Shown piece after piece: positions 1 through 64,000 of a stretch of DNA of 64,000 nt. Numbering within the stretch: the stretch's first letter is position 1; every line of letters starts with the position of its first letter. The stretch spans positions 20,135 through 84,134 of the forward strand of contig JAKLIG010000001.1 in the NCBI GenBank assembly GCA_022709735.1, written 5' to 3'. A program made the position numbers and the translations under genes. The notes under the pieces were generated by a model. The model was given only the letters and a program-made list of their open reading frames with translations. It did no database searches and was not told the DNA's origin. This DNA is from Patescibacteria group bacterium. Its GTDB lineage: Bacteria; Patescibacteriota; Minisyncoccia; Moranbacterales; UBA2206.

Positions 1-113
1 GAATTTGTTTTTGCGTTTCAATTTCTATCTTTTGCAAAATCAAAAACTCCAGCTTTTCTGGCGGGTTTATTTCTGAGGTTTCTTTAAATAATTGATGAAT
101 TTTTTGGCTCATA
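1..113 (-). CDS. Partial CDS (N-terminus only, start at 113) downstream of and co-oriented with the ECF sigma gene; possible anti-sigma factor
   Basis: Minus-strand ATG at 111-113 (revcomp of ggctcat) opens a reading frame MSQKIHQLFKETSEINPPEK... that runs off the window edge. Its position right after the sigma-factor stop is typical of anti-sigma partners. Function is inferred from position only. Confidence 0.3.
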
Positions 114-167
114 TTTTCTATACGATTTAAGAATTAAAAAAGGTGCAAAAAATCCTAACATCGAATG

Positions 168-725
168 TTAGGAAAGGTTTAGTATTTTTTTCAAAGCTAA
201 AAGCGCTCTTTGATGACGGCTTTTTATCGTGTTATAAGAAGTGTCCAAAATTTCTGAAATTTCCTGGAGAGAAAAGTCTTCTTTATAATGAAGAAGTAAA
301 ATTGTTCGATAATCGGCAGAAAGTTCTTCAAGTTTTTTCTCGAAATTTTTTTCTCTTTCCGCTTTTTCTAAAATTTCCAAAGGCAAAATTTCATCCGTTT
401 GCATATTTTCCAAATGATTATTTCCTTCCTCGTTAACAAAATTGGAAAAGGGGATAGTCTTTTTCTTTTTGAAATAATCCAAGGCGGTATTTTTAGCAAT
501 AGTGAAAATCCAAGTTTTGAAATTTTTGTTCGGTTTGAATTTCCGCAAATTCTTCCAAGCTTTGATAAAAGTTTCCTGCGTTAAATCATCCAGAATATCC
601 GGATCTTTTACCATAATTCGCAGGAAATTATAAACTGGCTTCAGATATTTTTTCAAAAGTTCGCCGAAAGCCTCGTCCTTTCCAGTCAAAAAATCCTCGA
701 TTATTTTTTTGTCTTCTTCGCTCAT
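168..725 (-). CDS. RNA polymerase sigma factor, ECF (sigma-70 region 2/region 4) family
   Basis: 185 aa. Region 2 motif ETFIKAWKNLRKF..NFKTWIFTIAKNTALDYFKKKK and region 4 HTH LQEISEILDTSYNTIKSRHQRALLALK. Confidence 0.85.
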   Translation of the reverse strand: MSEEDKKIIEDFLTGKDEAFGELLKKYLKPVYNFLRIMVKDPDILDDLTQETFIKAWKNLRKFKPNKNFKTWIFTIAKNTALDYFKKKKTIPFSNFVNEEGNNHLENMQTDEILPLEILEKAEREKNFEKKLEELSADYRTILLLHYKEDFSLQEISEILDTSYNTIKSRHQRALLALKKILNLS

Positions 726-802
726 ATTTTAACTATACTTTATCATACAAAAGAAAAACAAAAAACCTGCAAATATAATTGAAACAGGCTCTTGGCGACA
801 AA

Positions 803-1639
803 TTATTTTGTTAATAAGAATAATCCTACAAATAGCAAGATAAATATTCCAAATTTTAAAATTATATTTTTTTCCTTAAAATAAATTTTACCAGTAATAA
901 GTGACCAAAAAACCGACAAAGAACGCTCGCCAGTCATAATTATAGAAGCTGGCGCAAAGCCATAAGCGTAGCTGGTAAAAATTCCGCCAAAGCCTATAGA
1001 AGCAGACTGGATGAAAAATATCGGCTTGGTCAAAAACCTCAAAGGATTTTCTTTTGACATTATTTTTGCAAAAATAAAGAAAAAGACTAATAAGATAATC
1101 TTGATGAATAATTGTTCAGCTAATACTGAATTGTAGTGGGTTATATCGTATTTATAAAGAGAGATAGTAAAAACTGCGTTGATGGCAGTAAAAATAATTA
1201 GAAAAATCCCTTCTTTTTTAATATTTTTATTGATAAAAACAATAACTAGGGCAGTGATGATTACAAGCATCCCAATTATAGGATAAAAACCAATTTTGTA
1301 GCTTAAAATTAAATCAAACACTAAAAGCAGAGGTATTGTTCCAATCCTGACGAAACTAAAAGTTGTTCGGTCGGCCTTAATTATTGCCAAGACTGTTATG
1401 TAAGACTGAAGTATTTCTAAAAATGCGCGGAGCAGAAAAGTTGGAAGAGAAGCCAAGCTAAAAACAAAGTCGGTGCTTTTGAAAATGTATATGAGAATAA
1501 AAAAAATTGCTCCCCAGAAATAATTCAAAAAACCCATTGTGTAAGGGCTCTCCTCTTGGCTAATATTTTTGCTTTTACCAATTGAATCGGAAACCTCTTC
1601 AAAAAAAGCTCCGAAGGCTAATAATATTATACCAATCAT
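803..1639 (-). CDS. Polytopic membrane protein, possibly DMT/EamA-like transporter. Start trimmed to the internal ATG at 1639 because the longer ORF runs into tRNA-Ser.
   Basis: About 10 predicted hydrophobic helices. The ORF-track start at 1711 overlaps the tRNA at 1657-1743. Internal start gives MIGIILLAF... Confidence 0.55.
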   Translation of the reverse strand: MIGIILLAFGAFFEEVSDSIGKSKNISQEESPYTMGFLNYFWGAIFFILIYIFKSTDFVFSLASLPTFLLRAFLEILQSYITVLAIIKADRTTFSFVRIGTIPLLLVFDLILSYKIGFYPIIGMLVIITALVIVFINKNIKKEGIFLIIFTAINAVFTISLYKYDITHYNSVLAEQLFIKIILLVFFFIFAKIMSKENPLRFLTKPIFFIQSASIGFGGIFTSYAYGFAPASIIMTGERSLSVFWSLITGKIYFKEKNIILKFGIFILLFVGLFLLTK

Positions 1640-1656
1640 AAAGAGAAAAAAATTTG

Positions 1657-1743
1657 CGGAAAGGGTGGGATTTGAACCCACGGTCCAGTTGCCCAGACAA
1701 CACCTTAGCACGGTGCCGCTTTAGACCACTCAGCCACCTTTCC
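1657..1743 (-). tRNA. tRNA-Ser (anticodon GCU), class II with long variable arm
   Basis: Revcomp reads GGAAAGGTGGCTGAGTGGTCTAAAGCGGCACC-GTGCTAA-GGTGT + long variable arm + GGGTTCAAATCCCACCCTTTCCG. Anticodon loop is GUGCUAA. Confidence 0.8.
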
Positions 1744-1801
1744 AAAAAATATTTTTTTCACCGATAGTTTTTCTCGACCCCGCACCATTTTTTATTTTCT
1801 G

Positions 1802-1888
1802 CGGAAGCGAGAGGATTCGAACCTCTGGTCCCGTTTCCGAGACAACAGTTTTCAAGACTGTCGCCTTAAACCACTCGGCCACGCTTCC
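1802..1888 (-). tRNA. tRNA-Ser (anticodon UGA), class II
   Basis: Revcomp reads GGAAGCGTGGCCGAGTGGTTTAAGGCGACAGTCTTGAAAACTGTTGTCTCGGAAACGGGACCAGAGGTTCGAATCCTCTCGCTTCCG. Anticodon loop is CUUGAAA. Confidence 0.85.
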
Positions 1889-1904
1889 AGATAAATATTT
1901 ATAA

Positions 1905-1977
1905 TAAAAATGGTGTGGGGCAAGCTGTTCCCTTCCTACCTGCCGGCAGGCAGAAAACCGCTCAGGCACTCTTCCAG
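1905..1977 (-). pseudogene. Degenerate tRNA-Ser 5'-half-like fragment (acceptor + D-arm) followed by an imperfect copy of the 20-bp GC palindrome. Sits immediately 5' of tRNA-Ser(UGA) on the same strand.
   Basis: Minus strand reads GGAAGAGTGCCTGAGCGGTTTTCTGCCTGCCGGCAGGTAGGAAGGG..., about 75% identical to the first 30 nt of tRNA-Ser(UGA), then CTGCCTGCCGGCAGGTAG. No T-arm or matching 3' acceptor. Confidence 0.4.
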
Positions 1978-2053
1978 AAAGCCTATTTCAAATTTACCTC
2001 ATCTTGGCTATGAAAGCAAATATTGTTGTGCTATTATATAAGAAGCAAAAAAT

Positions 2054-2653
2054 ATGTATATACAAAAAAATAAAGAACAAATAGAACAAGAAGAAAAAGA
2101 AACGGAAGAAAAGGAAGAACAAAAACTTTTGCCACCAGATGATTTTTCCGAATTGGAATCTCCGCACGATATGCTGATTGAAAAATATTCCAAGGATGTT
2201 TTTTTGCATTGGCGCGCGCCGGAGTTTGAAACATTCGAGCGGGACCGCAAATGGTATCTTTATATTTCCGCCATCCTCATCGCGATTATTGCCTATGCAA
2301 TTTTTACCAACGGGCTTGTGATGGCGATTACTTTTATTTTGATCGGCGTGGTGGGTTATATTTATATTGAAAAAGAACCGCGAACGCTTGATTTTATGAT
2401 CACTAAAGACGGCGTAATTGCCGGCCGGGAAATTTATGACTTTGATAATTTAAAATCTTTTTGGATTTTTTATGAGGAAGACGGTCTTCGCGTCATCAGT
2501 CTTCACACAGAAAGTTATCTGGCGCCGTTTATCCATATCCCGATTCATGATCAGGACCCCTCGGAAATCAGAAAAATTCTTTTGCAATATATCCCAGAGG
2601 AAGAGCACAAACCGGGAATGATGGATACACTGGATCGATTGTTGAGATTATAA
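2054..2653 (+). CDS. Hypothetical protein with acidic N-terminus and two TM helices
   Basis: 199-aa ORF with no recognisable catalytic motif. Confidence 0.55.
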   Translation: MYIQKNKEQIEQEEKETEEKEEQKLLPPDDFSELESPHDMLIEKYSKDVFLHWRAPEFETFERDRKWYLYISAILIAIIAYAIFTNGLVMAITFILIGVVGYIYIEKEPRTLDFMITKDGVIAGREIYDFDNLKSFWIFYEEDGLRVISLHTESYLAPFIHIPIHDQDPSEIRKILLQYIPEEEHKPGMMDTLDRLLRL

Positions 2654-2667
2654 ACAATGAATTTAAT

Positions 2668-2750
2668 CCGGGGTGTAGTATAGCGGTAGTCGCCTCATCG
2701 GCGACCTTGGTCGTAGAGTGGCGACCCGCCGTAGAGGCGGGTACCATACG
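2668..2750 (+). pseudogene. tRNA-Pro 5'-half-like fragment followed by three short GC-rich hairpins. Not a complete tRNA.
   Basis: CCGGGGTGTAGTATAGCGGTAG closely mirrors the intact tRNA-Pro start CCGGGCTGTAGTATACCGGTAG but lacks a D-stem, anticodon arm or T-arm. It is followed by GTCGCC-tcatc-GGCGAC, GGTCG-tagagtgg-CGACC and CGCC-gtaga-GGCG hairpins. Confidence 0.35.
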
Positions 2751-2757
2751 ATTTATC

Positions 2758-2831
2758 CGGGCTGTAGTATACCGGTAGTACGCGTCCATGGGGTGGATGT
2801 AGACCGAGTTCAATTCTCGGCAGCCCGACCA
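2758..2831 (+). tRNA. tRNA-Pro (anticodon GGG), CCA encoded
   Basis: CGGGCTG-TA-GTATACCGGTAGTAC-G-CGTCC-ATGGGGT-GGATG-TAGAC-CGAGTTCAATTCTCG-CAGCCCG-A-CCA. Confidence 0.8.
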
Positions 2832-2852
2832 AATTAAATTTTTCAAAATTCA

Positions 2853-3371
2853 ATGGATATAATTTCACACGGCCTTTGGGGCTCGGCGGCGTTTGGAAGA
2901 AAAAATAAAAAAACTTTTTTGATAGCTTTTCTGATTGGATTGGCGCCGGACATGTTTTCTTTCGGCATCCTTTTTGTTTATAGAATTATTCTTCGTCTTG
3001 GATTTTTGCCAGAGCCTAGCATTTCTTTAGCGCCAGCACACTTCCCGGTGCCGATTTTTGTGTATAGTTTATATAATATAACGCATAGTCTGATTATTTT
3101 TGCTCTATTTTTTGGCGCAATTTGGCTGATATTTAAAAAGCCATTTTGGCCGATTTTAGCTTGGGGACTGCATATTTTAGTGGATATTCCAAGCCATTCT
3201 TTTGATTTTTTCCCGACGCCTTTTCTCTGGCCAATTTCTAATTTTAAATTTGATGGAATAGGATGGGGAAATCCAATCATATTTTTTCCGAATGTGATTT
3301 TGCTACTTGCAGTTTATGGTTTTTTATTTTTGAGAAAAAGAAAAAAGAAAAAAATTATTTCTTCAAACTAA
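2853..3371 (+). CDS. Hypothetical membrane protein (4-5 TM)
   Basis: 172-aa hydrophobic ORF with a Lys-rich C-terminus. Confidence 0.55.
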   Translation: MDIISHGLWGSAAFGRKNKKTFLIAFLIGLAPDMFSFGILFVYRIILRLGFLPEPSISLAPAHFPVPIFVYSLYNITHSLIIFALFFGAIWLIFKKPFWPILAWGLHILVDIPSHSFDFFPTPFLWPISNFKFDGIGWGNPIIFFPNVILLLAVYGFLFLRKRKKKKIISSN

Positions 3372-4167
3372 TTTCTTGTCTCGCAATCACTGCGCCGAAA
3401 ACTTTTTTTGCGCCGGCGGATTTCAGAATGCGTCCGGCTTCAAAAAGAGTGGAGCCAGTGGTCGAAATGTCGTCGATTAATAAAACGGTTTTATCTTGTA
3501 AAGCGACTCGAATTTTCGAATTGTCACTCGAATGATTCGAATGTTGATTTTGAAAATCCTTGTTTAAACCGAAAATATTTTTGACATTCTTTTGTCTTTC
3601 CTGATAATTTTTTATTTTCATCTGCGCGGTGGTATATTTTTTTCGGATAAGAAAATTTGAAATGACTGACAAGGGAAAGCCAGGTGTCAAAATTTCAGAA
3701 AGATTTTTAGCTAAAATTTCCGATTGGTTGAAACCGCGCCAGCGAAGGCGCCGAGAGTGAAGGGGAATGGGAATAATAAAATCAGGCAAGGGAAGATTGT
3801 GAAAAATAATCGCTTCGGAGATAATTTTAGCTAAAGGCGTGCCTAAATCAGGAATAAAATTATACTTAAAGCAATGAACAAGGCGGGAAATCCCGCTTTT
3901 TTCATATTTTGCGCTCACAATCAGGGCATCTAGTGGCCCAATTTCATTTTTTCCTAAAAATTTATCCTTGCACGAGGGGCAAATTCGTCCAGCGGGAGAA
4001 ATGGCTTTTTCGCAGTACGGGCAGACCTGAATGGGTAAAATCGAAATTTTTTTGGCGCATTCTTCGCAAATCCAATCGCCATATTTTTGACAAAAAAGAC
4101 AGTGAATAGGAAAGAGGGTATCGAGAATGAAATTTTGTAATTTTTCTAAATAATTAATTATGAACAT
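3355..4167 (-). CDS. comFC: ComF family protein (ComFC-like: double zinc ribbon + phosphoribosyltransferase domain)
   Basis: N-terminal CxxC...CxxC pairs (CLFCQKYGDWICEEC, CPYCEKAISPAGRICPSC). C-terminal PRTase motif VLLIDDISTTGSTL. Divergently adjacent to pilM. Confidence 0.8.
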   Translation of the reverse strand: MFIINYLEKLQNFILDTLFPIHCLFCQKYGDWICEECAKKISILPIQVCPYCEKAISPAGRICPSCKDKFLGKNEIGPLDALIVSAKYEKSGISRLVHCFKYNFIPDLGTPLAKIISEAIIFHNLPLPDFIIPIPLHSRRLRWRGFNQSEILAKNLSEILTPGFPLSVISNFLIRKKYTTAQMKIKNYQERQKNVKNIFGLNKDFQNQHSNHSSDNSKIRVALQDKTVLLIDDISTTGSTLFEAGRILKSAGAKKVFGAVIARQEISLKK

Positions 4168-4303
4168 ACTAGTATATTCGTAATAAATTAGAAAATAGTA
4201 AAGAGTTCCTGTGGATAACTTTCCTTATTAGTGTAAATTTGTAAATTATGGTATAATTAGTCTAGAAAAACAAGAAAGTAATTTAGATAAAAATAAAACA
4301 AAA

Positions 4304-5371
4304 ATGTTTGATTTTAGTTTTGGAAGAAAAAAAGTTTTAGGAATTGATATCGGCGCTTCCTCACTCAAAATAGTAGAATTGGAGCTTCGATCCGGAAAGC
4401 CTTATCTTTCTAATTATGCTTGGATGAAAATTCCGGATATTTCGGAAAAGAATAGCGACACGGGTTCTAATTTCTTTGAAAAAGCCATTCCGGAATATAT
4501 AAAAAAAGTTATTAAAACAGCTAATTTTAAGGCGAAAAAAGCCTATGTCTCTATCCCGTCCTTTGGTGGGCTTATAACGCTTATCGATTTTCCACAAATG
4601 GCGCCGGAAGATATGGAGCCAGCTATAAAATTTGAAGCGCATAAATATATCCCAACCTCTTTGGACGAAGTAGTTATCAGTTGGGAAATTGTGAAAAATG
4701 AAATAGAAAAGGAAAATTCTAACAAAAAAGTGCAAGTTCTTTTAGTAGCCGCTTCAAAAAATAAGGTATTGGCTTATGAAAAAATTATAAAAGATGCCGG
4801 ACTTAAGCTTTTGGGAATCGAAATGGAAAATTTGGCAATGGTTGACTCTTTAGTTGGTAATGATCCTGGCAATTTTATAATTGTAGATATAGGCTATCGC
4901 GTTTGCAATATAATTTATACGGAAAAAGGAATTATTAGAGCTAATAGGAATATTGATGCTGGAGGAGGCGATATTACGAAAACTATTTCTACGAGTTTGG
5001 AAATAACTTCAGAAAGAGCGGAAATAATGAAAATTTCTCAAAAAAATTTCTTCAATATTGAATCCAATCTTAATTTTCCTTCACTTGACCTGATTATTGG
5101 AGAAATATTGAGAATAACGAATGCTCTGCCAAAAAATGAAAATGGCTTGCAAATTGATGCATTAATTCTTTCTGGTGGCACAGCTGATCTCGTAGGTCTT
5201 GAAGGTTTCATTCAAAAAAAAGTTGGGGTAAAAACTATTATTGGCAATCCATTTGGGCGGGTCGGCTATGACAAAAAAAATAGTCTGGCTATAGAAAAAA
5301 TCAAAAACCAATTTCCTGTGGCTATGGGACTGGCGCTTAAGGGGCTGGAAAATATCCGCGAAAATAAATAA
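4304..5371 (+). CDS. pilM: Type IV pilus assembly protein PilM (actin-like ATPase fold)
   Basis: 355 aa. N-terminus VLGIDIGASSLKIVELE. Size and position (first gene of a pilMNO-like set) match PilM. Confidence 0.85.
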   Translation: MFDFSFGRKKVLGIDIGASSLKIVELELRSGKPYLSNYAWMKIPDISEKNSDTGSNFFEKAIPEYIKKVIKTANFKAKKAYVSIPSFGGLITLIDFPQMAPEDMEPAIKFEAHKYIPTSLDEVVISWEIVKNEIEKENSNKKVQVLLVAASKNKVLAYEKIIKDAGLKLLGIEMENLAMVDSLVGNDPGNFIIVDIGYRVCNIIYTEKGIIRANRNIDAGGGDITKTISTSLEITSERAEIMKISQKNFFNIESNLNFPSLDLIIGEILRITNALPKNENGLQIDALILSGGTADLVGLEGFIQKKVGVKTIIGNPFGRVGYDKKNSLAIEKIKNQFPVAMGLALKGLENIRENK

Positions 5372-5406
5372 ATTAACAAATATAAATAATTAAATAATAA
5401 AAAAAT

Positions 5407-5928
5407 ATGCCAAATATAAATTTAGCGATTGGAGATGTCTCAAAAACTAATTCCGATCCGGCCGGAAAAGGTTTAGTTTTTGCTGTAGCCGTTTTAATAA
5501 TAACGATAGTGCTATACGGAGCCCTGCTTATTGTCAATCGCGTCTTATCTTCAAAAATAGATGCAGTTAAAAATGAATATAGCATTGAATATAGCAAATT
5601 TTTGTCAGGAAAAGGCAATGAGATAGTTGATTTTAAAAATCGAAGCGATGTAGCAGGAAAAATAATTACAGAGAATAAATCAATGGCAGATGTTCTTGGA
5701 AAAGTAGAAAGTTCCATGCTTTCTTCGGTTTATCTGGATTCTTTTAAATACGAAAAAGCCAAAAAAACAGTTTCCTTGCTTTGCGTGGGTGATAGTTTTG
5801 ATACAGTTGCTAAACAAATATTGAGTTTCAAGCAAAATGATTATTTCTCCGCCGTCATTCCTGGCCGGAGTTTTCTGGATTCCAAGAATAATAAATTGAA
5901 TTTTTCTATAGATTTAATAATAAAATAA
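5407..5928 (+). CDS. pilN: PilN-like type IV pilus assembly protein (single N-terminal TM)
   Basis: 173 aa, one TM near the N-terminus, follows pilM. Assignment by position and topology. Confidence 0.5.
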   Translation: MPNINLAIGDVSKTNSDPAGKGLVFAVAVLIITIVLYGALLIVNRVLSSKIDAVKNEYSIEYSKFLSGKGNEIVDFKNRSDVAGKIITENKSMADVLGKVESSMLSSVYLDSFKYEKAKKTVSLLCVGDSFDTVAKQILSFKQNDYFSAVIPGRSFLDSKNNKLNFSIDLIIK

Positions 5929-5940
5929 TAAAATAAAAAT

Positions 5941-6690
5941 ATGAAAGTAAAAATATTACTTTTGCCTCTTGTACTAGTAATTGCAGTTGCAGTTTTCATT
6001 TGGCTAGTTTATCCAGCTTATTCCAATGGAGTTAACGGGGTAAGTGAAAATTATACCAAATTAAAAAGTGAACAGTCCAAACTTTTAGATCTTCAAAAAA
6101 GAAGTGAAAATACAAATAATCTTTCTGCGCAAATTTCTGCCTTAACAGAAAAGGACATTCTTTATGCTTTTATTCCAGAAAGCGCAAAAGAGGAAGAAAT
6201 AATTAAAAGTTTAAGCAGTTTGGCTTCTGCTTCCAGCCTTCTTTTTTTCGACACGACAATAAAACAAGCGACTCAAGAAAAGATTAGCGAGGATGAATCA
6301 GCTATAACCGGCGAAGAACCATCCGCATTGCCAAAGATTAAAAAGCTTGAAACAGAAATGAAACTAGCTGGCAATTACGAAAAGATAAAAGAATTTTTAA
6401 ACAGTCTTGGAAAGTTCGGCCGGAGCAATGAATTTGAGACTTTGGAAATAAACCGGAATAATTCCGGAACTGCACTGGCTTCCGGAGCAGAGGTTCTTTC
6501 GGTTAATGCTAAAGCAAATTTCAATGTCTTGAAAAAAGCGGAACTAAATGATCAAAATGTTATAAATCCAATTTTCTCTAGTTCCAAATTGGAAACTAAA
6601 GTTATTGCGGAAATAAAAAACCAAAAAAATACTAATAATTTCCAGGTGAATGTTGAACAAAAAGGGAAGAGCAATCTTTTTCAGCCGTAA
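5941..6690 (+). CDS. pilO: PilO-like type IV pilus assembly protein (N-terminal TM + coiled coil)
   Basis: 249 aa with TM and coiled-coil segment, third gene of the pilMNO-like set. Confidence 0.45.
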   Translation: MKVKILLLPLVLVIAVAVFIWLVYPAYSNGVNGVSENYTKLKSEQSKLLDLQKRSENTNNLSAQISALTEKDILYAFIPESAKEEEIIKSLSSLASASSLLFFDTTIKQATQEKISEDESAITGEEPSALPKIKKLETEMKLAGNYEKIKEFLNSLGKFGRSNEFETLEINRNNSGTALASGAEVLSVNAKANFNVLKKAELNDQNVINPIFSSSKLETKVIAEIKNQKNTNNFQVNVEQKGKSNLFQP

Positions 6691-6699
6691 TTTTTCTTT

Positions 6700-8415
6700 A
6701 TGCAAAATAGTTCATCTTCGCAAAGCCGAACTGCCGTAAGTTCAGCTATTGCGGATGATAAAAAAATAAATAGTCGCATTTCCGATTCCTTAAAAAAAGA
6801 AAAAGAGGAATATGAAGGTATTATCCGATTAGAAAAAGCTCCAAAGAAAATTGAGGAAAGTGCAATAAACCTGATTCCTAAGGAAGTTTCGGAAAAATAT
6901 AAAATTGTAGCCTTCGAAAAGAAGGGCAATTTGGTGAAGATTGCAATGGTTAATCCGAAAGATATTATGGCCCTTAACGCTTTGCGTTTCGTAGCAGAAA
7001 AAGAAAATGTAGAATTAGATGTTTATCTTGTTAGCCAAGAAATTTTTAGGGAAATTATCGAACAATACAGTAGCCCAGCCGAAGCGCTCAAAGAAGCAGT
7101 CCAATCGTTCAAAAAAGAAGTTATTTTTGACGAAAGTGAAGAGGAAAAATCAGGAAAAATTGAAAAACAAAGTGAAGTCCTAAAAGATGCGCCAGTTACT
7201 AAATTAGTGGAAGTGATAATTGGGCATGCAGTAGAAGGTAGCGCCAGCGATATCCATATTGAACCGATGGACAAAGATTATCGCGTGAGATTTCGAGTGG
7301 ATGGAATTTTGCATGTGAGTCTTATCATGCCCAAAGAAATCGGACCAGCGGTGATTTCTCGGATAAAAATTCTGGCTAATCTCAAAATTGACGAGAAAAG
7401 AAAACCGCAGGATGGAAGATTTCGAACGATAAGCGAAGGCAAGGAAATAGATTTTCGCGTTTCCACTTTGCCGGTAATTTCCGGAGAAAAAATAGTAATG
7501 AGAATTCTCGACAAAGACCAGGGCCTGGCCAGCATTGAAGCGCTTGGACTTTTTGGAACAGCCTTGGAAAATGTTAAAAAAGCGATTCAGGAAACTTACG
7601 GGATGATACTTTTTACAGGTCCGACCGGGTCGGGTAAATCCACCTCTCTTTACGCCCTTTTAAAAATATTAAATAGTGAAGAAAGAAATATTATTACCCT
7701 AGAAGACCCGATTGAATATAATATTGAAGGACTAAATCAAAGCCAGATAAAACCCGAAATAGGCTATACTTTTGCGTCAGGTCTTCGAACGATTCTTCGC
7801 CAAGATCCAAATGTTATAATGGTAGGAGAAATTCGAGACAGTGAAACAGCAGAGCTGGCTGTGCATGCTGCGCTCACCGGGCATTTGATGTTTTCCACTT
7901 TACATACCAACACGGCAACAGGCGCAATTCCACGGCTTATCGATATGGGAATTGAACCGTTTCTTTTGGCTTCATCGATTAGAATTGTAGTGGCTCAGCG
8001 TTTGGTTCGAAAAATTTGTGAAAAATGCAAGGAAGAAAAAAAAGTGCCGGATTCTGTGAGAGAAGCGATAAAAAAAGAAATAACCGGCATTTCTGAAAAT
8101 GAGTTCAAAAAATATGGAATTGATCCCAAAAAAGAAATAAAATTTTTTCATGGCAAAGGCTGTGATGAATGCAACGGCACCGGGCTTCGCGGACGGCTGG
8201 CGATTTATGAAGCGGTTCCAGCTAATGAAAATATCAGGAATATAATTACGGAAAAAAGGGGAAGCGACGAACTTATTCGAAAAGAGCGAGAAGATTTGAA
8301 AATTCTAACGATAAAACAAGATGGAATATTGAAAATAATCAAAGGAATGACTACGATCGAAGAAGTGGATAGAGTAACAGAAGGAAATATGGCGCTAGAA
8401 GAAGAAAATGATTAA
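6700..8415 (+). CDS. pilB: Type IV pilus assembly ATPase PilB (GspE family)
   Basis: N-terminal T2SS_N-like domain, Walker A GPTGSGKST, Asp/His boxes, C-terminal Zn-finger CEKC...CDEC. Confidence 0.9.
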   Translation: MQNSSSSQSRTAVSSAIADDKKINSRISDSLKKEKEEYEGIIRLEKAPKKIEESAINLIPKEVSEKYKIVAFEKKGNLVKIAMVNPKDIMALNALRFVAEKENVELDVYLVSQEIFREIIEQYSSPAEALKEAVQSFKKEVIFDESEEEKSGKIEKQSEVLKDAPVTKLVEVIIGHAVEGSASDIHIEPMDKDYRVRFRVDGILHVSLIMPKEIGPAVISRIKILANLKIDEKRKPQDGRFRTISEGKEIDFRVSTLPVISGEKIVMRILDKDQGLASIEALGLFGTALENVKKAIQETYGMILFTGPTGSGKSTSLYALLKILNSEERNIITLEDPIEYNIEGLNQSQIKPEIGYTFASGLRTILRQDPNVIMVGEIRDSETAELAVHAALTGHLMFSTLHTNTATGAIPRLIDMGIEPFLLASSIRIVVAQRLVRKICEKCKEEKKVPDSVREAIKKEITGISENEFKKYGIDPKKEIKFFHGKGCDECNGTGLRGRLAIYEAVPANENIRNIITEKRGSDELIRKEREDLKILTIKQDGILKIIKGMTTIEEVDRVTEGNMALEEEND

Positions 8416-8445
8416 AAAATAAATAATTTATTAAAGAATAAAAAT

Positions 8446-8826
8446 ATGGCTGATGCAAAAAAAACAATTATGATTGTGGAAGATGATTCTTTTGTGATGG
8501 ACATTTATGAAACCAAAATAGCCAAGGAGGGTTTTGGAGTGATAACAGCGGTCAATGGAGCGGAAGCAGTGAAAAAATTGGAAGAAGGCGCACGACCGGA
8601 CCTTATTCTTTTGGATATAATTATGCCGTATATGGACGGGCTGGAGGTACTTAAAAAAATAAAATCAAACGACAATTTGAAAAATATTCCAGTGGTGCTC
8701 CTTACTAACTTGAGTCAAAAAGAAGAAATTCAAGAAGGTTTTGATTTGGGAGCGGAAGATTATCTTATCAAATCGCATTTTACTCCGTCGGAAGTTATGG
8801 AAAAAATTAATAAATATCTAAAATAA
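8446..8826 (+). CDS. Response regulator receiver domain protein (CheY-like, single domain)
   Basis: MIVEDDSFVMDIY...LLDIIMPYMDGLEVLKKIK...KS: receiver-domain Asp pocket and conserved Lys. Confidence 0.85.
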   Translation: MADAKKTIMIVEDDSFVMDIYETKIAKEGFGVITAVNGAEAVKKLEEGARPDLILLDIIMPYMDGLEVLKKIKSNDNLKNIPVVLLTNLSQKEEIQEGFDLGAEDYLIKSHFTPSEVMEKINKYLK

Positions 8827-8831
8827 TTATT

Positions 8832-9902
8832 ATGGCTCATGCCGAACAAAGAATAAAAAATTTATTGCGTCTTGCGGCGCAACAAGGCGCATCAGATCTT
8901 CATTTGACTGTTGCGAGATATCCAACTTTTCGAATAGACGGGAAATTAATTCCGCTTACAGAGGAGAGTATTTTGACTCCTGGAGACACAAAAGAAATGT
9001 GCGATGTGATTTTGACTGAAGAAAAAAAGAAAATATTCCTAGAAGAAGGACAAGCTGATTTTTCTTATAATTTTGAAGATAAAGTTCGCTTTCGCGTAAA
9101 TGCTTTTTTTCAACAAGGGTATGTGAGTGTAGCTTTCCGTTTGATTGCTCGCGAGATAAAAACCCTTGAAGAATTGAATATGCCAGAGACGCTTTATGAA
9201 TTTATTAATGCTTCGCAAGGACTGGTTCTTTTTGTCGGGCCGACCGGACATGGAAAATCAACTACTCTTGCGGCGCTTATAAATCAAATAAATCGGACGC
9301 AAGAAAAACATATTATTACTGTCGAAGATCCAATTGAATATGTATACGAACAAGATCGATGCATAATTGAACAAAGAGAGGTTTACCAAGATTCAAAATC
9401 TTTCCCTTTGGCGCTTAGGGCGATTTTTCGCGAAGATGCTAATGTGATTCTGCTTGGTGAAATGCGAGATCTGGATACGATTTCAACAGCGCTTACAGCA
9501 GCAGAAACTGGGCATTTGATATTTGCCACACTGCATACCAACGATTGTCCGCAAACTATAGATCGAATCGTCGATGTTTTTCCGGCTCACCAGCAAAATC
9601 AAGTCCGATCGCAATTAGCGAATGTTCTTTTAGCGGTAGTTTCCCAGCGCTTGCTCCCGAGAATTGACGGGGGAAGAATTCCGGCGGTGGAATTGATGAT
9701 AAAAAACCACGCGGTGGAAAATCTTATCCGAGAAAATAAAGCTTATCAAATTGACAATGTGATTGGAACTAGCCTCGAAGAAGGAATGATAACAATGGAT
9801 AAATCCTTGGCAAACTTGGTCAAGCAAGGAATAATTTCAATGGAAACAGCTAAGGAATATGCCAAGGATTCTAAAAATTTTGAAGCGATGCTTAAGTATT
9901 AG
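8832..9902 (+). CDS. pilT: Twitching motility ATPase PilT
   Basis: 356 aa, Walker A GPTGHGKSTT, PilT-type size, ILLGEMRD and ATLHTN motifs. Confidence 0.9.
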   Translation: MAHAEQRIKNLLRLAAQQGASDLHLTVARYPTFRIDGKLIPLTEESILTPGDTKEMCDVILTEEKKKIFLEEGQADFSYNFEDKVRFRVNAFFQQGYVSVAFRLIAREIKTLEELNMPETLYEFINASQGLVLFVGPTGHGKSTTLAALINQINRTQEKHIITVEDPIEYVYEQDRCIIEQREVYQDSKSFPLALRAIFREDANVILLGEMRDLDTISTALTAAETGHLIFATLHTNDCPQTIDRIVDVFPAHQQNQVRSQLANVLLAVVSQRLLPRIDGGRIPAVELMIKNHAVENLIRENKAYQIDNVIGTSLEEGMITMDKSLANLVKQGIISMETAKEYAKDSKNFEAMLKY

Positions 9903-9942
9903 TTAAAATTGATAATTTATGCTAAAATAAAAATACAAAAAT

Positions 9943-11154
9943 ATGAAATTTAATTTTAAAGCCAAAACGCCTTCGGGCGAATATAAAGAGGGAACTATCA
10001 ATGCTTCTACCAAAGAATTAGCAGTGACAATTCTCCAAAAAAATAATTTATTGCCAGTGAGTGTGCAAGTGGAAGAGCAAGAAAACGATTTTTCCAAAAT
10101 ATTTTTCAAATATTATGACCGAGTAACGGAAAAAGAACTGGTAATTTTTTTCCGACAATTAGCTATCCTCATCGAAGCAAGAGTGCCGATTGTGGTTTCT
10201 CTCTCGGCTATTCTTGAGCAGACTGCTAGTAAATATTTTATAAAAATTATCAGAGAAATGGTAAATGATATTGAAGATGGAATGTCATTTTCTGCTTCAA
10301 TGGAAAAACACAAGGATGTTTTTTCCAATCTCTCTATAAATATAGTTCGTGCCGGAGAAGCTTCGGGAAATCTCAAAAAATCAATTGACTATGTAGCAGA
10401 AAACATTGAAAGAAATTATAATTTAACAAAAAGAGTTCAATCGGCTCTCATTTATCCCGGGTTAGTTTTGCTAGTATTTTTTATAATCGGATTTTTAGTG
10501 ATTTCTTTTGTTCTCCCGAATCTAACGGCGATTATAAAAGAATTAAATGCTGATATCCCATGGTATACGAAAAGCGTTATTGTTGTCGGCGATTTTATGA
10601 AAGTTTATTGGTGGGCGGTGGCTACTATCATAATCGCTTTTGTTGGCGCCATTATGTATTATTTGAATACCGAGGATGGCCGAAAAGAATGGGATCAGAT
10701 AAAAATAAAATTGCCCATTGTCGGACCAATTTTCCGCTATGTCTACATCACCCGTTTTGCGGAAAATCTTGGCGTTCTTCTTTCTGGCGGAATCCCGATA
10801 ATTCGAGCGATTACTATTGTGAGCTCGGTGATAAACAATATTGTTTTTGAGAAAATTTTTCTTGAAGCCGCTGAAGAAGTAAAAAGAGGAGGGAATATGA
10901 GCACAGTGCTTGGAAGAAGTTCTGATATTCCGCCAATGGTAACGCATATGGTGAGAATCGGAGAAGAATCCGGGCAGATTGATTCAGTGCTTGGGCACAT
11001 TGCAAAATTTTATGATCAAGAAACAGAGATGATGGCGAAAAATCTTTCCACGCTTCTTGAGCCGGTGCTGATGATTTTCATTGGAATCGCGGTCGGTTTT
11101 ATGGCTTTTGCAATCCTAATGCCGATCTACAATATCGCAGGACAGATAAAATAG
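9943..11154 (+). CDS. pilC: Type IV pilus inner-membrane platform protein PilC (two T2SSF domains)
   Basis: 403 aa, duplicated GspF domains, 3-4 TM, typical position after pilB/pilT. Confidence 0.9.
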   Translation: MKFNFKAKTPSGEYKEGTINASTKELAVTILQKNNLLPVSVQVEEQENDFSKIFFKYYDRVTEKELVIFFRQLAILIEARVPIVVSLSAILEQTASKYFIKIIREMVNDIEDGMSFSASMEKHKDVFSNLSINIVRAGEASGNLKKSIDYVAENIERNYNLTKRVQSALIYPGLVLLVFFIIGFLVISFVLPNLTAIIKELNADIPWYTKSVIVVGDFMKVYWWAVATIIIAFVGAIMYYLNTEDGRKEWDQIKIKLPIVGPIFRYVYITRFAENLGVLLSGGIPIIRAITIVSSVINNIVFEKIFLEAAEEVKRGGNMSTVLGRSSDIPPMVTHMVRIGEESGQIDSVLGHIAKFYDQETEMMAKNLSTLLEPVLMIFIGIAVGFMAFAILMPIYNIAGQIK

Positions 11155-11155
11155 G

Positions 11156-11212
11156 AAATTTTCAATTTTCAATTCTCAATTTACAATAAATTCTCAATGA
11201 TACAATTCTCAA
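11156..11212. repeat. TTCAAT-type heptamer mini-repeat array (left arm flanking the four-helix-bundle gene)
   Basis: aattttcaattttcaattctcaatttacaat...ttctcaat. Same unit family as at 11558-11632 (inverted), 19105-19225, 52341-52456, 38611-38676, 18346-18436 and 50238-50288. Confidence 0.7.
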
Positions 11213-11553
11213 AGCAATACGATTTAGAAAAAAGAACTGGCGATTTTGGGATAGAAATTATAAAATTCTGCAAAACAGCTCAACAAACAGTTATAACAAA
11301 ACCTATCATAAATCAATTAATCAGATCAGGAACTAGTGTTGGAGCTAATTACTGTGAAGCAAATAACGCTAGTTCTAAAAAAGATTTTAAAAATAAAATT
11401 TTTATCTGTAAAAAGGAATGTCAAGAAACTAAACATTGGTTGCAAATGTCATCAGAATGTTTCCCTGAAAGAAAGCAAGACATAAGAATTCTTTGGAAAG
11501 AATGCCAAGAACTTACGATGATTTTTCAAAAGATAATAAATTCAACGAAATAA
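11197..11553 (+). CDS. Four-helix-bundle protein (family typically encoded in 23S rRNA intervening sequences)
   Basis: 118 aa. Motif SGTSVGANYCEA...KKDF..K..ICKKECQET..WLQ is characteristic of the 23S-IVS four-helix-bundle family. Confidence 0.75.
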   Translation: MIQFSKQYDLEKRTGDFGIEIIKFCKTAQQTVITKPIINQLIRSGTSVGANYCEANNASSKKDFKNKIFICKKECQETKHWLQMSSECFPERKQDIRILWKECQELTMIFQKIINSTK

Positions 11554-11557
11554 TCCA

Positions 11558-11632
11558 GAAATTTTTGAAAATTGAAAATTATTTTATTGGAAATTCATTG
11601 AAAATTGTAAATTGGTGATTGGAAATTTGATC
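11558..11632. repeat. ATTGAAA-type mini-repeat array (right arm, inverted relative to 11156-11212)
   Basis: tttttgaaaattgaaaattatttt...cattgaaaattgtaaattggtgattggaaattt. Confidence 0.7.
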
Positions 11633-11744
11633 CGAGTAATTTGTATTAGTGTTTCGTATTTCGTTAATTTCGTAGTTCGTAAATGATAAAAGGCAGATTT
11701 AAATAGTAAATAAAAATAAAAAACTAGAAAGTCGAGGTGAATTT

Positions 11745-12233
11745 ATGACAAAGAAAAAAACAAAAAAAGCAACTAAGAAGAAAAAAGGCTTTACCCTTAT
11801 CGAACTTTTGATCGTTATCGCCATTATTGGAATTTTAGCATCAATCGTGTTGGTGAGTTTGAATGGCGCAAGAAATAAGGCGAATGCAGCTGCATTTAAG
11901 GCAACCATATCTAGTTTGCAACCAGCTGTTACTTTGTGTTGCGATACATCAACAAATACTCTTAATGATGGAGCCGGTGAAGATGTTTGTAGCTCTACTG
12001 TTGGTGCTTATCTCCCAAGCGCATCGGATTTGAAAGCTGCGACTTCAGTTACTTATGCTCAAGAACATAATTGCTCAACATCTTATCCAGCATTAAGTGT
12101 AACCGTCGCAGGCCATCCGCAAACAGCTTGTAATGCAGAAGTTTGGGTGACACAAACCGGAATTTATAGTGGCGCTGATGGTGCAGATGCAGATACAATT
12201 GGAGATACGCTTGGATTTCCTACGGGATGTTAA
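11745..12233 (+). CDS. Type IV (pseudo)pilin with prepilin N-terminal cleavage/methylation domain, Lys-rich leader
   Basis: Leader MTKKKTKKATKKKKG then the class III signal FTLIELLIVIAIIGILASIVL, with Cys pairs in the C-terminal domain. Confidence 0.8.
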   Translation: MTKKKTKKATKKKKGFTLIELLIVIAIIGILASIVLVSLNGARNKANAAAFKATISSLQPAVTLCCDTSTNTLNDGAGEDVCSSTVGAYLPSASDLKAATSVTYAQEHNCSTSYPALSVTVAGHPQTACNAEVWVTQTGIYSGADGADADTIGDTLGFPTGC

Positions 12234-12334
12234 TCTTTTTTAGCTTGCCAATCTGCATATGCGTTGGCAAGCTTCGTGTGAACTTTAAAATTATTTAGAA
12301 TTCACGCGGAGCTAAAATAAAAAATATAAACTTT

Positions 12335-12742
12335 ATGTCAAATAAAAAAGCTTTTACCCTTATTGAACTTTTAATTATGGTTGCCATTATCGGAATTTTA
12401 GCTGGAGCGATTTTAGTTTCTGTGATAACTGCCAGAAATCACGCGAAAGATAATTCATTTAAGACAACAACCAAAAGCATTCAAACTGGACTGGTTTCTT
12501 GTTGTATTAATCAGCCGCTTACGCGTGCACTTCCAAATAACGCAGCAAATAGAAGAATGTGTAATGGAAGTGATCCGAGTTTAATATATCCAGACTTAGA
12601 TTCAGTGGGTTTAAAAACTGGAGGGAATACATGTTCAGATTTTTATAGTAATGGAAAAACTATTGAGCCTGGAACAAAAAATAAAGGAAATTGTACTAAC
12701 GCAATAATTACTCAAGATAGTATTACCTATACGGATTGTTAA
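12335..12742 (+). CDS. Type IV pilin (prepilin N-terminal methylation domain)
   Basis: MSNKKA-FTLIELLIMVAIIGILAGAIL, 135 aa, C-terminal Cys pairs. Confidence 0.8.
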   Translation: MSNKKAFTLIELLIMVAIIGILAGAILVSVITARNHAKDNSFKTTTKSIQTGLVSCCINQPLTRALPNNAANRRMCNGSDPSLIYPDLDSVGLKTGGNTCSDFYSNGKTIEPGTKNKGNCTNAIITQDSITYTDC

Positions 12743-12761
12743 AATTTTTTATAAAAATCTA

Positions 12762-13562
12762 ATGCTCATTATCTTTTTCATCCTTGGCCTTATTATCGGA
12801 AGTTTTTTGAATGTTTTGGCGTATCGGCTTCACACGGCCGAAGAGTTGTTTTTAGATCGCTCGCATTGCCCGCATTGCAAAAAACAAATCCGCTGGTATG
12901 ACAATATTCCGGTCATTAGTTTTATTCTTCTGAAATCCCGCTGTCGAGACTGCAAAGAAAAAATTTCTTGGCAATATCCAATCGTCGAAATTTTTACCGG
13001 CGTGATTTTCGCGCTGATTAGCTGGAAGTTTTTTGTTTTGACTGACAGCGCTTCTTGGATTTCTACCGCCTATTTTCTATTTGCTTCCAGCGCGCTCATC
13101 ACAATTTTAGTCTACGATTTTCTTTATATGGAAATTCCGGGATCAGTTCTTTGGACGGGAATTTTTGTTTCCATCGCGTTTGTATTGTTTTCCCAAGGCT
13201 CAACCTTGGGAAATCCCAAGGTTGAGCCTTGGGCAGGGGATGTTTATTCCAGTGTTCTGGCGGCTTTTTTAGCTTTTGTTTTTTTCTTTCTGCTTTCAGT
13301 TGGTTCAAAAGAAAAATGGATGGGCATGGGGGATGCCTATCTTGTCATTTTCCTCGGGTTAATTTTGGGTTTTCCGGAAATTCTTCTCGCGCTTTTTTTA
13401 GCCTTCTTTTTTGGGGCAGTTTATGGTATAATAATGCTGGCCCTAAAAAAGAAAAAGATGAAAAGTCAAGTGCCTTTTGCGCCGTTTTTAGTGCTTGGAA
13501 CATTCGTGGCTCTGCTTTTTTACACGCCAATAATAGATTGGTATTTCTCTTTATTTTATTAA
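12762..13562 (+). CDS. pilD: Prepilin peptidase PilD (A24 family leader peptidase/N-methyltransferase)
   Basis: CPHCKKQI...CRDCKEKI zinc tetracysteine between TM1 and TM2. 8 TM. Conserved Asp in GMGDAYLV. Confidence 0.85.
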   Translation: MLIIFFILGLIIGSFLNVLAYRLHTAEELFLDRSHCPHCKKQIRWYDNIPVISFILLKSRCRDCKEKISWQYPIVEIFTGVIFALISWKFFVLTDSASWISTAYFLFASSALITILVYDFLYMEIPGSVLWTGIFVSIAFVLFSQGSTLGNPKVEPWAGDVYSSVLAAFLAFVFFFLLSVGSKEKWMGMGDAYLVIFLGLILGFPEILLALFLAFFFGAVYGIIMLALKKKKMKSQVPFAPFLVLGTFVALLFYTPIIDWYFSLFY

Positions 13563-13577
13563 AAATTTTATCTGTTT

Positions 13578-14060
13578 ATGAAAAAAGGTTTCACCCTACT
13601 TGAGCTTATTATAATAATTGCGATTATCGGCATTATGATGGCGGTTTCTTTGGTTTCTATGAGTTCTTCCAAAAAATATTATGCTCTAAAAACCGCTCAA
13701 GAAGAAGTGACATCGGCGATAAAATTGGCGCAAAGCTATGCGCTTCAAGGAAAAACTACTTCTCAGTGTCCTACAACAGTATATGGATATGGGTTTGAAT
13801 TCACGGGTTCTAATCCCACTGCGGATTATCGAATTTTCTGTTGTCCTGCTAATGACAGTTGTCAAACGCAAGCTACAGTCGAATCCAATTCTTTAAAAAA
13901 CGGAGTTAAGATAGATAATGGTGGATTTGCAAAATCTGTGTATTTTGATATTCCAAATGCTAAGACAAGCAGTCAAACATATTTTTTATTTGTATACAAC
14001 AACGCATTGGAAAAAATAATAAGCATTTCTTCTAGTGGATTAGTTACACAGTTAAATTAG
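13578..14060 (+). CDS. Minor pilin/pseudopilin (prepilin N-terminal domain)
   Basis: MKKGFTLLELIIIIAIIGIMMAV. Confidence 0.75.
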   Translation: MKKGFTLLELIIIIAIIGIMMAVSLVSMSSSKKYYALKTAQEEVTSAIKLAQSYALQGKTTSQCPTTVYGYGFEFTGSNPTADYRIFCCPANDSCQTQATVESNSLKNGVKIDNGGFAKSVYFDIPNAKTSSQTYFLFVYNNALEKIISISSSGLVTQLN

Positions 14061-14071
14061 ATGCATAAAAA

Positions 14072-14653
14072 ATGAAATTAAAAAATAAAAAATATTCCGG
14101 ATTTTCTTTTATCGAAGGCATACTCGCGGTTTTTTTGGTGTCTACGGGAATGGTTGTAGTTTTGAGTCTAATATCCTCAAGCCTCAAAGAATCAATGAAT
14201 AGTCGAGATCAAATCATTGCTTCGCTTTTAGCGCAAGAAGGAACAGAGCTGGTTCGAAATCTGCGGGATAATAATTGGGCGCAAGGTTTGCCGGCATTTA
14301 GCGATCTTTGCGATCTTAGTGGCGGTAGCCCTTCATGCAGTCATGGTAATTATATAATTGATAAGGATAGTTCAGTGATAAAATATTCTGCCAATAAAAA
14401 ACTCAATATAGATAGCAACGGTTATTATGTGACGAGTTCAGGAACGGCTACTAAATTTCAAAGAAGAATTGTAGTTTTATATTATTTAGGAGAATCAAAT
14501 ACTGCTGCTATTTCAGCTATAATAAGAAGTGTAGTTGTTTGGGGACCAAATGGTTTCAACCTCATTAATTTGAATACTCTTAGCTCTACCTGCAATTCCA
14601 CAACAAAATGTGCTTTTGCAGAAACAGTTTTAACTCGGTGGGGAGGAAACTAA
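14072..14653 (+). CDS. Minor pilin-like protein (PilV-like N-terminus)
   Basis: SGFSFIEGILAVFLVSTGMVVV prepilin-like hydrophobic N-terminus. 193 aa. Confidence 0.6.
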   Translation: MKLKNKKYSGFSFIEGILAVFLVSTGMVVVLSLISSSLKESMNSRDQIIASLLAQEGTELVRNLRDNNWAQGLPAFSDLCDLSGGSPSCSHGNYIIDKDSSVIKYSANKKLNIDSNGYYVTSSGTATKFQRRIVVLYYLGESNTAAISAIIRSVVVWGPNGFNLINLNTLSSTCNSTTKCAFAETVLTRWGGN

Positions 14654-14697
14654 AATAAGAAGCAGGAATAAAGAAGTAAGAAGAAAGAAAAAAATAA

Positions 14698-15246
14698 ATG
14701 AAAAGGACAAAACTCAAAAAATTAAATAATAAAAAGCATAAAGGATTTTCTTTGCTGGAAATGCTGATTTCTATTTTTATTTTTTCTCTGATAATCATTA
14801 CTTCTGTTTCGATTTTTGCCGCATCAGCTTCGGCGCGCCAAAAAAGTCGGAAAATCCAGAAAAATATGGAAGATGCCCGGACGGCGCTTGATCTTATGGC
14901 AAAAAATATGCGAATGAGCACCGAGCTTAATACTAGCAATGGAACGGATGAGGACACAACAATCTATATGAACAATAGTTCTCAAGGATGCATTAGCTAT
15001 AAATTCGAAAGTAATAAATTACAGATAGGTTATACAGGTGGTTCTTCAGATTGTAGTAATGCATTATTGTATCCCTCCTATAATGACATAATGGAAAGCG
15101 ATGTTTCCGGAAAATTTTATGTAAAAACGACATTAATAACGGAAGGCTCAAAAAGAGTCGGCCGCGCTACTATTTCTTTAACAGTCGATGGGATAAATTT
15201 AGAAACATCAGTTTCGTTCCGAGATTATAATGAAATAATCCAATAG
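14698..15246 (+). CDS. Minor pilin-like protein (PilW/GspJ-like)
   Basis: KHKGFSLLEMLISIFIFSLIIITSVSIF prepilin motif. Confidence 0.7.
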   Translation: MKRTKLKKLNNKKHKGFSLLEMLISIFIFSLIIITSVSIFAASASARQKSRKIQKNMEDARTALDLMAKNMRMSTELNTSNGTDEDTTIYMNNSSQGCISYKFESNKLQIGYTGGSSDCSNALLYPSYNDIMESDVSGKFYVKTTLITEGSKRVGRATISLTVDGINLETSVSFRDYNEIIQ

Positions 15247-15253
15247 AAATTTT

Positions 15254-16507
15254 ATGCAAAAGAAAAATTCACCCTGTAGAATAAATTTTGTTTACAAAAT
15301 TATCCCGACAAGTCGGGATATTCGACAGGGTAAAAACGGTTCCGTTTTGATTGTTGCCCTGCTTATTTTAGCGATGATGTTGATTTCCGCGCTTAGCTTG
15401 GCTTTGGTGGCAGTCAGGGAAAGAAAAGCTTCTATTGGCGATGTTGATTCTAACAAAGCTTTTCAGAATGCCGATACTGGAATTGAAAGGGTGATGCAAC
15501 TTATAACAAGAGGAAATTTTGATTATATAGGTGGTGGTGGAACGAACAGCTTAATAACAAATATACCGACTTTTCCAAATGGTCAACAGCAGTTTAGATG
15601 TTTGCCAAGTGGTTACATAGAAGATAATAGTAGCAGTGAAAATTTTGTAGTAACGCTGGAAAAAACAAATGTCTCTGGAACCGGCTTGGAACAAATTAAT
15701 TGTAATAATTCAGAACTTGTTTCGAATATTGAAAAAATAAAATCAGTCGGTTCGTCTTCCAGCACAAAAAGAGCGGTGGAGGTGCTGGTGTCAAACAAAA
15801 TTACAAAATTATTGATGCATTTCGATAATAATTTTGATGATGTTTCCTATAGCGATCACAACGCGAGTTCTTCTGGGAGTGTAACTTTTAGCGTTGATAC
15901 TCCGACAGGTGATTTCGGCTCTAACAGCGCCTTGTTTAATTCTGCAGCCGGAGGGAGTTATCTAACGGTTGATTCTAGCGATGATTGGGATTTTCAAAAT
16001 CATGATTTTTCAATTGAAACAAGGATAAAATTTATTCCTCCACCAGCTCCAAATAGCAATCCAAATATAATTAATCATTGGAATGAAGATGGAAACAAAA
16101 GAGGGTTTAAATTATATTATGAACAAAGTTCTGGGAGAATAATTTTTAATTATTCAACTGATGGAAACGGTGGCTCTTCATCTCGTAATCTCTCTAGTGA
16201 TGATGCAAGGATTATTGAAAATGGCAATTGGCACCATGTACTTATTAATAGAAAAGGAGGGAAATTGTATTTCTTTATCGACGGAGAATTAAGAGGGAAT
16301 CCAAATTTTTCAACTAGCAGTGATTTAATCTATTATGATTCTGCCACTTCTCTTAAAATAGGAGCTGTTTTAAACGGCGGAACGCTAGAGGCTAATTCAC
16401 AATTTTTTGGTAACATGGACGAACTGCGCATTACTAAAGGTGTGGCCAGATATACTGAAAATTTTAATACTAAATTATGGACCATTCCGTACGAGTGGAA
16501 TAACTAA
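15254..16507 (+). CDS. PilX-like minor pilin N-terminus fused to a concanavalin A/LamG-like lectin domain (candidate pilus-tip adhesin). True start uncertain.
   Basis: GSVLIVALLILAMMLISALSLALVAV resembles the PilX N-terminal domain. The C-terminus (NGNWHHVLINRKGGKLYFFIDGELRG...DELRITKGVARYT) is LamG-like. A perfect hairpin TATCCCGACAAGTCGGGATA lies inside the annotated 5' end, so translation may begin later. Confidence 0.6.
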   Translation: MQKKNSPCRINFVYKIIPTSRDIRQGKNGSVLIVALLILAMMLISALSLALVAVRERKASIGDVDSNKAFQNADTGIERVMQLITRGNFDYIGGGGTNSLITNIPTFPNGQQQFRCLPSGYIEDNSSSENFVVTLEKTNVSGTGLEQINCNNSELVSNIEKIKSVGSSSSTKRAVEVLVSNKITKLLMHFDNNFDDVSYSDHNASSSGSVTFSVDTPTGDFGSNSALFNSAAGGSYLTVDSSDDWDFQNHDFSIETRIKFIPPPAPNSNPNIINHWNEDGNKRGFKLYYEQSSGRIIFNYSTDGNGGSSSRNLSSDDARIIENGNWHHVLINRKGGKLYFFIDGELRGNPNFSTSSDLIYYDSATSLKIGAVLNGGTLEANSQFFGNMDELRITKGVARYTENFNTKLWTIPYEWNN

Positions 16508-16539
16508 TTTTTTAGAAAAATAATTTTTGAAAAAAGGCG

Positions 16540-16568
16540 CTTTCAAGCGCCTTTTATACTATGGAAAT
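16540..16568 (+). terminator. Rho-independent terminator after the pilX-like gene
   Basis: AAGGCGCTTTCAAGCGCCTT hairpin followed by TTTAT. Confidence 0.55.
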
Positions 16569-16693
16569 CGGGCGGTTTTTGAGGTATAATAGAATTAACG
16601 GCATAATTTAAATATGTCATGCTGAATTTATTTCAGCATCTCTAAAATTTTGGCGAGATCCCGAAACAAGTTTGGGATGACAAACGGCAATAA

Positions 16694-19104
<2,411 letters not shown>

Positions 19105-19107
<3 letters not shown>

Positions 19108-19225
19108 TTTTCAATTTTCAATTTACAATTTTCAATCAATTTTCAATGTTTCAATGAAATAATTTTCAATTGAAAATTGACAATTGGGTATTCATTGTAA
19201 ATCGATTATTGATAATTGAAAAATT
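19105..19225. repeat. Inverted TTCAAT / ATTGAAA mini-repeat hairpin element in the gatC-gatA intergenic region
   Basis: (aattttcaatt)n...ttcaatgaaataattttcaattgaaaattgacaattg: both orientations, forming a long AT-rich hairpin. Confidence 0.7.
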
Positions 19226-20689
19226 TTGATTAGAGAATTACACAATAAATTAATTAATAAAGAAATTACTTCTGTTGAATTAACACAACAGTATTTTGAC
19301 GCAATTTCTAAAAAAGACGGAGACGTCCATGCTTATTTGACCCTAACTAAAGAAGAAGCGCTTGAGCAGGCAAAAAAAGTGGATGAAAAAATTTCGCGTG
19401 GCGAAGAAATCGGAATTATTGAAGGAATTCCTTGCGCGATAAAAGATAATATCTGCATAAAAAATATCAGAACAACGGCGTCTTCAAAAATTTTGGATAA
19501 TTATATTGCGCCGTATGATGCAACGGTAGTTGAAAAAATAAGAGAAGCCGGCGCGGTTATTTTAGGAAAAACTAATCTGGACGAATTTGCGATGGGATCG
19601 TCTACGGAAACTAGCGCTTACGGAGCGACAAAAAATCCATATGACAACGAAAGAGTTCCGGGCGGAACTTCTGGCGGTAGCGCAGCGGCCGTGTCAGCTG
19701 ATATGGCGGTTTGGTCTCTTGGTTCAGATACGGGCGGTTCAATTCGCCAGCCAGCTTCCTTTTGCGGAGTAGTTGGACTAAAACCAACTTATGGCCGAGT
19801 GTCCCGTTATGGTCTTATGGCGATGGCATCAAGTTTTGATCAAATTGGTCCTATGACAAAAACAGTGGAAGATACAGCGATAATTCTGTCCATTATTTCC
19901 GGGAAAGATAATATGGACGCAACTTCTGCGCCGGATTTTGGCAAAAAATACGAAGATTATCTGACGGGTGAAATAAAAGGAATGAAAATTGGAATAGTCA
20001 AAGAATATTTGGAAAGTTTAAATAAGGAAATGAAAACAGAGATGGAAAAAGTAATTGAGCGATATAAAAAACTTGGAGCGGAAATTTGTGAAATTGAATT
20101 GCCCAATGCAAAGTATGCTTTGCCGACATATTATATAATTCAGCCAAGCGAGGTGAGTTCAAATCTTGCCAGGTTTGATGGAATAAAATATGGGATGCGG
20201 GCGGATGATAAAGAAAAAACAAATACGGCGGATTTAGGCGGATTGCCGCGGACGCTTCTGGAAACTTATTTGGATACCAGAAAATATAATTTAGGGGCGG
20301 AAGTGAAAAGAAGAATAATGCTGGGAACTTATGCGCTTTCTTCCGGATATTATGACGCCTATTATCTTCGGGCGCAAAAAGTTCGGACGCTAATTCGGAA
20401 AGATTTTGAAAAAGCATTTCAAAAAGTTGATGTGATTTTGACTCCAACTACGCCAACTCCAGCTTTCAAAATTGGAGAAAAAACCCAAGATCCATTGCAA
20501 ATGTATTTGGAAGATATTTTCACAATCACGGCCAACATCGCTGGCATTCCGGCTGTTTCTGTTCCGTGCGGTATGATAGAATGGGAAGGGAAGCAATTGC
20601 CAGCCGGATTCCAGCTGATGGGCAAATGGTTTGATGAAGAAAATTTGCTTTGCGTGGCACACGCGTTTGAAGTTAATTGTACGGAGTAA
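19226..20689 (+). CDS. gatA: Glutamyl-tRNA(Gln)/Asp-tRNA(Asn) amidotransferase subunit A (amidase signature)
   Basis: GGSSGGSAAAV amidase signature with Ser-cisSer-Lys triad context. 487 aa. Confidence 0.95.
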   Translation: MIRELHNKLINKEITSVELTQQYFDAISKKDGDVHAYLTLTKEEALEQAKKVDEKISRGEEIGIIEGIPCAIKDNICIKNIRTTASSKILDNYIAPYDATVVEKIREAGAVILGKTNLDEFAMGSSTETSAYGATKNPYDNERVPGGTSGGSAAAVSADMAVWSLGSDTGGSIRQPASFCGVVGLKPTYGRVSRYGLMAMASSFDQIGPMTKTVEDTAIILSIISGKDNMDATSAPDFGKKYEDYLTGEIKGMKIGIVKEYLESLNKEMKTEMEKVIERYKKLGAEICEIELPNAKYALPTYYIIQPSEVSSNLARFDGIKYGMRADDKEKTNTADLGGLPRTLLETYLDTRKYNLGAEVKRRIMLGTYALSSGYYDAYYLRAQKVRTLIRKDFEKAFQKVDVILTPTTPTPAFKIGEKTQDPLQMYLEDIFTITANIAGIPAVSVPCGMIEWEGKQLPAGFQLMGKWFDEENLLCVAHAFEVNCTE

Positions 20690-20700
20690 AAATAAAAAAT

Positions 20701-21216
20701 ATGGAAAATTTAATAAACAACTTAATTATTTTTTATAATTCCACTTTTTTTTCAGTGGTTAAATTTATTTTAGGAATTTATGCCGTGGTAGTTTTTGCGG
20801 ATATAATTTTAATGCTTGTTCAAAGAGGAGTGAGTGGCAATGTGCGAGAAACTTTGATGGGTATGGATGTTCCACCTGAACTTTTAACTAAAAAAGGAAA
20901 ATTGCGGAAAAAATGGAATAAAGTACGAGAGAAAATGAATAGCGACAGAGAAGCGGATTGGAAGGTTGCAATTATCGAAGCAGATAATGTTATTGATGAT
21001 TTATTAGAAAGAATGAAATACTCCGGAAAAAATATGGGAGAGCGTTTGGCTGGAATTAATCCTGGGCAGATTGAAAATATTGAAGAATTGAAAAAAGCGC
21101 ATGAAATCAGAAATCGGATTATTCATGAAGAAGATTTTAAATTAGAAAAAAAACAAGCCGAAGAAGTGCTGGAATATTTTGAGAATTTTTTGAAATATTT
21201 CGAAGTGCTGAAATAA
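20701..21216 (+). CDS. Hypothetical protein (N-terminal TM, charged helical C-terminus). Start set to the ATG at 20701 to avoid overlapping gatA.
   Basis: ORF-track frame 20677-21216. No recognisable domain. Confidence 0.5.
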   Translation: MENLINNLIIFYNSTFFSVVKFILGIYAVVVFADIILMLVQRGVSGNVRETLMGMDVPPELLTKKGKLRKKWNKVREKMNSDREADWKVAIIEADNVIDDLLERMKYSGKNMGERLAGINPGQIENIEELKKAHEIRNRIIHEEDFKLEKKQAEEVLEYFENFLKYFEVLK

Positions 21217-21219
21217 AAG

Positions 21220-21248
21220 TTGACAGTCGATATTTATATAGTTAGAAT
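21220..21248 (+). promoter_or_regulatory. Consensus sigma-70-type promoter (TTGACA-17 bp-TAGAAT) driving the tRNA cluster
   Basis: ttgaca gtcgatatttatatagt tagaat. Identical hexamers and spacing to the rRNA promoter at 38005. Confidence 0.55.
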
Positions 21249-21288
21249 GTTTAGTAGCGTCTGATTTAGACGATATTTTGAAATTATA

Positions 21289-21373
21289 GCGGGGTAGTCC
21301 CGCTATGGCGGGACGGGTGGCTCACCTGCCTGCCGGCAGGCAGGTAATCCCAGGTCGTGGGTTCAAATCAAAA
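21289..21373 (+). pseudogene. Degenerate tRNA-Met-like copy: D-arm replaced by hairpin GTCCCGC-tatg-GCGGGAC, anticodon loop replaced by the perfect 20-bp palindrome, 3' acceptor missing
   Basis: GCGGGGTAG|tcccgctatggcgggac|GGGTGGCTCA|cctgcctgccggcaggcagg|taaTCCCAGGTCGTGGGTTCAAATCa aligns segment by segment to the intact tRNA-Met at 21626-21697. Confidence 0.45.
21325..21344. repeat. Perfect 20-bp palindrome cctgcctgccggcaggcagg (copy 2 of 3)
   Basis: Self-complementary. Identical copy at 49669-49688, imperfect copy at 1935-1954. Confidence 0.85.
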
Positions 21374-21386
21374 AAACATAAATTTT

Positions 21387-21662
21387 ATGTATGTGATATA
21401 CGCTTTATTTTTTAAAAATATAAAAAGAGTGTATGTTGGGATGACTAGTAAATATAATCAAAGAATGGAAGAACATAAAAAAGGCAAAACACGCTCAACG
21501 AAAAATAGAGGAGAATTTATATCAAAAATAATTGAGAAATGCGAAACAAGAAGAGAGGCGAGATTAAGGGAAAAATATTGGAAATCTGGTTGTGGAAAGG
21601 AAGAATTAAAAAAGAAATATTATAGCGGGGTAGAGCAGTCTGGTAGCTCGGGTGGCTCATAA
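21387..21662 (+). CDS. Small GIY-YIG nuclease-domain protein (YhbQ/UPF0213-like). 3' end of the ORF runs into tRNA-Met.
   Basis: MYVIYALFFKNIKRVYVGMTSKYNQRMEEHKKGK...RREARLREKYWKS matches the GIY-(10-11)-YVG...R..EH..G...E pattern. The frame continues 37 nt into the tRNA before a stop, so the true C-terminus is uncertain. Confidence 0.65.
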   Translation: MYVIYALFFKNIKRVYVGMTSKYNQRMEEHKKGKTRSTKNRGEFISKIIEKCETRREARLREKYWKSGCGKEELKKKYYSGVEQSGSSGGS

Positions 21663-21697
21663 CCACCAGGTCGTGGGTTCAAATCCCACCCCCGCAA
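21626..21697 (+). tRNA. tRNA with CAU anticodon (elongator Met or Ile2/lysidine type)
   Basis: GCGGGGTAGAGCAGTCTGGTAGCTCGGGTGGCTCATAACCACCAGGTCGTGGGTTCAAATCCCACCCCCGCA. Confidence 0.85.
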
Positions 21698-21714
21698 CAA
21701 TTTGTCTTCTTAAG

Positions 21715-21902
21715 GCAGGGTAGCTCAGACTTGTCCCCCACCAAAATGCCGGCGTAGCTCAGTTGGTTAGAGCGTGGGACTCATAAGCCCAAGGTCAGTG
21801 GTTCAACTCCACTCGCCGGTACCAGGCATTTTGGTGGGGGATGAAGTTAGAGCACAGCCTTCATAAGGCTGGGGTCGTGGGTCCGAGTCCCACCCCTGCT
21901 AC
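21715..21902 (+). tRNA. Candidate split/nested tRNA (anticodon CAU). Its D-loop carries a 111-nt insertion that is a complete tRNA flanked by a perfect 17-bp inverted repeat.
   Basis: 5' part GGCAGGG-TA-GCTCAG, 3' part GTTAGAGC-A-CAGCC-TTCATAA-GGCTG-GGGTC-GTGGG-TCCGAGT-CCCAC-CCCTGCT-A. The acceptor halves pair (G1-U72 wobble). The D-stem GCTC/GAGC is separated by tcccccaccaaaatgcc-[inner tRNA]-ggcattttggtggggga. Confidence 0.45.
21749..21825 (+). tRNA. tRNA-fMet-like (anticodon CAU, GGG/CCC in anticodon stem), CCA encoded; nested inside the preceding tRNA
   Basis: GCCGGCG-TA-GCTCAGTTGGTTAGAGC-G-TGGGA-CTCATAA-GCCCA-AGGTC-AGTGGTTCAACTCCACT-CGCCGGT-A-CCA. Three consecutive G:C pairs in the anticodon stem are an initiator hallmark. 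Confidence 0.8.
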
Positions 21903-21917
21903 AAAATTTTTAAAATG

Positions 21918-21991
21918 GGGGCGTAGCTCAGTTGGTTAGAGCGACTGCCTGTCACGCAGTAGGTCACCGGTTCGAGTCCGGCCGTCCCCGC
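21918..21991 (+). tRNA. tRNA-Asp (anticodon GUC)
   Basis: GGGGGCG-TA-GCTCAGTTGGTTAGAGC-G-ACTGC-CTGTCAC-GCAGT-AGGTC-ACCGGTTCGAGTCCGGC-CGTCCCC-G. Confidence 0.85.
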
Positions 21992-22138
21992 AAAATTTGC
22001 CTTGCTAAAGGCATTTTTTTATGGTTTTTGAACTTGCTAAAAACTTGCAAAAGCACTATAATTATAAAGTAAGAAATAAACACGGATAATTGATCTGGAT
22101 GTTTATTTTTTGAAAATAGCCCAATAAATTAATTTAAC

Positions 22139-22510
22139 ATGACACTCAAGGCCTACATTTGGGGAATGCGCGTTATCACGCTTTTTTCGCTTTTGGCGCT
22201 AGGAGCCGTCATTATTTTTGTTGACCCGGAAGGTTCCGGAGCAATAGGAATATTTTTGTTTTATCTGGCCACTTTTTTTGTTTTGAGCGGAATATTTAAT
22301 TTATTTTTGCTTTTTGTTCGAAGAAAACTTTTGGGTTCGGAGCTTGCGGCAAAAAATATTGAATTGAGTTTCCGCCAAGGAATGCTTATTGCCATTATGA
22401 TTTTAGGCATAATGATTCTCCAAAGTTTTCGAGTATTGATTTGGTGGGACGCTTTGCTGGTAGTGGCGGGAGTGTTTTTGATAGAGTTATATTTTTTGTC
22501 TAGAAATTGA
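22139..22510 (+). CDS. Small integral membrane protein (4 TM), hypothetical
   Basis: 123-aa hydrophobic ORF. Confidence 0.55.
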   Translation: MTLKAYIWGMRVITLFSLLALGAVIIFVDPEGSGAIGIFLFYLATFFVLSGIFNLFLLFVRRKLLGSELAAKNIELSFRQGMLIAIMILGIMILQSFRVLIWWDALLVVAGVFLIELYFLSRN

Positions 22511-22657
22511 CCGGATGTGCTTTAAATAGCTAATAATTTCTAATTTTTGAATTTTTAATTTTATAAATAAATCTAAATTCTTAAATTTTTAAACATTAGA
22601 AATTAAAAAATTATTTAGAAATTACAAAATTTAAAAATTATAAAATTTATAAAAACT

Positions 22658-24691
22658 ATGCCTAAAGAAAAAGTTATAAAAACTGAAAGTGATTATACTG
22701 CTAAATCCATCCAAGTTCTGGAAGGGCTTGAGCCGGTGCGAAAGCGACCGGGTATGTATATCGGCGGAACTTCTACAGAAGGACTGCATCATTTAATTTG
22801 GGAAGTTGTGAACAACTCGGTGGACGAAGCCATGGCGGGATATTGCAAAAATATTGAAGTGAAACTTTTGCCAAAAAATATTATTGAAATATCAGACGAT
22901 GGCCGGGGAATTCCAGTGGAAAAACATCCCCAAACAAAAAAATCGACTTTGGAGACAGTGCTTACCGTGCTTCATGCTGGAGGAAAATTCGGCGGAAATG
23001 GATACAAAATTTCCGGCGGTCTTCACGGCGTAGGCGTTTCGGTAGTGAACGCACTTTCTGTCTGGCTCAAAGCAGAAGTTAAAAGAGATGGAAAAATTTA
23101 TGCAATGGAATTTGAAAGAGGAAAATCAAAAAGCAAGGAGCCAAAGGTGGTCGGCAAAGCTAAAAATACCGGGACTAAAATTGTTTTTGAAGCTGATCCG
23201 CAAATTTTTCCGGAAATAAAATATAATTGGGAAAAAATTCTGGCCTATCTGCGCCAGCAATCATATCTTACCAAAGGTTTAAGTGTGAAAATTTATGATG
23301 AAAGGGAGGATGATAGCAAAAAAGCTTATGGATTTCTTTTTGATGGAGGATTAGTTTCTTATATAAAATTCTTGAATCGCGGAAAAGAAGTGAAAAATGA
23401 AATGCCTTTTTATGTGGAAAAATCTGTGGACGATACGTTAGTTGAAATCGCCATGCAATATACGGACGGATATAAAGAGCATGTTTTTTCTTTTGCCAAC
23501 AATATTTTTACGCCGGAAGGTGGAATGCATGAAGTTGGTTTTCGAAGCGCGCTTACTCGGGCGATAAATTCTTATGCAAAAAAGACGGGAATACTCAAAG
23601 AAAAAGACGATAACTTTACTTCGGAAGATTTTCAAGAAGGACTCACGGCGGTAATCAGTGTGAAACTGAAAAATCCGCAATTTGAAGGACAGACAAAAGC
23701 CAAATTAGGAAATAATGAAGTGCGGGGAATTGTCTCAAATGTAACTTCAGAAGCGCTGGCGGAATATCTGGAAGCACATCCTAATAATGCCAAGGAAATG
23801 ATTTCCAAAGTTTTGCTTACGGCCAAAGCTAGAATTGCAGCACGAGCGGCCAAGGATGCGGTGATCAGAAAAGGCGCGCTGGAAGGTATGACGCTTCCCG
23901 GAAAATTAGCGGATTGTTCAGTGCGCGACGCATCTCAATCGGAACTATATATTGTTGAGGGAGACAGCGCCGGAGGCTCGGCCAAACAAGGCAGAGATCG
24001 AAGATTTCAAGCAATTCTTCCTCTTCGTGGAAAGTTGGTTAATGTGGAAAAAACTACACTCGACAAGGTAGTAAAATCCGATACATTAAAGCCAATTATT
24101 ATTGCGCTTGGCGCTGGGATTGGCGATAGTTTGGATATTTCAAAAACTCGCTATCATAAAATTATTATTATGGCCGATGCCGATGTTGATGGATCACATA
24201 TTCGAACATTGCTTTTGACTTTTTTCTATCGCTATTTTGAACCGCTCATTCGCGCCGGATATATTTATATCGCTCAACCACCGCTATATCGAATTCAAAA
24301 AGGCAAAGAAGTGCAATATGCTTATACAGAAGAACAGAAAAACATAGCAGTTAATGAAATTCTGAAAAGATCAGCTGACAAAAAAGAAAAAACAGAAAAA
24401 ATTTCCAAACCGGAAATTGTTATGGAAACAGATTCAGATGAAAATGACAGCGAAGTCGGGGAAAAAGTTTCCGGCATAAATATTCAAAGATACAAAGGTC
24501 TTGGAGAAATGAATCCAACCCAGCTTTGGGAAACTACAATGGATCCGGAAACTCGAATGATGCTCAAAGTGAATATCGAAGATGCGGAGGCAGCCGACAA
24601 AATGTTTGATGTACTTATGGGTTCGGAAGTCGAACCGAGAAGGCGATTTATCCAAACTCATGCCAAGAGCGTTAAGAATTTGGATGTGTAA
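22658..24691 (+). CDS. gyrB: DNA gyrase subunit B
   Basis: GHKL ATPase N-terminus (LHHLIWEVVNNSVDE), Toprim EGDSAGGSAKQGRDRRFQAILPLRGK, C-terminal tail. 677 aa. Confidence 0.95.
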   Translation: MPKEKVIKTESDYTAKSIQVLEGLEPVRKRPGMYIGGTSTEGLHHLIWEVVNNSVDEAMAGYCKNIEVKLLPKNIIEISDDGRGIPVEKHPQTKKSTLETVLTVLHAGGKFGGNGYKISGGLHGVGVSVVNALSVWLKAEVKRDGKIYAMEFERGKSKSKEPKVVGKAKNTGTKIVFEADPQIFPEIKYNWEKILAYLRQQSYLTKGLSVKIYDEREDDSKKAYGFLFDGGLVSYIKFLNRGKEVKNEMPFYVEKSVDDTLVEIAMQYTDGYKEHVFSFANNIFTPEGGMHEVGFRSALTRAINSYAKKTGILKEKDDNFTSEDFQEGLTAVISVKLKNPQFEGQTKAKLGNNEVRGIVSNVTSEALAEYLEAHPNNAKEMISKVLLTAKARIAARAAKDAVIRKGALEGMTLPGKLADCSVRDASQSELYIVEGDSAGGSAKQGRDRRFQAILPLRGKLVNVEKTTLDKVVKSDTLKPIIIALGAGIGDSLDISKTRYHKIIIMADADVDGSHIRTLLLTFFYRYFEPLIRAGYIYIAQPPLYRIQKGKEVQYAYTEEQKNIAVNEILKRSADKKEKTEKISKPEIVMETDSDENDSEVGEKVSGINIQRYKGLGEMNPTQLWETTMDPETRMMLKVNIEDAEAADKMFDVLMGSEVEPRRRFIQTHAKSVKNLDV

Positions 24692-24695
24692 AAAA

Positions 24696-25379
24696 ATGAA
24701 GCAGACAATAAAATTTATTATTATATTTATTTTTATTTTTGCTACTCGCGAGGCTTTTGCTATGAGTAGCGCAAATTATAAAATAAATGCTGATGTGATT
24801 GGCGCTAGTGGAGCGCTGGGGAGTTCAACTAATTATAAGCTAAATGATACTTTGGGCGAATCAGTCGCAGGAATAGGCTCCAGCTCAAATTACAAGATTC
24901 AACAGGGCTTTCAATACATGATCAATACTGGAATTTCGCTTACCGTTGATTCTGATACTAAAAATTTGGGCTCAACAACTCCGGGATCCCTGGTTCAGGG
25001 TCAATCCACTCTTCAGGTGACGACTGATTCTTGGGGTGGTTATGATTTGCTTATCAGTGAAAATCATTCAATGCTTCATACGGATGCTGTGACAGCGATA
25101 GCAGATTATGCTTGCGCAATAAACAGCCCGTGTCTTTGGTCAGGTAGTGGCTTTGGTTTTTCAATTATTTCTGGCAGTGATGTTGAGGAAAAATGGGGAA
25201 CAGATCCAGATTACAAATATGCCGCCGTTCCTCTTTCTGACACTGTTTTTCATTCAAAAACGGGCTACACGAGTAGTGCAGACGAGACGGTGGTAGGTTA
25301 TAATGTCTCTCCGACTGCAACTCAAAAAGCTGGTACTTATTCAAACACTATTTTATATACAGCTTTGGCGAAACTTTAG
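24696..25379 (+). CDS. Secreted protein (signal peptide), Ser/Thr/Asn-rich; paralogous to the next gene (shared WSG-x-G-F/L-G-F motif); WxL-like surface protein candidate
   Basis: Start chosen at ATG 24696 (MKQTIKFIIIFIFIFATREAFA) rather than the upstream ORF start that overlaps gyrB. LWSGSGFGFSI aligns with VWSGTGLGFRV in 25415-26035. Confidence 0.55.
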   Translation: MKQTIKFIIIFIFIFATREAFAMSSANYKINADVIGASGALGSSTNYKLNDTLGESVAGIGSSSNYKIQQGFQYMINTGISLTVDSDTKNLGSTTPGSLVQGQSTLQVTTDSWGGYDLLISENHSMLHTDAVTAIADYACAINSPCLWSGSGFGFSIISGSDVEEKWGTDPDYKYAAVPLSDTVFHSKTGYTSSADETVVGYNVSPTATQKAGTYSNTILYTALAKL

Positions 25380-25414
25380 TTGGCATATTTTAAAAATATG
25401 TTAGAATATATATA

Positions 25415-26035
25415 ATGAAAAAGTTTCTAAAAATAAAAAAAACAAAATCTGCAATTGTTGTGTCAGCTATTGTTGTGGCGATTTTTGGCGTAATGCAAGC
25501 GATGGAAACAAAGAGTGCTACTACTGATCAAATTGATTTGAGTGTGGAAGTAGCTTCGGCTATCGATATTAGTTGTCCAAGTCCATCGGCCTTCGGAACA
25601 TTGACGGCGGGAAATCCTGAAACCGTGACGGCTACTTGCACTGCCACTTCCAATGGAGCTAGCGGGTATGTATTGCAAATTAAAAAAGATAATGCGACAA
25701 CTTTGACTAGCGGAGGAAATTCAATTGCTGATAAAACAGCTTGGAATAGTGGAACTCCCAATTCGGCTGTTTGGTCCGGAACGGGTTTGGGTTTTCGTGT
25801 TATGCAAACAGGGACTGATGAAGGTTATAGCACAACATGGTGGGGAACGGATGATACAGCGCCAAACGCACTGTATGCTGGCTTACCAGCTTCCTATGTT
25901 ACAATTCTTAACGATACGACTTACTCCGCTTCTTCAACAGAAACAGTTATTGAATTCAAAGTCGATGTTCCAGCTTCTCAAGCAACGGGAACTTATACTG
26001 GAACAGCGACATTTCAAGGCACGGTAAATCCATAG
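25415..26035 (+). CDS. Secreted protein paralog (WxL-like surface protein candidate)
   Basis: N-terminal signal/TM, Thr/Ser-rich, Trp-containing motifs. Paralog of the upstream gene. Confidence 0.55.
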   Translation: MKKFLKIKKTKSAIVVSAIVVAIFGVMQAMETKSATTDQIDLSVEVASAIDISCPSPSAFGTLTAGNPETVTATCTATSNGASGYVLQIKKDNATTLTSGGNSIADKTAWNSGTPNSAVWSGTGLGFRVMQTGTDEGYSTTWWGTDDTAPNALYAGLPASYVTILNDTTYSASSTETVIEFKVDVPASQATGTYTGTATFQGTVNP

Positions 26036-26042
26036 AGGGCAT

Positions 26043-27032
26043 ATGTTCAAAAAAAATATCAAAAAAATATCAACCTTTTTTATAATGCTCCTTATTTTGG
26101 GAGCAATTTGTTTAAGTTGGGCTCACGCTCAAAAAAATGAAGAAAAAACATCGGGCTTGCAAGTTTCTCCGGTGCGTTTTGATTGGGATATGAATGCTGG
26201 CGAAGAAAAAACTGGAGTCATCAATCTAAAAAATTATGATGATTCTCCGCGAGCAGTGGCTATAGAAATTGAAGATTTTTATGTGACAGATAATACTACG
26301 GAAGCAAAATTTTTCGTACCGAACTCCAATCATCCGCTTATTGCTTATGATGTGATAAATTGGATTAATGCGCCAAAAAACATTGAACTGGCTCCAAAGG
26401 AGGGGCGAGATATTATGTTTCATGTGAAAGTGCCTGAAAATTCTCCAACCGGGGGATATTATGGCGCAATATTTTTTAACACTAAAATGGATGAAAACCC
26501 GGATAATCAAGGTTCAAAAATTGCAATTAATCAAAGAATAGGTGCTTTGCTTGTGATGGCGGTCAAAGGATCGGAGCCAATAATTCGCTCCGGGGAGATA
26601 AAAAAATTCGGTACGACAAAAAAAATATTTTGGAATAATCCAGCAGAACTTTTTATCGATATGTATAATTCAGGAAATTTGCACTACAAGATGATTGGGA
26701 CGATTGATATTTATAAATTCGGAAGCAAACTAGACAGTATTAATCTTGTTCCGCGCATTATTTATCCTGATAAATCCAGAAAATATGAAGAGAGCTGGAA
26801 ATTTTCATCTTGGGCATATGGATATTATACCGCAAAAGTGGAACTTTTTTCAGAGGATGGTGCTATTAGGCTTTCTTCCCAAACTTCTTTTTGGATAATC
26901 CCGTGGAAAACAACGGTTGCTATAATAATTCTATTGTTTATTATTTGGCTGGTTTTCAAATTGTTTAGTAGCAAGTTTGAAATCAAGCGAAAAGAGGAAA
27001 ACAATAATGACACTAATGAGCAAAAATTATAA
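26043..27032 (+). CDS. Cell-surface protein with DUF916-like N-terminal domain and C-terminal TM anchor
   Basis: Signal peptide. GLQVSPVRFD...PENSPTGGYYGAIFF resembles the DUF916 pattern (PE..fdG.ilGGi.f) seen in Gram-positive WxL loci. Single C-terminal TM followed by KR-rich tail. Confidence 0.55.
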   Translation: MFKKNIKKISTFFIMLLILGAICLSWAHAQKNEEKTSGLQVSPVRFDWDMNAGEEKTGVINLKNYDDSPRAVAIEIEDFYVTDNTTEAKFFVPNSNHPLIAYDVINWINAPKNIELAPKEGRDIMFHVKVPENSPTGGYYGAIFFNTKMDENPDNQGSKIAINQRIGALLVMAVKGSEPIIRSGEIKKFGTTKKIFWNNPAELFIDMYNSGNLHYKMIGTIDIYKFGSKLDSINLVPRIIYPDKSRKYEESWKFSSWAYGYYTAKVELFSEDGAIRLSSQTSFWIIPWKTTVAIIILLFIIWLVFKLFSSKFEIKRKEENNNDTNEQKL

Positions 27033-27906
27033 AAAAATATTATTTATATTACTTTTAACAACCTTCTTTTTTCAAAGGCAGGTTGTTTTGGCAGAGCGAA
27101 TAAGCGTTTCAGTTGATCAAACAATTTTTGCTTTTAGCGCAAATCCAGATTCGACTAATGAGATAAAACTAAATGTAAAAAATATTTCGGAAAAATCACA
27201 AAAAATGTCTATCGTGACCAAGGATTTTGTAGCAGGGGACAACGGCTCGATTATAAGTATGACAAATAAAAATGAGCAGTTTGGTATGAGCGAATGGGTG
27301 TTAGCCAAAGAGCCGGATTGGATTTTGGAACCGCAAAGCAATAAAGAAATTTCTCTTAGTGTAAATATTCCTAAAAATGCTACGGTGGGCGCACACTATG
27401 CGATTGCTAATATTCAAACATTTCCAACGGTGGACGGACAGAATTTTCAAAATACGATTGTTGGCGGGCAAGTGGGCGTATATATATTGGTTAATGTTAA
27501 TGGAGATGTTTCTGGAAGCGGAAATTTAAAAAAACTCAAGGCGCCAATTGTTGTCGGAAATAGCGCTTCTCTCAGAGCAGATTTCGAAAACACGGGGAAT
27601 GTGATGTATATTCCTCATGGCGAAATTCAAATTGAAAATATATTCACGCGAAAAAAAACCGCTTTTGAAGCGGAAAAACATTTTGTTTTTCCTGGAACAA
27701 AATATTCTTTTGAAATTAAATGGAATGAACCATCGATTTTTGGCGCCTATAGCGCTCAAGCTAATTTCGTTGATGCCAATGGGATAAATCACAATCAGCA
27801 AAGATTTTTCTTGGGCAATTTTTTTCTTATTATCCCTTTTTTGTTTTTGGGATTCGTTTTTCTTGTCAGAGCAAAAATTAGAAAAATAAAAAATAGAAAT
27901 TTATAG
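27007..27906 (+). CDS. Paralogous DUF916-like cell-surface protein with C-terminal TM anchor
   Basis: ISVSVDQTIF...PKNATVGAHYAIANIQ, C-terminal TM FFLIIPFLFLGFVFLV + basic tail. Start ambiguous (26977/27007/27016). Confidence 0.55.
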   Translation: MTLMSKNYKKILFILLLTTFFFQRQVVLAERISVSVDQTIFAFSANPDSTNEIKLNVKNISEKSQKMSIVTKDFVAGDNGSIISMTNKNEQFGMSEWVLAKEPDWILEPQSNKEISLSVNIPKNATVGAHYAIANIQTFPTVDGQNFQNTIVGGQVGVYILVNVNGDVSGSGNLKKLKAPIVVGNSASLRADFENTGNVMYIPHGEIQIENIFTRKKTAFEAEKHFVFPGTKYSFEIKWNEPSIFGAYSAQANFVDANGINHNQQRFFLGNFFLIIPFLFLGFVFLVRAKIRKIKNRNL

Positions 27907-28122
27907 AGCAGGCACAATTGTAAGCAGTGTATCAGTTTTTGTTATTGAAACAGCTTCATTGTTATTCGTTTCAACAATGAAATTTTTTCCGTCAAAATAG
28001 GAATGAATATTTGGCGCAACGCTCACCTCGAAATTTATTATATTTTCAGCCCCCTTAACAAATGTAGCAGAAAACAAGACAAACAGGATTATGGCTAGAA
28101 AAACTACTAATTTGGCAGTCAT
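27901..28122 (-). CDS. Small secreted protein (signal peptide), hypothetical
   Basis: 73-aa ORF starting MTAKLVVFLAIILFVLFSATFVKGA. Could be spurious. Confidence 0.3.
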   Translation of the reverse strand: MTAKLVVFLAIILFVLFSATFVKGAENIINFEVSVAPNIHSYFDGKNFIVETNNNEAVSITKTDTLLTIVPAL

Positions 28123-28189
28123 TGGCTTGGTTTAAGTATTTAGATTGACTGGAAAAATTAGCAGGTTTTTTGAAGTTTGTCAATAAAAA

Positions 28190-28221
28190 TAAAAACACCG
28201 GAAGAATAATTTCTTCCGGTG
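28190..28221 (-). terminator. Rho-independent terminator for plsC-like gene
   Basis: Perfect hairpin CACCGGAAGA-ataatt-TCTTCCGGTG followed by a T-run on the minus strand. A second hairpin, GCCGGTTTTTT-at-AAAAAACCGGC, overlaps the stop codon. Confidence 0.6.
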
Positions 28222-28247
28222 CCGGATGTTTCTTTCCCGCCGGTTTT

Positions 28248-28811
28248 TTATAAAAAACCGGCGTAATAATTTTTTATTTCGGCGAGATCTTTTTCATACT
28301 CGCCGGTTGGCGTAAATACGCCCAGAATTCTGGCAACTTTTCTGGAATAATCCAAGTTGCCAAGGAAAATCGGCACGCTGGCTTTCAGGGCGATGTAATA
28401 GAAGCCGGTTTTCCATTTGAGAACTTTTTTTCTTGTTCCCTCCGGTGTTACCATCAACATCAAATCCGCATTCTCCTTATATAAATTCGATGCTTGAGTA
28501 ACGAGTTCGTTGCTTTCGGAACGATCAACTGGAATTCCGCCTAGCCAGCAAAAAAAATGTTTCAGGGGAAAAGTAAACATTTCTTTTTTCCCAAGCCAAT
28601 GGACATCCCACTGGCACAGGGAAAACATTGCCAGCGTAATGGGGAAATCCCAATTGCTGGTGTGAGGGATTGCAATTAGTACACAACTTTGCTGGTTGGG
28701 AATTTTTCCTTCGATTTTCCATCCCGATATCCACATAGAAAATCGACACAAAAATCGCAGGCAAGAACTTAGAACGGGCGTATTAAATATTGTTTTTTTA
28801 CATATCTTCAT
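28248..28811 (-). CDS. 1-acyl-sn-glycerol-3-phosphate acyltransferase family (PlsC/LPLAT)
   Basis: Acyltransferase motifs HTSNWDF (HxxxxD) and TPEGTR. 187 aa. Confidence 0.8.
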   Translation of the reverse strand: MKICKKTIFNTPVLSSCLRFLCRFSMWISGWKIEGKIPNQQSCVLIAIPHTSNWDFPITLAMFSLCQWDVHWLGKKEMFTFPLKHFFCWLGGIPVDRSESNELVTQASNLYKENADLMLMVTPEGTRKKVLKWKTGFYYIALKASVPIFLGNLDYSRKVARILGVFTPTGEYEKDLAEIKNYYAGFL

Positions 28812-28936
28812 AAAATTCTCCTTTGAAAAAAATGTGGTTTGATTAAGCCAAAAATGTTAAGTTGCTTTCAAATACTGAAAAATAAGTATATTATAATATT
28901 GGAAAAATGTCCAATTAAAAAACTAATAATAAAAAT

Positions 28937-29698
28937 ATGTTTTTAGTAGGCTGGATTTTTTTGATATTCTTGGGGCTGTTACTATCTCAAGAAATATTTC
29001 GACGTTTTCCTAAATTCACTTTAGCGTTTTTCATCGTATTGCCTATTATCCTAATCACTTATTTAATAGATAATAAGATAAGAATGGATTGGTTTAGTTT
29101 GACAAAAATTTTTTCAGTAACTTTTGCGATAATTTGGTTTTCAATATTTAGACTGACAAGTTTTGGTGAAACTAAATTTGCTAAAAATGGCATATATTTG
29201 ATTTTAGTGATCAATATTTTCGAAGCCATAGCAAAGGATGTTTTAAGTGGGGGAGTTGCACACTACTTCAACGCTGCTGCCGGAATTCTTTCGATAATTA
29301 CTCTAAATAAGATCAATTCGATAAATACTACAAAAGATAAAAATTTGGATGTTAATTGGGAGGGGATGACACTTTTTTGGATTATTGGCAATACTATTTG
29401 GGATTGGACTTTTATTTATCTTAATTATCCAAGTGTCTCAGCTCATCATATTGCAGTTCTTGGAGCCCCATTAATTATCGCTTTTTTCAATAAAGGCAGA
29501 TGGCTCCAGGCAAGGGTCCTTACTTTAGGCGCGTATTTATTCTTCTTGTTTTTGACATTAAATAGTAAATTTATTCCGCATATTTATAGTATTTCTTGGG
29601 GGAATAAATCTTTTGGTTTTTTTCTTGCATTTTCAAGCTTAGTTTTTATGATTATATATACAATATTTTTTCTTCGTTCAAAACGCATCTGTGGATAA
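28937..29698 (+). CDS. Integral membrane protein, hypothetical (7-8 TM)
   Basis: 253-aa hydrophobic ORF. Its stop codon overlaps a TTATCCACA (DnaA-box-like) 9-mer on the opposite strand. Confidence 0.55.
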   Translation: MFLVGWIFLIFLGLLLSQEIFRRFPKFTLAFFIVLPIILITYLIDNKIRMDWFSLTKIFSVTFAIIWFSIFRLTSFGETKFAKNGIYLILVINIFEAIAKDVLSGGVAHYFNAAAGILSIITLNKINSINTTKDKNLDVNWEGMTLFWIIGNTIWDWTFIYLNYPSVSAHHIAVLGAPLIIAFFNKGRWLQARVLTLGAYLFFLFLTLNSKFIPHIYSISWGNKSFGFFLAFSSLVFMIIYTIFFLRSKRICG

Positions 29699-29786
29699 CT
29701 TTTTTCCTAAAAAGCTTAATTTGTGGCATAATTAAGCAAGCGATATCATCCGATATCATCCGATATTAGCTTTAAAAAAAGGAAAA

Positions 29787-30242
29787 ATGAAAAACAAATA
29801 TCTTTCAATGGCCGAAGCTTCAAAAATTTGTCCATATGAGCAAGAATATTTAAGTTTGCTTGCTCGAAGAGGTGAGCTTCAGGCAGAAAAAAAAGGTCGC
29901 AATTGGTATACGACAATTGAATGGCTAAACGAATATATAGAAAAGAAGAAGCCCAATGTAGATCTTATCGCGGAAAGTTTACCTCAAGAAAAAGAAAAAA
30001 TAAACAAAAAAGAAAAAAGCCTTTTTCGAATTATTTGGATTTGGCTGGCTATTACCACGGCTATTATTGTTGTGGTTTTTTTTGTTTTTCAAAAATTTTC
30101 CAATCGAATAAATGCAATTGAAAAACAATCGAATCAATTTGTTCCGGAAGAAATTGTGAAAGTGCCAGATGAACAAGGGAACTTCGATGTTTATAGCAAG
30201 GGAACGATAAAAATTGGAAAAGAAAACTTGAAACAAGAATAA
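29787..30242 (+). CDS. Membrane-anchored protein with N-terminal excisionase-type helix-turn-helix (HTH_17-like)
   Basis: LSMAEASKICPYEQEYLSLLARRGELQAEKKGRNWYTTIEWLNEY resembles MerR/Xis-type HTH_17. A single TM follows. Confidence 0.5.
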   Translation: MKNKYLSMAEASKICPYEQEYLSLLARRGELQAEKKGRNWYTTIEWLNEYIEKKKPNVDLIAESLPQEKEKINKKEKSLFRIIWIWLAITTAIIVVVFFVFQKFSNRINAIEKQSNQFVPEEIVKVPDEQGNFDVYSKGTIKIGKENLKQE

Positions 30243-30243
30243 A

Positions 30244-32421
30244 ATGAAACAAAAAAATAATCTAATAAAATTATTTATACTCGTCATCTTTCTGGGATTA
30301 TTTTTTAATGTGGCAGTTTCTCGAGCGGCGATAAGCGAAAAAATAAATTATCAAGGAAAACTTACTGATGCTGCTGGCGTTGCCAAGCCGAATGGAGACT
30401 ATGACATGATTATTAGCCTTTATACTGTAGACACGGGAGGAACTTGTGTGTGGACTGCACGCGGAGATTGCAATACTACCCCGACTGCCAGAGCCGTGAC
30501 GGTAACAAATGGAATTTTTTCCATTATGCTTGGCGATACAGGTGCTGGAGATAATGCTTTAACTAGTTTGAATTTTAATGTGCCATATTATCTTGGTGTT
30601 ACTGTTGAATCAGATGCTGAAATGGTAGACAGAAAACCAATTGGTGCAGCTGGCTATGCTTTTAATTCGAGCTTGCTAAATGGTTTAGGCAGCGCAACTT
30701 CCGGAGTAAGCGCGCATATTTTAGCCACTGATTCTTCTGGAAATGCTACGGTAAGTGGAAGTACATATTTCAACGGTACAACTTATTATGTTAATTCTTC
30801 CGGCACTGGAAATTTGAACGGATTAACATTGGCTGGAGATCTAGCAGTTAATGGTAATGACATTACTTCAACGGGAGCGTTAACTGTAACTCCCGGTGCT
30901 GGTACTAATTTTAATGTGACTCTTTCTGGGACAGGAGATTTTGCAGTTAACACCAATCAGTTTTATGTGGATACTTCGGAGGCGAAAATTGGAATTGGCA
31001 ATGCTTCGCCTGGTGTAGCTTTGCACATCGGAACAACAGCACCAACTAATTTAGGTTCTACGGCAAATAGTCTTATGGTTTCTGGTGCTCTGGAAGTTGC
31101 GGGATCAGCTTATCTTGGGCCAATGGAATTTCCAACAGATTCTGGAGCAATAGCTTGGATTGATATGCCAGTTTCTGCTTCGGCTACGCCGAATGCTGCG
31201 GAAAGTTATACCGCAAAACTTGGAGGTACAAACATCCTAACCGTTTATGGTCAGGCCTTGGGTTCGGGCGGTGGCGGTATTATTAACCCACGAGTAGGAA
31301 TTGGAATAACTACTCCTGGATATGTTTTGGATGTGCAACATGCCTCATCAAAGATAAATTCTAAAAATGGATATCTAACTAATGGCGCAGACTACGCCGA
31401 ATATTTTTATACTAAAGATACTGATTTGAAATCGGGAGAAGTTGTTTGCGTGGATACTTCCAAGGATAATTCGGTTAAGCGTTGCAAAAGATCCGCTGAT
31501 ACAGATGTAATGGGAATAGTTTCCACTAATCCTTCAGTAGTAGGTAATGGAGATGGCCCAGAAAGAGACAATGATCCTAATTATAAAATAATAGGAATGA
31601 TTGGGCAGGTTCCGGGGTTAGTTTCCACAGAAAATGGATCAATAAAAATAGGCGATAATCTTACTCCTGGAGATGACGCAGGCTATATGCGAAAAGCCAA
31701 TGCAGGCGAATCAACAGTAGGCGTGGCGATGCAAAATTTCGATGATGACAAAGGAACAATTAGAATTCTAATTGCTAGAAGAAATCAGAGTTTAACGGTG
31801 GAAAAAGTAGAAGAAGCTGTGGAAGAGAATATTGCCAATATGAATATTCAAGATAAGGTGGATGAAATTGTGAGCAGTGCAACAATCGAGTTAAATAGCC
31901 AAATTGAAAATCTTTCCAGTCTTCAGCAAAGTGGAGTAAATTTGATAAATTCAGAAATTTCTTCTATTCAAGAAAAACAAGCCAAATTGCAAGACCAAAT
32001 GTTGCTGATTGAAGAACAGTCTAAAACGGCGCTTGATTTTATTGGAATTCTTAATGCAGAAGACATTATTTATCGCGATGCACTCGGGAATGTAAACTTG
32101 AGTGAAGGAAAAATCTCAGCCAAAAATATCGAGGCAACGGATAAAATGAGCGCGGATAACTTAGATGCAAATAGTCTAAAATTAGGCAAGGCAGTTTCTG
32201 GTACGGAGAAAATAAAGAAAGGAGAACTGAAATCTGATCCGATTTTAACTAAAGAAGCAAAGGCGGGAGTGAAAGTTTATATAACGCCCAAAGATTCGAC
32301 AGAAGGGAAAATGTTATACTATGATGAGAAGGATATTGAAGACGGAAAAAGCTTTGTGGTTAAGATTGATTCTTCGGCGCCAGAAAAGGATGTTGAATTT
32401 AATTGGCTGATTATCAAATAA
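30244..32421 (+). CDS. Large secreted Gly/Thr/Asn-rich beta-helix/tail-fiber-like surface protein with C-terminal coiled coil
   Basis: Signal peptide, GT/GN repeats (SGTGNLNGLTLAGDLAVNGNDITSTGALTVTPGAGTNFNVTLSGTGDF), a central ADYAEYF...GEVVCV...VMGIVSTNPSVVGN...IIGMIGQVPG block like phage tail-fibre/appendage proteins, and a coiled coil near the C-terminus. Confidence 0.6.
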   Translation: MKQKNNLIKLFILVIFLGLFFNVAVSRAAISEKINYQGKLTDAAGVAKPNGDYDMIISLYTVDTGGTCVWTARGDCNTTPTARAVTVTNGIFSIMLGDTGAGDNALTSLNFNVPYYLGVTVESDAEMVDRKPIGAAGYAFNSSLLNGLGSATSGVSAHILATDSSGNATVSGSTYFNGTTYYVNSSGTGNLNGLTLAGDLAVNGNDITSTGALTVTPGAGTNFNVTLSGTGDFAVNTNQFYVDTSEAKIGIGNASPGVALHIGTTAPTNLGSTANSLMVSGALEVAGSAYLGPMEFPTDSGAIAWIDMPVSASATPNAAESYTAKLGGTNILTVYGQALGSGGGGIINPRVGIGITTPGYVLDVQHASSKINSKNGYLTNGADYAEYFYTKDTDLKSGEVVCVDTSKDNSVKRCKRSADTDVMGIVSTNPSVVGNGDGPERDNDPNYKIIGMIGQVPGLVSTENGSIKIGDNLTPGDDAGYMRKANAGESTVGVAMQNFDDDKGTIRILIARRNQSLTVEKVEEAVEENIANMNIQDKVDEIVSSATIELNSQIENLSSLQQSGVNLINSEISSIQEKQAKLQDQMLLIEEQSKTALDFIGILNAEDIIYRDALGNVNLSEGKISAKNIEATDKMSADNLDANSLKLGKAVSGTEKIKKGELKSDPILTKEAKAGVKVYITPKDSTEGKMLYYDEKDIEDGKSFVVKIDSSAPEKDVEFNWLIIK

Positions 32422-32424
32422 GTT

Positions 32425-34689
32425 ATGAAAAAAATATTAATTATTATTTTATTTATTCTGGTCGGATTATTTATTTTTTTTCAAACAAATTTTGGAAAAA
32501 AAATAGTGGCAATCTATCAAATGGAAAGAATAAAAAGAATGGCAGTTAGTCAGATAGATCTTAATTCTTATGCTAATTTTATTTTGACTCACTTTAAGGA
32601 TGCTTCTAGCGCCAGTGGCGTGGAAAAAATCACTCGCGATGATTTGGTCAAAATGAAAATAAGAAAAGCTAACGCGAGCGACCTTCCGGCGATAGTAGCG
32701 CTCTATAATAAGGGATTTAAAAAAGGAGTTTGGTGTGATTCAACATATAAAGCTAGCACCTGGTCAATTATAAAAGAGTATCAAGAGCTGAAAAATAAAT
32801 ATGGCGAAAAAAATATTTATTTTTCTGTGGCGGAATTGGATGGAAAGATTTTGGCTGCGGGTGGCGGATTTGAATATGATGGGAAAGCTAACCACTTGTT
32901 TACTTTTATCAATGTTGATGTGACGGAAAAACTTTGGTCGCAAATAGCAATCAAGATTACTACGAGTTTTTTTGAATTAGCTCGCAGTCTAAATTTGGAA
33001 AAAGTGGAAGCAAAGGTGGAGAAAGATGTTTGGATGGAAGGCTTCATTCGCGATGTTATAAAAGCTAAAAATACTTCCGATATAACTTGGGAAATTGACA
33101 GGGATTTTAATTTGAGCCGAACTTGGACAAGAGAGGATTATGAATATGAAAACGATGCGGTGAAAAAAAGAGAAGAAAAAAACGCGCGAGGAGAAAATTC
33201 AGATTCTGTCAATCAGCAAAGTTTGATGGGCACAGGAAAAATTATCAGTCAAACGGAAAATACAGACACTTTTTCAAAAAAAGACGGAACGAGAGAGATG
33301 CTGATTTATCCTTCAGCGGTGAATATTAAAATTGATGGAAAGTGGACAAAAATCGAGGATTATTTGAAACAGTCGGAAGAAATTTCAGAAGATAAATCGG
33401 AAGCTGGCAAAAAATATCAACTCAAGCCATACGATGCCTATGCTGGTGCCGATGAAGAAAACAGAAATATTATCAATTATCAGAAAGATGACAATCAGAT
33501 AAGTTTTTCGTTGGAGAATATCAGCTATAAAGATCAAAATAAAAATATTATTTTAGCTGAAGCGAAAAATGGAGACATTGCTCATTCATATAAGTCGGTT
33601 AATTTTAAAAATATTTTTGAAGGAATTGATTTGAAATATCATTCAACAATAAATGGCATTAAGGAAGAATTATTTTTTAATAATGTCGATCTTTTAAAAA
33701 AAATTGATGAGCCTGATTATTTCCAAGGGAAAGTAGTTTTGCGAACAAAAATTAATGTTTCGCCGAATATTTCCGTAGAAATGTTAAATAATCAAGTTTA
33801 TTTCAAAAAAGACGGTCAAAATCTTTTTTCCACTTCTCAACCGTTCATTTTTGATCAAGAAAACAGAACCTATCAAGTTGAAAGCGAACTAAAAAAAGAA
33901 CAAGATAATTATTATTTGGAAATCACGCTGGACTATGGCTGGCTGACCAGCGAGGAAAAGGTTTTCCCATTAGTGCTGGATCCGGATTTGAATATCAATC
34001 CAACGGCGGATGTATCTTTATGCTTAGACAGTTCTTGTGCAGTTAATAACGGCACAGGCCGAGCTTTTATTAAATTTGATATTTCTGGTCTTCCAGCTGG
34101 AGCAACATTGCAAAGCGCTAATCTTGTTCTCACTCATATTACGAATTATGCGACCCTAGTAATAAGCGCTAGAAGATTTATTGATCAAACATGGAGCGAG
34201 AGTAGCGCTGTGAGTGTTTTCAATGGAGGAAGTTTTGGCAGTGTTCTCTCTTCAGTCACTGTAGCTTCTGCTACTACGGAAACCTGGAATGTGCTCGGGA
34301 GTTCTAGTGATGGCCTAATAAAAGAATATAATGACGGGAATACTTTTTATTCAGTTAATCTTTATACGAGCGTTGCATTTACACCGGCTTATGTATCAAA
34401 CGGAACGACATTAGTTCTAGGATTTTATAATGATGGCAAAACTGGATATTCTGATACTTATCATAGTCGCGAAGGAACAACAAAACCGGTTCTTAAGATA
34501 AGTTATGTATATTGCGGAGACGGAATGTGCAATGGAAATGAAACGAATGGTTCTTGTCCATCCGACTGTCCGCCCATTTCTACTTCTAACGGTGCCAATT
34601 CTTCAATTTTTGATTATAATAATCATCCTTCAGGAGCGAAAAGTATTTTTAGCGCACCTGGCACGACAAAAACTTATTTTCATCATTAA
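32425..34689 (+). CDS. Membrane-anchored multidomain protein: N-terminal TM, GNAT-like acetyltransferase domain, C-terminal DNRLRE-like domain and Cys-rich tail
   Basis: MKIRKANASDLPAIVALYNKGF is a classic GNAT start. RAFIKFDISGLPAGATLQSANLVLTHI matches the DNRLRE-domain pattern. CGDGMCNGNETNGSCPSDCPP forms the tail. Confidence 0.55.
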   Translation: MKKILIIILFILVGLFIFFQTNFGKKIVAIYQMERIKRMAVSQIDLNSYANFILTHFKDASSASGVEKITRDDLVKMKIRKANASDLPAIVALYNKGFKKGVWCDSTYKASTWSIIKEYQELKNKYGEKNIYFSVAELDGKILAAGGGFEYDGKANHLFTFINVDVTEKLWSQIAIKITTSFFELARSLNLEKVEAKVEKDVWMEGFIRDVIKAKNTSDITWEIDRDFNLSRTWTREDYEYENDAVKKREEKNARGENSDSVNQQSLMGTGKIISQTENTDTFSKKDGTREMLIYPSAVNIKIDGKWTKIEDYLKQSEEISEDKSEAGKKYQLKPYDAYAGADEENRNIINYQKDDNQISFSLENISYKDQNKNIILAEAKNGDIAHSYKSVNFKNIFEGIDLKYHSTINGIKEELFFNNVDLLKKIDEPDYFQGKVVLRTKINVSPNISVEMLNNQVYFKKDGQNLFSTSQPFIFDQENRTYQVESELKKEQDNYYLEITLDYGWLTSEEKVFPLVLDPDLNINPTADVSLCLDSSCAVNNGTGRAFIKFDISGLPAGATLQSANLVLTHITNYATLVISARRFIDQTWSESSAVSVFNGGSFGSVLSSVTVASATTETWNVLGSSSDGLIKEYNDGNTFYSVNLYTSVAFTPAYVSNGTTLVLGFYNDGKTGYSDTYHSREGTTKPVLKISYVYCGDGMCNGNETNGSCPSDCPPISTSNGANSSIFDYNNHPSGAKSIFSAPGTTKTYFHH

Positions 34690-34693
34690 TATT

Positions 34694-37135
34694 ATGGATA
34701 TAATAAAAAGGAAGTCTTTAATTGGCTCAAAAATAGTCAGAAGTCAAATCCAAATAAATACGGATAATTTTAAAAATAATAAATTCAGCTGGGTTGAAAA
34801 AATAACCGAAGGAATAATATCCTTTTCGCTAGCTATGATTTTTTTAGGTTTGCCAACTTTCATTACGCGATATCCGTTGCAAGAAATTGAATTTAGCAAA
34901 CAGATGGGTTTTTATTTTTGGATTATAATCGCATTGCTTGCTTGGTTAGGCAGTTGTGCATTTAGGGGCGAGGTAAAAATTCGGCGTACGCCATTAGATT
35001 TTCCAATTTTATTTCTTTGGCTTTCCTATCTTCTTTCTACAATTTTTTCAGTGGATATCTGGCATAGTTTTTGGGGATTTTTTGGTGATCCAACCCACGG
35101 ACTGCTAAACGCGACAGCGATCATCATTGCTTATTATCTTATACTCAGCACTTTTAATATGAATCGCTTGCGAATTTTTCTCGGGACGATTTTTTTATCA
35201 GGACTGGTAATTTTGTTTTGGGAAACGCTTATAGTGACGGGAGTGATAAATTTACAAACTCAAAATTTTCTTCAAGCCGATCGCTATTTGCAATATATTC
35301 CTGCTAGTCGTGTAGGATCGGTTTCTGGTACAACTATTTTTCTAAGTATTTTCATTATTCTTTTAGTTACTATTTTTCTTAAGATAAATTCAAGCGACAG
35401 TGGAAAAATAAAAAAAATTATTTTTGGGAGTATTATTTTAGCGATAATTTTTAGCTGTCTTTATCTGCTTCTGGCATTCTATTTTTTTGTTCCATGGAGT
35501 GGATTTTTTCTCGGAGTGGGATTTTTTCTTGTCTATATTTTTATGGGGATGACTCGGGCATCCAAAGGTTCAAAATGGCTTCCAAGTTTTATATTCAGCT
35601 ATATTGTGCTGGCAATGTTTTTGGGAAATATTTTTTTATCTAATAATAAAATCACAGCCGTTAATTTTCCGATGGAAGTAAATTTAGAGCGCAATCTTTC
35701 TTGGCAAATTGCTAAAGAGACTCTCGCTAAACATAGTTTTCTTCTAGGAAGCGGTCCCGCCACATATGGTTATGATTTTTCACTGTACCGCCCGCAAGAT
35801 TTTAATTTGAATAATTTTTATAACCTGAGATTCTACAAGGGTTCGGGAATTTTTTGGGAAACGCTACCGACGGTGGGAATTTTAGGAACACTTGCCTTAA
35901 TTTTTCTTATTTTTTCTTTTTTAAGCGTAACGCTATATCTTCTAAACAGAGGAAAGGAAAAAAATCAAATATATTCCTTGGGTTTTATGTCGGCGACAAT
36001 TGTAATTTTAGTTGATGCTTTTTTTGCGCGACTGGATGGATCAATGATAATTTTTGGTGCGCTTCTGGCAACATTGACTCTCGGAATAATTCTTAAGGAA
36101 AATGAAACGCAAGAAGAATATTGGAAATTTATTCTAAAGACTCGTCCTGGACGCGCTCCCGCGGGAGCTTTTATATTTTTAGCAGTTATTATGGGAACAA
36201 TTTTTTTGCTTTTTTCTTTGTTAAAATTTTTTATCGCAGATGTGTATGCTTCGCGAGCTAATAAAAATATTTTCGGAGAAAATTCAATAGGAATGATGGA
36301 AAAAGCCATCACCCTAAACGGAAAAGAGGGGAGGTATTATACTCTTTTTGGACAACAATATATGGAATTAGCCAACAGTGAATTTCTCAAAAAAGACAAA
36401 GCGGATAAAAATTTATTTGAAAAATATTTGGATAACGCTCTTAATTTTACTTTCAAAGGAAAACAACTGATGCCAAAAGATGTAGTGGCGCTGGAAGCTT
36501 TTGCCCAAGCCCTGGAAAATAAAGCGTTATATTTTCCGCAATTTTCACAAACTGCCGTAGATGCTTTCAATGATGCGCTTGCTCTGGAACCGCATAATGC
36601 TTTATATTTTTTAGAGATTGGAAAAGTTCGCGTTCGGGAAGCATCTTTGGAAAAAGACGAAGCTAAGAAAAAAACTTTAATTTTAGAGGCAAAGGATTGG
36701 TTTCAAAAATCTATTGATAAAAAAGATAATTTAGCGGAAGGCTATTTTCAATTGGGAGTGGCACAGCAATTATTAGGAGAAAAAAATGAAGCTATTTTGT
36801 CTTTGCAAAAAGCAATAATTTTAGATAATACTAAATCTGATTATTTTTTAGTGCTGGCCAATATATATCAGTCGCGCGGTGCGGAGAATGATTATAAAAT
36901 AGCGGAAGATATTTATAAAAAGATAATTTCAGCACAAGGCAACGAACCGAATATTTATCTTAATCTCGGACTGCTTTATGAAAAAATGAAACGCTTTGAC
37001 GATGCCTTGGAGCAATATAAAAAAGTTTTGAATTTATTGCCCGAAAAAAATTTAGATGCGAAAAACAAAATTCAAAAGATGATTGATAATGCGGGGCAAG
37101 GAATTGAAAATACTGTCGAAAATACTAAGGAGTAG
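34694..37135 (+). CDS. O-antigen ligase/polymerase (Wzy_C-like) family membrane protein with C-terminal TPR repeats
   Basis: Start set at ATG 34694 (MDIIKRK...). The upstream ORF-track extension overlaps the previous gene. More than 10 TM, large periplasmic loop, C-terminal TPRs (YFQLGVAQQLLGEKNEAILSLQKAIILD, NIYLNLGLLYEKMKRFDDALEQYKKVL). Confidence 0.7.
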   Translation: MDIIKRKSLIGSKIVRSQIQINTDNFKNNKFSWVEKITEGIISFSLAMIFLGLPTFITRYPLQEIEFSKQMGFYFWIIIALLAWLGSCAFRGEVKIRRTPLDFPILFLWLSYLLSTIFSVDIWHSFWGFFGDPTHGLLNATAIIIAYYLILSTFNMNRLRIFLGTIFLSGLVILFWETLIVTGVINLQTQNFLQADRYLQYIPASRVGSVSGTTIFLSIFIILLVTIFLKINSSDSGKIKKIIFGSIILAIIFSCLYLLLAFYFFVPWSGFFLGVGFFLVYIFMGMTRASKGSKWLPSFIFSYIVLAMFLGNIFLSNNKITAVNFPMEVNLERNLSWQIAKETLAKHSFLLGSGPATYGYDFSLYRPQDFNLNNFYNLRFYKGSGIFWETLPTVGILGTLALIFLIFSFLSVTLYLLNRGKEKNQIYSLGFMSATIVILVDAFFARLDGSMIIFGALLATLTLGIILKENETQEEYWKFILKTRPGRAPAGAFIFLAVIMGTIFLLFSLLKFFIADVYASRANKNIFGENSIGMMEKAITLNGKEGRYYTLFGQQYMELANSEFLKKDKADKNLFEKYLDNALNFTFKGKQLMPKDVVALEAFAQALENKALYFPQFSQTAVDAFNDALALEPHNALYFLEIGKVRVREASLEKDEAKKKTLILEAKDWFQKSIDKKDNLAEGYFQLGVAQQLLGEKNEAILSLQKAIILDNTKSDYFLVLANIYQSRGAENDYKIAEDIYKKIISAQGNEPNIYLNLGLLYEKMKRFDDALEQYKKVLNLLPEKNLDAKNKIQKMIDNAGQGIENTVENTKE

Positions 37136-37201
37136 GATAATTTGTTAAATTGGTATATAATAGAAATAGATATAAATAAAAAACTGGAAGGAGGTGGACT
37201 T

Positions 37202-37900
37202 ATGAACGGAGTACAAACTTGGGGGGAAGCCATAACGGTATCACTTATCGGGCTTGGAGAAAGACTGATTAATTTTCTTCCAATTTTAATTGGAGCACTT
37301 TTGGTGCTTTTAGCTGGCTGGATTATCGCAGTAGCAGTCGGCAAATTAGCAGAAAAATTTATGAAAGCTCTTCGCGTTGACAAGGCAGCTGAAAAAATCG
37401 GAATCAGCGAAAAAATTTATGGAAGCGAAATTCATCTGACTATTTCAGCTTTTTTCGGTAATCTAATTAAGTGGTTTTTAGTTTTGGTTTTTCTTATGGC
37501 CGCAGCTGATATTTTGAAGCTCAATCAAGTAACAGATTTTCTAAATAGCATACTGCTCTACATCCCGAATGTGATAGTAGCGGTAGTAATTTTAGGTGCA
37601 GTATTTCTTCTTGGAAATTTTGTTTACGGTGTTGTCAAAGGAAGCACGCGAGCTGCTGGCATTATGTCAGCTACGCTTCTCGCTGCAATTTCTAAATGGT
37701 CAATCGTGATTTTCGGTCTTTTTGCTGCATTGATTCAACTGGGAATAGCACCGTCATTAGTTAGCACAATTTTCATCGGAATAGTGGCGATGCTTGCTTT
37801 GGCTGGAGGATTGGCATTCGGGCTTGGCGGAAAAGAAGAGGCAGCAGCGATTCTTAGGAAACTAAGAGAAGAAATCACAGAGAATGGCCAAAATCGTTAA
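37202..37900 (+). CDS. Integral membrane protein (5-6 TM), hypothetical
   Basis: Start at ATG 37202, preceded by GGAGGTGG RBS. The upstream ORF extension is unlikely. Confidence 0.55.
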   Translation: MNGVQTWGEAITVSLIGLGERLINFLPILIGALLVLLAGWIIAVAVGKLAEKFMKALRVDKAAEKIGISEKIYGSEIHLTISAFFGNLIKWFLVLVFLMAAADILKLNQVTDFLNSILLYIPNVIVAVVILGAVFLLGNFVYGVVKGSTRAAGIMSATLLAAISKWSIVIFGLFAALIQLGIAPSLVSTIFIGIVAMLALAGGLAFGLGGKEEAAAILRKLREEITENGQNR

Positions 37901-38004
37901 TAAATTTAGTCTCGATTTTTTCGAAAAACAGCTTCATTTTATTGGGGCTGTTTTTGTTATTTTAATCTTATCCACAGGTCCTGTTTTTTTCGTCATATAA
38001 CCAC

Positions 38005-38033
38005 TTGACAAGTTTTCAGGCAATTGCTAGAAT
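38005..38033 (+). promoter_or_regulatory. Consensus promoter TTGACA-17-TAGAAT for the 23S-5S rRNA operon
   Basis: ttgaca agttttcaggcaattgc tagaat, about 450 nt upstream of the mature 23S 5' end. Confidence 0.55.
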
Positions 38034-38457
38034 AATTTCACGTGCTAAATTCATAATTTGTTAAGTCAAATAATGATAATTTCAATACAATTTATAAAAA
38101 AGAAAAGCGGGTGATTCTTTAGTTTTAATTTTGTTTTGAAACCCCGCTCTCAAGCGGTTTTTTGTTTCTTAAAATGGTAAAAAATATTGGCGCTGAAATA
38201 ATTTCTGCAAATAAAATTGTGAAAAATATTTTCCGCGTCAAAGCTGAACTTTGACAACTGAATAGGTCTTAATCGCAAGTTTAATTTTATAATGTTGGCG
38301 GAAATAGAAATTAAATTTGACGATTAGTCACTCAATATTTTAAGCAATAAATATTGAGTTTTGTAGGTAAAATCCCGCCAAGGCGGGATAAAATGCAATA
38401 AGAGAAAATTAAAATAGTTAGCAATATTTATTTAGTAATTGCTAACTGCTAACAACA

Positions 38458-41668
<3,211 letters not shown>

Positions 41669-41817
41669 TTATCTCTCTTGATTCAACTGACAACTCATAA
41701 CTGACAACTTGCAACTTAATTGTTGTTTGTTGAAAGTTGAGAGTTGAAAGTTGATATAGTTAGCAGTTAGAAATTACTAAATTAGCATTTTTTAAAGTTA
41801 GTTAAGAGAGCATTATT

Positions 41818-41926
41818 TTGGTGGCTCTAGCGAAGTGGCTACACCTGATCCCATTCCGAACTCAGTAGTTAAGCACTTCAGCGCTGATGGTAGCTCTTCA
41901 TTGAGCAAGAGTAAGCCGCCGCCAGA
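41818..41926 (+). rRNA. rrf: 5S ribosomal RNA
   Basis: TTGGTGGCTCTAGCGAAGTGGCTACACCTGATCCCATTCCGAACTCAGTAGTTAAGC... Enclosed by the inverted repeat gagcattatt/aataatgctc and followed by a T-run. Confidence 0.85.
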
Positions 41927-41970
41927 ATAATGCTCTTTTTTATTTTTCCAAAATATGCTAAAATGTTTTT

Positions 41971-42780
41971 ATGGAATACACCGATCGCAAAAAAATTATC
42001 ATAATCCTTATATACTTATTCATATTTGCCTTGATTATTTTAGGGCTTTATTCAATCTTCAAATCAAAAGCCAATTGTTTTGATGGTATTCAAAATCAAA
42101 ATGAGAGAGGCGTGGATTGCGGGGGAGTTTGTCAGAAAGAATGCAATGAAATAAAAGCCCAGGATTTAATTATCAAAAAAACGGGCATAGTTCCTTCTGG
42201 AATTTCCGGAAAATATGATTTTTATGCAAAAATTTCCAATCCAAACGCGGCTTTTGGGAATAAAAATTTTGATTACGAAATAACTTTCAAGGATTCTATT
42301 GGAAATGTCGTTGCTTCAAAAAAAGGTTCAAGTTTTGTTTTGCCGGGAGAAGAAAAATATGTGGTGGAAAATAATATCGATTCTCCTAGTGAACCATTTT
42401 CTGGAGAATTAAAAATTGCCACTTCCGATTGGGTGAAATTTGAGGACTATTATGAAAGGCCGGACATTCAAATTATCAATAAAAATTATAGCGAAATTTC
42501 CGGAGGAACAGGTTTTGCTAATGCCCAAGGCTTGCTTCGAAACCGAAGCCCGTTTGATTTTGAAAGTATAAAAATTCAGGTAATCCTCAAGGATTTGAAT
42601 GGGGAAGTTTTGGCGCTTAATTCAACGGAAATGAAAACAGTCAAATCCGGAGAGGACAGGGATTTCAAGGTTTTTTGGCCAAGCAGTTTCCCTGGCGCGG
42701 TGAGCGTTATGGAAGCTCAAGCGGAAGTAAATATTTTCAATTCTGAAACTTTTCTAAAAAGATTTTACCATAATGAATAA
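41971..42780 (+). CDS. Hypothetical secreted/membrane-anchored protein with Cys-rich N-terminal segment
   Basis: N-terminal TM then CFDGIQNQNERGVDCGGVCQKEC. 269 aa. Confidence 0.55.
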   Translation: MEYTDRKKIIIILIYLFIFALIILGLYSIFKSKANCFDGIQNQNERGVDCGGVCQKECNEIKAQDLIIKKTGIVPSGISGKYDFYAKISNPNAAFGNKNFDYEITFKDSIGNVVASKKGSSFVLPGEEKYVVENNIDSPSEPFSGELKIATSDWVKFEDYYERPDIQIINKNYSEISGGTGFANAQGLLRNRSPFDFESIKIQVILKDLNGEVLALNSTEMKTVKSGEDRDFKVFWPSSFPGAVSVMEAQAEVNIFNSETFLKRFYHNE

Positions 42781-43858
42781 GCTTTCAAAGTTAGATTGGG
42801 TTTTAACAATTTCCGTAAGCCTGCTTCTGATTATCAGCCTGCTTATTATTTATAGCGTTTCTTTCAAAGGCGCAGTTCTCAATGCTTCCAATTTAGAAAG
42901 ACAAATAATTTCCATTGCTATCGGTCTTGGGGCGATGTTTTTTTTGTCTTTTTTTGATTACAGGTTGCTGAATTATCACAGTACAAAATTATATTTTTTG
43001 ATGCTTTTTATTTTGACGATTGTTATTTTTTTAGGAAAAACAGTGAAGGGGCACACCGGCTGGCTGGAATTTTTTTCTTTCAATATTCAGCCGGTGGAAA
43101 TTGCCAAAATTATTATGGTTATTTTCTTGGCAAGTTTTCTTTCAAAGAAAAAAAATCAACTTAGCATCATTGTTCGAATAATCGCTTCTATCGTGCTGGT
43201 TTTTATTCCGATTTTTCTTATTTTGAAACAACCTGACCTAGGCTCGACGCTAATAATTTTAGCTAGCTGGATAGTTTTGCTCTTGGCTTCCGGACTTAAT
43301 AAAAAGAATTTAGCTTTGCTTGTGATAATTGGAATTTTGAGTGTTTCATCGAGCTGGTTTTTTCTTCGAGACTACCAAAAAGATCGGATAGTGAATTTTA
43401 TAAAGCCACAAAATGATCCAATGGGTAGCGGATATAATGTGATTCAAGCGATAGTGGCAGTGGGTTCAGGCGGAATGTTTGGCAAAGGTTTGGGACACGG
43501 TTCGCAATCGCAATTGAATTTTTTGCCGGAAAAGCATACAGACTTTATTTTTTCTGTAATCACGGAAGAGCTGGGACTTTTGGGATCAATCGCAGTGTTT
43601 GTGCTTTTTGGCATTATTTTTTGGCGGATAAAGGAAACGGCTCGGCTTGCGCGGGATAATTTTGGCTATCTTGTCGCGTTGGGAATTCTATCGATATTAT
43701 TTTTTCAATTTTTTGTCAATGTTGGAATGAATATCGGAGTGGTGCCAGTGGCCGGTGTGCCACTGCCATTTCTAAGCTACGGCGGAAGTTCAATGGTAAT
43801 TATGCTTTCGGCGATTGGACTAATTCAAAGCGTGTATTTGAGAAGGATTAGAGCTTAA
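42773..43858 (+). CDS. SEDS family peptidoglycan glycosyltransferase (FtsW/RodA)
   Basis: 361 aa, 9-10 TM, SEDS-like conserved blocks (QPDLGSTLII, GSGYNVIQA..AVGSGG..GKGLG.G.Q, PVAGVPLPFLSYGGSS). Confidence 0.85.
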   Translation: MNKLSKLDWVLTISVSLLLIISLLIIYSVSFKGAVLNASNLERQIISIAIGLGAMFFLSFFDYRLLNYHSTKLYFLMLFILTIVIFLGKTVKGHTGWLEFFSFNIQPVEIAKIIMVIFLASFLSKKKNQLSIIVRIIASIVLVFIPIFLILKQPDLGSTLIILASWIVLLLASGLNKKNLALLVIIGILSVSSSWFFLRDYQKDRIVNFIKPQNDPMGSGYNVIQAIVAVGSGGMFGKGLGHGSQSQLNFLPEKHTDFIFSVITEELGLLGSIAVFVLFGIIFWRIKETARLARDNFGYLVALGILSILFFQFFVNVGMNIGVVPVAGVPLPFLSYGGSSMVIMLSAIGLIQSVYLRRIRA

Positions 43859-43860
43859 TA

Positions 43861-43888
43861 TTGACTAATTTAGGATTTATGCTAGAAT
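43861..43888 (+). promoter_or_regulatory. Promoter-like TTGACT-16-TAGAAT upstream of rplY, followed by a structured leader with long-range GC stem
   Basis: ttgact aatttaggatttatgc tagaat. The leader has gcctgcctgattt ... aaatcaggcaaatctggcagg complementary segments around 43930-44050. Confidence 0.4.
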
Positions 43889-44059
43889 CTTATGGACAAA
43901 GCAACATATGCTTTTTAATTTTTTATTCGCTTGAGAGGCCTGCCTGATTTGCTTATTTTATAAAATAGTCTCAACTAAGAATTGAATTTGTTTAACTTAA
44001 AAAGTTGGGGATAAATAATAAATCAGGCAAATCTGGCAGGTAGGTAGAGCGGCAAAATA

Positions 44060-44740
44060 ATGGATAAAGTAAAATTATCGGCCAAAGTCAGAGATGTTTT
44101 TGGACGAAGAACTAAAAAAGGGAAAAAAGAAGGATTGGTTCCGGCGGTTGTTTATGGCAAAAAAATAACTCCAAAAAGCCTTTGGATCAATGCGCTTGAT
44201 TTTTCTAGACTCCTTAAGAAATCTGGAGAAAGCACAATGATTGAACTTGAAATAGACGAAAAAGACAAGAGGAATGTGATTATATATGAAATTCAAAGAG
44301 ATCCAGTGACAAGCAAATATATCCATGCTGATTTTTTCCAAGTAAGAATGGATGAAGAAATTGAAAAAGCTGTTGAGCTTTCTTATATTGGAGAAGCGCC
44401 AGCGGTCAAAGAAATGGGCGGTGTGTTGGTTAAGAGCTTAGATGAAATCACAGTAAAATGTTTGCCGGCTGATTTGCCTTCAGAAATTGAAGTTGATATA
44501 TCAGTTCTCAAAACTTTTGAAGATCATATAACCGTGAAAGATTTGAAAATTTCTCCAAAGGTCAAGGTTGATATTGATCCGGAAACAGTAGTGGCTTTGG
44601 TTGAAGAGCCAAGAAGCGAAGAAGAACTCAAGAGTTTGGAAGAAAAAGTTGAAGAAGATGTGACGAAAGTCGAAGGAGTAATCAAAGAGGAAAAGCCAGC
44701 TGAAGGAGAAGCAGAAGGAAAAGAAGCTGAAAAAAAATAG
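44060..44740 (+). CDS. rplY: 50S ribosomal protein L25 / general stress protein Ctc
   Basis: L25 N-terminal beta-barrel pattern (KLSAKVRDVFGRR...LVPAVVYGKK) with acidic C-terminal extension. Confidence 0.85.
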   Translation: MDKVKLSAKVRDVFGRRTKKGKKEGLVPAVVYGKKITPKSLWINALDFSRLLKKSGESTMIELEIDEKDKRNVIIYEIQRDPVTSKYIHADFFQVRMDEEIEKAVELSYIGEAPAVKEMGGVLVKSLDEITVKCLPADLPSEIEVDISVLKTFEDHITVKDLKISPKVKVDIDPETVVALVEEPRSEEELKSLEEKVEEDVTKVEGVIKEEKPAEGEAEGKEAEKK

Positions 44741-44761
44741 CAAAACATCAATGAAATTCTC

Positions 44762-44798
44762 AAAACTGTCTGCCTCATTGGCAGGCAGTTTTGTTTTT
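44762..44798 (+). terminator. Rho-independent terminator after rplY
   Basis: AAAACTGTCTGCC-tcattg-GGCAGGCAGTTTT followed by GTTTTTGG. Confidence 0.6.
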
Positions 44799-44831
44799 GG
44801 CAGAATTTGCTATAATATAATCATAAAGCAG

Positions 44832-46088
44832 ATGAAAAATATTATTAAGAAAATAATAATACTTATTTTTATAGTTGCCTTTGTTGCAGTTGATTTTAAG
44901 GGTGCTTTTTATGTAACTTTTGCTGCTGATGATGCTTCGGATATCAAGAAAGATATGGATAAAATTCAAAATCAAATAGATGCAAAACAAAAAGAATTGG
45001 AAGCAAAAGAATTGGAAAACAAGCAAGTTGGGGCGACAATTAGCACGACTTCCGGCTTGATTAAAAAAACCCAGGAAGAAATTAATAGAAAGGAAACGGA
45101 AATAGAAAACTTGAATAGAGCTATCGAGTTGGATAAAAAAATATTAAAAAATTATATCCAAGAAATGTCTTTTGGCGATCAAATGGATGAGCTTTTAAAT
45201 TTCATTGCAATTGGTAATTTATTAAATGAATTTTCAGGAAATTTTGATCGAATGGTAAGCATAAAAGAAAAAACACTGGGTCTTATCGCAGATATTAATG
45301 AAAAAAAAGAAGATCTCGGCGAAGTCAAAGAACAGCTTGATGAAAAAAAAGAAGATCATGAAAAACTTTTGGCCGTAAAGCAAATGGAGCAAGAAGAAAT
45401 AAAAGAAGACATACAAGATGCTAAGACAACCTTGTCTCAACTTAATGGTAAGTTGGATAAGTTGCGCTCAAGATACAGCGAGATTTTGGGGATTTCTGTG
45501 GATACGAAGGATGTATTAGAAGCAGCTAAATTTGCTGCTAAGGCAACTGGAATAGATAGGTCATTTCTTTTAGGAGTATTGATTCAGGAATCCAATAAGG
45601 GTCAAAGCACCGGATCTTGTGATTATAAACAAAGCCGGATGACTGACAAACAACTTGTTGCTTTCAAGGATATTTGTAGCGATCTTAAGTATGATTATAA
45701 AAAGAAAAAAGTTTCTTGTCCGCCCAAAAGCTATAAAGGAACAGGTGGAGCAATGGGCGTGCCACAATTTATGCCGACAACTTGGCAGGGTTGGAAAAGT
45801 CGAATAGCTTCCGCTACGGGTCATAGTACTCCCAATCCCTGGAGTCTAGTAGATGGAGTGACTGCAATGGCACTCAAACTTTCGACTGATGGCGCTTCCA
45901 AAAAAACTAGATTTGCCGAAGCGAAATCATACTGCGTTTATTTGGCCGGAGGAAATTGGGGAGGTTATTGTTTCGGATCGGACAAATACAAAAAAAGCTA
46001 TGAAGATGTAAATTGCTGGGGATCTTCCATCAAAAATTATGGAGAAAAAGTTTTGTGCCTCAAGGATAATTATGAGAAATATTATTAG
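44832..46088 (+). CDS. Lytic transglycosylase-like protein (MltB-type) with N-terminal signal/TM and long coiled coil
   Basis: Start moved to ATG 44832 (MKNIIKKIIILIF) past the terminator. C-terminal block GTGGAMGVPQFMPTTW matches the MltB signature (GAMGQxQFMPSS-type). Several Cys. Confidence 0.65.
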   Translation: MKNIIKKIIILIFIVAFVAVDFKGAFYVTFAADDASDIKKDMDKIQNQIDAKQKELEAKELENKQVGATISTTSGLIKKTQEEINRKETEIENLNRAIELDKKILKNYIQEMSFGDQMDELLNFIAIGNLLNEFSGNFDRMVSIKEKTLGLIADINEKKEDLGEVKEQLDEKKEDHEKLLAVKQMEQEEIKEDIQDAKTTLSQLNGKLDKLRSRYSEILGISVDTKDVLEAAKFAAKATGIDRSFLLGVLIQESNKGQSTGSCDYKQSRMTDKQLVAFKDICSDLKYDYKKKKVSCPPKSYKGTGGAMGVPQFMPTTWQGWKSRIASATGHSTPNPWSLVDGVTAMALKLSTDGASKKTRFAEAKSYCVYLAGGNWGGYCFGSDKYKKSYEDVNCWGSSIKNYGEKVLCLKDNYEKYY

Positions 46089-46120
46089 CATCTAAGTTTT
46101 TGGTGGTTGATAAGCTTGTG

Positions 46121-46219
46121 TCCCTACAAAATTACAAATAAATACAAAAATACAAAAGTACGGGAAAATAAAATTATCGCGATTTTGTAGTTTTGTAAAA
46201 TTTTGTATTTTTGTAGGGA
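46121..46219. repeat. Approx. 40-bp-arm imperfect inverted repeat built from TACAAAA units in the murA upstream region
   Basis: tccctacaaaattacaaataaatacaaaaatacaaaagtac ... gattttgtagttttgtaaaattttgtatttttgtaggga. Confidence 0.6.
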
Positions 46220-46287
46220 TATTTGATTTTATCGCCAATTTCATATATAGTGAAATAAACTTAACTAAGTAAAATAAGGCTTAAAAT

Positions 46288-47550
46288 ATGGACTATTTTG
46301 AAATAATCGGAGGGAAAAAACTTTCTGGAGTAATTGATGTCAAGGGTTCAAAAAATGCTACCACGCCGATTTTAGCGGCTACAATTCTCACTAAAAAAGA
46401 ATGCATCTTGGACAATCTTCCGCTCATTGAAGATGTTTTTCGAATGATTGAAATTTTGGAAAGCATGGGCGCCAAAATTAAGTGGATTTCCAAAAGAAAA
46501 ATTTCGATCAGAAATGAAAAAATAAATCCAGAGAAAATGGATTTGGAAAAAATAAAAGAACTAAGATCATCCATTTTGCTTTTGGGTTCTTTGTCCGCGA
46601 GATTTGATAACTTCAAACTTTATCATCCGGGAGGATGCGTGATTGGAAAGCGGCCGCTCGGCACTCATTTTGAAGCGATGAGGAATTTGGGAATCGATAT
46701 AAAACATAATAATAAATTTTATAATATCAACGCGAAAAAGAGAAAGGCCGGCAAAGTTGTGCTTCGGGAACTTTCAGTGACCGCCACAGAGAATGCGATG
46801 ATGCTGGCGACCGGAATGCAAGGAAAAACAACAATAAAAATTGCCGCCTGCGAACCTCACGTTTCCGATCTTGGAAATTTTCTAGTTTCTCTTGGTGCTA
46901 AAATAAAGGGAATTGGAACGCATACATTGGAAATAACCGGTTCAAAAAATTTACATGGCGCGCGTCATAAAATTATTCCTGATGCCAACGAAGCGGCGAC
47001 ATTTCTTATCATGGCCGTGGCAACTGGAAGTCCAATTATAATAAATAATGTTTGCGAAGATCATTTGGATTTAGTTTTGGAAAAACTTCGAGAATTCGGA
47101 GCAGATTTTAAAATTTCAAAAAATTCCATCGAAGTTATTCCGGCGAAAAAATTAGTTGCAGTTTCCAAGATTGACACGCGAACTTATCCTGGAGTGCCGT
47201 CAGATGTGCAGGCGCCATTTGGAGTTTTGGCCACGCAAGCGCAAGGCGAAACATTAATTTTTGATACTATTTTTGAAGGCCGGTTTAATTATATCGGCGA
47301 GCTTCAAAAAATGGGAGCCAAGGCGGAAATATTAGATCCGCATAGAGTGCTTATTAAAGGGCCGGCAAAATTAAAAGGCAAAACCATAACAAGTTTTGAC
47401 CTTCGCGCCGGCGCCACGCTGATTATCGCCGCGCTTTTAGCTTCTGGAAAAACTAGTATAGATAATATTTATCAAGTTGACAGGGGATATGAAAAAATCG
47501 AAGAAAGACTTGAGAAGTTAGGAGCGGATATAAAAAGAATTAAGAAGTAG
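46288..47550 (+). CDS. murA: UDP-N-acetylglucosamine 1-carboxyvinyltransferase MurA
   Basis: 420 aa, EPT family. Active-site Cys context LYHPGGCVIGKRPL and KLSGVIDVKGSKNA N-terminus. Confidence 0.95.
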   Translation: MDYFEIIGGKKLSGVIDVKGSKNATTPILAATILTKKECILDNLPLIEDVFRMIEILESMGAKIKWISKRKISIRNEKINPEKMDLEKIKELRSSILLLGSLSARFDNFKLYHPGGCVIGKRPLGTHFEAMRNLGIDIKHNNKFYNINAKKRKAGKVVLRELSVTATENAMMLATGMQGKTTIKIAACEPHVSDLGNFLVSLGAKIKGIGTHTLEITGSKNLHGARHKIIPDANEAATFLIMAVATGSPIIINNVCEDHLDLVLEKLREFGADFKISKNSIEVIPAKKLVAVSKIDTRTYPGVPSDVQAPFGVLATQAQGETLIFDTIFEGRFNYIGELQKMGAKAEILDPHRVLIKGPAKLKGKTITSFDLRAGATLIIAALLASGKTSIDNIYQVDRGYEKIEERLEKLGADIKRIKK

Positions 47551-47744
47551 GAATTAAGAATTAAGAAGTAAGAAGTAAGAAAAATGAAAACTATAAAAAT
47601 TTTTGAAACAAATAAGCCGGATTTTTCCATTGCCTGGTATGATATTTGGATTGGTGTTTTTATAGATCAAGAAAAAAGAAGATTATATATTTGCCCATTG
47701 CCATGTTTGCTTTTTACAATTAGTTTAGATAAAAAATAATTTAT

Positions 47745-48158
47745 ATGAGAATAGGAATAATTGGTTCAATGCAATTTACCGATAAGATGGTGGAGATAAA
47801 AAATAAACTTGATAATTTGGGTCATGAAGCTTTTCTGACTGATTTGCATAAAACAATGATTGGCAAAAATGACGAAGAAATTGAAAAAATAAAACTTCAT
47901 CAAAAATATAATATGGATGCTATCCGTGAATTCTGGAGAGAGATGCAAGGCGCAGATGCGGTTTTAGTTCTCAACCTTGATAAAAACGGGATTAAAAATT
48001 ATATTGGCGGAAATACCTTGATGGAGATAGGTTTTGCTCATGTGCTTAATCAAAAAATATTTATGTATAATCCAATTCCTGAAATGCAGTATTGCAAAAC
48101 CGAAATAGAAGCTGTAAAGCCAATTATTATAAATGGTAATTTAGAATTAATAAGATAA
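47745..48158 (+). CDS. Nucleoside 2-deoxyribosyltransferase-like (flavodoxin-like fold) protein, putative
   Basis: MRIGIIGSMQF ... ADAVLVLNLDKNG...YIGGNTLMEIGFAHVLNQKIFMY resembles the NDT/'YtoQ-like' pattern (N-terminal IYLAG-type strand, G.T..E.G.A). Weak, motif-level only. Confidence 0.4.
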   Translation: MRIGIIGSMQFTDKMVEIKNKLDNLGHEAFLTDLHKTMIGKNDEEIEKIKLHQKYNMDAIREFWREMQGADAVLVLNLDKNGIKNYIGGNTLMEIGFAHVLNQKIFMYNPIPEMQYCKTEIEAVKPIIINGNLELIR

Positions 48159-48159
48159 A

Positions 48160-48486
48160 ATGCGAAAATATTACGAAGCGATTGAAAAATTCCATAAGAA
48201 ATACAAGATGAAAGGCACGAATAATGAAGATATGACTTTCCGGTTGAATTTGCTAATTGAAGAATTGGGAGAGCTGGCTGAAGCGGTGACAAAGGGTTAC
48301 GGCAAAAAAGAATTTTTAGAAGAAAATGTTGATTTGCTCAATTTGATAATAGGCAATCTGATTAGCACTGGAATAAGCGCGGAAGAATTTGAAAAGGCTT
48401 TTTGGGAAAAACACAAAAAAATAATGAACCGAAAAAAGAAAAAAACAAAAAGCGGAAAATATCGGGTATCAGAATTTAAGAAATAA
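48160..48486 (+). CDS. MazG-like nucleotide pyrophosphohydrolase (all-alpha NTP-PPase)
   Basis: RLNLLIEELGELAEAV is the EExxE/D MazG metal-binding helix. 108 aa. Confidence 0.7.
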   Translation: MRKYYEAIEKFHKKYKMKGTNNEDMTFRLNLLIEELGELAEAVTKGYGKKEFLEENVDLLNLIIGNLISTGISAEEFEKAFWEKHKKIMNRKKKKTKSGKYRVSEFKK

Positions 48487-48490
48487 TTTT

Positions 48491-49504
48491 ATGTCAATAT
48501 TTGTTCGAAAAATTGGAATAGATTTAGGCACAGCCAACACTTTGGTTTTTGTGCCGGGGAAAGGAATTGTCGCCAATGAACCGTCAGTGGTGGCGGTTTC
48601 GATTTTGGAAAACAAGGTTTTGGCAGTTGGAAATGAAGCCAAGGAAATGCTTGGAAGAACTCCGGACACAATTCAAGCATCTAGGCCGATGAAAGACGGA
48701 GTGATTGCGGATTATAAAATTACGGAAGCAATGCTCAAATATTTTATCAATAAAGTAAGTGGTCGTTTTCGTTTGGTTCGGCCGGAAATAATGATTTCTA
48801 TTCCAGTCGGAGTAACTTCCACTGAAAGGCGGGCGGTGATTGACGCGGCAATTCGGGCGGGCGCCAAAGCGGCTTATGTTGTGAAAGAGCCGATGCTCGC
48901 AGCCATTGGCGCGGGCATTCCAATTTCCAGCGCTTCTGGAAATATGATAATCAATATTGGCGGAGGAACTTCTGAAGTAGCTGTGATCTCTCTGGGCGGA
49001 GTAGTAAGCGCAACCAGCGCGCGAGTGGGGGGAAATAAATTTGATCAGGCTATTTCGGATTATATAAAAAGAAAATATAGTTTGGCAATCGGCGACCGAA
49101 CGGCGGAAGAAGTGAAAATTAAAATCGGATCAGCTATCCCGCAAATGAAAGAAGAATATGCGGATGTCAGGGGGCGTGATTTGACAGGCGGACTTCCAAA
49201 ATCTATAAAAATTTCTTCCAATGAAATAACAGAAGCTATTCAAGATGAACTTCGCGAAGTAATAAACGCGATAAAAAAAGTTCTTCAAGAAACTCCGCCA
49301 GAACTTTCAGCGGATATTATGGACAAGGGTATGGTGCTTTCTGGCGGGGGAGCGCTTATCAAAAATCTTGATCAATTAATCACCAAAACTATTGGCGTGC
49401 CAAGCTACACCGCTGATGATCCGCTATTTTGTGTGATCAAAGGCATCGGAATTGCTTTGGAAAATTTGGAGTTGTATAAAAGAACAATAATGCTTTCGAA
49501 ATAA
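48491..49504 (+). CDS. mreB: Rod shape-determining protein MreB
   Basis: IGIDLGTANTLVF phosphate-1 and MIINIGGGTSEVAVISLGG phosphate-2 motifs. 337 aa. Confidence 0.95.
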   Translation: MSIFVRKIGIDLGTANTLVFVPGKGIVANEPSVVAVSILENKVLAVGNEAKEMLGRTPDTIQASRPMKDGVIADYKITEAMLKYFINKVSGRFRLVRPEIMISIPVGVTSTERRAVIDAAIRAGAKAAYVVKEPMLAAIGAGIPISSASGNMIINIGGGTSEVAVISLGGVVSATSARVGGNKFDQAISDYIKRKYSLAIGDRTAEEVKIKIGSAIPQMKEEYADVRGRDLTGGLPKSIKISSNEITEAIQDELREVINAIKKVLQETPPELSADIMDKGMVLSGGGALIKNLDQLITKTIGVPSYTADDPLFCVIKGIGIALENLELYKRTIMLSK

Positions 49505-50632
49505 ATGAAAATTGGCATTGATGGCTCGCGAGCCTTCCTAAAACAAAGAACGGGCATTGAAGAATATTCCTATCAGGTAATAAAGCACTTGAGAGAAAAA
49601 TTAAAAACATCTCAAGTTGTTTTGTATTTGCGAAAAAATCAGGAAGTTGATTTTGAATTGCCGGAAAACCTGCCTGCCGGCAGGCAGGGTTGGAAAATCA
49701 AAATAATAAAATGGCCGAGATTTTGGACGCAAATCGGACTATCTTTTGAATTATTTTTTCATCCAGTTGATGTGCTATTCATCCCGGCCCATATATTGCC
49801 ACTATATCATCCGAAGAAATCAATAGTTACTATTCATGGCTTGGAATTTGAGGTTACAAAAGAAGCCTATTCTTTTTGGGAGAAAATATATATGCATCTT
49901 TCGATAAAAAAATCCTGTTTTTGGGCGAGCAAAGTTATCGCGGTTTCAAAAAATACAAAAGAAGACCTGATTGAATTTTATAAAGTACCAGAAAAAAAGA
50001 TCGAGGTGATATATGAAGGAGTATCAACTTGTCATGCCGAACTCGTTTCGGCATCTCATAAGATCCTGAAACAAGTTCAGGATGACAATGCCAAATACCT
50101 ATTATTTATTGGTCGATTAGAAAAACGAAAAAATGTTGAAGGCATAATTGAAGCATATAAAATTTTAAAAGAAAAATATAATATACCTCACAGTTTAGTA
50201 TTGGTTGGTTCGCCTGGATATGGATATGAAAGTATAAAATTGAAAATTGAGAATTGTTTGAAAATTGAAAATTGTAAATTGAAAATTATAGAGCTTGGTT
50301 ATATTGAAGAAGCAGTCAAGTGGCAATTATTGCATGATGCTGATGTATTCTTATTCCCATCATTCTATGAAGGTTTTGGTTTGCCGATTTTGGAAGCGCA
50401 AGTGCAAGGTGTTCCGGTTGTCACTTCCAATGTTTCTTCGCTTCCGGAAATCGGCGGAGACAGCGTGGCCTACTGCACACCCGGAGAACCAATAAGTATC
50501 GCTGATTCGACCTATAAGATTTTAAGCGACGAAAATTTTAGAAATGGTATAATAAAAAAGGGTTATGAAAATGTAAAAAAATTCAGTTGGGATAAGTGTG
50601 CGGAAGAAATCGCTAAATTATTAATAAATTGA
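49505..50632 (+). CDS. Glycosyltransferase family 4 (GT1-fold, RfaG-like) with two in-frame repeat-derived insertions
   Basis: C-terminal GT4 block FLFPSFYEGFGLPILEAQVQGVPVVTS. Contains the 20-bp palindrome (49669-49688, encodes LPAGRQG) and a TTGAAAATTG repeat stretch (50238-50288, encodes KLKIENCLKIENCKLKI). Confidence 0.85.
   Translation: MKIGIDGSRAFLKQRTGIEEYSYQVIKHLREKLKTSQVVLYLRKNQEVDFELPENLPAGRQGWKIKIIKWPRFWTQIGLSFELFFHPVDVLFIPAHILPLYHPKKSIVTIHGLEFEVTKEAYSFWEKIYMHLSIKKSCFWASKVIAVSKNTKEDLIEFYKVPEKKIEVIYEGVSTCHAELVSASHKILKQVQDDNAKYLLFIGRLEKRKNVEGIIEAYKILKEKYNIPHSLVLVGSPGYGYESIKLKIENCLKIENCKLKIIELGYIEEAVKWQLLHDADVFLFPSFYEGFGLPILEAQVQGVPVVTSNVSSLPEIGGDSVAYCTPGEPISIADSTYKILSDENFRNGIIKKGYENVKKFSWDKCAEEIAKLLIN
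49669..49688. repeat. Perfect 20-bp palindrome cctgcctgccggcaggcagg (copy 3), in-frame within the GT4 CDS
   Basis: Identical to 21325-21344. Confidence 0.85.
50238..50288. repeat. ATTGAAA mini-repeat stretch in-frame within the GT4 CDS
   Basis: ttgaaaattgagaattgtttgaaaattgaaaattgtaaattgaaaatt. Confidence 0.65.
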
Positions 50633-50657
50633 GGGATAAAGATAATGAAGTAATTTT

Positions 50658-51221
50658 ATGGACAACCGATTCAGTCTGTTAGAAAAAGAAATAATAAAAA
50701 TACTGCCGAAATCTCCTCTTATCTTTGAATTAAAACACGCTCAATTAACACTAAAGTGGCTTTTGAGGTTGAATCCAGATGCTGATGAGGCATTAAGGAT
50801 ATCAGCTTTAGCACATGATATCGAGAGGGCGATTACTGGTATAACAGAAAAAGATTTGAAAGAATATTCTGGAATTAATCAATTTAAAAAAGAACATGCG
50901 AAGAGATCCGCAAAAATTGTTATTAACATGATGAAAAAATATCATTATGGTAAGCATAATTTAGAGAAAGTAAAAAGGTTAATTGAATCTCATGAAGTAG
51001 GGGGAAACAAGGAACAAAATATTTTAATGGAAGCTGATAGTTTGGCGTACTTTGATTATAATGTACCTCATTATTTCAGAAGATATGGCGATAAAAGAAC
51101 AAAAGAGAAAATACAATTTATGTACAAGAGATTGTCTAATAAAGCTCAATGTTTGGTAAGGAAAATAAAATTTAACAAGAAAGTGAAGGCTTTATTTGAA
51201 TGTGCAATTTCTGAATTATAA
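50658..51221 (+). CDS. HD domain protein (putative metal-dependent phosphohydrolase)
   Basis: H...HD motif (HAQLTLKWLL...ALAHDIERA). Confidence 0.65.
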   Translation: MDNRFSLLEKEIIKILPKSPLIFELKHAQLTLKWLLRLNPDADEALRISALAHDIERAITGITEKDLKEYSGINQFKKEHAKRSAKIVINMMKKYHYGKHNLEKVKRLIESHEVGGNKEQNILMEADSLAYFDYNVPHYFRRYGDKRTKEKIQFMYKRLSNKAQCLVRKIKFNKKVKALFECAISEL

Positions 51222-51226
51222 ATAAT

Positions 51227-52351
51227 ATGTTGAAAGATGATATAAAAATAGCTCTTGTGCATGATTTTTTGAACCAATATGGCGGGGCGGAAAAGGTGTT
51301 GGAAGTGCTTGCAGAAATGTTTCCGGAAGCACCTATTTATACGCTTCTTTATGATAGAGAAAAAATGAGGGAGAAGTTTAAAGGGAAAGAAATCAGAACT
51401 TCATTTTTGCAAAGACTGCCAAGATTTTTGAGAAAAAGGTATAAATATTTTTTGCCGTTTTTGCCGACTGCACCGGAATCTTTTGATCTTCGCGATTTTG
51501 ATTTGGTTATTTCTTCTTCCGGCGCTTGGTCAAAAGGAATTGTGACAAGACTTGATACTATCCATATCGCTTATATTCACAGCCCAATGCGATTTGTTTG
51601 GGATTATAATGAAAAATATTTGCGCGATGAGAGGAAAGAAAAATTTGGATTTCTAATTCGGCCAGTGCTTAGTTATTTTCGCCTTTGGGATAAATTGGCT
51701 TCTGATCGGCCGGATTATCTAATTGCGAATTCGAAATATACACAAAGCCGGATTAAAAAATATTATAGAAGAGAGAGCGAAGTTATTTATCCGCCGGTAA
51801 ATCAGGAATCAGGAATCATGAATCATGAATCAGGAAATGATAAAAAATACTTTTTAATTGTCTCAAGACTTTCTGCTTATAAAAAAATAGACAAGGCGAT
51901 TGAAGCGTTCAATAAATTAGAATTGCCGTTGGTAATTGTCGGCACTGGTAAAGAAGAAAAAAGACTCAAAAAAATCGCTGGGAAAACAATTGAATTTTTA
52001 GGCTATCAAAAAGAAGAAGATTTGCCGGAAATTTATAAAAACGCTCGGGCTTTTATTTTCCCCGGCGTAGATGATTTTGGAATTGCGCCAGTTGAAGCGA
52101 TGATGCATGGAATTCCAGTCATTGCGATAAAAGATGGGGGAGCGGTGGAAATTGTTGAAGAAAATAGAACCGGAGAATTTTTTGAGAGCGCAATGCCCGA
52201 AGTTATTGCAGATGCGGTTCGAAGATTTTGCGAGAATGAAAAAAAATATGAAAGGGAATATATAATTAAAAGTGTTGAGCGGTTTGGAAAGGAAAGATTT
52301 ATTAGAGAGTTCGAAGATTATATTAAAAAGGTTATGTATAATTTTCAATAA
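51227..52351 (+). CDS. Glycosyltransferase family 4
   Basis: GT4 C-terminal block FIFPGVDDFGIAPVEAMMHGIPVIA. In-frame tandem gaatca[gt] repeats at 51800-51840 (NQESGIMNHESGN). Confidence 0.85.
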   Translation: MLKDDIKIALVHDFLNQYGGAEKVLEVLAEMFPEAPIYTLLYDREKMREKFKGKEIRTSFLQRLPRFLRKRYKYFLPFLPTAPESFDLRDFDLVISSSGAWSKGIVTRLDTIHIAYIHSPMRFVWDYNEKYLRDERKEKFGFLIRPVLSYFRLWDKLASDRPDYLIANSKYTQSRIKKYYRRESEVIYPPVNQESGIMNHESGNDKKYFLIVSRLSAYKKIDKAIEAFNKLELPLVIVGTGKEEKRLKKIAGKTIEFLGYQKEEDLPEIYKNARAFIFPGVDDFGIAPVEAMMHGIPVIAIKDGGAVEIVEENRTGEFFESAMPEVIADAVRRFCENEKKYEREYIIKSVERFGKERFIREFEDYIKKVMYNFQ

Positions 52352-52456
52352 TCAATGATCAATTTTCAATGAATTTTCAATTATATAATTTTCAAATTAA
52401 AAAATTGAAAATTGTAAATTGATTGTAAATTGAAAATTGTAAATTGAAAATTTAAG
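52341..52456. repeat. Inverted TTCAAT / ATTGAAA mini-repeat hairpin element between GT4 and holB
   Basis: caatgatcaattttcaatgaattttcaatt...aaaaaattgaaaattgtaaattgattgtaaattgaaaattgtaaattgaaaattt. Confidence 0.7.
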
Positions 52457-52457
52457 A

Positions 52458-53336
52458 ATGCAAATTATTGGTCACAATAAAATAATAAAATATTTAGATA
52501 AAGCTATCGCTAAGGATATGATATCCCAGGCTTATCTTTTTTCTGGCCCGGCACATTTAGGGAAATTTACCCTTGCGTTGGAATTTGCCAAAAAAATAAC
52601 TGGCGGGCTGGATCGCAAAATCAACCCAGATATAATAATAATTTCTCCCGAAACGGAAGAAAAAAACGGGAATGTGAAAAAGAAAGATATAAAAATAGAA
52701 AAAATTAGAGAATTAGAACACGAGCTGAGTCTTACCGCTTATTTTGGAAAACATAAAGTCGTGATAATTGATGAGGCACAGCATCTAACGATTTCTTCCC
52801 AAAATGCACTGCTTAAGACCTTGGAAGAACCGCCTCAAAAAGCCGTTATAATCTTGATTGCAGAAAATCCGAATAAAATTATTTCAACAATCAAATCCAG
52901 ATGCGTTATTAAAAAATTCAGTTTAGTCAAGAAATCTGAAATAGATGCAATAATTTCTTCAAAAAATAACGCAGAGGATATAGGATTTTTGTCGCTTAGC
53001 CGTCCGGGATTGGCTATTAATCTTTCTAAAGACAGGGGAGAGTTGGAAAAACGCCAAAAAGCCCGGGAAGATTTGAAAAAAATGTTTGAGATGAATTTGA
53101 GTGAAAAGTTTTCTTTTTGTGAAGAGCTAAGCAAAAATGTTCCGGAAATGATTGAAAAATTGAATTTCTGGCTGGCGCTACTTCGAAAAAATATTTTAGA
53201 AAATTGCAAAATTTTCAATCTTGATCAAAAAAAATCGCTGGCGCTTATTTTGAATATTGAAAAAAGTCTCAAAATATTAAACGAAACTAATTCCAACTCG
53301 AAATTGGTGATGGAAAATTTAGCGTTAGAAATATAA
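52458..53336 (+). CDS. holB: DNA polymerase III delta' subunit-like (HolB, AAA+ clamp-loader)
   Basis: AYLFSGPAHLGKFTLALEFAK Walker A-like P-loop and VVIIDEAQHLT DExx box. 292 aa. Confidence 0.75.
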   Translation: MQIIGHNKIIKYLDKAIAKDMISQAYLFSGPAHLGKFTLALEFAKKITGGLDRKINPDIIIISPETEEKNGNVKKKDIKIEKIRELEHELSLTAYFGKHKVVIIDEAQHLTISSQNALLKTLEEPPQKAVIILIAENPNKIISTIKSRCVIKKFSLVKKSEIDAIISSKNNAEDIGFLSLSRPGLAINLSKDRGELEKRQKAREDLKKMFEMNLSEKFSFCEELSKNVPEMIEKLNFWLALLRKNILENCKIFNLDQKKSLALILNIEKSLKILNETNSNSKLVMENLALEI

Positions 53337-53337
53337 A

Positions 53338-54261
53338 ATGCTTAGTCCAAAAAGACAATCTTTGATCACAAATAGGAAACGAAAGAGCTTTTCCTTTCTT
53401 CGTTTTTTGTTTTTTCTCATCCTCTTGGCTTTTTTGGGAGTATCAATTTATACCTTATTTTTTTCTCCATTTTTGGAAATTACTGCGATAAATATAAGCG
53501 GGAATAAATCCATAAAAGAGGAGTTGATTTTAGAAAAAATAAATCCGCAAATTTCCGGGAAATATTTGAATTATATAAACAAAGATAATTTGCTTCTGAT
53601 AAGAACTGGAAAAATAAAAAAAGATATTCTGGAAAGTTTCAAAATAATAAGAAGCGTTGAAACGAAAAGAAAATTTCCTTCCGGACTGGAAGTTCAAATT
53701 TTTGAACGAGAACCAAAGCTTGTGTTTTGCGGAGCCGGAGAATGCTTTATTTTGGATGAAAATGAGGAGGCTTATGACAGGTATGCTTTAAATGAAGAAG
53801 GGGGAAAGAATAATTTTATTGTGCTCACTGATGAAAGCGCGAAAAAAATAAATTTAGGGGATTTTGTTTTGGAAAAAAATTATATGGAATATATTTTGGA
53901 AATTCGGGATAAGCTGAAAGAGAAAACTGATTTGGAAATTGAAAATAATTTTATGACGCCGAGCCTTATCTCCAAAGATATTCGAGTGAAAACGAAAGAG
54001 GGCTGGGAAATATATTTCAATCAAGATATTTCGCTTGAAAAAGAAGGAGAAATGCTCAAAGCAATTTTGGATAAGAAAGTCGAAAAAGATCAGCGCGCGG
54101 ATTTGGAATATGTGGATCTTCGAATAGACAACAAGGTTTTTTATAAATTCAAAGACGGCACCGCTTCGCAAATTGCGAAAGCTAAAGCCGAAGAAGCCTT
54201 GCAAAACCCAGCGTCAGCTAACGCAGTAGCAGGAAAAGACAAAGAGAAGAAAAAAGATTAA
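53338..54261 (+). CDS. Cell division protein FtsQ/DivIB-like (N-terminal TM + POTRA)
   Basis: N-terminal basic segment, single TM, POTRA-like LEITAINISGNKSIKEELILEKI. Placement after holB and near mreB/murA. Confidence 0.65.
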   Translation: MLSPKRQSLITNRKRKSFSFLRFLFFLILLAFLGVSIYTLFFSPFLEITAINISGNKSIKEELILEKINPQISGKYLNYINKDNLLLIRTGKIKKDILESFKIIRSVETKRKFPSGLEVQIFEREPKLVFCGAGECFILDENEEAYDRYALNEEGGKNNFIVLTDESAKKINLGDFVLEKNYMEYILEIRDKLKEKTDLEIENNFMTPSLISKDIRVKTKEGWEIYFNQDISLEKEGEMLKAILDKKVEKDQRADLEYVDLRIDNKVFYKFKDGTASQIAKAKAEEALQNPASANAVAGKDKEKKKD

Positions 54262-54405
54262 AGTAGTTGTATTTAAACAAATAATTAATACGATTTTTGA
54301 CTTTTAAAGGTGGTTGTGCTACATTGTTTTAAGTATTGAAAGTATAATAGTTAAGGAGAAAAAAAGTTATTTAAAAAATTTTAGAATCGGAAAAGGAGAC
54401 CGACT

Positions 54406-54909
54406 ATGTTAAAGTTAAAGAGCATGTTTGAGAAATTAAAACCGCTTTTTATTGATTATTGCGATGGTTTAGAAACTTTTACGAATTTACGGGCGGAGGA
54501 AGTTTTTGATGGTGGCATGGACATCAATGTCGGCTTTTATTTGGATAAAGATGATGGGTATGCTACAGCCAGAACGTCGGTTAAAGTATATAGGTCGATA
54601 GAAGATATTTCCCTTACTTTTTCACAGCTTTTTGGTTTGTTTTCAAGGGGGGATATCAACGAACTTCGATTCACGCAAGCCCAGGTTATAGGGTTTGCAA
54701 GAAAGTATTATGAATGGCTGAAAACTGATTATGGTTCTGTTACTTTCTTTCTTTGTAAGTCCCGAAAACATTTTCTCATCGCTCATACGTTCTTCAATGC
54801 CAGCGCTCTGCTTCGCTTAGGAGGCATCGTCCCTTTCGGAGACGACACCGTCTATAATTTTGCCAAAGGAAAATGCCGGGTTGTCATTCCGCGCCTGGTA
54901 AAAAAATAA
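54406..54909 (+). CDS. Hypothetical protein (no recognisable domain)
   Basis: 167-aa ORF with RBS-like GGAGA upstream and a strong terminator downstream. Confidence 0.5.
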   Translation: MLKLKSMFEKLKPLFIDYCDGLETFTNLRAEEVFDGGMDINVGFYLDKDDGYATARTSVKVYRSIEDISLTFSQLFGLFSRGDINELRFTQAQVIGFARKYYEWLKTDYGSVTFFLCKSRKHFLIAHTFFNASALLRLGGIVPFGDDTVYNFAKGKCRVVIPRLVKK

Positions 54910-54927
54910 AACTCTATAACTTGACCC

Positions 54928-54969
54928 CCCTCGGATTCTTTGAAACTTCGAATCCGAGGGATTTTTTTT
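54928..54969. terminator. Bidirectional rho-independent terminator between convergent genes
   Basis: CCCTCGGATTC-tttgaaacttc-GAATCCGAGGG followed by a T8 run. Confidence 0.7.
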
Positions 54970-56872
54970 ATTGTAAATTTATTTTAGTAGCTTCTTCTGG
55001 CGTTACATAATAAAGAAAAATTGATGTTCCGACTTGACTGAAGGGCTGCATATTTTTTAACCAACGATAACTTTCATTGTCAGGTACATTTTTATTATAA
55101 ATTCCTTCTTGTAGAAAAAGAGCGGAAATAGCATACCAACCAGGTTCGACTGGTCTTTTTGCTTTCCACCAAGGCAGGTAGCTATTTCTTAGATAATATC
55201 CTGCATCAGCCATTCCAAAATAATCAACACGAATTTTTTCTATCGGCGGAAGACTTGGATCATAAATTTTGCAGAAAGAATCCAAAGAATTTTCCGGGCA
55301 CCAATTATAGCGGTCAGTGAAATTTTTCAGTCTTTTCAAATCCTGCCCCCAATCGGCGTTGGAATCAGTTGCATATTGGTAGCCGTTTTTTGGTCCGCCG
55401 ACCAATTGATTGAAATACGACATATAATAAGGATAAGAACCAACCGTTTCCAATGTTAAGGATAAGAGCATAAGGCCGATGACAATTTTCCAAATTAATT
55501 TTGTGTGGCTGTTAGCTCGCTTTAAAAAGTCAAAAATAACTTTAGCGGTGAGAATATAGATGAAAGGCAAAATAGGGAAAAGATGGCGAAACCCGATATT
55601 CAGCCGGCCGGTGATACTGGTGATTGAATAAGTGATTATGAATATCAAAAGAGAAAAGCCAACAATATTAGTTCGCAGATAATAAGCAAAAATTGAAATC
55701 AGATTTTTGAAAAAATCTTTTGAGGAGCTGAAAATATTTTTCAGCGTGCCAAAAAAAGATATTCCCAAGGCCAGGAAAATGAAAAATAAAATTGCCAAAG
55801 GTTCCTTGATCAAAAAGACAATTGGGAAATAGGAGAAGAAGCCTTGCGTATTGATTTCTCCCATAAAATAGGTGACATTTCCGCCGGCTACTCTTTGAAA
55901 TACGCGTGCTATGCCGAAAAAATATTCTGCCAATGGTCGCAGAATAAAATGATCATTCATATAAAACAAAACTTGGCGGGAATAAACAGCTTTGAGATTT
56001 GTATCTTCAGAATGAAAATAATAATTTATAGTTTCCGGAAGCTTGCTTTCCGGCATGGCGTAAGTGTTGAAATAATAAGCTATCCAAACTAGGATCAAGG
56101 AAAAAGCGAACATTACAATGCCTCGACCCAAATATTTTCCCAAGGTTTTAATTTTAAATTTAATCTCGCCTTTTTCGTGATGACTTTTATTTCTTATTAA
56201 AGGATAAATTATTATGACTAGGCCAAAAACCGGAAAGGCAATCACGGAAGAAAATTTTGCTAGTTGCATGAGCGCTAAAAAAAATCCGGATACGAAAACA
56301 TTTTTCCAGGTTGGTTCTTTTATGAAACGCAAAAAATAATAAAAGGAAAAAGTTATAAAAGCGGCAATGCCAAGATCGGTGGTGACAAAATGATTGTGGC
56401 CCAAGACATTCGGGTCGAGTCCATAAAGCAAAAGAGCAAAAAGTCCAGCGCCCAGCCCGGCTAATTCCCGAGTCCACTTGAAAATAAGAAGGCCTAAAAG
56501 CAAAGAAATTATAATGATTGGCAGGCGCGACCAAAAAACTATCCGGTTGGGATCATTTCCTGCATTAAAAAGAAAATATTTTCCGGCATTCCATTGGGCA
56601 TCATTTGGATTTTCATCCCAAAAGGATTGGTTGGTGTCGAAATTTAAATCCATAAAAAGCAAAGGAACGGCTGATAAATCCTTGATGAGTGGCGGATGTT
56701 CCGGATTAAGCCGGAAATCATGCTCTGTAAGATAACTATAGGAGGCTGGGATATGCGCGGCTTCATCATATATCAGACTGTCGTTTTTGGCGTTTAAAAC
56801 TGAAACAATCGCGACGAATCCCAAAATCGCAATAATTATTTTTTTATAATTTTTTTCGATAAATATTTTCAT
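54968..56872 (-). CDS. Glycosyltransferase family 39/83-like (ArnT/PMT-type, lipid-carrier-dependent) membrane protein
   Basis: YDEAAHIPASYSYL...PEHPPLIK matches the GT39/ArnT N-terminal motif (DE..H...A..Y....HPPL). More than 10 TM. Confidence 0.8.
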   Translation of the reverse strand: MKIFIEKNYKKIIIAILGFVAIVSVLNAKNDSLIYDEAAHIPASYSYLTEHDFRLNPEHPPLIKDLSAVPLLFMDLNFDTNQSFWDENPNDAQWNAGKYFLFNAGNDPNRIVFWSRLPIIIISLLLGLLIFKWTRELAGLGAGLFALLLYGLDPNVLGHNHFVTTDLGIAAFITFSFYYFLRFIKEPTWKNVFVSGFFLALMQLAKFSSVIAFPVFGLVIIIYPLIRNKSHHEKGEIKFKIKTLGKYLGRGIVMFAFSLILVWIAYYFNTYAMPESKLPETINYYFHSEDTNLKAVYSRQVLFYMNDHFILRPLAEYFFGIARVFQRVAGGNVTYFMGEINTQGFFSYFPIVFLIKEPLAILFFIFLALGISFFGTLKNIFSSSKDFFKNLISIFAYYLRTNIVGFSLLIFIITYSITSITGRLNIGFRHLFPILPFIYILTAKVIFDFLKRANSHTKLIWKIVIGLMLLSLTLETVGSYPYYMSYFNQLVGGPKNGYQYATDSNADWGQDLKRLKNFTDRYNWCPENSLDSFCKIYDPSLPPIEKIRVDYFGMADAGYYLRNSYLPWWKAKRPVEPGWYAISALFLQEGIYNKNVPDNESYRWLKNMQPFSQVGTSIFLYYVTPEEATKINLQ

Positions 56873-57041
56873 AATTATTTTTTGATTATTTTGAATATTC
56901 CAAAAATAAAAAATCCATAAGCGATATAATCAAATGAACGGGGGACAAGCGGACTGCTACTTATGAGATGCCAATAATTAGCCAAGATCAGAAGGATTGT
57001 TGAAACCGCAAATATTTGATATTTTTCCATATTTTTTATAA

Positions 57042-58547
57042 TTAAAATTTATAAATCAAAACATTTTTATAGCGATCGACTAAATTCAAGCTGTCCTTTT
57101 TGAAATCAAAAGTTTTGTCGCTTCGATATTCTCTTTTGGCTTGAACATTATAAATAATCAGAGCGTTCGGATCATTTTTTATATCATCATAATTTTCTGT
57201 TCTCTTGAGATCTGATCCAATGGCCGCCCAAAAATAAGGATTATACTGTGGCCAGTCGATATTGTATAACGTGAGTCTTTCTCCGCCCAAATAATATTTG
57301 GCAATGACATAGTCAAAAGAATTCAGGGAATAGAAATTTTTCCCGTTGTATTTTTGAAGATTATTAGTCATAGCGTGCCAACCTTCAGAAGCTTGCACCG
57401 GGACCATTGCAAAATATAGGAGGAAAAGATAAAAAAGTATGATTGAAAAAGAATAACGAAAGCGGATGCCGGAAAGCCAACGAGCAACAAGAATAAAAAT
57501 AAAATAATTAGCCGGCATGAGATATCTTGGAACAAAATATTGGCTTCCGGCCAGAGAAACAAAATAAACTATCAGCATAAAGCCCAAAGAAAGAGAGGAT
57601 ACGATCAATGTTTTTCGAATTTCTTTTTTGAAAAATAGCAAATAAATTAGAAGGCTGGTAAAAAAAATGGCGACAAGGACAAGCACAGTGGACGGGTATG
57701 TATTTTTGAGCACATTGGGGCTGGGCATTCCGGCAGACATTTCTCCCGGCGGAATGCCGAAAATGAACATTTGAATATTATAAAAAACATCGCTGAAAGC
57801 CACCGGTTTTATCCAGTCAAGATCGGCCGCCGAAAGACTTTTCAAAAAATTCAATATCCAGGGAGAAAAAGTTAAAAGAGCCAAAAAATAACCCGAAATA
57901 AGTTTGACGCCAGGAAGTAAGAGCTTGAAATAATGCAAGATTTTATTTTTTAATTTTTTGGATTTTGGAAAATTGAAATTCCAAGCTAAAAAGACAAGAT
58001 AAAAAACTATGATAAATACAAAACTCATAAAATGCGTCAGGGCGGAAACTCCCAAGAAAAATCCCCAAAGAAGATAAAATTTATATTCTTTAGTTTTTAG
58101 CGCTCTTAGAAAAAAATAGGAAGAGAGAATTATAAAAAAACAATACATCGTATACATTCTGGCTTCCTGGGAATATTGAATAGCAAACGGTCCGATGGCC
58201 GAAAGAAAACTAGTCCAAAGCGCAGTTTTTTTGTCAAAAAGTTCAAGCGCAAAGAAATAAATAGCAACCAGGCAGAGAACGCCAAAAATAGCAGAAAAGA
58301 GGCGAATTCCAAAAGCATTATAATTCCAAAGAGCAGAAAAATATTTGACTAAAATATAATAAAGCGGAGGATGAACATCATTGGTGATAATTTTCATCAT
58401 TCCGGAAAAATTGTCGCGAATAGTTATGCCGGTAAAAGCCTCATCATACCAAAAATCTCTTTTGGAAATATTAACAATTCGCAAGAGTGAGCCAAGTGCG
58501 ATTATTGAAAATAGAATAATTTGATTTTTGTATTTGGACATATTCAT
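57042..58547 (-). CDS. Glycosyltransferase family 39/83-like (ArnT/PMT-type) membrane protein, paralog
   Basis: FWYDEAFTGITIRD...VHPPLYY. Start set to the ATG at 58547 (MNMSKYKN); the ORF-track start at 58583 is a GTG. Confidence 0.8.
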   Translation of the reverse strand: MNMSKYKNQIILFSIIALGSLLRIVNISKRDFWYDEAFTGITIRDNFSGMMKIITNDVHPPLYYILVKYFSALWNYNAFGIRLFSAIFGVLCLVAIYFFALELFDKKTALWTSFLSAIGPFAIQYSQEARMYTMYCFFIILSSYFFLRALKTKEYKFYLLWGFFLGVSALTHFMSFVFIIVFYLVFLAWNFNFPKSKKLKNKILHYFKLLLPGVKLISGYFLALLTFSPWILNFLKSLSAADLDWIKPVAFSDVFYNIQMFIFGIPPGEMSAGMPSPNVLKNTYPSTVLVLVAIFFTSLLIYLLFFKKEIRKTLIVSSLSLGFMLIVYFVSLAGSQYFVPRYLMPANYFIFILVARWLSGIRFRYSFSIILFYLFLLYFAMVPVQASEGWHAMTNNLQKYNGKNFYSLNSFDYVIAKYYLGGERLTLYNIDWPQYNPYFWAAIGSDLKRTENYDDIKNDPNALIIYNVQAKREYRSDKTFDFKKDSLNLVDRYKNVLIYKF

Positions 58548-58666
58548 GATACAAATTATACCACAAAATCTTGTTATCCACACGGCTATGTTTAAAAGGT
58601 AATTTTTGGTGTATAATAATATAAAGAGGAGGAGTTTAATTTTATTAAATACAAAATTATAATCAT

Positions 58667-59116
58667 ATGGCTGATGAAATAATTTCTAATCTCGAACCGA
58701 TTGAGGAAAGCGATCTTAGTCTCAAGGAAAAATTTACTGGCGGAGGCAAGGCAGAAAAATTTCCGCAGGAAAATGTAGAAACTGTTTCTCCTGCTTCGGA
58801 ACAAGCAGAAAAAAAAGAAGGCGCAGTTGAAAAAGAAACGGCTTATTCTAAGATTCTTTCCAAAATTCCGACTCAAAGCCAGAAAGTGCAAACCGATGAA
58901 GTGGCCGAAGATGCAACTTCGGCGAATGTTGGGATTGACGCAGAAAGCAAAATAAATAATTTAGTAAAAATTGCCGAGACGAAGGGAATAGCGCATGCCG
59001 TGAGCGTTGCCCGTCATATGGAAGATAATTATACGCTGGACGAATTCCATGATCGCTTGCTTTCTGAAGAACTCCACAGTGCGCTGATTGCCAAGGGAAT
59101 GATAAAAGAGATATAG
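58667..59116 (+). CDS. Hypothetical acidic protein
   Basis: 149 aa, Glu/Lys-rich, no recognisable motif. Confidence 0.5.
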   Translation: MADEIISNLEPIEESDLSLKEKFTGGGKAEKFPQENVETVSPASEQAEKKEGAVEKETAYSKILSKIPTQSQKVQTDEVAEDATSANVGIDAESKINNLVKIAETKGIAHAVSVARHMEDNYTLDEFHDRLLSEELHSALIAKGMIKEI

Positions 59117-59148
59117 TCGCTGATTTAAAATAAAAATTAATATAAAAA

Positions 59149-61629
59149 ATGGAATTAAATACAATTTTAATTTATCTGGTTTATTTTTCTGCGCTAGCGT
59201 CAATCATAAGCGGAGCGCTTTTGGTGGTTCAAAGTTTTTTTGGATTTCGCGCTCAAATTAATCAATCGATGAATTTGGATTTGGAAATAATCAGAGTCTC
59301 AAAAAATGAACAGCCCAAAGAAACAGAAAATCGGAAAACCCAGGAAATGTGGAAAGAAGAAATCGGTGCGATGGAACAGCTTTTGATGTCGCTTTCAGCG
59401 GTTAACGACCGGCGAAATTTTTTCAAGCGCTTGATTTTTGGTTCGCCTTCAATCAGTTTTGAAATTGCCAATAGCGCGAAAAGCGAAGAAATAATTTTTT
59501 ATGTTGCCATCCCGAAAAAATTTCGCGAATCAATTGAAAAACAAATTCATAGTTTTTTTCCCAATGCAATGATGGAAAAATCTCAAGATTATAACATTTT
59601 CTTTCCAGGAAGCGTGACTTCTGCTTCAATAATAAAACTTAAAAATAAATTTACTTTGCCGATTCGAACTTATGAAAATATGGAAGTTGATCCGCTGAAC
59701 GAAATAACAAACGCACTAAGTAGATTAGAAACGGAAAACGAGGGGGCGGCGATCCAAATAGTTATGCGACCGGCTGGAATTAAATGGCGCACCAAGGGAA
59801 GATATATTGCTCAGCAAATGCAACAAGGAAAAAGATATCGAGAAGCCAGTCAATCAGCTCTTTATAAAGCTTCTACTGGACTCGGAAAGAGTATGGCCGA
59901 AACGTTTATTTCCACCAAAAAAGAAAATAATTCGATTAATAATGAGCCAAAGCCAGTCCAGCTCACACCGGAAGAGCAAGAACTAGTGAAAAGTATTGAA
60001 AATAAAGCTAGTAAAACCGGATATAAAGTCAATATCCGGCTGGTTGCTTCCAGCGCCAGCGAAGAAAGATCGCAAGATATTTTAGCACATATGGAAAATG
60101 CTTTTTCTCAATATGAAAATGGCGATAGAAATTGTTTTCAAGTGAAGAGGATAAACAAGAAAGATATCGCTTATAATTTTATTTTCCGAAATTTTATTCC
60201 AGAAGAATCAATGATACTAAACAATGAAGAAATTGCCAGTATTTTTCATTTGCCAATTTCCACCACCGAGACGCCAAAAATAAAATGGTTGAAAGCCAAT
60301 TCTGCTCCGCCGCCGATTGATATTCCGATGAAAAACGAAAAAACTATAACGCTTGGATTTAATGATTATCGTGGAGCAAACACGGAAATACGAATGCTGG
60401 AATCTGATCGCTGGCGCCATCTGTATACAATCGGACAAACTGGCGCGGGAAAATCTAATTTTCTTCAAGAACTGGCCAAGCAAGACGCCAGAGAGGGAAG
60501 AGGTTTTTGTTTTATCGATCCGCATGGCGATGCAGTTGAAGATATTCTGACTGCCATTCCAAAAGAGCGAGCAGAGGATGTGATTATTTTTGATCCTTCT
60601 GATACAGAACGGCCGTTCGGACTCAATATGATGGAATATGATGAAACGCATCCGGAACAAAAAACTTTTGTGATCAATGAAATGATTGGAATTTTTGATC
60701 AATTGTATGATCTTAAGGCGACAGGCGGGCCGATGTTTGAACAATATATGCGAAATGCAATGCTTCTGGTTATGGAAAGCCCGGAAACCGGTTCGACGCT
60801 TATGGAAATCCCAAAAGTTTTAGCGGATGAAGAATTTCGTGCGATGAAAATTTCCAAATGCCAAAATCCGATTGTAGTTGATTTTTGGACCAAGGAAGCT
60901 GAGAAGGCTGGCGGAGAAGCGGCACTGGCCAATATGGTGCCTTACATCACTTCCAAGCTCACTACTTTCATTGCTAACGATATGATGCGTCCGATTATCG
61001 CTCAGCAGAAATCAACGATAAATTTCAGAGAAGTAATGGATAACAAAAAAATTCTGCTGATAAATCTTTCCAAGGGGAAAATCGGAGAAATAAATGCTCG
61101 GCTTCTTGGCATGGTGATAGTGGGGAAAATTTTAATGGCCGCGCTTTCTCGAGTGGATACGCCGGAAGACGAGCGAAAAGACTTTTATCTATATTTAGAC
61201 GAATTCCAAAATGTCACCACCAATTCTATTGCGCAAATACTTAGCGAAGCTAGAAAATATCATTTGTGCTTGGTTTTAGCTCATCAATTTATCGGACAAC
61301 TCAAGGAAGAAATTTCCAAGGCGGTGTTTGGAAATGTCGGATCGATGGTAATTTTTAGAGTCGGTCCGGAAGACGCTGAATTTTTGGAAAAACAATTAGC
61401 GCCGACTTTTTCCAAAAAAGATTTAGTAAATGTTGATAACTATAATGCGTTTGCGAGAATTTTGGTTAATAATATTTTAACAAAACCTTTTAATATCAAA
61501 ACTTATCCGCCGACTCGGGGCGATCAGGAAGTTGCCAATGCGCTCAAGGAACTTTCACGCTTGAAATACGGTCGGGACAAAAATATCGTCAATCGGGAAA
61601 TCATGGAAAGGACGAAAATGAAATTATAA
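59149..61629 (+). CDS. Membrane-anchored P-loop ATPase of the VirD4/TraG/TraD-like (type IV secretion DNA-translocation 'coupling protein') family, putative
   Basis: N-terminal TM. Walker A GQTGAGKSNF, Walker B YLYLDEFQNV, followed by LAHQ. Architecture and length (826 aa) match T4SS-DNA_transf-type proteins. Family call from motifs only. Confidence 0.55.
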   Translation: MELNTILIYLVYFSALASIISGALLVVQSFFGFRAQINQSMNLDLEIIRVSKNEQPKETENRKTQEMWKEEIGAMEQLLMSLSAVNDRRNFFKRLIFGSPSISFEIANSAKSEEIIFYVAIPKKFRESIEKQIHSFFPNAMMEKSQDYNIFFPGSVTSASIIKLKNKFTLPIRTYENMEVDPLNEITNALSRLETENEGAAIQIVMRPAGIKWRTKGRYIAQQMQQGKRYREASQSALYKASTGLGKSMAETFISTKKENNSINNEPKPVQLTPEEQELVKSIENKASKTGYKVNIRLVASSASEERSQDILAHMENAFSQYENGDRNCFQVKRINKKDIAYNFIFRNFIPEESMILNNEEIASIFHLPISTTETPKIKWLKANSAPPPIDIPMKNEKTITLGFNDYRGANTEIRMLESDRWRHLYTIGQTGAGKSNFLQELAKQDAREGRGFCFIDPHGDAVEDILTAIPKERAEDVIIFDPSDTERPFGLNMMEYDETHPEQKTFVINEMIGIFDQLYDLKATGGPMFEQYMRNAMLLVMESPETGSTLMEIPKVLADEEFRAMKISKCQNPIVVDFWTKEAEKAGGEAALANMVPYITSKLTTFIANDMMRPIIAQQKSTINFREVMDNKKILLINLSKGKIGEINARLLGMVIVGKILMAALSRVDTPEDERKDFYLYLDEFQNVTTNSIAQILSEARKYHLCLVLAHQFIGQLKEEISKAVFGNVGSMVIFRVGPEDAEFLEKQLAPTFSKKDLVNVDNYNAFARILVNNILTKPFNIKTYPPTRGDQEVANALKELSRLKYGRDKNIVNREIMERTKMKL

Positions 61630-61791
61630 ACTTCAAAAAGTTATCCACAGGGGAGGGGTTGCAGTGTTTTCATATCACTGGTATAATATCACTGTGAGAT
61701 TTTTAATTACTGCAGAATTAAAATCTCCTATTAATTATTAAGATATAACCACTTTATATTTTAAACTTAATAATAAGGTGGTAAAAAAACA

Positions 61792-62019
61792 ATGCAAAGC
61801 ACAAGTGAAAAGGAGAAAGTATTCTCCAAAATGCTTCGGGCGGGGAAGAAAAATTATTTCTTCGATGTCAAAAAAGCATCAAATGGAAGCAATTATTTGA
61901 CCATTGCCGAATCGTATCTTGGGAAAGACGGACAAAAAGTAATCAACCGGATTATGATTTTCAAAGATCATTTCTCGGAATTCGGCAATAATCTTTTGGA
62001 ACTCAAACAGTATTTCTAG
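61792..62019 (+). CDS. Small Pur-alpha-like (DUF3276-type) nucleic-acid-binding protein, putative
   Basis: KMLRAGKKNYFFDVKKASNGSNYLTIAES resembles the bacterial Pur-alpha repeat (..R.YFFDVK....G..YLTI.ES). Confidence 0.5.
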   Translation: MQSTSEKEKVFSKMLRAGKKNYFFDVKKASNGSNYLTIAESYLGKDGQKVINRIMIFKDHFSEFGNNLLELKQYF

Positions 62020-62030
62020 ATAAAAGAAAA

Positions 62031-62066
62031 AGCGGGCTGCCTGATTTATGGGCAGTCCGCTTTTAT
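62031..62066. terminator. Bidirectional terminator hairpin between convergent genes
   Basis: AGCGGGCTGCC-tgatttatg-GGCAGTCCGCTTTT. Confidence 0.55.
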
Positions 62067-62076
62067 AATATTTATT

Positions 62077-63984
62077 TTATTTCATCTCAAAACTTTTCAC
62101 CTCATTTTCGTTTGAGAAATAAACCATATTTGAATCTTCATTAATTTCAAAATCAGTTGCTTCGGAGATTTCTGAATTATAAAACTCGGAAATAATATTT
62201 CCGCTTAAATCTAATTTTATGATGCGGGAATTTTTTTTGTCTAAAACATAAAGATTCGGGCTGTTTCTTTTGGTATAAAGCTTATCGGCGAAAATCGGAG
62301 TGGCTGTTTCTTCTATTCTAAATTCTTGCTTTTTGCCCTTTAGAAGGCTTATGACGCCACTATTTTGAACTAAATATATATTCTCGCCAACAGCTATGTC
62401 AGAAATTTCGTTCAAATTTAAATTATCTTTCAGCCAGTTTGTTTTTTCACCAAATCCGCTTCCGGAGCGCGGGTAGCGGTAAATTTGATTGGCATTTTTG
62501 TCCAGAAGATAAAGATAGGTAAGATATGTTTTGGCAAGAGCAAGATTTGTTCCTTCTGGAATTTCTATAGTATTGTCTTGGAATTTTTTGGAAATCGGAC
62601 TCCAGGAAATAATTTTGTTATTTTTATTTATGAAAAAAATCAAATTCAAATCATCCATATTGGAAACTATTTTTAGCGGAGCAAAATCCGCCGGGAAAGA
62701 ATAATCTTTTTGATCTTCCGCGCTAGTCAGGCCATTTTTGTCGACAAAAAACATTTTTCCATTCAGATTAACAATTTTAAAAAGATCGCTCTTGGAAAAA
62801 ACAGATTCTAAATTATCAATCCGAGAAATATTCTTGTCTTGCTCCAAAGGAAGGGAAGTATTGGAAGCTGAATCTTCGGAAACGATGTTGTCCGCATTTT
62901 TTTTGTTTTGAATTTTGACTACAAAATACGGAATGATAAAGATAAGCGCTATGGCTAAAATGGCATAAAGTTTTTGCGAATATTCTAGTTTTACAAAAGT
63001 TTCTTTTATCTTTCCAAATCTTGGTCGAATTTTTTGGAAAAAACTAACTCGATCAGAAGGCACTGCGATTCTCGCTGCAGAAGACGCTTGTTTTTTAGGG
63101 AGAAAAGTTTTCATTCCAAGGATCGTTTTTTTCCCGAGAAAAATAAGGAAAGAAAAAAATACTAAAAGAATTCTTTTAGAAAAATAATAAAAATCCTTGA
63201 TTGCAATGATTGCTTTTTCTTTGTCGATGAGAGGTTTTTGGGGTTCTTCTGGGGAAACCGGAACATTTTCAGGAATATCCTCTGCAATTTCTTTTGTCTC
63301 TTCATTTTTCTCTGGACGAGGCAGAAGAGACAATGTTTTTTTGAATAAAAAACTGAAAAAATTTGTTATTTTCATCCAGCCGGCTTCCAAAATATTTTCC
63401 AAGATATGATTTTTTTCATCGAGAGAATAATCTTCTTTGATATAAATATGCCCGGTTTTCTTATCAATAAATTCATCGGATTCTTTTTTGAGATCCTCTT
63501 GTATTTCTTTGGCTAAAGATTTTTTTTCTTCTGTTCCCATTATTTCTTTCTCTGATTTTTTCGGCGAAGTTTTGGAAAAAGAAGCTTGACTGAAAGCGTT
63601 AAATTCAGTGTCTTTTGGCGCCTCCCAAGAATTTTCTAGCGGTAATTTTTTTTCTTCCATTCTCGCCACAAGCACTGCCGCTTTTTCAAGCTCGTTTCCT
63701 AGGGCAGTTTTCAAAAATTGGATAAATTCAGACGAAGAAAATTTGATGGCGCTTCGTTTTATTTCTTCAAAAGAAAAAATTTCAAAAATAGCTTCCGTGG
63801 CAATGATCAGTGCGTCGTCTTTTTCTATTCTTCCGCTTAGGACATCCACGAAAGTTTTGAATGGGTTTGGATTTTCCGAAATCGGAGCGCCCTCGCTGAT
63901 ATCGGTGAGGGCTTTCCCGCGAAGAAGGAGCGCCTTGGCCGTTCCCGCTTGAGAAAGGTGGATATTATTTTTTTCTATCACCAA
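62077..63984 (-). CDS. Large membrane-spanning hypothetical protein: cytoplasmic N-domain, central TM, C-terminal repeat (beta-propeller-like) domain
   Basis: 635 aa. Central hydrophobic segment YAILAIALIFIIPYFVV. C-terminal repeated motifs (NLYVLDKKNSRIIKLDLSGNII, NIYLVQNSGVISLL). Confidence 0.55.
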   Translation of the reverse strand: MVIEKNNIHLSQAGTAKALLLRGKALTDISEGAPISENPNPFKTFVDVLSGRIEKDDALIIATEAIFEIFSFEEIKRSAIKFSSSEFIQFLKTALGNELEKAAVLVARMEEKKLPLENSWEAPKDTEFNAFSQASFSKTSPKKSEKEIMGTEEKKSLAKEIQEDLKKESDEFIDKKTGHIYIKEDYSLDEKNHILENILEAGWMKITNFFSFLFKKTLSLLPRPEKNEETKEIAEDIPENVPVSPEEPQKPLIDKEKAIIAIKDFYYFSKRILLVFFSFLIFLGKKTILGMKTFLPKKQASSAARIAVPSDRVSFFQKIRPRFGKIKETFVKLEYSQKLYAILAIALIFIIPYFVVKIQNKKNADNIVSEDSASNTSLPLEQDKNISRIDNLESVFSKSDLFKIVNLNGKMFFVDKNGLTSAEDQKDYSFPADFAPLKIVSNMDDLNLIFFINKNNKIISWSPISKKFQDNTIEIPEGTNLALAKTYLTYLYLLDKNANQIYRYPRSGSGFGEKTNWLKDNLNLNEISDIAVGENIYLVQNSGVISLLKGKKQEFRIEETATPIFADKLYTKRNSPNLYVLDKKNSRIIKLDLSGNIISEFYNSEISEATDFEINEDSNMVYFSNENEVKSFEMK

Positions 63985-64000
63985 AAGAATTGCATTTATT

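What the first reader, a model, noticed from the sequence alone, without database searches (positions are those of the whole stretch)
1905..2750. Recurrent pattern: a degenerate 5'-half copy of a tRNA plus GC-rich palindromic hairpins immediately upstream of the intact tRNA (Ser-UGA, Pro-GGG and Met loci)
Three independent loci share the pattern. (a) 1905-1977, minus strand: GGAAGAGTGCCTGAGCGGTT... is about 75% identical to the start of tRNA-Ser(UGA). It is followed by the palindrome CTGCCTGCCGGCAGGTAG and sits directly 5' of tRNA-Ser(UGA). (b) 2668-2750: CCGGGGTGTAGTATAGCGGTAG mirrors the tRNA-Pro 5' end. It is followed by three GC hairpins and sits directly 5' of tRNA-Pro. (c) The Met locus described above. 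All three lie in the presumptive leader of the tRNA transcript. This looks like a systematic element (tRNA-5'-mimic leader or footprint of a tRNA-targeting mobile element) rather than random decay.
Basis: seen in the sequence. Interest (0 to 1): 0.6.

Follow-up and report, generated by a model that had tools for sequence, protein, structure and literature searches.

The report
Mobile-cassette scars beside tRNA genes
The partial tRNA copies and GC-rich hairpins just upstream of three tRNA genes in this Moranbacteria (candidate phyla radiation) genome are leftovers of small selfish DNA cassettes that break into a tRNA gene while bringing a replacement copy, which is a little-described way for mobile DNA to live inside essential genes.

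Summary
All three fragments exist, and the Ser and Pro fragments are identical in four independent assemblies.

They are not random decay and not a dedicated regulatory leader. Comparison with 80+ related Moranbacteria loci shows that each fragment is the displaced 5' part of the resident tRNA gene.

- **Ser(UGA):** the resident gene was split in its anticodon loop by a ~150-nt cassette. The cassette is a second tRNA-Ser(UGA) allele clamped by a conserved inverted repeat (CCCCRCACCA-T5 / A5-TGGTGCGGGG). The window has since lost the outer 3' half.
- **Met:** one Met gene is split in its D-loop by the same kind of cassette. Another Met gene was displaced by a GIY-YIG nuclease ORF that carries a new tRNA copy.
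- **Pro:** the fragment is an ORF-less unit (5' fragment plus double hairpin) also found in other species, tandemly in one.

The hairpins are of two sorts. One is the double-hairpin module that accompanies these cassettes. The other is an independent 20-nt palindrome, CCTGCCTGCCGGCAGGCAGG. That palindrome also sits in frame in a glycosyltransferase gene and occurs in at least 9 other species' loci.

One cassette is 112/113 identical in two species whose resident tRNA halves differ by about 25%, so these cassettes move. The nuclease step and the reason insertions fall in loops are inferred. I found no published description of tRNA-in-tRNA cassettes.

The parts
1921..1975 (-). 5' half of the resident ('outer') tRNA-Ser(UGA) gene: acceptor 5' strand, D-arm, and anticodon stem 5' strand up to CTTG. 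It is now a dead remnant with 2 substitutions.
   Evidence: Alignment with L010, L007, L021 and the uninterrupted gene of L009.
1936..1953 (.). Copy of the 20-nt palindrome family (CTACCTGCCGGCAGGCAG, 1 mismatch), inserted in the D-loop of the outer Ser fragment.
   Evidence: L007 has the same palindrome at a different D-loop position, so the two insertions were independent.
1906..1920 (-). Left inverted repeat of the tRNA cassette (CCCCACACCATTTTT).
1801..1888 (-). Intact 'inner' tRNA-Ser(UGA). It is the cargo of the cassette and a different allele from the outer gene.
1778..1792 (-). Right inverted repeat of the cassette (AAAAATGGTGCGGGG).
1759..1777 (-). TCGAG flank followed by AAAAACTATCGGTG. 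This is the last remnant of the outer anticodon loop and stem. The rest of the outer 3' half is deleted.
   Evidence: Alignment A3.
2669..2690 (+). 5' fragment (nt 1-22) of a tRNA-Pro(GGG) gene of the CGGGGTG allele.
   Evidence: z=10.5. (22/22 identical to the L019 allele)..
2689..2742 (+). GC-rich hairpin module: GTCGCCTCATCGGCGAC, then GGTCGTAGAGTGGCGACC, then ACCCGCCGTAGAGGCGGGT. The first and third hairpins form the double hairpin shared with L019, L008 and L017.
2758..2831 (+). Intact tRNA-Pro(GGG) of the CGGGCTG allele.
21220..21248 (+). Resident promoter-like site TTGACA-17-TAGAAT of the tRNA operon.
   Evidence: Conserved in L085, L087, L089 and L091.
21288..21369 (+). Displaced resident tRNA-Met copy, now a pseudogene. 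Its D-arm is replaced by the hairpin TCCCGCTATGGCGGGA (21298-21313). The 20-nt palindrome sits in its anticodon (21325-21344). It is truncated in the T-loop.
   Evidence: L085 has the uninterrupted gene behind the same upstream flank.
21384..21662 (+). Small GIY-YIG nuclease ORF. It reads into the intact tRNA-Met, and its stop codon lies in the anticodon loop.
   Evidence: Pfam PF01541, E=4e-12.
21624..21698 (+). Intact tRNA-Met (initiator-like), restored by the GIY-YIG cassette.
21714..21729 (+). 5' part (acceptor strand and D-stem) of an outer tRNA-Met-like gene that is split in its D-loop.
   Evidence: The uninterrupted orthologue is present in L085, L087 and L089. Fold.
21730..21846 (+). 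Cassette made of CTTG + GTCCCCCACCAAAATGCC, the inner tRNA-Met (21748-21824), then GGCATTTTGGTGGGGG + ATGAAG.
21847..21901 (+). 3' part of the outer tRNA-Met-like gene (D-stem 3' strand, anticodon arm, T-arm, acceptor 3' strand).
   Evidence: Rfam weak tRNA hit of 32 bits. Fold.
49669..49688 (.). The same 20-nt palindrome inside a glycosyltransferase gene, read in frame as LPAGRQG.
   Evidence: It is a 7-residue insertion relative to 9 of 12 homologues.

Best explanation
**What the fragments are.** The fragments are scars of small selfish cassettes that insert into tRNA genes and carry their own replacement for the gene they break. The organism is a Candidatus Moranbacteria MAG. Its resident promoter and the 5' part of the resident tRNA gene stay in place. 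The cassette lands downstream of them, in a loop-coding position of the tRNA gene.

**Two cassette forms occur in this window.**
- *Type 1 (Ser-UGA; the second Met).* A complete cognate tRNA gene of another allele is clamped between a conserved GC-rich inverted repeat: CTTG-CCCCSCACCA-W4-5 ... W4-5-TGGTGSGGGG-TGAAG. It is inserted into the anticodon, D- or T-loop, replacing about 4-5 nt there. The host keeps a working tRNA (the inner one). The outer gene is left as two halves that decay. In the window the outer Ser has lost its 3' half.
- *Type 2 (the first Met; Pro as an ORF-less relic).* A short GIY-YIG nuclease ORF is followed by a copy of the tRNA's 5' portion. This copy rejoins the resident 3' portion to give an intact gene. 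The resident 5' portion is displaced upstream.

**What the hairpins are.**
- Some belong to a double-hairpin module that regularly accompanies type-2 cassettes.
- Others are copies of an independent mini-palindrome, CCTGCCTGCCGGCAGGCAGG. It lands in loops of dead tRNA copies, in the centres of other palindromes, and in frame in protein genes.

**Shown.**
- The anatomy described above.
- Empty and filled sites among relatives.
- Inter-species near-identity of a cassette.
- Association of GIY-YIG ORFs with tRNA genes.
- Independent palindrome insertions.

**Inferred.**
- A nuclease (the GIY-YIG protein or one acting in trans) opens the empty tRNA gene, and repair copies the cassette in.
- The cognate-only pattern arises because a tRNA cassette can survive only where it complements the gene it destroys.
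- The GC clamp insulates the inner pre-tRNA from its near-identical outer halves.
For: **Split-gene anatomy.** In L010 and L007 the outer halves equal the uninterrupted tRNA-Ser(UGA) of L009 except for one missing T. The window aligns to them column by column.

**A cassette family.**
- 12 of 209 tRNAs have flanking inverted repeats of at least 12 matches.
- 11 of those 12 share one repeat family.
- Their cargo is Ser-UGA, Pro-CGG, Pro-GGG, Arg-GCG or Met-CAU.
- Each lies inside a cognate outer tRNA.
- All 12 distinct insertions fall in unpaired tRNA positions. If about 40% of positions are unpaired, the probability is 0.4^12 = 2e-5.

**Mobility.**
- The Arg cassette is 112/113 identical in L015 and L031. 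Their outer halves differ by about 25%, and the neighbouring ORF is 66% identical at the nucleotide level.
- Allele roles are swapped in L021/L109 relative to the window, L007 and L010.

**Which copy is resident.** L085, L087 and L089 have the same promoter and flank followed by uninterrupted Met genes. The upstream pseudo-Met in the window is therefore the resident copy.

**GIY-YIG association.**
- Pfam PF01541, E=4e-12.
- 13 of 14 GIY-YIG ORFs in the loci lie within 127 nt of a tRNA, p=4e-8.
- A stereotyped layout recurs in L059, L071, L031 and L046: 5' fragment, then double hairpin, then GIY-YIG ORF, then intact tRNA.
- An ORF-less layout of the same kind (5' fragment, double hairpin, intact tRNA-Asp) occurs in L089.

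**Pro unit.** It is shared with L019 (tandem there), L008 and L017.

**Extent and enrichment.**
- 88 tRNA-fragment segments were found in the 632,688 bases of window plus loci scanned.
- GC hairpins are 7.8-fold enriched within 25 nt of fragments, p=2e-15.

**The palindrome as an insertion.** It adds 7 residues to the glycosyltransferase relative to 9 of 12 homologues. It is present in at least 9 other species' loci.
Against: - No nuclease activity or target site has been shown.
- The GIY-YIG proteins are only about 80-90 residues. No DNA-binding domain was detected, and only sub-threshold matches to intron endonucleases were found.
- Type-1 cassettes carry no ORF at all, so their mobilising enzyme is unknown.
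- A type-2 insertion regenerates the full tRNA sequence downstream. How that copy would escape re-cutting is unexplained. Tandem units in L063, L060 and L019 may be the consequence.
- If the outer gene is dead, selection alone does not explain why insertions are confined to loops.
- Outer halves in several species still keep perfect acceptor pairing. Either the insertions are recent or the halves are still used.
- The comparison covers the same few syntenic tRNA loci in relatives. It is not a genome-wide census.
Confidence: 0.75

Rival explanations
1. Ordinary tandem duplication of tRNA genes followed by random decay of the upstream copy. On this view the GC hairpins are incidental.
For: - Relatives do carry tandem isoacceptor genes, such as Pro-CGG next to Pro-GGG in L014, L017 and L025.
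- The window's Ser fragment shows substitutions and a deletion.
Against: - The arrangement is nested, not tandem.
- A conserved inverted repeat flanks the inner tRNA in 11 cases.
- One cassette is 112/113 identical between species whose resident genes have diverged.
- GIY-YIG ORFs sit at the junctions.
- The same hairpin modules recur in different species and in different tRNA types.
Confidence: 0.05
2. A functional tRNA-mimic leader. On this view the 5' mimic plus hairpins is a selected cis-acting RNA that controls processing, stability or transcription of the downstream tRNA (or of the GIY-YIG mRNA). Possible roles are a processing decoy, a 5' stabiliser, or an attenuator.
For: - The fragments lie between the resident promoter and the intact tRNA.
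- In 17 related loci a Ser-specific unit has this layout: exact copy of tRNA nt 1-18, two hairpins, a T-run, then an AT hairpin. It gives 21 strong covariance-model matches.
- 11 of its 16 hairpin pairs show compensatory changes.
- The 18-nt mimic is identical to the adjacent tRNA in every species examined.
Against: - This unit is absent from the window.
- The window fragments differ in length, content and state of decay.
- Close relatives lack them entirely: L009 and L016.
- Units occur in tandem arrays (L063, L060, L019), which is typical of repeated insertion or unequal exchange.
- Covariation in DNA palindromes can also be maintained at the DNA level.
- No Rfam family matches.
Confidence: 0.12
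3. att-site scars of integrase-driven genomic islands or prophages that integrated into tRNA genes and were later deleted.
For: - Serine recombinase genes lie next to the Met/Asp tRNA cluster in L089 and L091, and an HTH protein gene does so in L087.
- Many loci carry 3' fragments (nt 55-74) of tRNA-Arg 36-160 nt downstream of the intact gene. That is the classical att pattern.
Against: - In the window the duplicated parts are 5' portions lying upstream, not 3' portions lying downstream.
- The inserts are 80-300 nt.
- None of the listed ORFs in 1-5000 or 20500-23000 was recognised as an integrase or recombinase on reading their translations. These ORFs were not scanned against Pfam.
- Whole cognate tRNAs clamped by inverted repeats are not what integrases leave behind.
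Confidence: 0.05
4. The nested genes are functional composite genes. On this view the transcript is processed by RNase P and RNase Z into the inner tRNA plus a two-piece (split) or re-ligated outer tRNA. That would be a bacterial counterpart of archaeal split or intron-containing tRNAs.
For: - The composite transcripts are predicted to fold coherently. The outer acceptor, anticodon and T arms form, along with a long clamp helix bearing the inner cloverleaf. For the Met composite, z=-7.3. For the L010 Ser composite, z=-4.2.
- Outer halves keep acceptor complementarity in 9 species.
- Insertions occur only in loops.
Against: - The junctions do not form a bulge-helix-bulge motif. Both irregularities lie on the 3' strand (inspection; folds).
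- Anticodon-loop insertions remove 4-5 loop nucleotides, including part of the anticodon, so splicing could not restore it.
- The window's outer Ser has lost its whole 3' half.
- Other outer genes (L072, L015-Arg) are visibly decayed.
Confidence: 0.05

Closest known systems
Free-standing GIY-YIG homing endonuclease genes next to or within their target genes. Examples are phage T4 SegB in the tRNA gene cluster (PMC2330249), and from my own recollection the Allomyces mitochondrial atp6 insertion, where an endonuclease ORF brings a replacement gene end and leaves the old end as a fragment (Paquin et al. 1994).
   Same: - A GIY-YIG ORF directly abuts a tRNA gene.
- Presence or absence varies among relatives.
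- The cassette carries a copy of part of the target, so the gene stays functional and a displaced fragment remains.
   Different: - These proteins are about 80-90 residues with only the catalytic domain.
- The duplicated part is the 5' portion of a tRNA.
- The host is a cellular bacterium (CPR), not a phage or organelle.
- Cleavage has not been demonstrated.
Mobile GC-rich palindromic clusters and (double) hairpin elements of AT-rich organelle genomes. Examples are yeast mitochondrial GC clusters (PMC4478555) and repetitive hairpin-forming or double-hairpin elements (PMC2800124). From my own recollection, Neurospora PstI palindromes flank mitochondrial tRNA genes, and Rickettsia palindromic elements lie inside genes.
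   Same: - Short GC-rich palindromes occur in a 36.5% GC genome.
- Identical copies occur at unrelated sites and in several species.
- Insertions are found in frame in protein genes and within RNA genes.
- Nested or merged copies occur.
- They are associated with tRNA genes.
   Different: - The host is a free-living or episymbiotic bacterial lineage.
- The element is only 20 nt.
- There is a marked preference for loop positions of dead tRNA copies and for palindrome centres.
- Some hairpins carry a whole tRNA gene in their loop.
tRNA-gene-targeting integrative elements (islands and prophages with att duplications).
   Same: - They insert into tRNA genes at the anticodon or T-loop.
- The gene is reconstituted by element-borne sequence.
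- A partial tRNA copy is left behind.
   Different: - The duplication is 5'-sided.
- The inserts are tiny and have no integrase.
- The cargo is a complete cognate tRNA clamped by inverted repeats.
Archaeal intron-containing or split tRNAs, and bacterial group I introns in tRNA genes, including those of Patescibacteria (PMC13011429).
   Same: tRNA genes are interrupted in the anticodon, D- or T-loop in a lineage known for interrupted RNA genes.
   Different: - There is no ribozyme core. No Rfam intron hit was found, and the inserts are 100-150 nt.
- There is no bulge-helix-bulge motif.
- Loop nucleotides are missing.
- The insert is itself a tRNA.

Membership tests
Free-standing GIY-YIG homing endonuclease cassette | Encodes a GIY-YIG catalytic domain. 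| tested here: met
   PF01541 matches at E=4e-12 for the window ORF and 4e-11 for the L008 ORF.
Free-standing GIY-YIG homing endonuclease cassette | Presence/absence polymorphism at a fixed site of a conserved gene among relatives. | tested here: met
   L085, L087 and L089 have the same promoter and flank with an uninterrupted tRNA-Met and no GIY-YIG ORF. GIY-YIG ORFs abut tRNAs in 13 of 14 cases.
Free-standing GIY-YIG homing endonuclease cassette | A sequence-specific DNA-binding region in addition to the catalytic domain, as in I-TevI and Seg proteins. | tested here: not met
   The proteins are 79-92 residues. No second Pfam or NCBIfam domain was found. TIGR01453 matches only below its cut-off. 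No PDB relative was found by sequence.
Free-standing GIY-YIG homing endonuclease cassette | Cleaves the cassette-free allele near the insertion site. | not testable with these tools
   This needs biochemistry.
Mobile GC-rich palindromic mini-elements (GC clusters, hairpin elements, RPE-like) | Identical or near-identical palindromes at several unrelated loci, above chance. | tested here: met
   There are 3 copies in the window against 0 in shuffles. 14 pattern matches (up to 3 mismatches) fall in the window and 9 other loci, and a few of them are probably T-arm look-alikes.
Mobile GC-rich palindromic mini-elements (GC clusters, hairpin elements, RPE-like) | Insertion demonstrated against homologues that lack it. 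| tested here: met
   LPAGRQG is a 7-residue insertion relative to 9 of 12 glycosyltransferase homologues. The D-loop copy is present in L007 and absent in L010.
Mobile GC-rich palindromic mini-elements (GC clusters, hairpin elements, RPE-like) | Target-site duplication or an associated transposase (for example RAYT). | tested here: inconclusive
   No consistent duplication is seen at the junctions. No transposase search was done.
Integrase-mediated tRNA att-site scar | An integrase or recombinase gene and a kilobase-scale element lie between the repeats, and the 3' tRNA portion is duplicated downstream. | tested here: not met
   In the window the 5' portions are duplicated upstream, the inserts are 80-300 nt, and no listed ORF near either locus was recognised as a recombinase on reading (not Pfam-scanned). 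Recombinases are present only in some relatives.
Archaeal-type spliced or split tRNA (bulge-helix-bulge intron) | A bulge-helix-bulge motif at the exon-intron junctions, with exons that restore a 7-nt anticodon loop. | tested here: not met
   In the junction sequences both irregularities are on the 3' strand, and 4-5 loop nucleotides are missing.
Group I intron in a tRNA gene | A ribozyme core detectable by covariance model. | tested here: not met
   No intron family appears in Rfam scans of 1400-3100 at E<=10 or of the whole window at gathering score.
Known cis-regulatory leader RNA (T-box and similar) | A match to a curated RNA family. | tested here: not met
   Searches returned only tRNA and chance-level hits.

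The most novel reading that the evidence does not exclude
The inverted-repeat-clamped tRNA genes may be a previously undescribed class of bacterial mobile element: self-complementing 'tRNA-in-tRNA' cassettes. On this reading they insert, guided by nucleic-acid structure, into loop positions of the cognate tRNA gene. They spread between species and alternate between two alleles that invade each other. They survive because they replace the essential gene they destroy. A bolder extension is that the composite transcript also yields a usable two-piece outer tRNA.
Probability: 0.4. Interest if true: 0.85.

Novelty: new variant of a known kind. Interest (0 to 1): 0.68.

Why it matters
CPR/Patescibacteria genomes are tiny, and I am assuming most tRNA genes are single-copy. 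That assumption was not tested here. If it holds, an element living inside tRNA genes has to solve the problem of not killing its host.

These cassettes solve it by carrying the replacement, which is a clean natural example of gene replacement as a persistence strategy.

**Practical consequences.**
- tRNA finders and annotation pipelines will mis-call or miss such loci. Here ARAGORN ignored the outer genes, and Rfam gave a weak spurious tRNA call (32 bits at 21833-21901).
- tRNA allele turnover by horizontal cassettes can mislead tRNA-based phylogeny and codon-usage inference.
- Short palindromes inserted in frame add 7-14 residues to proteins in this window.

**Conceptual consequences.**
- The work extends the hairpin-element and homing-nuclease biology known from AT-rich mitochondria and phages to a large, uncultured bacterial radiation.
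- It gives a testable substrate, empty versus filled tRNA sites, for the abundant and uncharacterised small GIY-YIG proteins of these bacteria.

Tried and rejected
- **Public metagenome scan for the repeat arm.** The pattern was TGYCCCGCACCATTT. Only L109 was a true element, identical in type to L021. My single metagenome scan therefore added almost nothing.
- **Rfam scans.** Scans of the window regions and of L063 found no family other than tRNA.
- **Single-sequence folds of the fragments.** These were uninformative. The window Ser fragment gave z=-1.1 and the Pro fragment z=-2.5.
- **Sequence searches for the GIY-YIG protein.** PDB gave nothing and NCBIfam gave nothing above its cut-offs.
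- **Pro fragment as a decayed tRNA-Pro(CGG) tandem partner.** I considered this because relatives have CGG and GGG genes in tandem. I rejected it because the fragment is 22/22 identical to a Pro(GGG) allele and is homologous to the L019 unit.
- **Ser fragment as part of an SRP, tmRNA or other ncRNA.** No support was found.
- **Assembly chimera.** Rejected.
- **AATTTACGAAGTAAAT stretch of the Ser-specific unit as a relic of the GIY-YIG N-terminus (..ILRS..).** It shares a 10-mer with the L008 ORF. It also behaves as a covarying AT hairpin, so this stays unresolved.
- **Literature searches.** Searches found no description of nested tRNA cassettes or of these palindromes in CPR. The only tRNA-interruption paper for this phylum deals with group I introns.
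Full report
**Source and setting.** The window comes from a Candidatus Moranbacteria (CPR/Patescibacteria) metagenome-assembled genome. It lies on a 326-kb contig that was recovered in several independent assemblies. Its GC content is 36.5%. ARAGORN finds six tRNA genes:

| tRNA | Coordinates | Strand |
|---|---|---|
| Ser-GCU | 1656-1743 | - |
| Ser-UGA | 1801-1888 | - |
| Pro-GGG | 2758-2831 | + |
| Met (first) | 21624-21698 | + |
| Met (second) | 21748-21824 | + |
| Asp | 21917-21991 | + |

Rfam adds a weak tRNA call at 21833-21901.

- Against 500 shuffles, the Pro fragment (z=10.5) and the Met fragment (z=11.7) are far beyond chance.
- The Ser fragment is 17/21 identical to the start of tRNA-Ser(UGA). 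On its own it is only marginal: z=4.1, with 2 of 500 shuffles as good.
- The 18-mer palindrome CTGCCTGCCGGCAGGCAG occurs three times, at 1936, 21326 and 49670, against none in shuffles.
- GC-rich hairpins are about nine-fold over-represented: 21 against 2.3.
- The Ser and Pro fragments are letter-perfect in four separately assembled records, so this is not an assembly artefact.

**What the Ser fragment is.** I fetched 80 syntenic loci from other Moranbacteria species, using the conserved ORF that lies between the Ser and Pro genes. Three of them are decisive.

- In L009 the position next to the conserved promoter region holds an ordinary, uninterrupted tRNA-Ser(UGA).
- In L010 and L007 that same gene is identical apart from one missing T, but it is split in its anticodon loop by a ~150-nt insert.
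- The insert has three parts: TCCCGCACCATTTTT, a second tRNA-Ser(UGA) of a different allele, and AAAAATGGTGCGGGA. The intact outer 3' half follows it.

The window aligns to these column by column. Its 'fragment' at 1975-1921 is the outer 5' half. The repeat arms are at 1920-1906 and 1792-1778. The annotated tRNA-Ser(UGA) is the inner cargo. Of the outer 3' half only AAAAACTATCGGTG survives. The palindrome at 1953-1936 is a separate insertion in the outer D-loop. L007 carries the same palindrome at a different D-loop position, so the two insertions were independent.

**A cassette family.** Among 209 tRNAs in the window and loci, 12 have flanking inverted repeats of at least 12 matches. In a mismatched-flank control the maximum was 12, reached in 3 cases. 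Eleven of the 12 belong to one repeat family: (C/T)TG-CCCC(G/C)(C/T)ACCA-(A/T)n ... TGGT(G/A)(C/G)GGGG-TGAAG.

- The cargo is Ser-UGA, Pro-CGG, Pro-GGG, Arg-GCG or Met-CAU.
- Outside the repeats always lie the two halves of a cognate tRNA of another allele.
- Insertion points are the anticodon loop (Ser, Pro), the T-loop (Arg in L015 and L031; a second insert in L015 Pro), the D-loop (Arg in L072; Met in the window), or the unpaired position 26 (L015 Pro-GGG).
- All 12 distinct events are therefore in unpaired positions (0.4^12 = 2e-5).

**The window's second Met gene.** This is one such cargo. It sits in the D-loop of an outer Met-like gene (21714-21729 and 21847-21901). The uninterrupted orthologue of that outer gene is present in L085, L087 and L089. 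The composite is predicted to fold as an outer cloverleaf with a long clamp helix bearing the inner cloverleaf (z=-7.3).

**Evidence that cassettes move.**

- The Arg cassette, including its repeats, is 112/113 identical in L015 and L031. The outer halves differ at roughly a quarter of positions, and the adjacent ORF is 66% identical at the nucleotide level.
- For Ser the roles of the two alleles are swapped in L021/L109 relative to the window, L007 and L010. Each allele can therefore be the invader of the other.
- L009 is an empty site.

**The Met1 locus and GIY-YIG cassettes.** The conserved promoter TTGACA-17-TAGAAT lies at 21220-21248 and is also present in L085, L087, L089 and L091. It is followed by a run of elements.

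- First comes a tRNA-Met copy (21288-21369). Its D-arm is replaced by TCCCGCTATGGCGGGA, its anticodon is split by the 20-nt palindrome, and it ends in the T-loop.
- Next comes a short ORF with a GIY-YIG domain (PF01541, E=4e-12).
- This ORF runs into the intact tRNA-Met.

Relatives have the intact gene directly behind the same flank. The upstream copy is therefore the displaced resident gene, and the cassette supplied the ORF plus a new 5' portion.

This is a general arrangement. Of 14 GIY-YIG ORFs in the loci, 13 lie within 127 nt of a tRNA, mostly directly 5' and co-oriented (p=4e-8). L059, L071/L077, L031 and L046 all show the same order:

1. a tRNA 5' fragment of 12-20 nt;
2. a GC-rich double hairpin;
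3. a GIY-YIG ORF;
4. the intact cognate tRNA.

L089 shows the same fragment plus double hairpin in front of tRNA-Asp, without an ORF.

**The Pro fragment.** Window 2669-2742 is homologous to a unit in L019 made of CGGGGTGTAGTATAGCGGTAG + GTCGCCTCATCGGCGAC + CCCGCCGAGGAGGCGGG + TACGC. That unit is repeated in tandem before an intact tRNA-Pro(GGG) of the same allele. It is also homologous to pieces in L008 and L017. The window copy has one extra 20-nt hairpin. L016 has the Pro gene with no fragment. I read this as an ORF-less version of the GIY-YIG-type arrangement.

**The palindromes.** CCTGCCTGCCGGCAGGCAGG matches in 9 other loci as well as the window. A few of those matches are probably T-arm look-alikes. 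Its locations include:

- D-, anticodon- and T-loops of tRNA fragments;
- once nested inside another copy (L007);
- protein-coding genes.

In the window's glycosyltransferase gene it adds LPAGRQG where 9 of 12 homologues have nothing.

GC hairpins lie within 25 nt of tRNA fragments 7.8 times more often than expected (p=2e-15). In total, 88 tRNA-fragment segments were found in the 632,688 bases of window plus loci scanned. The caveat is that these are the same few syntenic loci in many species, not a whole-genome survey.

**A related Ser-specific unit.** In 17 related loci, though not in the window, tRNA-Ser genes are preceded by a ~110-nt unit. It consists of an exact copy of tRNA nt 1-18, two hairpins, a T-run and an AT hairpin. 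It is sometimes in tandem. Eleven of its 16 hairpin pairs show compensatory changes. This is the best evidence for the functional-leader reading. It is equally compatible with a structured mobile unit, so I leave it open.

**Mechanism.**

- *Shown:* the anatomy, empty and filled sites, cross-species cassette identity, the GIY-YIG/tRNA association, and independent palindrome insertions.
- *Inferred:*
  - A nuclease opens the empty tRNA gene and repair copies the cassette in. The nuclease would be either the small GIY-YIG protein or one acting in trans on the ORF-less cassettes.
  - Cognate-only nesting reflects survival. If, as I assume but did not test, these genomes have single-copy tRNA genes, a cassette is tolerated only where its cargo complements the gene it breaks.
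  - The GC clamp keeps the inner pre-tRNA from mispairing with its near-identical outer halves, and it may be an RNase III-type processing stem.
- *Unexplained:*
  - Why insertions are confined to loops if the outer gene is dead.
  - How the regenerated target escapes re-cutting.
  - What moves a 20-nt palindrome.

The loop and palindrome-centre preference suggests a mechanism that acts on hairpin tips in single-stranded or extruded DNA, or in RNA. That is speculation.

**Comparison with the known.** The logic matches three known kinds of system.

- Free-standing GIY-YIG homing genes, such as T4 SegB in a tRNA cluster (PMC2330249). From memory, it also matches the Allomyces atp6 case.
- GC-rich hairpin or double-hairpin mobile elements of AT-rich mitochondria (PMC4478555, PMC2800124).
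- tRNA-targeting integrative elements.

It fails the tests for group I introns (no ribozyme), for bulge-helix-bulge introns, and for integrase scars.

Five literature searches found no description of nested tRNA cassettes or of these palindromes in CPR. The only tRNA-interruption paper for this phylum concerns group I introns (PMC13011429).

**Verdict.** This is a real, non-random and recurrent feature. The specific form is unusual and apparently undescribed. It combines cognate tRNA genes clamped by a conserved inverted repeat and nested in loops of the resident gene, GIY-YIG/double-hairpin cassettes, and a 20-nt palindrome that also colonises proteins.

Noticed in passing
window 21714-21901: A tRNA-Met gene (21748-21824) is nested in the D-loop of another tRNA-Met-like gene. 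The outer gene's other arms are intact, and the composite folds as a cloverleaf with a 22-bp extension (z=-7.3). Rfam's weak tRNA call at 21833-21901 is the outer 3' part plus a fortuitous 5' strand.
   Followed up: yes
window 21384-21662: The GIY-YIG ORF overlaps the intact tRNA-Met by 39 nt and uses the TAA within the CTCATAA anticodon loop as its stop codon. The L008 GIY-YIG ORF likewise reads into tRNA-Ser(GCU).
   Followed up: partly
window 50050-50110: A second in-frame palindromic insertion lies in the same glycosyltransferase gene. It encodes ..HAELVSASHKILKQVQDD.., is shared only with homologue P0241, and sits in a region that varies among homologues.
   Followed up: partly
window 13192-13233; 15301-15320; 36155-36168: Further GC-rich perfect palindromes lie inside long ORFs and are read in frame. 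One is a 42-nt palindrome, CCCAAGGCTCAACCTTGGG..CCCAAGGTTGAGCCTTGGG, encoding SQGSTLGNPKVEPWAG. The others are TATCCCGACAAGTCGGGATA and GCTCCCGCGGGAGC. They are probably other families of the same kind of element.
   Followed up: no
window 38465-41678: The 23S rRNA match spans 3214 nt against a 2925-nt model. The gene therefore probably carries about 290 nt of insertion(s), as is common in CPR. A GC hairpin, ATCCCGCCAAGGCGGGAT, lies just upstream at 38372-38389.
   Followed up: no
L063 2969-3193 and 3663-3773; L005 3708-3814; 17 loci in all: A conserved ~110-nt unit lies directly 5' of tRNA-Ser genes. It consists of an exact copy of tRNA nt 1-18, two covarying hairpins, a T-run and an AT hairpin. 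It gives 21 matches of at least 79 bits to model R1 and is sometimes in tandem. It is absent from the window. It could be a structured RNA or a mobile unit.
   Followed up: partly
L085 3276-3935; L089 3433-5043; L091 3953-5305; L087 3229-3906: In relatives, the Met/Asp tRNA cluster orthologous to window 21200-22000 hosts other mobile genes. These are a LAGLIDADG endonuclease ORF between the Met and Asp genes, large serine recombinases, and an HTH_23 protein. This tRNA cluster is a general hotspot.
   Followed up: partly
L063, L065, L067, L074, L075, L078, L080, L081, L083 (about 36-160 nt 3' of tRNA-Arg-GCG): 3' fragments (nt 55-74) of tRNA-Arg(GCG) recur downstream of the intact gene at similar spacings of about 145-160 nt in six loci. 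This is the classical att-like orientation and suggests a further conserved small insert in the T-loop.
   Followed up: no
L010 3380-3630 (minus strand), L091 3190-3670: Other GC-rich repeat families flank tRNA genes in relatives. Examples are CTTCGCTACGCTGAAGCGTAGCTACGGCGTGACGCAGTCCGC repeated after two tRNAs in L010, and GCGAAAAATT..CGCGGCAAGCCGGC repeats in L091.
   Followed up: no
alignment A2 columns 60-75 (window 49660-49690): Three other homologues carry a 7-residue insertion at the same glycosyltransferase site, with different sequence or register: LPAGETG in P0243, AGETGLP in P0258 and ADEAGLP in P0270. This suggests either an old insertion that is diverging or a recurrent target site.
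   Followed up: no

Follow-up and report, generated by a model that had tools for sequence, protein, structure and literature searches.

Why a gene of the family known from intervening sequences (IVSs) of bacterial 23S rRNA should lie within a type IV pilus operon was the question raised by positions 11156-11632 of the window, i.e. the entire stretch of 64,000 nt from a Patescibacteria group bacterium analysed here (all coordinates refer to the forward strand). The locus was found to be organised as a cassette in which a four-helix-bundle (4HB) gene is enclosed by inverted arrays of heptamers, and this cassette is very probably a discrete, inserted and selfish module of the IVS type.

The only ORF of the cassette (11197-11553) encodes a protein of 118 aa. 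Its assignment to the 23S-IVS-type 4HB family, already made from the letters alone in an earlier note on this DNA, was confirmed by profile matches to Pfam PF05635 (23S_rRNA_IVP; E value 4e-15, 56.4 bits, cut-off 33.8) and to NCBIfam TIGR02436 ("four helix bundle protein"; E value 1.5e-22, 79.9 bits, cut-off 24), as well as by its predicted fold. The name "S23 ribosomal protein" is a misnomer for proteins of these families. Their signature, xxRxxxSxxxNxxE (PMC3936711), was present in the window protein as Q40-R43-S47-N51-E54 and was invariant in both subfamilies. The AF2 model of the monomer displayed four helices (pLDDT 93), and Foldseek returned TM-scores of 0.79-0.86 for 2RLD, ~0.8 for 2GSC and 0.74-0.81 for the Avd structure 4DWL (4DWL and 8UB7 both scoring ~0.75). 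These PDB relatives contain five chains each. The predicted fold is that of the pentameric S23/Avd family, the homopentamer being assumed here from the relatives, as the monomer alone was modelled. No match was found for the protein in PADLOC (defence systems) or PHROG.

The cassette measures ~480 bp and lies outside rRNA, between pilC (T2SSF; 9943-11154, identified by domain call and compared with its relatives) and a type IV pilin gene (N_methyl; 11745-12233) with its own GAGGTG ribosome-binding site, as the earlier note had it. The left arm (11156-11200) begins 1 nt after the pilC stop codon (11152-11154) and is composed of the units AATTTTC, AATTTTC, AATTCTC, AATTTAC, AATA, AATTCTC and AATG, that is, five to six heptamers (an array of ~43 nt) with a single 4-nt phase shift; the start codon of the 4HB gene lies within the final unit, and no Shine-Dalgarno sequence was found upstream of the gene. 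In the right arm (11558-11632), the left one recurs as its reverse complement, with heptamers of the (GAAAATT) type. Inverted flanking arrays had been noticed before, with a unit of 11 nt; their inversion was confirmed, whereas the unit proved to be 7 nt, since TRF returned a period of seven on both sides, and the arms are best described as inverted arrays of the heptamer AATTTNC. The repeat search paired 11156-11212 with 11572-11628, over 57 nt and with 75 % complementarity, and 16/16 positions matched in a perfect core at 11157-11172 / 11565-11580. Further downstream, a GGCAGATTTAAATAG box (11692-11706) was kept in relatives whether or not they carried a cassette; because the insertion lies upstream of this box, the pilin's own leader is intact. 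No Rfam family matched the cassette at E ≤ 1. The arms contained no detectable terminator and a single weak -35/-10-like match (9/12, in the left arm), and a promoter or terminator role for them was dropped. The same applied to a leaderless-mRNA promoter model, because in other cassettes the spacing between the TACAAT unit and the ATG varied.

The sequence AATTTTCAATT, allowing at most one mismatch, occurred 60 times in the window compared with 25.0±4.8 times in shuffled sequences, none of 100 shuffles reaching 60. The stem proposed in the earlier note was supported by the predicted energies: the RNA duplex between the two arms was estimated at -27.5 kcal/mol against -13.7±3.1 for shuffled arms (z -4.5), the joined arms folded at -36 kcal/mol with 52 pairs, and the predicted fold of 11140-11650 kept the outer stem in both MFE and centroid structures (z -2.24). 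Across cassettes, the arm duplex displayed a mean z of -4.2 and was below -2 in 71 % of cases. Arms were ~80 % complementary and contained many A·A and U·U mismatches; G·U pairs showed no excess over A·C mismatches in 92 cassettes (118 vs 129, p 0.52). No signal of selection on the arms as sense-strand RNA was thus detected, and RNA pairing alone does not explain their conservation. The window cassette has two features of an IVS, terminal inverted repeats predicted to form an enclosing stem and a sense-strand S23p/4HB ORF in the loop, and it is sited between pilC and pilin rather than in helix 9, 25 or 45 of 23S rRNA.

Comparison of pilC-pilin spacers indicated that the window cassette is an insertion that immediately follows the stop codon of pilC and precedes the pilin leader. 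The earlier note had proposed a search for presence/absence polymorphism, and this was indeed encountered. The nearest pilC relative (L089, PilC 84 % identical) displayed an empty spacer of ~90 nt without any hairpin, while other relatives carried, at the same site, a KilA-N gene between the same arms as in the window cassette (L090), a 4HB gene of 61 % identity whose arms consist of AATTTTA (L091), a 4HB gene of the canonical type flanked by (GAAGAAT)n (L093 and L096) or a remnant (L095). Among the nearest pilC relatives, L089, L092 and the majority of L089-L124 lacked the cassette. A repeat-less 4HB gene conserved in the pilus loci of relatives, which the earlier note regarded as contrary to its reading, was not observed: L089 was empty and the L009 homolog was located elsewhere. 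No target-site duplication was visible at 11152-11156 / 11628-11640, the empty site of L089 being too diverged for definition of the junctions. The L089 spacer sequence AAAATTAATTTG could be taken as an excision footprint, but it did not match fused arm ends. Cassettes directly following pilC were encountered in L011, L013, L033, L037, L041, L066 and L091, others lay beside pilins or the prepilin peptidase (L008 and L024), and L125 had two in pilus operons. The pilC-pilin site recurred in lineages with PilC identities of only 31-60 %, a recurrence that could partly reflect old vertical inheritance followed by losses. Vertical co-inheritance with pilC was rejected on the lack of correlation between protein and PilC similarities (rho 0.03, p 0.88) and on the empty or otherwise filled sites.

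Related loci were taken from the best 80 of 296 matches, picked by similarity to the window protein, and the sample is biased accordingly. The ~90 homologous cassettes, from many Patescibacteria, shared a common layout with five to six heptamers per arm and the ATG inside the last unit. This start (AATG) was embedded in the arm in 87 out of 91 cassettes, and arm lengths peaked at 40 and 47 nt. The closest protein homolog (L009, 91 % aa identity) belonged to a conjugation-like cluster, and most cassettes were found in unrelated contexts, such as a T4SS-like cluster, kinase-CBS, thyA-folA and aspS, or cas operons in cyanobacteria. Orientation was (+,+) in 63 cases, (+,-) in 10, (-,+) in five and (-,-) in none; cassettes were essentially always sense to the host operon (63 vs 0 antisense). 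CPR genes are mostly co-directional, yet this does not explain 63 vs 0. In 36 of 58 cases, the distance from the upstream ORF's stop codon to the beginning of the arm was between -2 and +6 nt.

The dN/dS of the 4HB gene ranged from 0.05 to 0.15, with dS at ~1 or higher while the arms retained their motif; the gene is under strong purifying selection. Left and right arms of the same cassette scored 21.7 against each other, compared with 16.96±0.41 for permuted partners (0/2000) and 7.3 for outer flanks. Protein similarity correlated with that of the arms (rho 0.41 for left and 0.30 for right arms; Mantel 0/500). As judged by these similarities, arms and 4HB gene were shown to evolve as a single unit, independently of neighbouring genes. 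Two arm types occurred together on contig L021. Other CPR 4HB subfamilies displayed other heptamers, also with an embedded ATG, and the canonical one gave weak matches to PF22296 (bAvd) and to the entry "Avd protein of DGR" in PHROG.

The best pair of cassettes was 88 % identical at the nucleotide level and two copies in one MAG were 87 % identical. Near-identical copies were not found among the sampled loci, and recent transposition was rejected on this basis. Neither a recombinase nor a transposase accompanied the cassette. Carriage by phages was likewise rejected, as IMG/VR contained no relatives and INPHARED only two matches of 31-34 % identity. The earlier note had proposed a search for the same gene inside 23S IVSs of relatives: none of the ~90 closest cassettes was in rRNA, and an rRNA context was rejected for them on the absence of 23S or 5S similarity from 124 related loci.

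The AATTTNC repeat was not private to the window cassette and formed a dispersed family including ORF-less hairpins and one-armed tracts in two protein genes. The hairpin in the gatC-gatA spacer (19106-19224; -31.1 kcal/mol, z -4.3) begins within the gatC stop codon and displays the left arm of the cassette layout, AATG included, with no gene after it. Another (52340-52452; -29.2 kcal/mol, z -4.8) is entered by ORF 51227-52351, which runs four codons into the hairpin and ends on a TAA supplied by the element. An ORF-less heptamer hairpin was also encountered in the helix-9 loop of 23S rRNA (38611-38676; -42.5 kcal/mol, z -7.9), where 84 nt replaced five in the hairpin loop of the Rfam alignment (model positions ~130-150). 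This insertion had been reported in the earlier note and is real, but its repeat unit is not the same as that of the cassette: the left arm is (AATTTCC)x4 (x4.3 by TRF), a one-base variant found too in cassette arms at other loci, and the degenerate right arm pairs via five G·U. The IVS feature of insertion into a 23S helix was thus displayed by this ORF-less hairpin. In ligA, an AATTTTC/AATTTCC tract of one orientation (18345-18425) is carried in frame with a nested 21-nt GC hairpin, the tract itself forming none, and a GAAAATT tract (50235-50287) in frame inside a glycosyltransferase ORF encodes IKLKIENCLKIENCKLKI. The window further contained heptamer or octamer hairpins of other units devoid of a 4HB gene (41684-41754, 46125-46216 and 22534-22654), and a TAACTGA-type hairpin in its 23S-5S spacer.

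Heptamer-flanked 4HB genes were also present in Cyanobacteria and Bacteroidota. On plasmids of Nostoc, Aulosira, Calothrix and Pseudanabaena, arrays of the STRR kind directly flanked the 4HB genes; those of the cyanobacterial locus L147 were direct instead of inverted, and three examples lacked a clear 7-periodicity. 4HB genes have been described in cas operons (PMC3936711). The link to rRNA IVS biology drawn in the earlier note was substantiated by Azospirillum lipoferum AZO_p2, in which a true helix-45 IVS of 23S rRNA carries a PF05635 ORF between inverted arms that are 7-periodic, as in the window cassette. No published description of repeat-flanked 4HB genes or of CPR heptamer hairpins was found in the openly searchable literature.

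ORF-bearing 23S IVSs, known from Leptospira, Coxiella burnetii (helix 45) and Azospirillum, resemble the cassette in several respects. At 428-444 nt (cassette ~480), the Coxiella IVS is closed by a terminal stem of 28 bp and cleaved by RNase III, and its S23p ORF is reported to be decaying (PMC4990558). In both groups, the stem derives from terminal inverted repeats and a sense PF05635 ORF occupies the loop; both are distributed sporadically, which suggests horizontal spread, and both coexist with short ORF-less versions. The cassette differs in residing in an mRNA operon spacer, in having imperfect AT-rich heptamer arrays in place of a near-perfect 28-bp stem and, unlike the decaying Coxiella ORF, in a gene under strong purifying selection. 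Neisseria Correia elements, REP/BIME and Rickettsia palindromic elements are dispersed inverted repeats that follow closely on stop codons and are transcribed together with the genes of the host; cleavage by RNase III occurs in some of them (Correia), and others (Rickettsia palindromic elements) can reside in frame within ORFs or in RNA genes, which recalls the window tracts in ligA, the glycosyltransferase gene and 23S helix 9. In contrast to these elements, cassette arms are tandem heptamer arrays rather than unique sequence, the full-length form possesses its own conserved protein gene and no transposase or RAYT partner is known for it. Finally, the STRR / TAACTGA repeats of cyanobacteria and Beggiatoaceae (PMC4679880) are intergenic tandem heptamers that often abut start codons without Shine-Dalgarno sequence; their units differ, and published accounts mention neither 4HB genes nor inverted pairing.

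Several other explanations were considered. The arrays could be the terminal inverted repeats of a MITE-like, non-autonomous DNA transposon mobilised by a transposase encoded elsewhere, with 4HB or KilA-N genes as passengers and ORF-less hairpins as the basic mobile form. The TIR-like layout with arms of ~43 nt, the ORF-less copies, the exchange of cargo between like arms (L090), the G·U test, which returned no RNA-specific pairing signature, and the copies inside ORFs and rRNA, as in Rickettsia palindromic elements, are all compatible with such a transposon. It is nevertheless considered unlikely, as no near-identical copies were seen, nor any target-site duplication as far as the diverged empty site of L089 shows, no cognate transposase is present in the cassette and orientation was strictly sense. 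Moreover, the 4HB gene is a near-universal cargo with a dN/dS of ~0.05, the arm supplies its start codon in 87 of 91 cassettes and arm sequences follow the protein clade, which would be unexpected for a passenger. Still less probable is that the arrays are a feature of an AT-rich host genome, either simple repeats prone to slippage or hairpins resembling terminators or attenuators, in or into which the 4HB gene merely sits or inserts. Hairpins of other units without a 4HB gene are numerous in the window, one-armed tracts occur in ORFs and unit number varies, as slippage predicts; however, the two arms vary together and in step with the protein, two unit types share one contig (L021), the last unit contains the ATG in 87 of 91 cassettes, the empty site of L089 lacks a hairpin and the association extends, with wholly different units, to cyanobacteria and the GC-rich Azospirillum.

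Two further roles were judged very improbable, one in the pilus operon and one together with a reverse transcriptase (RT). Recurrence in pilus operons (after pilC in seven loci, and in L008, L024 and L125) would fit a host function, rather than a selfish insertion, in which the protein is dedicated to regulating or assisting the type IV pilus operon and the repeats are operator or RNA-binding sites; the cassettes were nonetheless absent from the closest pilC relatives, lay mostly in unrelated contexts and did not co-diverge with PilC. DGRs are common in CPR bacteria, and the 4HB protein could be an orphan Avd-type DGR accessory acting in trans with an RT encoded elsewhere, the arms being RNA bound by RT or Avd. 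The window protein shares the four-helix-bundle fold of this pentamer-forming family with DGR Avd (4DWL and 8UB7), and the canonical CPR subfamily matches bAvd and the Avd PHROG. Avd is the only family member with a known activity, the binding of a structured RNA element, in this case an RNA stem-loop (bioRxiv 10.1101/2023.10.23.563531). Such a role for the window gene is equally hard to credit: it is heptamer-flanked, its product stays below the PF22296 threshold and matches no Avd PHROG, no RT domain was present among the genes called within ~10 kb on either side, no template/variable repeat pair was seen and the ~90 cassettes have no conserved RT neighbour.

The reading preferred here, and held with some confidence, is that 11156-11632 is one copy of a compact insertable 4HB cassette with the anatomy of an ORF-bearing IVS but sited in an mRNA operon, selfish, presumably co-transcribed with its host and with arms that may be recognised by its own product. 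The cassette apparently lacks both a promoter and a Shine-Dalgarno sequence, and it would be expressed by read-through from pilC. In the transcript, pairing of its arms would yield a stem of the IVS kind, at which RNase III could cleave to free the 4HB mRNA while leaving the flanking cistrons unharmed, in the way an IVS is removed from pre-23S rRNA. What is conserved in the heptamers is a primary-sequence motif, in fixed number and phase and specifically for each subfamily, and not complementarity alone, from which we infer that they are specific recognition sites. The most likely candidate for their recognition is the encoded homopentamer, perhaps with one subunit per heptamer on the ~five heptamers of each arm, and the purpose of such binding would be to autoregulate, to protect the RNA or to help the element spread. 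Binding of the 4HB protein to its own heptamer arms is put forward tentatively. More doubtful still is the general proposition that PF05635 pentamers are TRAP-like, sequence-specific readers of tandem heptamers, one subunit per heptamer, and together with inverted arrays constitute widespread, unrecognised selfish hairpin cassettes colonising transcribed operon spacers; this would unify 23S IVSs with and without ORF, the 4HB genes of cas operons and at least part of the STRR-like heptamers in cyanobacteria and Bacteroidota.

These observations bear on where bacterial 23S IVSs and their conserved "S23p" ORF come from, how they move and what they do, questions dating from about 1990. The window module looks like a member of an undescribed family of insertable cassettes, abundant in Patescibacteria and present in Cyanobacteria and Bacteroidota, that may explain where rRNA IVSs originate. 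The family also offers a candidate account of intergenic heptamer repeats and an annotation rule for thousands of "four helix bundle protein" genes. The distribution found here suggests that rRNA IVSs are the rRNA-resident minority of a far larger population of heptamer-armed 4HB cassettes in ordinary operons.

The 118-aa gene at 11197-11553 (+) had been ascribed to the four-helix-bundle (4HB) family, and this was borne out by matches to PF05635 ('23S_rRNA_IVP', E 4e-15) and TIGR02436 ('four helix bundle protein', E 1.5e-22). The invariant residues of the family motif (Q40, R43, S47, N51 and E54) were retained, and the structure model was a four-helix bundle (pLDDT 93), which superposed with TM-scores of 0.74-0.86 on 2RLD and 2GSC, both pentameric structures of the S23 family, and on Avd, a protein of diversity-generating retroelements. 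As the earlier note stated, its neighbours are pilC and a pilin gene; these are at 9943-11154 and 11745-12233 in a type IV pilus operon, on a Candidatus Moranbacteria (Patescibacteria/CPR) metagenome contig (36.5% G+C in the window).

The inverted repeat flanks of this cassette were also present as described, at 11156-11632. The left arm reads AATTTTC AATTTTC AATTCTC AATTTAC AATA AATTCTC AATG, the last unit including the start codon of the 4HB gene, and the right arm is the reverse-complement array. The heptamer was enriched in the window (60 matches versus 25±4.8 in shuffles). The proposed stem was supported by prediction: the arm duplex reached -27.5 kcal/mol (-13.7±3.1 for shuffles, z -4.5) and the joined arms folded at -36 kcal/mol with 52 pairs. 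Directly to the right, a one-armed (GTATTTC)-type tract with a 7/16-nt period (11652-11684) may be what is left of a previous cassette, with units of a different family, at this position.

The pilC-pilin spacer was compared among pilC loci of relatives taken from metagenomes. Gene order was conserved and the spacer usually measured 50-200 nt. The closest relative (L089, PilC 84% identical) displayed a plain spacer of ~90 nt lacking the cassette and keeping a GGCAGATTTAA-ATA box, whose counterpart in the window is at 11692-11706. In L090 (PilC 78%), AATTTTC arms as in the window enclosed a 276-aa KilA-N gene (4281-5111), the product of which matched the PADLOC phage-defence candidate PDC-S22 (E 1.7e-121). 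L091 (77%) harbored a 4HB gene just 61% identical to that of the window, with AATTTTA-type arms; in L093, L094 and L096 (70-72%), (GAAGAAT)n and (ATTCTTC)n bracketed a canonical 23S_rRNA_IVP gene (E 8.6e-37); and L095 contained a gene remnant with a (GAACAAT)n tract. The presence/absence polymorphism to be looked for in relatives was thus seen, and the empty spacer together with the differing cargo and heptamers shows that the window cassette is an insertion.

The best 80 of 296 matches to the window protein, from many Patescibacteria classes and all from MAG or metagenome assemblies, gave with extra copies on the same loci ~90 cassettes, a sample selected by similarity to that protein. Nearly all displayed inverted AATTTNC arrays, and 87/91 an AATG start. 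Parsed arm lengths peaked at 40 and 47 nt, i.e. five to six heptamers and one 4-nt shift in phase beside the innermost unit. The commonest units were AATTTTC, AATTTAC, AATTTTT, AATTTTG and AATTTTA; AATTTCC also occurred. Arm duplexes were predicted to be more stable than shuffles (mean z -4.2). Left arms matched their own right arms better (21.7) than those of other cassettes (16.96±0.41, 0/2000 permutations), the outer flanks scoring 7.3. The gene was under strong purifying selection (dN/dS 0.05-0.15), and the arm motif was retained even at dS ~1 or saturated. Both neighbours were co-oriented with the cassette in 63 cases and both antisense in none, and in 36/58 cases the upstream stop codon was -2 to +6 nt from the arm. 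One contig (L021) displayed two arm types together.

In several MAGs whose record titles read 'uncultured Gammaproteobacteria' or 'Bdellovibrionales' (L014, L016, L017, L025 and others), the AT-rich cassettes and the pilus genes were of the kind typical of Patescibacteria; the labels look unreliable, and the MAGs look like mislabelled Patescibacteria. GC-rich hairpins of ~20 nt (e.g. CCTGCCTCGCTGTCAAGCGGG) were nested in heptamer tracts at window 18389-18409 and in flanks of L010, L034, L039, L045, L057 and L090-L092. They resemble small dispersed repeats of Nostoc, which Elhai et al. are said to have described in 2008 as inserting into heptamer repeats.

Arms kept solely as a sense-strand RNA helix should display an excess of G·U over A·C mismatches, which was not found in the arms (118 versus 129). 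Complementarity of the arms was ~80%, and A·A and U·U mismatches were numerous. What was conserved was a primary-sequence heptamer of fixed number and phase, differing by protein subfamily (GTATTAT, GAATTAT and AGAATTC in canonical CPR members; ACAAGAT, CAAATNN and AAAGAAC in more distant paralogs). Together these features argue that the arms are recognised sequence-specifically and not kept by pairing alone. The obvious candidate reader would be the cassette's own product. Its family forms pentamers, and Avd, the only member that has been characterised, binds an RNA stem-loop. A match of about five heptamers per arm to five subunits is suggestive, though speculative.

Two hairpins in the window, in the gatC-gatA spacer (19106-19224) and at 52340-52452, displayed the arm layout of the cassette, AATG included, but no gene. 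A third (38611-38676) provides 84 nt in place of the 23S helix-9 loop (-42.5 kcal/mol, z -7.9), its (AATTTCC)4 left arm pairing with the right arm via five G·U pairs. The rRNA insertion noted earlier was confirmed as a heptamer hairpin; its unit, AATTTCC, is a one-base variant that also belongs to the cassette repertoire. Such hairpins in the same window as the cassette mirror the split of known IVSs (23S rRNA intervening sequences) into ORF-bearing and short ORF-less forms. The 23S gene (38465-41678) measures 3214 nt versus a 2925-position model; ~210 nt are extra outside the helix-9 insertion, and no heptamer tract was returned by TRF elsewhere in the gene.

The 23S-5S spacer held a hairpin (41684-41754; -31.5 kcal/mol, z -6.1) of (CAACTGA/TAACTGA)n and (GTTGAAA/GTTGAGA)n; TAACTGA is an intergenic heptamer of Beggiatoaceae, cyanobacteria and Bacteroidetes (PMC4679880). 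Intergenic hairpins with tandem short-unit arms at 46125-46216 ((TACAAAAN)n/(TTTTGTAN)n, z -8.6) and 22534-22654 (AATTTTT-type, z -2.2) had no associated 4HB gene within the window. One-orientation tracts ran in frame through ligA (18345-18425, translated as ...FPISNF) and a glycosyltransferase gene (50235-50287, encoding IKLKIENCLKIENCKLKI), recalling Rickettsia palindromic elements. Further in-ORF or gene-end tracts (51800-51836, 16983-17029 and 47535-47581) displayed the units AATCAGG, AAGAATA and AAGAAGT. In a relative, L008 (10067-12179), ligA was called as two ORFs (549 aa and an 82-aa BRCT), split at the linker that carries the tract in the window; the gap displays 7-nt periodicity, and assembly frameshifts may be present in it.

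None of the close cassettes was located in rRNA. Tsurumaki et al. reported few 23S_rRNA_IVP ORFs in CPR rRNA insertions, repeats being unmentioned (PMC11270868). PLSDB plasmids were searched with the canonical subfamily. Inverted arrays flanked 4HB genes of Nostoc punctiforme and Aulosira ((TCAGGAG)n ... CTTCTGA), Riemerella ((GGTTTAA)n ... (TAAACCT)n) and Calothrix brevissima ((GGGTGTA)n ... (CTACACC)n), and (CTTCTGC/CCTCTGC)n tracts adjoined the gene in Nostoc 7120 and Stanieria. As an exception, Pseudanabaena galeata pPg_01 (L147, 46268-46627), with its gene between cas6 and cas4, displayed long direct arrays, (GCTAAAA)x14 before the gene and (GCCAAAA)x9 after it; three examples lacked clear 7-periodicity. 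Several plasmid 4HB genes lay inside cas operons, a location noted earlier without mention of repeats (PMC3936711).

One Azospirillum lipoferum match fell inside 23S rRNA (Rfam 883 bits), as an insertion in the helix-45 loop with a PF05635-type ORF, bounded by CAGAGGA CGGATGA CAGAGGA CGGAGGA ... CCGTCCT CTGTCTT CTGTCAT CCGTCTT. Because these arms are 7-periodic (lag-7 identity 0.68 and 0.71 versus a null mean of 0.38), the heptamer-armed design is common to the cassette and a bona fide IVS. The suggested link to rRNA IVS biology was thereby upheld; a gene of the same family inside a 23S IVS was met in Azospirillum, not among the close cassettes.

The best-supported reading is that of an IVS-type selfish cassette in an mRNA operon. 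Mobility is implied by presence/absence, replacement at one site and incongruence with host genes (4HB and PilC identities were unrelated in eight pilC-linked cassettes, rho 0.03). However, no near-identical copies were found among the loci compared, nor any target duplication at, transposase with or phage carriage of the cassette. A MITE with passenger cargo was the most serious rival. Host-generated repeats were also weighed, and arm similarity correlated with 4HB protein similarity (rho 0.41 and 0.30, Mantel 0/500). So were an orphan Avd and a pilus-specific regulator. 4HB cassettes appear enriched in pilus operons. The closest homolog (91% aa, another Moranbacteria MAG) sits in a conjugation-like cluster; for other homologs the neighbours are a histidine kinase and a CBS gene on either side, or a prepilin peptidase gene ahead, and the same arms are present each time. 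One pilus operon (L125) held two different cassettes, at 291-677 and 2489-2830, one preceding pilB and the other separating it from pilC, with units AATTTTC and AGAATTC.

4HB genes, IVSs and heptamer repeats are each already known; no paper linking them or describing repeat-flanked 4HB cassettes was found, most subscription literature lying outside the search. Elements of the selfish-cassette kind favored here were rated as IVS-like elements outside rRNA. A broader reading, plausible but unproven, would if true bring together IVSs, 4HB genes embedded in operons and some of the intergenic heptamer repeats.

Follow-up and report, generated by a model that had tools for sequence, protein, structure and literature searches.

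The ATCCCG…CGGGAT hairpins of this Moranbacteria genome are most probably copies of small palindromic repeats scattered through it, one of them belonging to a CGTC-tagged REP pair, and not a dedicated leader signal. Their distribution in the window, that is, the whole 64-kb stretch of DNA that was analyzed, argues for this reading, since the hairpins are scattered and some copies of these repeats lie in frame within genes. A preliminary description had assembled four hairpins into one family of 5' leader elements: ATCCCGA-CAAG-TCGGGAT (15302-15319), ATCCCGAAACAAGTTTGGGAT (16658-16678), GTCCCGC-TATG-GCGGGAC (21297-21314), and ATCCCGC-CAAG-GCGGGAT (38372-38389). All four sequences are present as given, and the pattern ATCCCG..CAAG..GGGAT occurs three times in the window, on the + strand only, and in 0/100 dinucleotide shuffles, which places these three hairpins well beyond chance. 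The hairpin at 21297 is not a member, and the other three do not make up one leader-specific family.

The locations ascribed to the hairpins, shortly downstream of a promoter and ahead of a start codon or mature RNA, hold in part. Those at 16658, 21297, and 38372 do precede a start codon or mature RNA, while that at 15301 spans codons 17-22 of an ORF and is thus not in a 5' leader. Promoter-like sites are found 5' of 16658 (16562-16590, 10/12) and 21297 (21220-21248, 11/12); the sole strong site for 38372 is distant (~340 nt upstream, 38005-38033), with a terminator-like hairpin after it, and none was found upstream of 15301. Rfam 15 gave no match at the hairpin sites at gathering thresholds, and none overlapping them at E≤1 in focused scans. 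No hairpin is followed by a T-run on the + strand, as an intrinsic terminator would be; only the - strand of 15301 has a terminator-like score, and no - strand gene ends there. Literature searches with the sequence and peptide strings returned irrelevant primer matches only. As a side observation, ATCCCGNCAAGNCGGGAT has 25 matches in viral contigs, with complementary N positions in 21, in mixed contexts that include T-run terminators, a coding segment that is conserved, and three copies in a single phage. Such heterogeneity means that the short hairpin alone is not diagnostic.

The ligA hairpin is one half of an inverted REP pair

The 16658 hairpin is one half of a head-to-head, TGTC/CGTC-tagged REP pair (16613-16684). 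It folds best into a stem of 8 bp, one of them a G.U pair, closed by the loop ACAAG, and not with a 9-nt arm and a bulge. It lies in unit B1 (16655-16684, + strand), which reads GAG-ATCCCGAA-ACAAG-TTTGGGAT-GACAAA, is matched by the covariance model R1 described below with 39.7 bits (E=5.9e-8), and leaves 9 nt between its end and the ligA ATG (16694). Before it lies an inverted sister hairpin of the form ATGCYGAA-N5-TTCRGCAT (16619-16639), in unit A1 (16613-16642, - strand; 48.3 bits, E=3.8e-10), the left half of the dimer, with a TGTC tag, the stem ATGCTGAA/TTCAGCAT, a 5-nt loop, and the tail CTC. When the pair is folded as RNA, the two hairpins stay separate (z=-3.6). The pair is missing from the orthologous leaders of the relatives L003 and L010, whose LigA proteins are 73-74% identical, and from seven more ligA-relative loci, with six distinct upstream sequences in total.

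A near-identical pair lies in frame in a glycosyltransferase gene

A near-identical REP pair (50028-50089), overlooked in the preliminary description, lies in frame within a GT4 glycosyltransferase ORF (49505-50632), so that the window holds two head-to-head heterodimers 33 kb apart. Unit A2 (50028-50057, - strand; R1 45.9 bits, E=1.6e-9) reads TGTC-ATGCCGAA-CTCGT-TTCGGCAT-CTC, encodes CHAELVSAS, and contains an inverted ATGCYGAA-N5-TTCRGCAT hairpin (50034-50054). Unit B2 (50060-50089, + strand; 49.9 bits, E=1.5e-10), whose hairpin spans 50063-50083, reads AAG-ATCCTGAA-ACAAG-TTCAGGAT-GACAAT and encodes ILKQVQDDN. Unit A2 falls in the interdomain linker, between the Pfam domains at 17-175 and 190-355. 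Among 32 aligned GT4 orthologs, the CHAELVSASHKILKQVQDD pair occurs only in the window protein and P0001, two others (P0105 and P0090) have a different REP-derived peptide, CHSGLDPES…ILKQVQDD, in the same linker, and 28/32 have a linker devoid of REP-derived peptides. A comparison of GT4 paralogs gave no insertion status, for which orthologs were required. The dimer matches that of the L280 ortholog at 60/62 positions (97%), while the remainder of the gene is 74% identical, a difference (P=1.8e-6) that argues for constraint or homogenization beyond what is expected of neutral junk.

The same ORF carries a second insertion, the palindrome CCTGCCTGCCGGCAGGCAGG (49669-49688), which encodes an in-frame seven-residue insertion, LPAGRQG. 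This peptide is found only in the window protein and P0003 among the 32 orthologs, and the 21-nt stretch is not in the L280 DNA. Another copy of the palindrome, with 2 mismatches, lies at 1935-1954.

The paired units appear to fit a published REP type that is widespread across phyla

The covariance model R1 was built from 108 units found outside the window. In the 64-kb window it recovers exactly four units, in two inverted pairs, with E values from 1e-10 to 6e-8; in 245 kb of the closest relatives, nothing but the L280 GT4 pair is significant, and there is a weak match in L276 (18.5 bits, E=0.043). R1 does not find 21297, and it scores 15301 and 38372 at or below noise. The pattern ATSCYGAANNNNNTTCRGSATGACA has 64 matches in 49 stretches of viral contigs, which by our own estimate, at ~36 specified bits and made without a shuffle control, exceeds chance. 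It occurs in at least 120 stretches of species-representative genomes, whose hosts, among the matches listed, comprise CPR groups, Ignavibacteria, Treponema, Nitrospirota, Melainabacteria, Bacteroidota, Alpha- and Gammaproteobacteria including Rickettsia, Elusimicrobiota, and a Nanoarchaeota MAG. The unit occurs as identical 25-mers in CPR bacteria, across many classical phyla, in phage contigs, and in a DPANN archaeal MAG.

The claim that pairing is under selection is borne out by these units, at the level of the repeat family. Across 196 distinct 16658-type units from the viral and genome collections, retrieved with a pattern that tolerated mismatches at both variable stem positions, complementary bases occupy these positions in 196/196 and 194/196 units respectively, the remaining two being T.G. 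Selection for pairing is therefore real. On the GACA strand, an AG that lies upstream, outside the pattern, is also conserved (A in 82% and G in 96% of the 196 units), and GTCAY occurs within 90 nt upstream in 93/209 units found elsewhere. REP units are found in non-coding DNA as well, in L037 and L078.

CGTC-tagged REPs were described by Di Nocera, De Gregorio & Rocco (2013, BMC Genomics 14:522, PMC3733652). In the text of that paper, CGTC-2 units have the tag CGTC or its variants TGTC and CCTC, a stem of 8-9 bp starting with AT, a loop of 4-5 nt, and a 3-nt tail; head-to-head dimers prevail, and in CGTC-2 heterodimers make up most of these; some copies lie in frame within genes; and no dedicated transposase is ascribed to CGTC REPs. 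All four window units abut TGTC (16615-16618 and 50030-50033; as GACA at 16679-16682 and 50084-50087), and their stems (ATGCTGAA, ATGCCGAA, ATCCCGAA, and ATCCTGAA) are 8 bp long, start with A-T, and each enclose a 5-nt loop. The likeness to CGTC-2 as characterized in that text extends from the TGTC variant, the 8-bp stem starting with A-T/T-A, and the 5-nt loop to the outward tags of head-to-head heterodimers, the in-frame copies, and the lack of an associated transposase. The encoded peptides are also similar, CHAELVSAS in the window and RHSELVSGS in Sulfurovum, the latter taken from the paper's supplement. On the other side, the window tails, of 3 nt, read CTC/CTN while the consensus given there is CCA; the host belongs to the CPR/Patescibacteria, a lineage that the paper's list of five phyla does not include; and the copy number looks very low (the 64 kb of the window hold four units, and 245 kb of the nearest relatives about none). 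The 16658 unit and its partner thus appear to fit the CGTC-2 type, as judged from the paper's text description and one supplementary peptide. The element is thus of a known kind, while its host lineage is new, and the literature searched holds no earlier report of CGTC-type REPs in Moranbacteria or other Patescibacteria.

The 15301 hairpin is a module of a composite element

The pilX-like ORF (15254-16507) contains a 60-nt in-frame insertion of 20 codons (15272-15331), which are missing from the L010 pilX ortholog. The insertion corresponds to a composite palindromic element of ~61 nt (15271-15331, + strand), bounded by the outer stem ACCCTGTAGAATA/TATTCGACAGGGT and enclosing two hairpins, AATTTTG-TTTA-CAAAATT (15284-15301) and TATCCCGA-CAAG-TCGGGATA (15301-15320, + strand). 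The latter, situated 7 nt past the stop of the preceding gene, scores only 8.1 bits with R1 (E=7) and has no abutting TGTC tag, a GACA being displaced by 3-4 nt. Further copies of the composite element are found in L010 (3544-3628) and L282 (3480-3570), with compensatory changes in the outer stem, so that it occupies three non-orthologous places in three related genomes; the window has no copy at the site that is occupied in L010, upstream of a pilin gene. Its fold has z=-4.9 for the window copy and -7.2 for that of L010. In viral contigs, the ACCCT inverted-repeat pattern has 16 matches, every one without the 3' repeat, and these are thus attributable to chance. A palindrome in PilD (13189-13233) was considered as a clean insertion and rejected: it lies in a variable loop that is longer still in L010.

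Only the 23S-leader hairpin fits a leader element

The untagged hairpin ATCCCGC-CAAG-GCGGGAT of the 23S rRNA leader (38372-38389, + strand) lies 76 nt before the 23S 5' end, upstream of the processing stem that leader and trailer form, as read by eye, from ~38432 on. In a leader alignment it is an 18-nt insertion/deletion difference, cleanly missing in L277 and L278, the closest relatives sampled; L276, L281, and L283 do not extend over the rRNA leader. At the orthologous position, the more distant L279 and L282 have a hairpin built on an ATCCCG/CGGGAT base; its tip varies, and it shows one C-G to T-A change and one U.G pair. A hairpin is thus present in 3/5 lineages. A leader element is therefore compatible with this site alone, and conservation of a stem at orthologous leaders is found, in part, only there. 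The data fit an ancestral, functional but dispensable structure no less than a repeat. By eye, no E. coli-type boxA consensus follows the hairpin, and a boxA/boxB-type antitermination site appears unlikely. Like the 15301 hairpin, it has a 7-8 bp stem and a 4-nt loop, and the assignment of both to the REP class is weaker than that of the ligA hairpin. It is suggested by their 16/18 shared bases, by TGTC-tagged REPs with a ATCCCGCA stem in L043 and L077, and by the insertion/deletion behavior of the two hairpins.

The hairpin at 21297 shares with the others only a common CCCGC/GCGGG stem, and it was rejected as a family member, with no match to the REP covariance model. It lies in a truncated, degenerate copy of tRNA-Met(CAT) (21286-21370, + strand), recognized by alignment to the tRNA-Met at 21624-21698, in which it replaces the D arm; the 3' acceptor strand is missing, and the anticodon loop harbors the palindrome CCTGCCTGCCGGCAGGCAGG (21325-21344). 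Neither ARAGORN nor Rfam calls this copy.

Relation to other small repeats

The in-frame copies are reminiscent of the Rickettsia palindromic elements, of which RPE-4 and RPE-6 are equated with CGTC-4 and CGTC-1 in PMC3733652. As in those elements, insertion is in frame and at tolerant sites of predicted proteins (the GT4 linker, the N-terminal tail of the pilX-like protein, and the LPAGRQG site), there are no stop codons, and the inserts are sporadic, the GT4 pair and LPAGRQG each being present in 2/32 orthologs and the pilX codons absent from L010. The host, sequence families, and sizes differ (RPE-1 is 100-150 nt). The inverted REP pairs, with their short spacer, dispersal, and family-level conservation of the hairpin, also recall REPINs, which are reportedly served by RAYT transposases. 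However, the window tag is TGTC and not GTAG/GTGG, and neither a Y1/HUH domain (Y1_Tnp) nor any other transposase domain was found by Pfam in the ~38 window ORFs, so that mobility is deduced here from presence/absence patterns alone.

Neisseria dRS3 (CGTC-1; ATTCCC-N8-GGGAAT) has the same form as the sister units tgtcATTCCCGC-NNNN-GCGGGAATc of the CPR loci L019, L037, L043, L049, and L078, and shares a CCCGN-NAAG-NCGGG core and 4-nt loop with the hairpins at 38372 and 15301. In contrast to dRS3, the latter have a 7-bp ATCCCGN stem, one bp shorter, no tag or tail, and no clustering. The composite element resembles MITEs in its 13-nt terminal inverted repeats, in being non-coding itself, and in its three non-orthologous sites, but at 61 nt it falls far below the usual MITE size (70-300 bp), and it was seen in three copies only. 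It has no identified target-site duplication and no known parent insertion sequence.

Origin of the hairpins

We propose that short GC-rich palindromic repeats became dispersed in this Candidatus Moranbacteria (Patescibacteria/CPR) genome and in those of its relatives, and that copies would be tolerated where they do little harm, such as in 5' UTRs, the rRNA leader, tRNA-cluster spacers, and, when in frame, variable protein linkers or termini. On this reading, the hairpins at 16658 and 16619 are a head-to-head heterodimer of TGTC-tagged CGTC-2 units, as these are defined in the published text, with a loop that is usually ACAAG; 15301 is an internal module of a 61-nt MITE-like element bounded by inverted repeats; and 38372 is a solo hairpin without a tag, which shares the stem base and was gained or lost inside the 23S leader. 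By analogy with HUH/Y1-mobilized REPs, the hairpin, as ssDNA or RNA, may be recognized and copied or retained at the family level. The differences that had been read as compensatory may thus reflect recognition of the hairpin by family rather than locus-by-locus evolution of leaders. We know of no enzyme for CGTC REPs.

The original interpretation, in which leader hairpins are RNA processing or leader-protein binding sites kept locus by locus through compensatory evolution, is unlikely. The placement of 16658, 21297, and 38372 between promoter-like sites and a start codon or mature RNA is in its favor, as are the hairpins of L279 and L282 at the 23S-leader position and the G.U pair in 16658, which is consistent with pairing on the transcribed strand. 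Nevertheless, copies lie in frame inside coding sequences, the ligA pair and the pilX element are missing from the orthologous sites of relatives, the element containing 15301 recurs only at non-orthologous places, the 23S-leader hairpin is cleanly missing in the two closest relatives, and REP units from many phyla occupy intergenic sites with flanks of every type. Two of the three true members of the hairpin family, which had been expected to keep their stems in relatives, thus do not. Another proposal, that the CGTC-2 unit is more than selfish DNA and serves as a recognition hairpin for a widely shared nucleic-acid-binding or ssDNA-processing factor, under purifying selection for its nucleotides in reduced CPR genomes even within the GT4 gene (97% against 74% identity), with the 23S-leader hairpin as a lineage-conserved rRNA maturation signal, is equally doubtful.

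It is rather improbable that REP units are kept for an RNA-level role, as stabilizing stem-loops or partial terminators between genes, with spread being secondary. Such roles have been reported in the REP literature, and the stabilization of 5' or 3' transcript ends may be among the effects of these hairpins. Most units elsewhere lie between unidirectional (99) or convergent (23) ORFs, compared with 10 between divergent ones, single units show a mild bias toward the sense strand (35:18, p=0.027), the GT4 pair is conserved at the nucleotide level, and the ligA pair sits between the terminator of the preceding gene (16532-16555) and the ligA start. Yet no window copy has a U-tract on the + strand, pairs hold both orientations, the orientation bias is weak and derives from crude ORF calls, and termination is hard to square with the interdomain linker of a coding region. 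Finally, the idea that the intragenic likeness is a conserved peptide motif (…HAELVSASHKILKQVQDD…) and not a DNA or RNA element, which the in-frame, stop-free copies and the peptide common to ortholog P0001 might suggest, is effectively refuted, since non-coding DNA holds the nucleotide units too (5' of ligA and in L037 and L078), translation runs through the two units of a pair in opposite orientations, 28/32 orthologs do without the linker peptides, the 62-nt pair is conserved at synonymous positions too, and the stem positions covary as base pairs.

Scattered palindromic repeats, the reading that we favor, bear on the host lineage and on the REP field alike. The extreme constancy of the CGTC-2 unit across phyla, without a known mobilizing enzyme, is a question for that field. 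Repeats of this kind inflate ORFs, as in the start region of the pilX-like gene, add "junk" peptides to real proteins such as the GT4 glycosyltransferase, and can mislead motif discovery. The hairpins should therefore not be annotated as a regulatory leader motif; they mark a load of REP-type and MITE-like elements in a CPR genome, and they extend the host range of CGTC-type REPs, here recorded from Moranbacteria and also observed among other Patescibacteria.

Results

All four hairpins that the preliminary description had assigned to one family of conserved 5' leader structures, named here by their starts (15301 in a pilX-like ORF, 16658 at ligA, 21297 in a tRNA cluster and 38372 in the 23S leader), are found in the window as given. 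Besides a type IV pilus operon, the window (GC content 36.5%) holds ligA, gatCA, gyrB, the tRNA cluster and a 23S-5S operon that has no 16S gene ahead of it, and its RodA and GT4 (glycosyltransferase, ORF 49505-50632) proteins bear the source label Candidatus Moranbacteria. Three matches to the motif ATCCCG..CAAG..GGGAT are present, all of them + strand, against none in 100 shuffled sequences. When perfect hairpins were counted throughout, features that had been missed came to light, among them an extra copy, ATCCTGAA-ACAAG-TTCAGGAT, inside the GT4 ORF (50063-50083). A related hairpin, ATGCYGAA-N5-TTCRGCAT, lies upstream of both the 16658 and 50063 copies, and both pairs read TTGTCAT…ATCTC-spacer-GAGAT…ATGACAA, that is, two units mutually inverted.

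The generalised unit, ATSCYGAA-N5-TTCRGSAT-GACA, is a short palindromic repeat (REP) present in 49 viral-contig stretches and at least 120 stretches of species-representative genomes, its hosts among the matches listed being many CPR groups, Ignavibacteria, Treponema, Nitrospirota, Melainabacteria, Bacteroidota, Proteobacteria (one Rickettsia), Elusimicrobiota and one Nanoarchaeota MAG. Among the 196 distinct units in the matches listed, the two degenerate stem positions, at which the search pattern imposed no pairing, are Watson-Crick in 196/196 and 194/196 (the remaining two are T.G), the AG 5' of the stem, outside the pattern, is kept in 82% and 96%, and 42% have an ACAAG loop, a frequency that accounts for the "CAAG loop" noted earlier. 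R1, a covariance model trained on 108 of the collected units, all from outside the window, gives exactly four matches in the window (E 1.5e-10 to 5.9e-8), which are two inverted pairs at 16613-16684 and 50028-50089. The 16658 hairpin is one half of a REP dimer.

Upstream of ligA, the REP pair is present neither in L003 nor in L010, two loci whose LigA is 73-74% identical, nor in seven other loci from relatives (six distinct upstream sequences in all); the palindromes found there are unrelated. At ligA the pair is thus absent from every relative examined and is not a conserved leader element. Across 245 kb of the closest relatives, R1 finds nothing significant apart from a pair in the GT4 gene of L280, the sole other match being weak (L276, 18.5 bits, E=0.043).

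As for the GT4 copy, the REP pair sits exactly in the linker joining two Rossmann-fold domains (Pfam 17-175 and 190-355), which is hypervariable in an alignment of 32 orthologs. Among these, CHAELVSASHKILKQVQDD is present in the linker only in the window and P0001, two others have REP-derived peptides of another sequence in that position, and the majority have none. Window and L280 DNA are identical at 60/62 positions within the pair and 74% outside (P=1.8e-6), so constraint or homogenisation has acted on the nucleotide sequence of the pair. GT4 family alignments reveal more in-frame palindromic insertions, namely LPAGRQG (from the CCTGCC palindrome), a 35-residue PARNAS…HSDAGGP block, ETQQCCVSTG and CHSERSEES, and an AT-rich GAAAATT-type repeat, common to several orthologs, encodes KLKIENCLKIENCKLKI in frame. 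Directly after its GT4 gene, L280, the relative with the conserved pair, has acquired a HinfI-like restriction-modification cassette with two methyltransferases, together with a tyrosine integrase (11134-16034); both are missing from the window.

Distinct from the REP pairs is the 20-nt palindrome CCTGCCTGCCGGCAGGCAGG (peptide LPAGRQ; 21325-21344 and 49669-49688, with a two-mismatch copy at 1935-1954), a second palindromic repeat family. Its copies here are inserted into a tRNA pseudo-copy, close to tRNA-Ser and, without a frameshift, into GT4; outside the window it occurs in CPR and non-CPR loci (L049 21356, L188 7087, L214 406 and the L282 23S leader). AT-rich heptamer-type repeats (AATTTTC/GAAAATT arrays; 11157-11213, 11565-11614, 18344-18434, 19105-19229, 38610-38647, 50218-50292 and 52339-52471, also L075 18440-18510 and L282 ~3250-3440) recur between genes, often in inverted blocks, flank a 23S_rRNA_IVP-family ORF (11197-11553) and also occur within the annotated 23S gene.

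The 21297 hairpin does not belong with the ATCCCG hairpins; it is another recurrent palindrome, within a degenerate, 3'-truncated copy of the neighbouring tRNA-Met (21286-21370), where it replaces the D arm, the CCTGCC palindrome occupying the anticodon loop. The identical 18-mer, GTCCCGCTATGGCGGGAC, recurs in L027 (15540-16020), where a similar tRNA-Met cluster also includes tRNA fragments. A GIY-YIG-like small ORF lies between pseudo-copy and intact tRNA-Met (region 21441-21662), an arrangement that suggests an insertion of homing-endonuclease type in which the target was partly duplicated.

For 38372, four orthologous 23S leaders (L277, L278, L279 and L282) were obtained via RodA synteny. 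The leader is well conserved, including an upstream hairpin with compensatory changes and a stretch pairing with the 23S trailer, and the 18-nt hairpin has been cleanly inserted or deleted at …gtaggtaaa^aaaatgcaataa…. L277 and L278 (RodA 82-83% identical) lack it; at the same point, L279 (RodA 70%) has ATCCCGT-ttctaag-ACGGGGT and L282 (RodA 72%) has ATCCCGTCACTC-30 nt-GAGTGACGGGAT. A hairpin whose ATCCCG/CGGGAT base is conserved and whose tip varies is therefore present here in three of five lineages, so that the proposed retention in relatives holds for L279 and L282 and not for L277 and L278. TGTC-tagged REPs with a ATCCCGCA stem are present in L043 and L077, which ties the stem of 38372 to the same repeat class.

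The surrounding rRNA region has features of its own. GC-rich palindromes stand just before the mature 23S 5' end in L277 (2400-2790), L278 (5300-5330) and L279 (3110-3150), each with one of its own, and in L282, but not in the window, and this position looks like a hot spot of palindrome insertion; the L277 leader holds two copies of CCCGCCTCGCGTCGAC…GTCGAGGCGGG. Upstream of the window's 23S leader (38005-38157), a terminator-like hairpin lies ~110 nt past a strong promoter-like site (TTGACA-17-TAGAAT with TG), and AAAAGCGGGTGA(A/T)…GCGGTTTTTT is kept in all four relatives; this stretch, with no Rfam match, could be a small RNA or attenuator-like leader. The 23S gene (38465-41678), unlinked to a 16S gene, measures 3214 nt against a 2925-nt model and hence contains insertions; 23S genes of L279, L280 and L282 contain LAGLIDADG ORFs.

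The 15301 hairpin is identical to 38372 at 16/18 bases (~5e-6 matches expected per window by a composition-based estimate), a likeness that cannot be due to chance; R1 does not recognise it (8.1 bits, E=7). It lies in codons 17-22 of the pilX-like ORF, ahead of the PilX_N domain (from residue 29), within a 60-nt in-frame insertion, bracketed in MQKKNS[PCRINFVYKIIPTSRDIRQG]KNGSVL, relative to the L010 ortholog, which opens with MWEKKSLNKKNKGSVL. This inserted palindromic element is Y-shaped: an outer stem, ACCCTGTAGAATA/TATTCGACAGGGT, encloses two hairpins, and the fold z-score is -4.9 for the window copy and -7.2 for that of L010. This composite element is also found upstream of the L010 major pilin gene, a site empty in the window, and adjoining the 23S 5' end in L282, with no copy in the viral contigs searched. 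Copies differ by compensatory changes in the outer stem (G-C to A-T; A.G, G-C or T-A) as well as in their internal hairpins. In the prepilin peptidase gene, a palindrome with a perfect 19-bp stem and hairpins nested in it, CCCAAGGCTCAACCTTGGG-AAAT-CCCAAGGTTGAGCCTTGGG (13189-13233), lies in frame in a variable loop, which in L010 has a different sequence and six more residues.

Discussion

The analysis establishes which units belong to the family, where elements have been inserted or deleted, that they are tolerated in frame, and that stem positions covary throughout the family. The kind of element is already known: the architecture of the window's REP pairs matches CGTC-tagged REPs as the text and one supplementary peptide of PMC3733652 describe them. 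These have a CGTC or TGTC tag (TGTC in the window), stems of 8-9 bp opening with A-T pairs, loops of 4-5 nt and 3-nt tails (consensus CCA, against CTC/CTN in the units here), and form mainly head-to-head dimers with the tags outside, those of the CGTC-2 family being mostly heterodimers; in the same description, in-frame intragenic copies are recorded and no transposase is associated. The CGTC-2-encoded peptide in the supplement is RHSELVSGS, compared with CHAELVSAS in the window, and the CPR host lineage lies outside the phyla listed there in 2013. REPs in Patescibacteria are reported neither in the RepRanger paper nor in the papers retrieved by full-text search.

The elements would propagate, or be kept, in hairpin form. 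For REPs a single-stranded DNA route has been proposed; here it would serve purely as an analogy, since no enzyme is known for CGTC REPs and the window ORFs scanned yielded no transposase domain. Single units show only a mild bias of orientation with respect to the ORFs on either side (35:18, p=0.027, from crude ORF calls), and an obligatory role at the RNA level is therefore not indicated; a stabilising or processing side-effect of the hairpins on RNA is possible. The puzzle that remains is a REP unit that is constant across phyla and strongly conserved within GT4.
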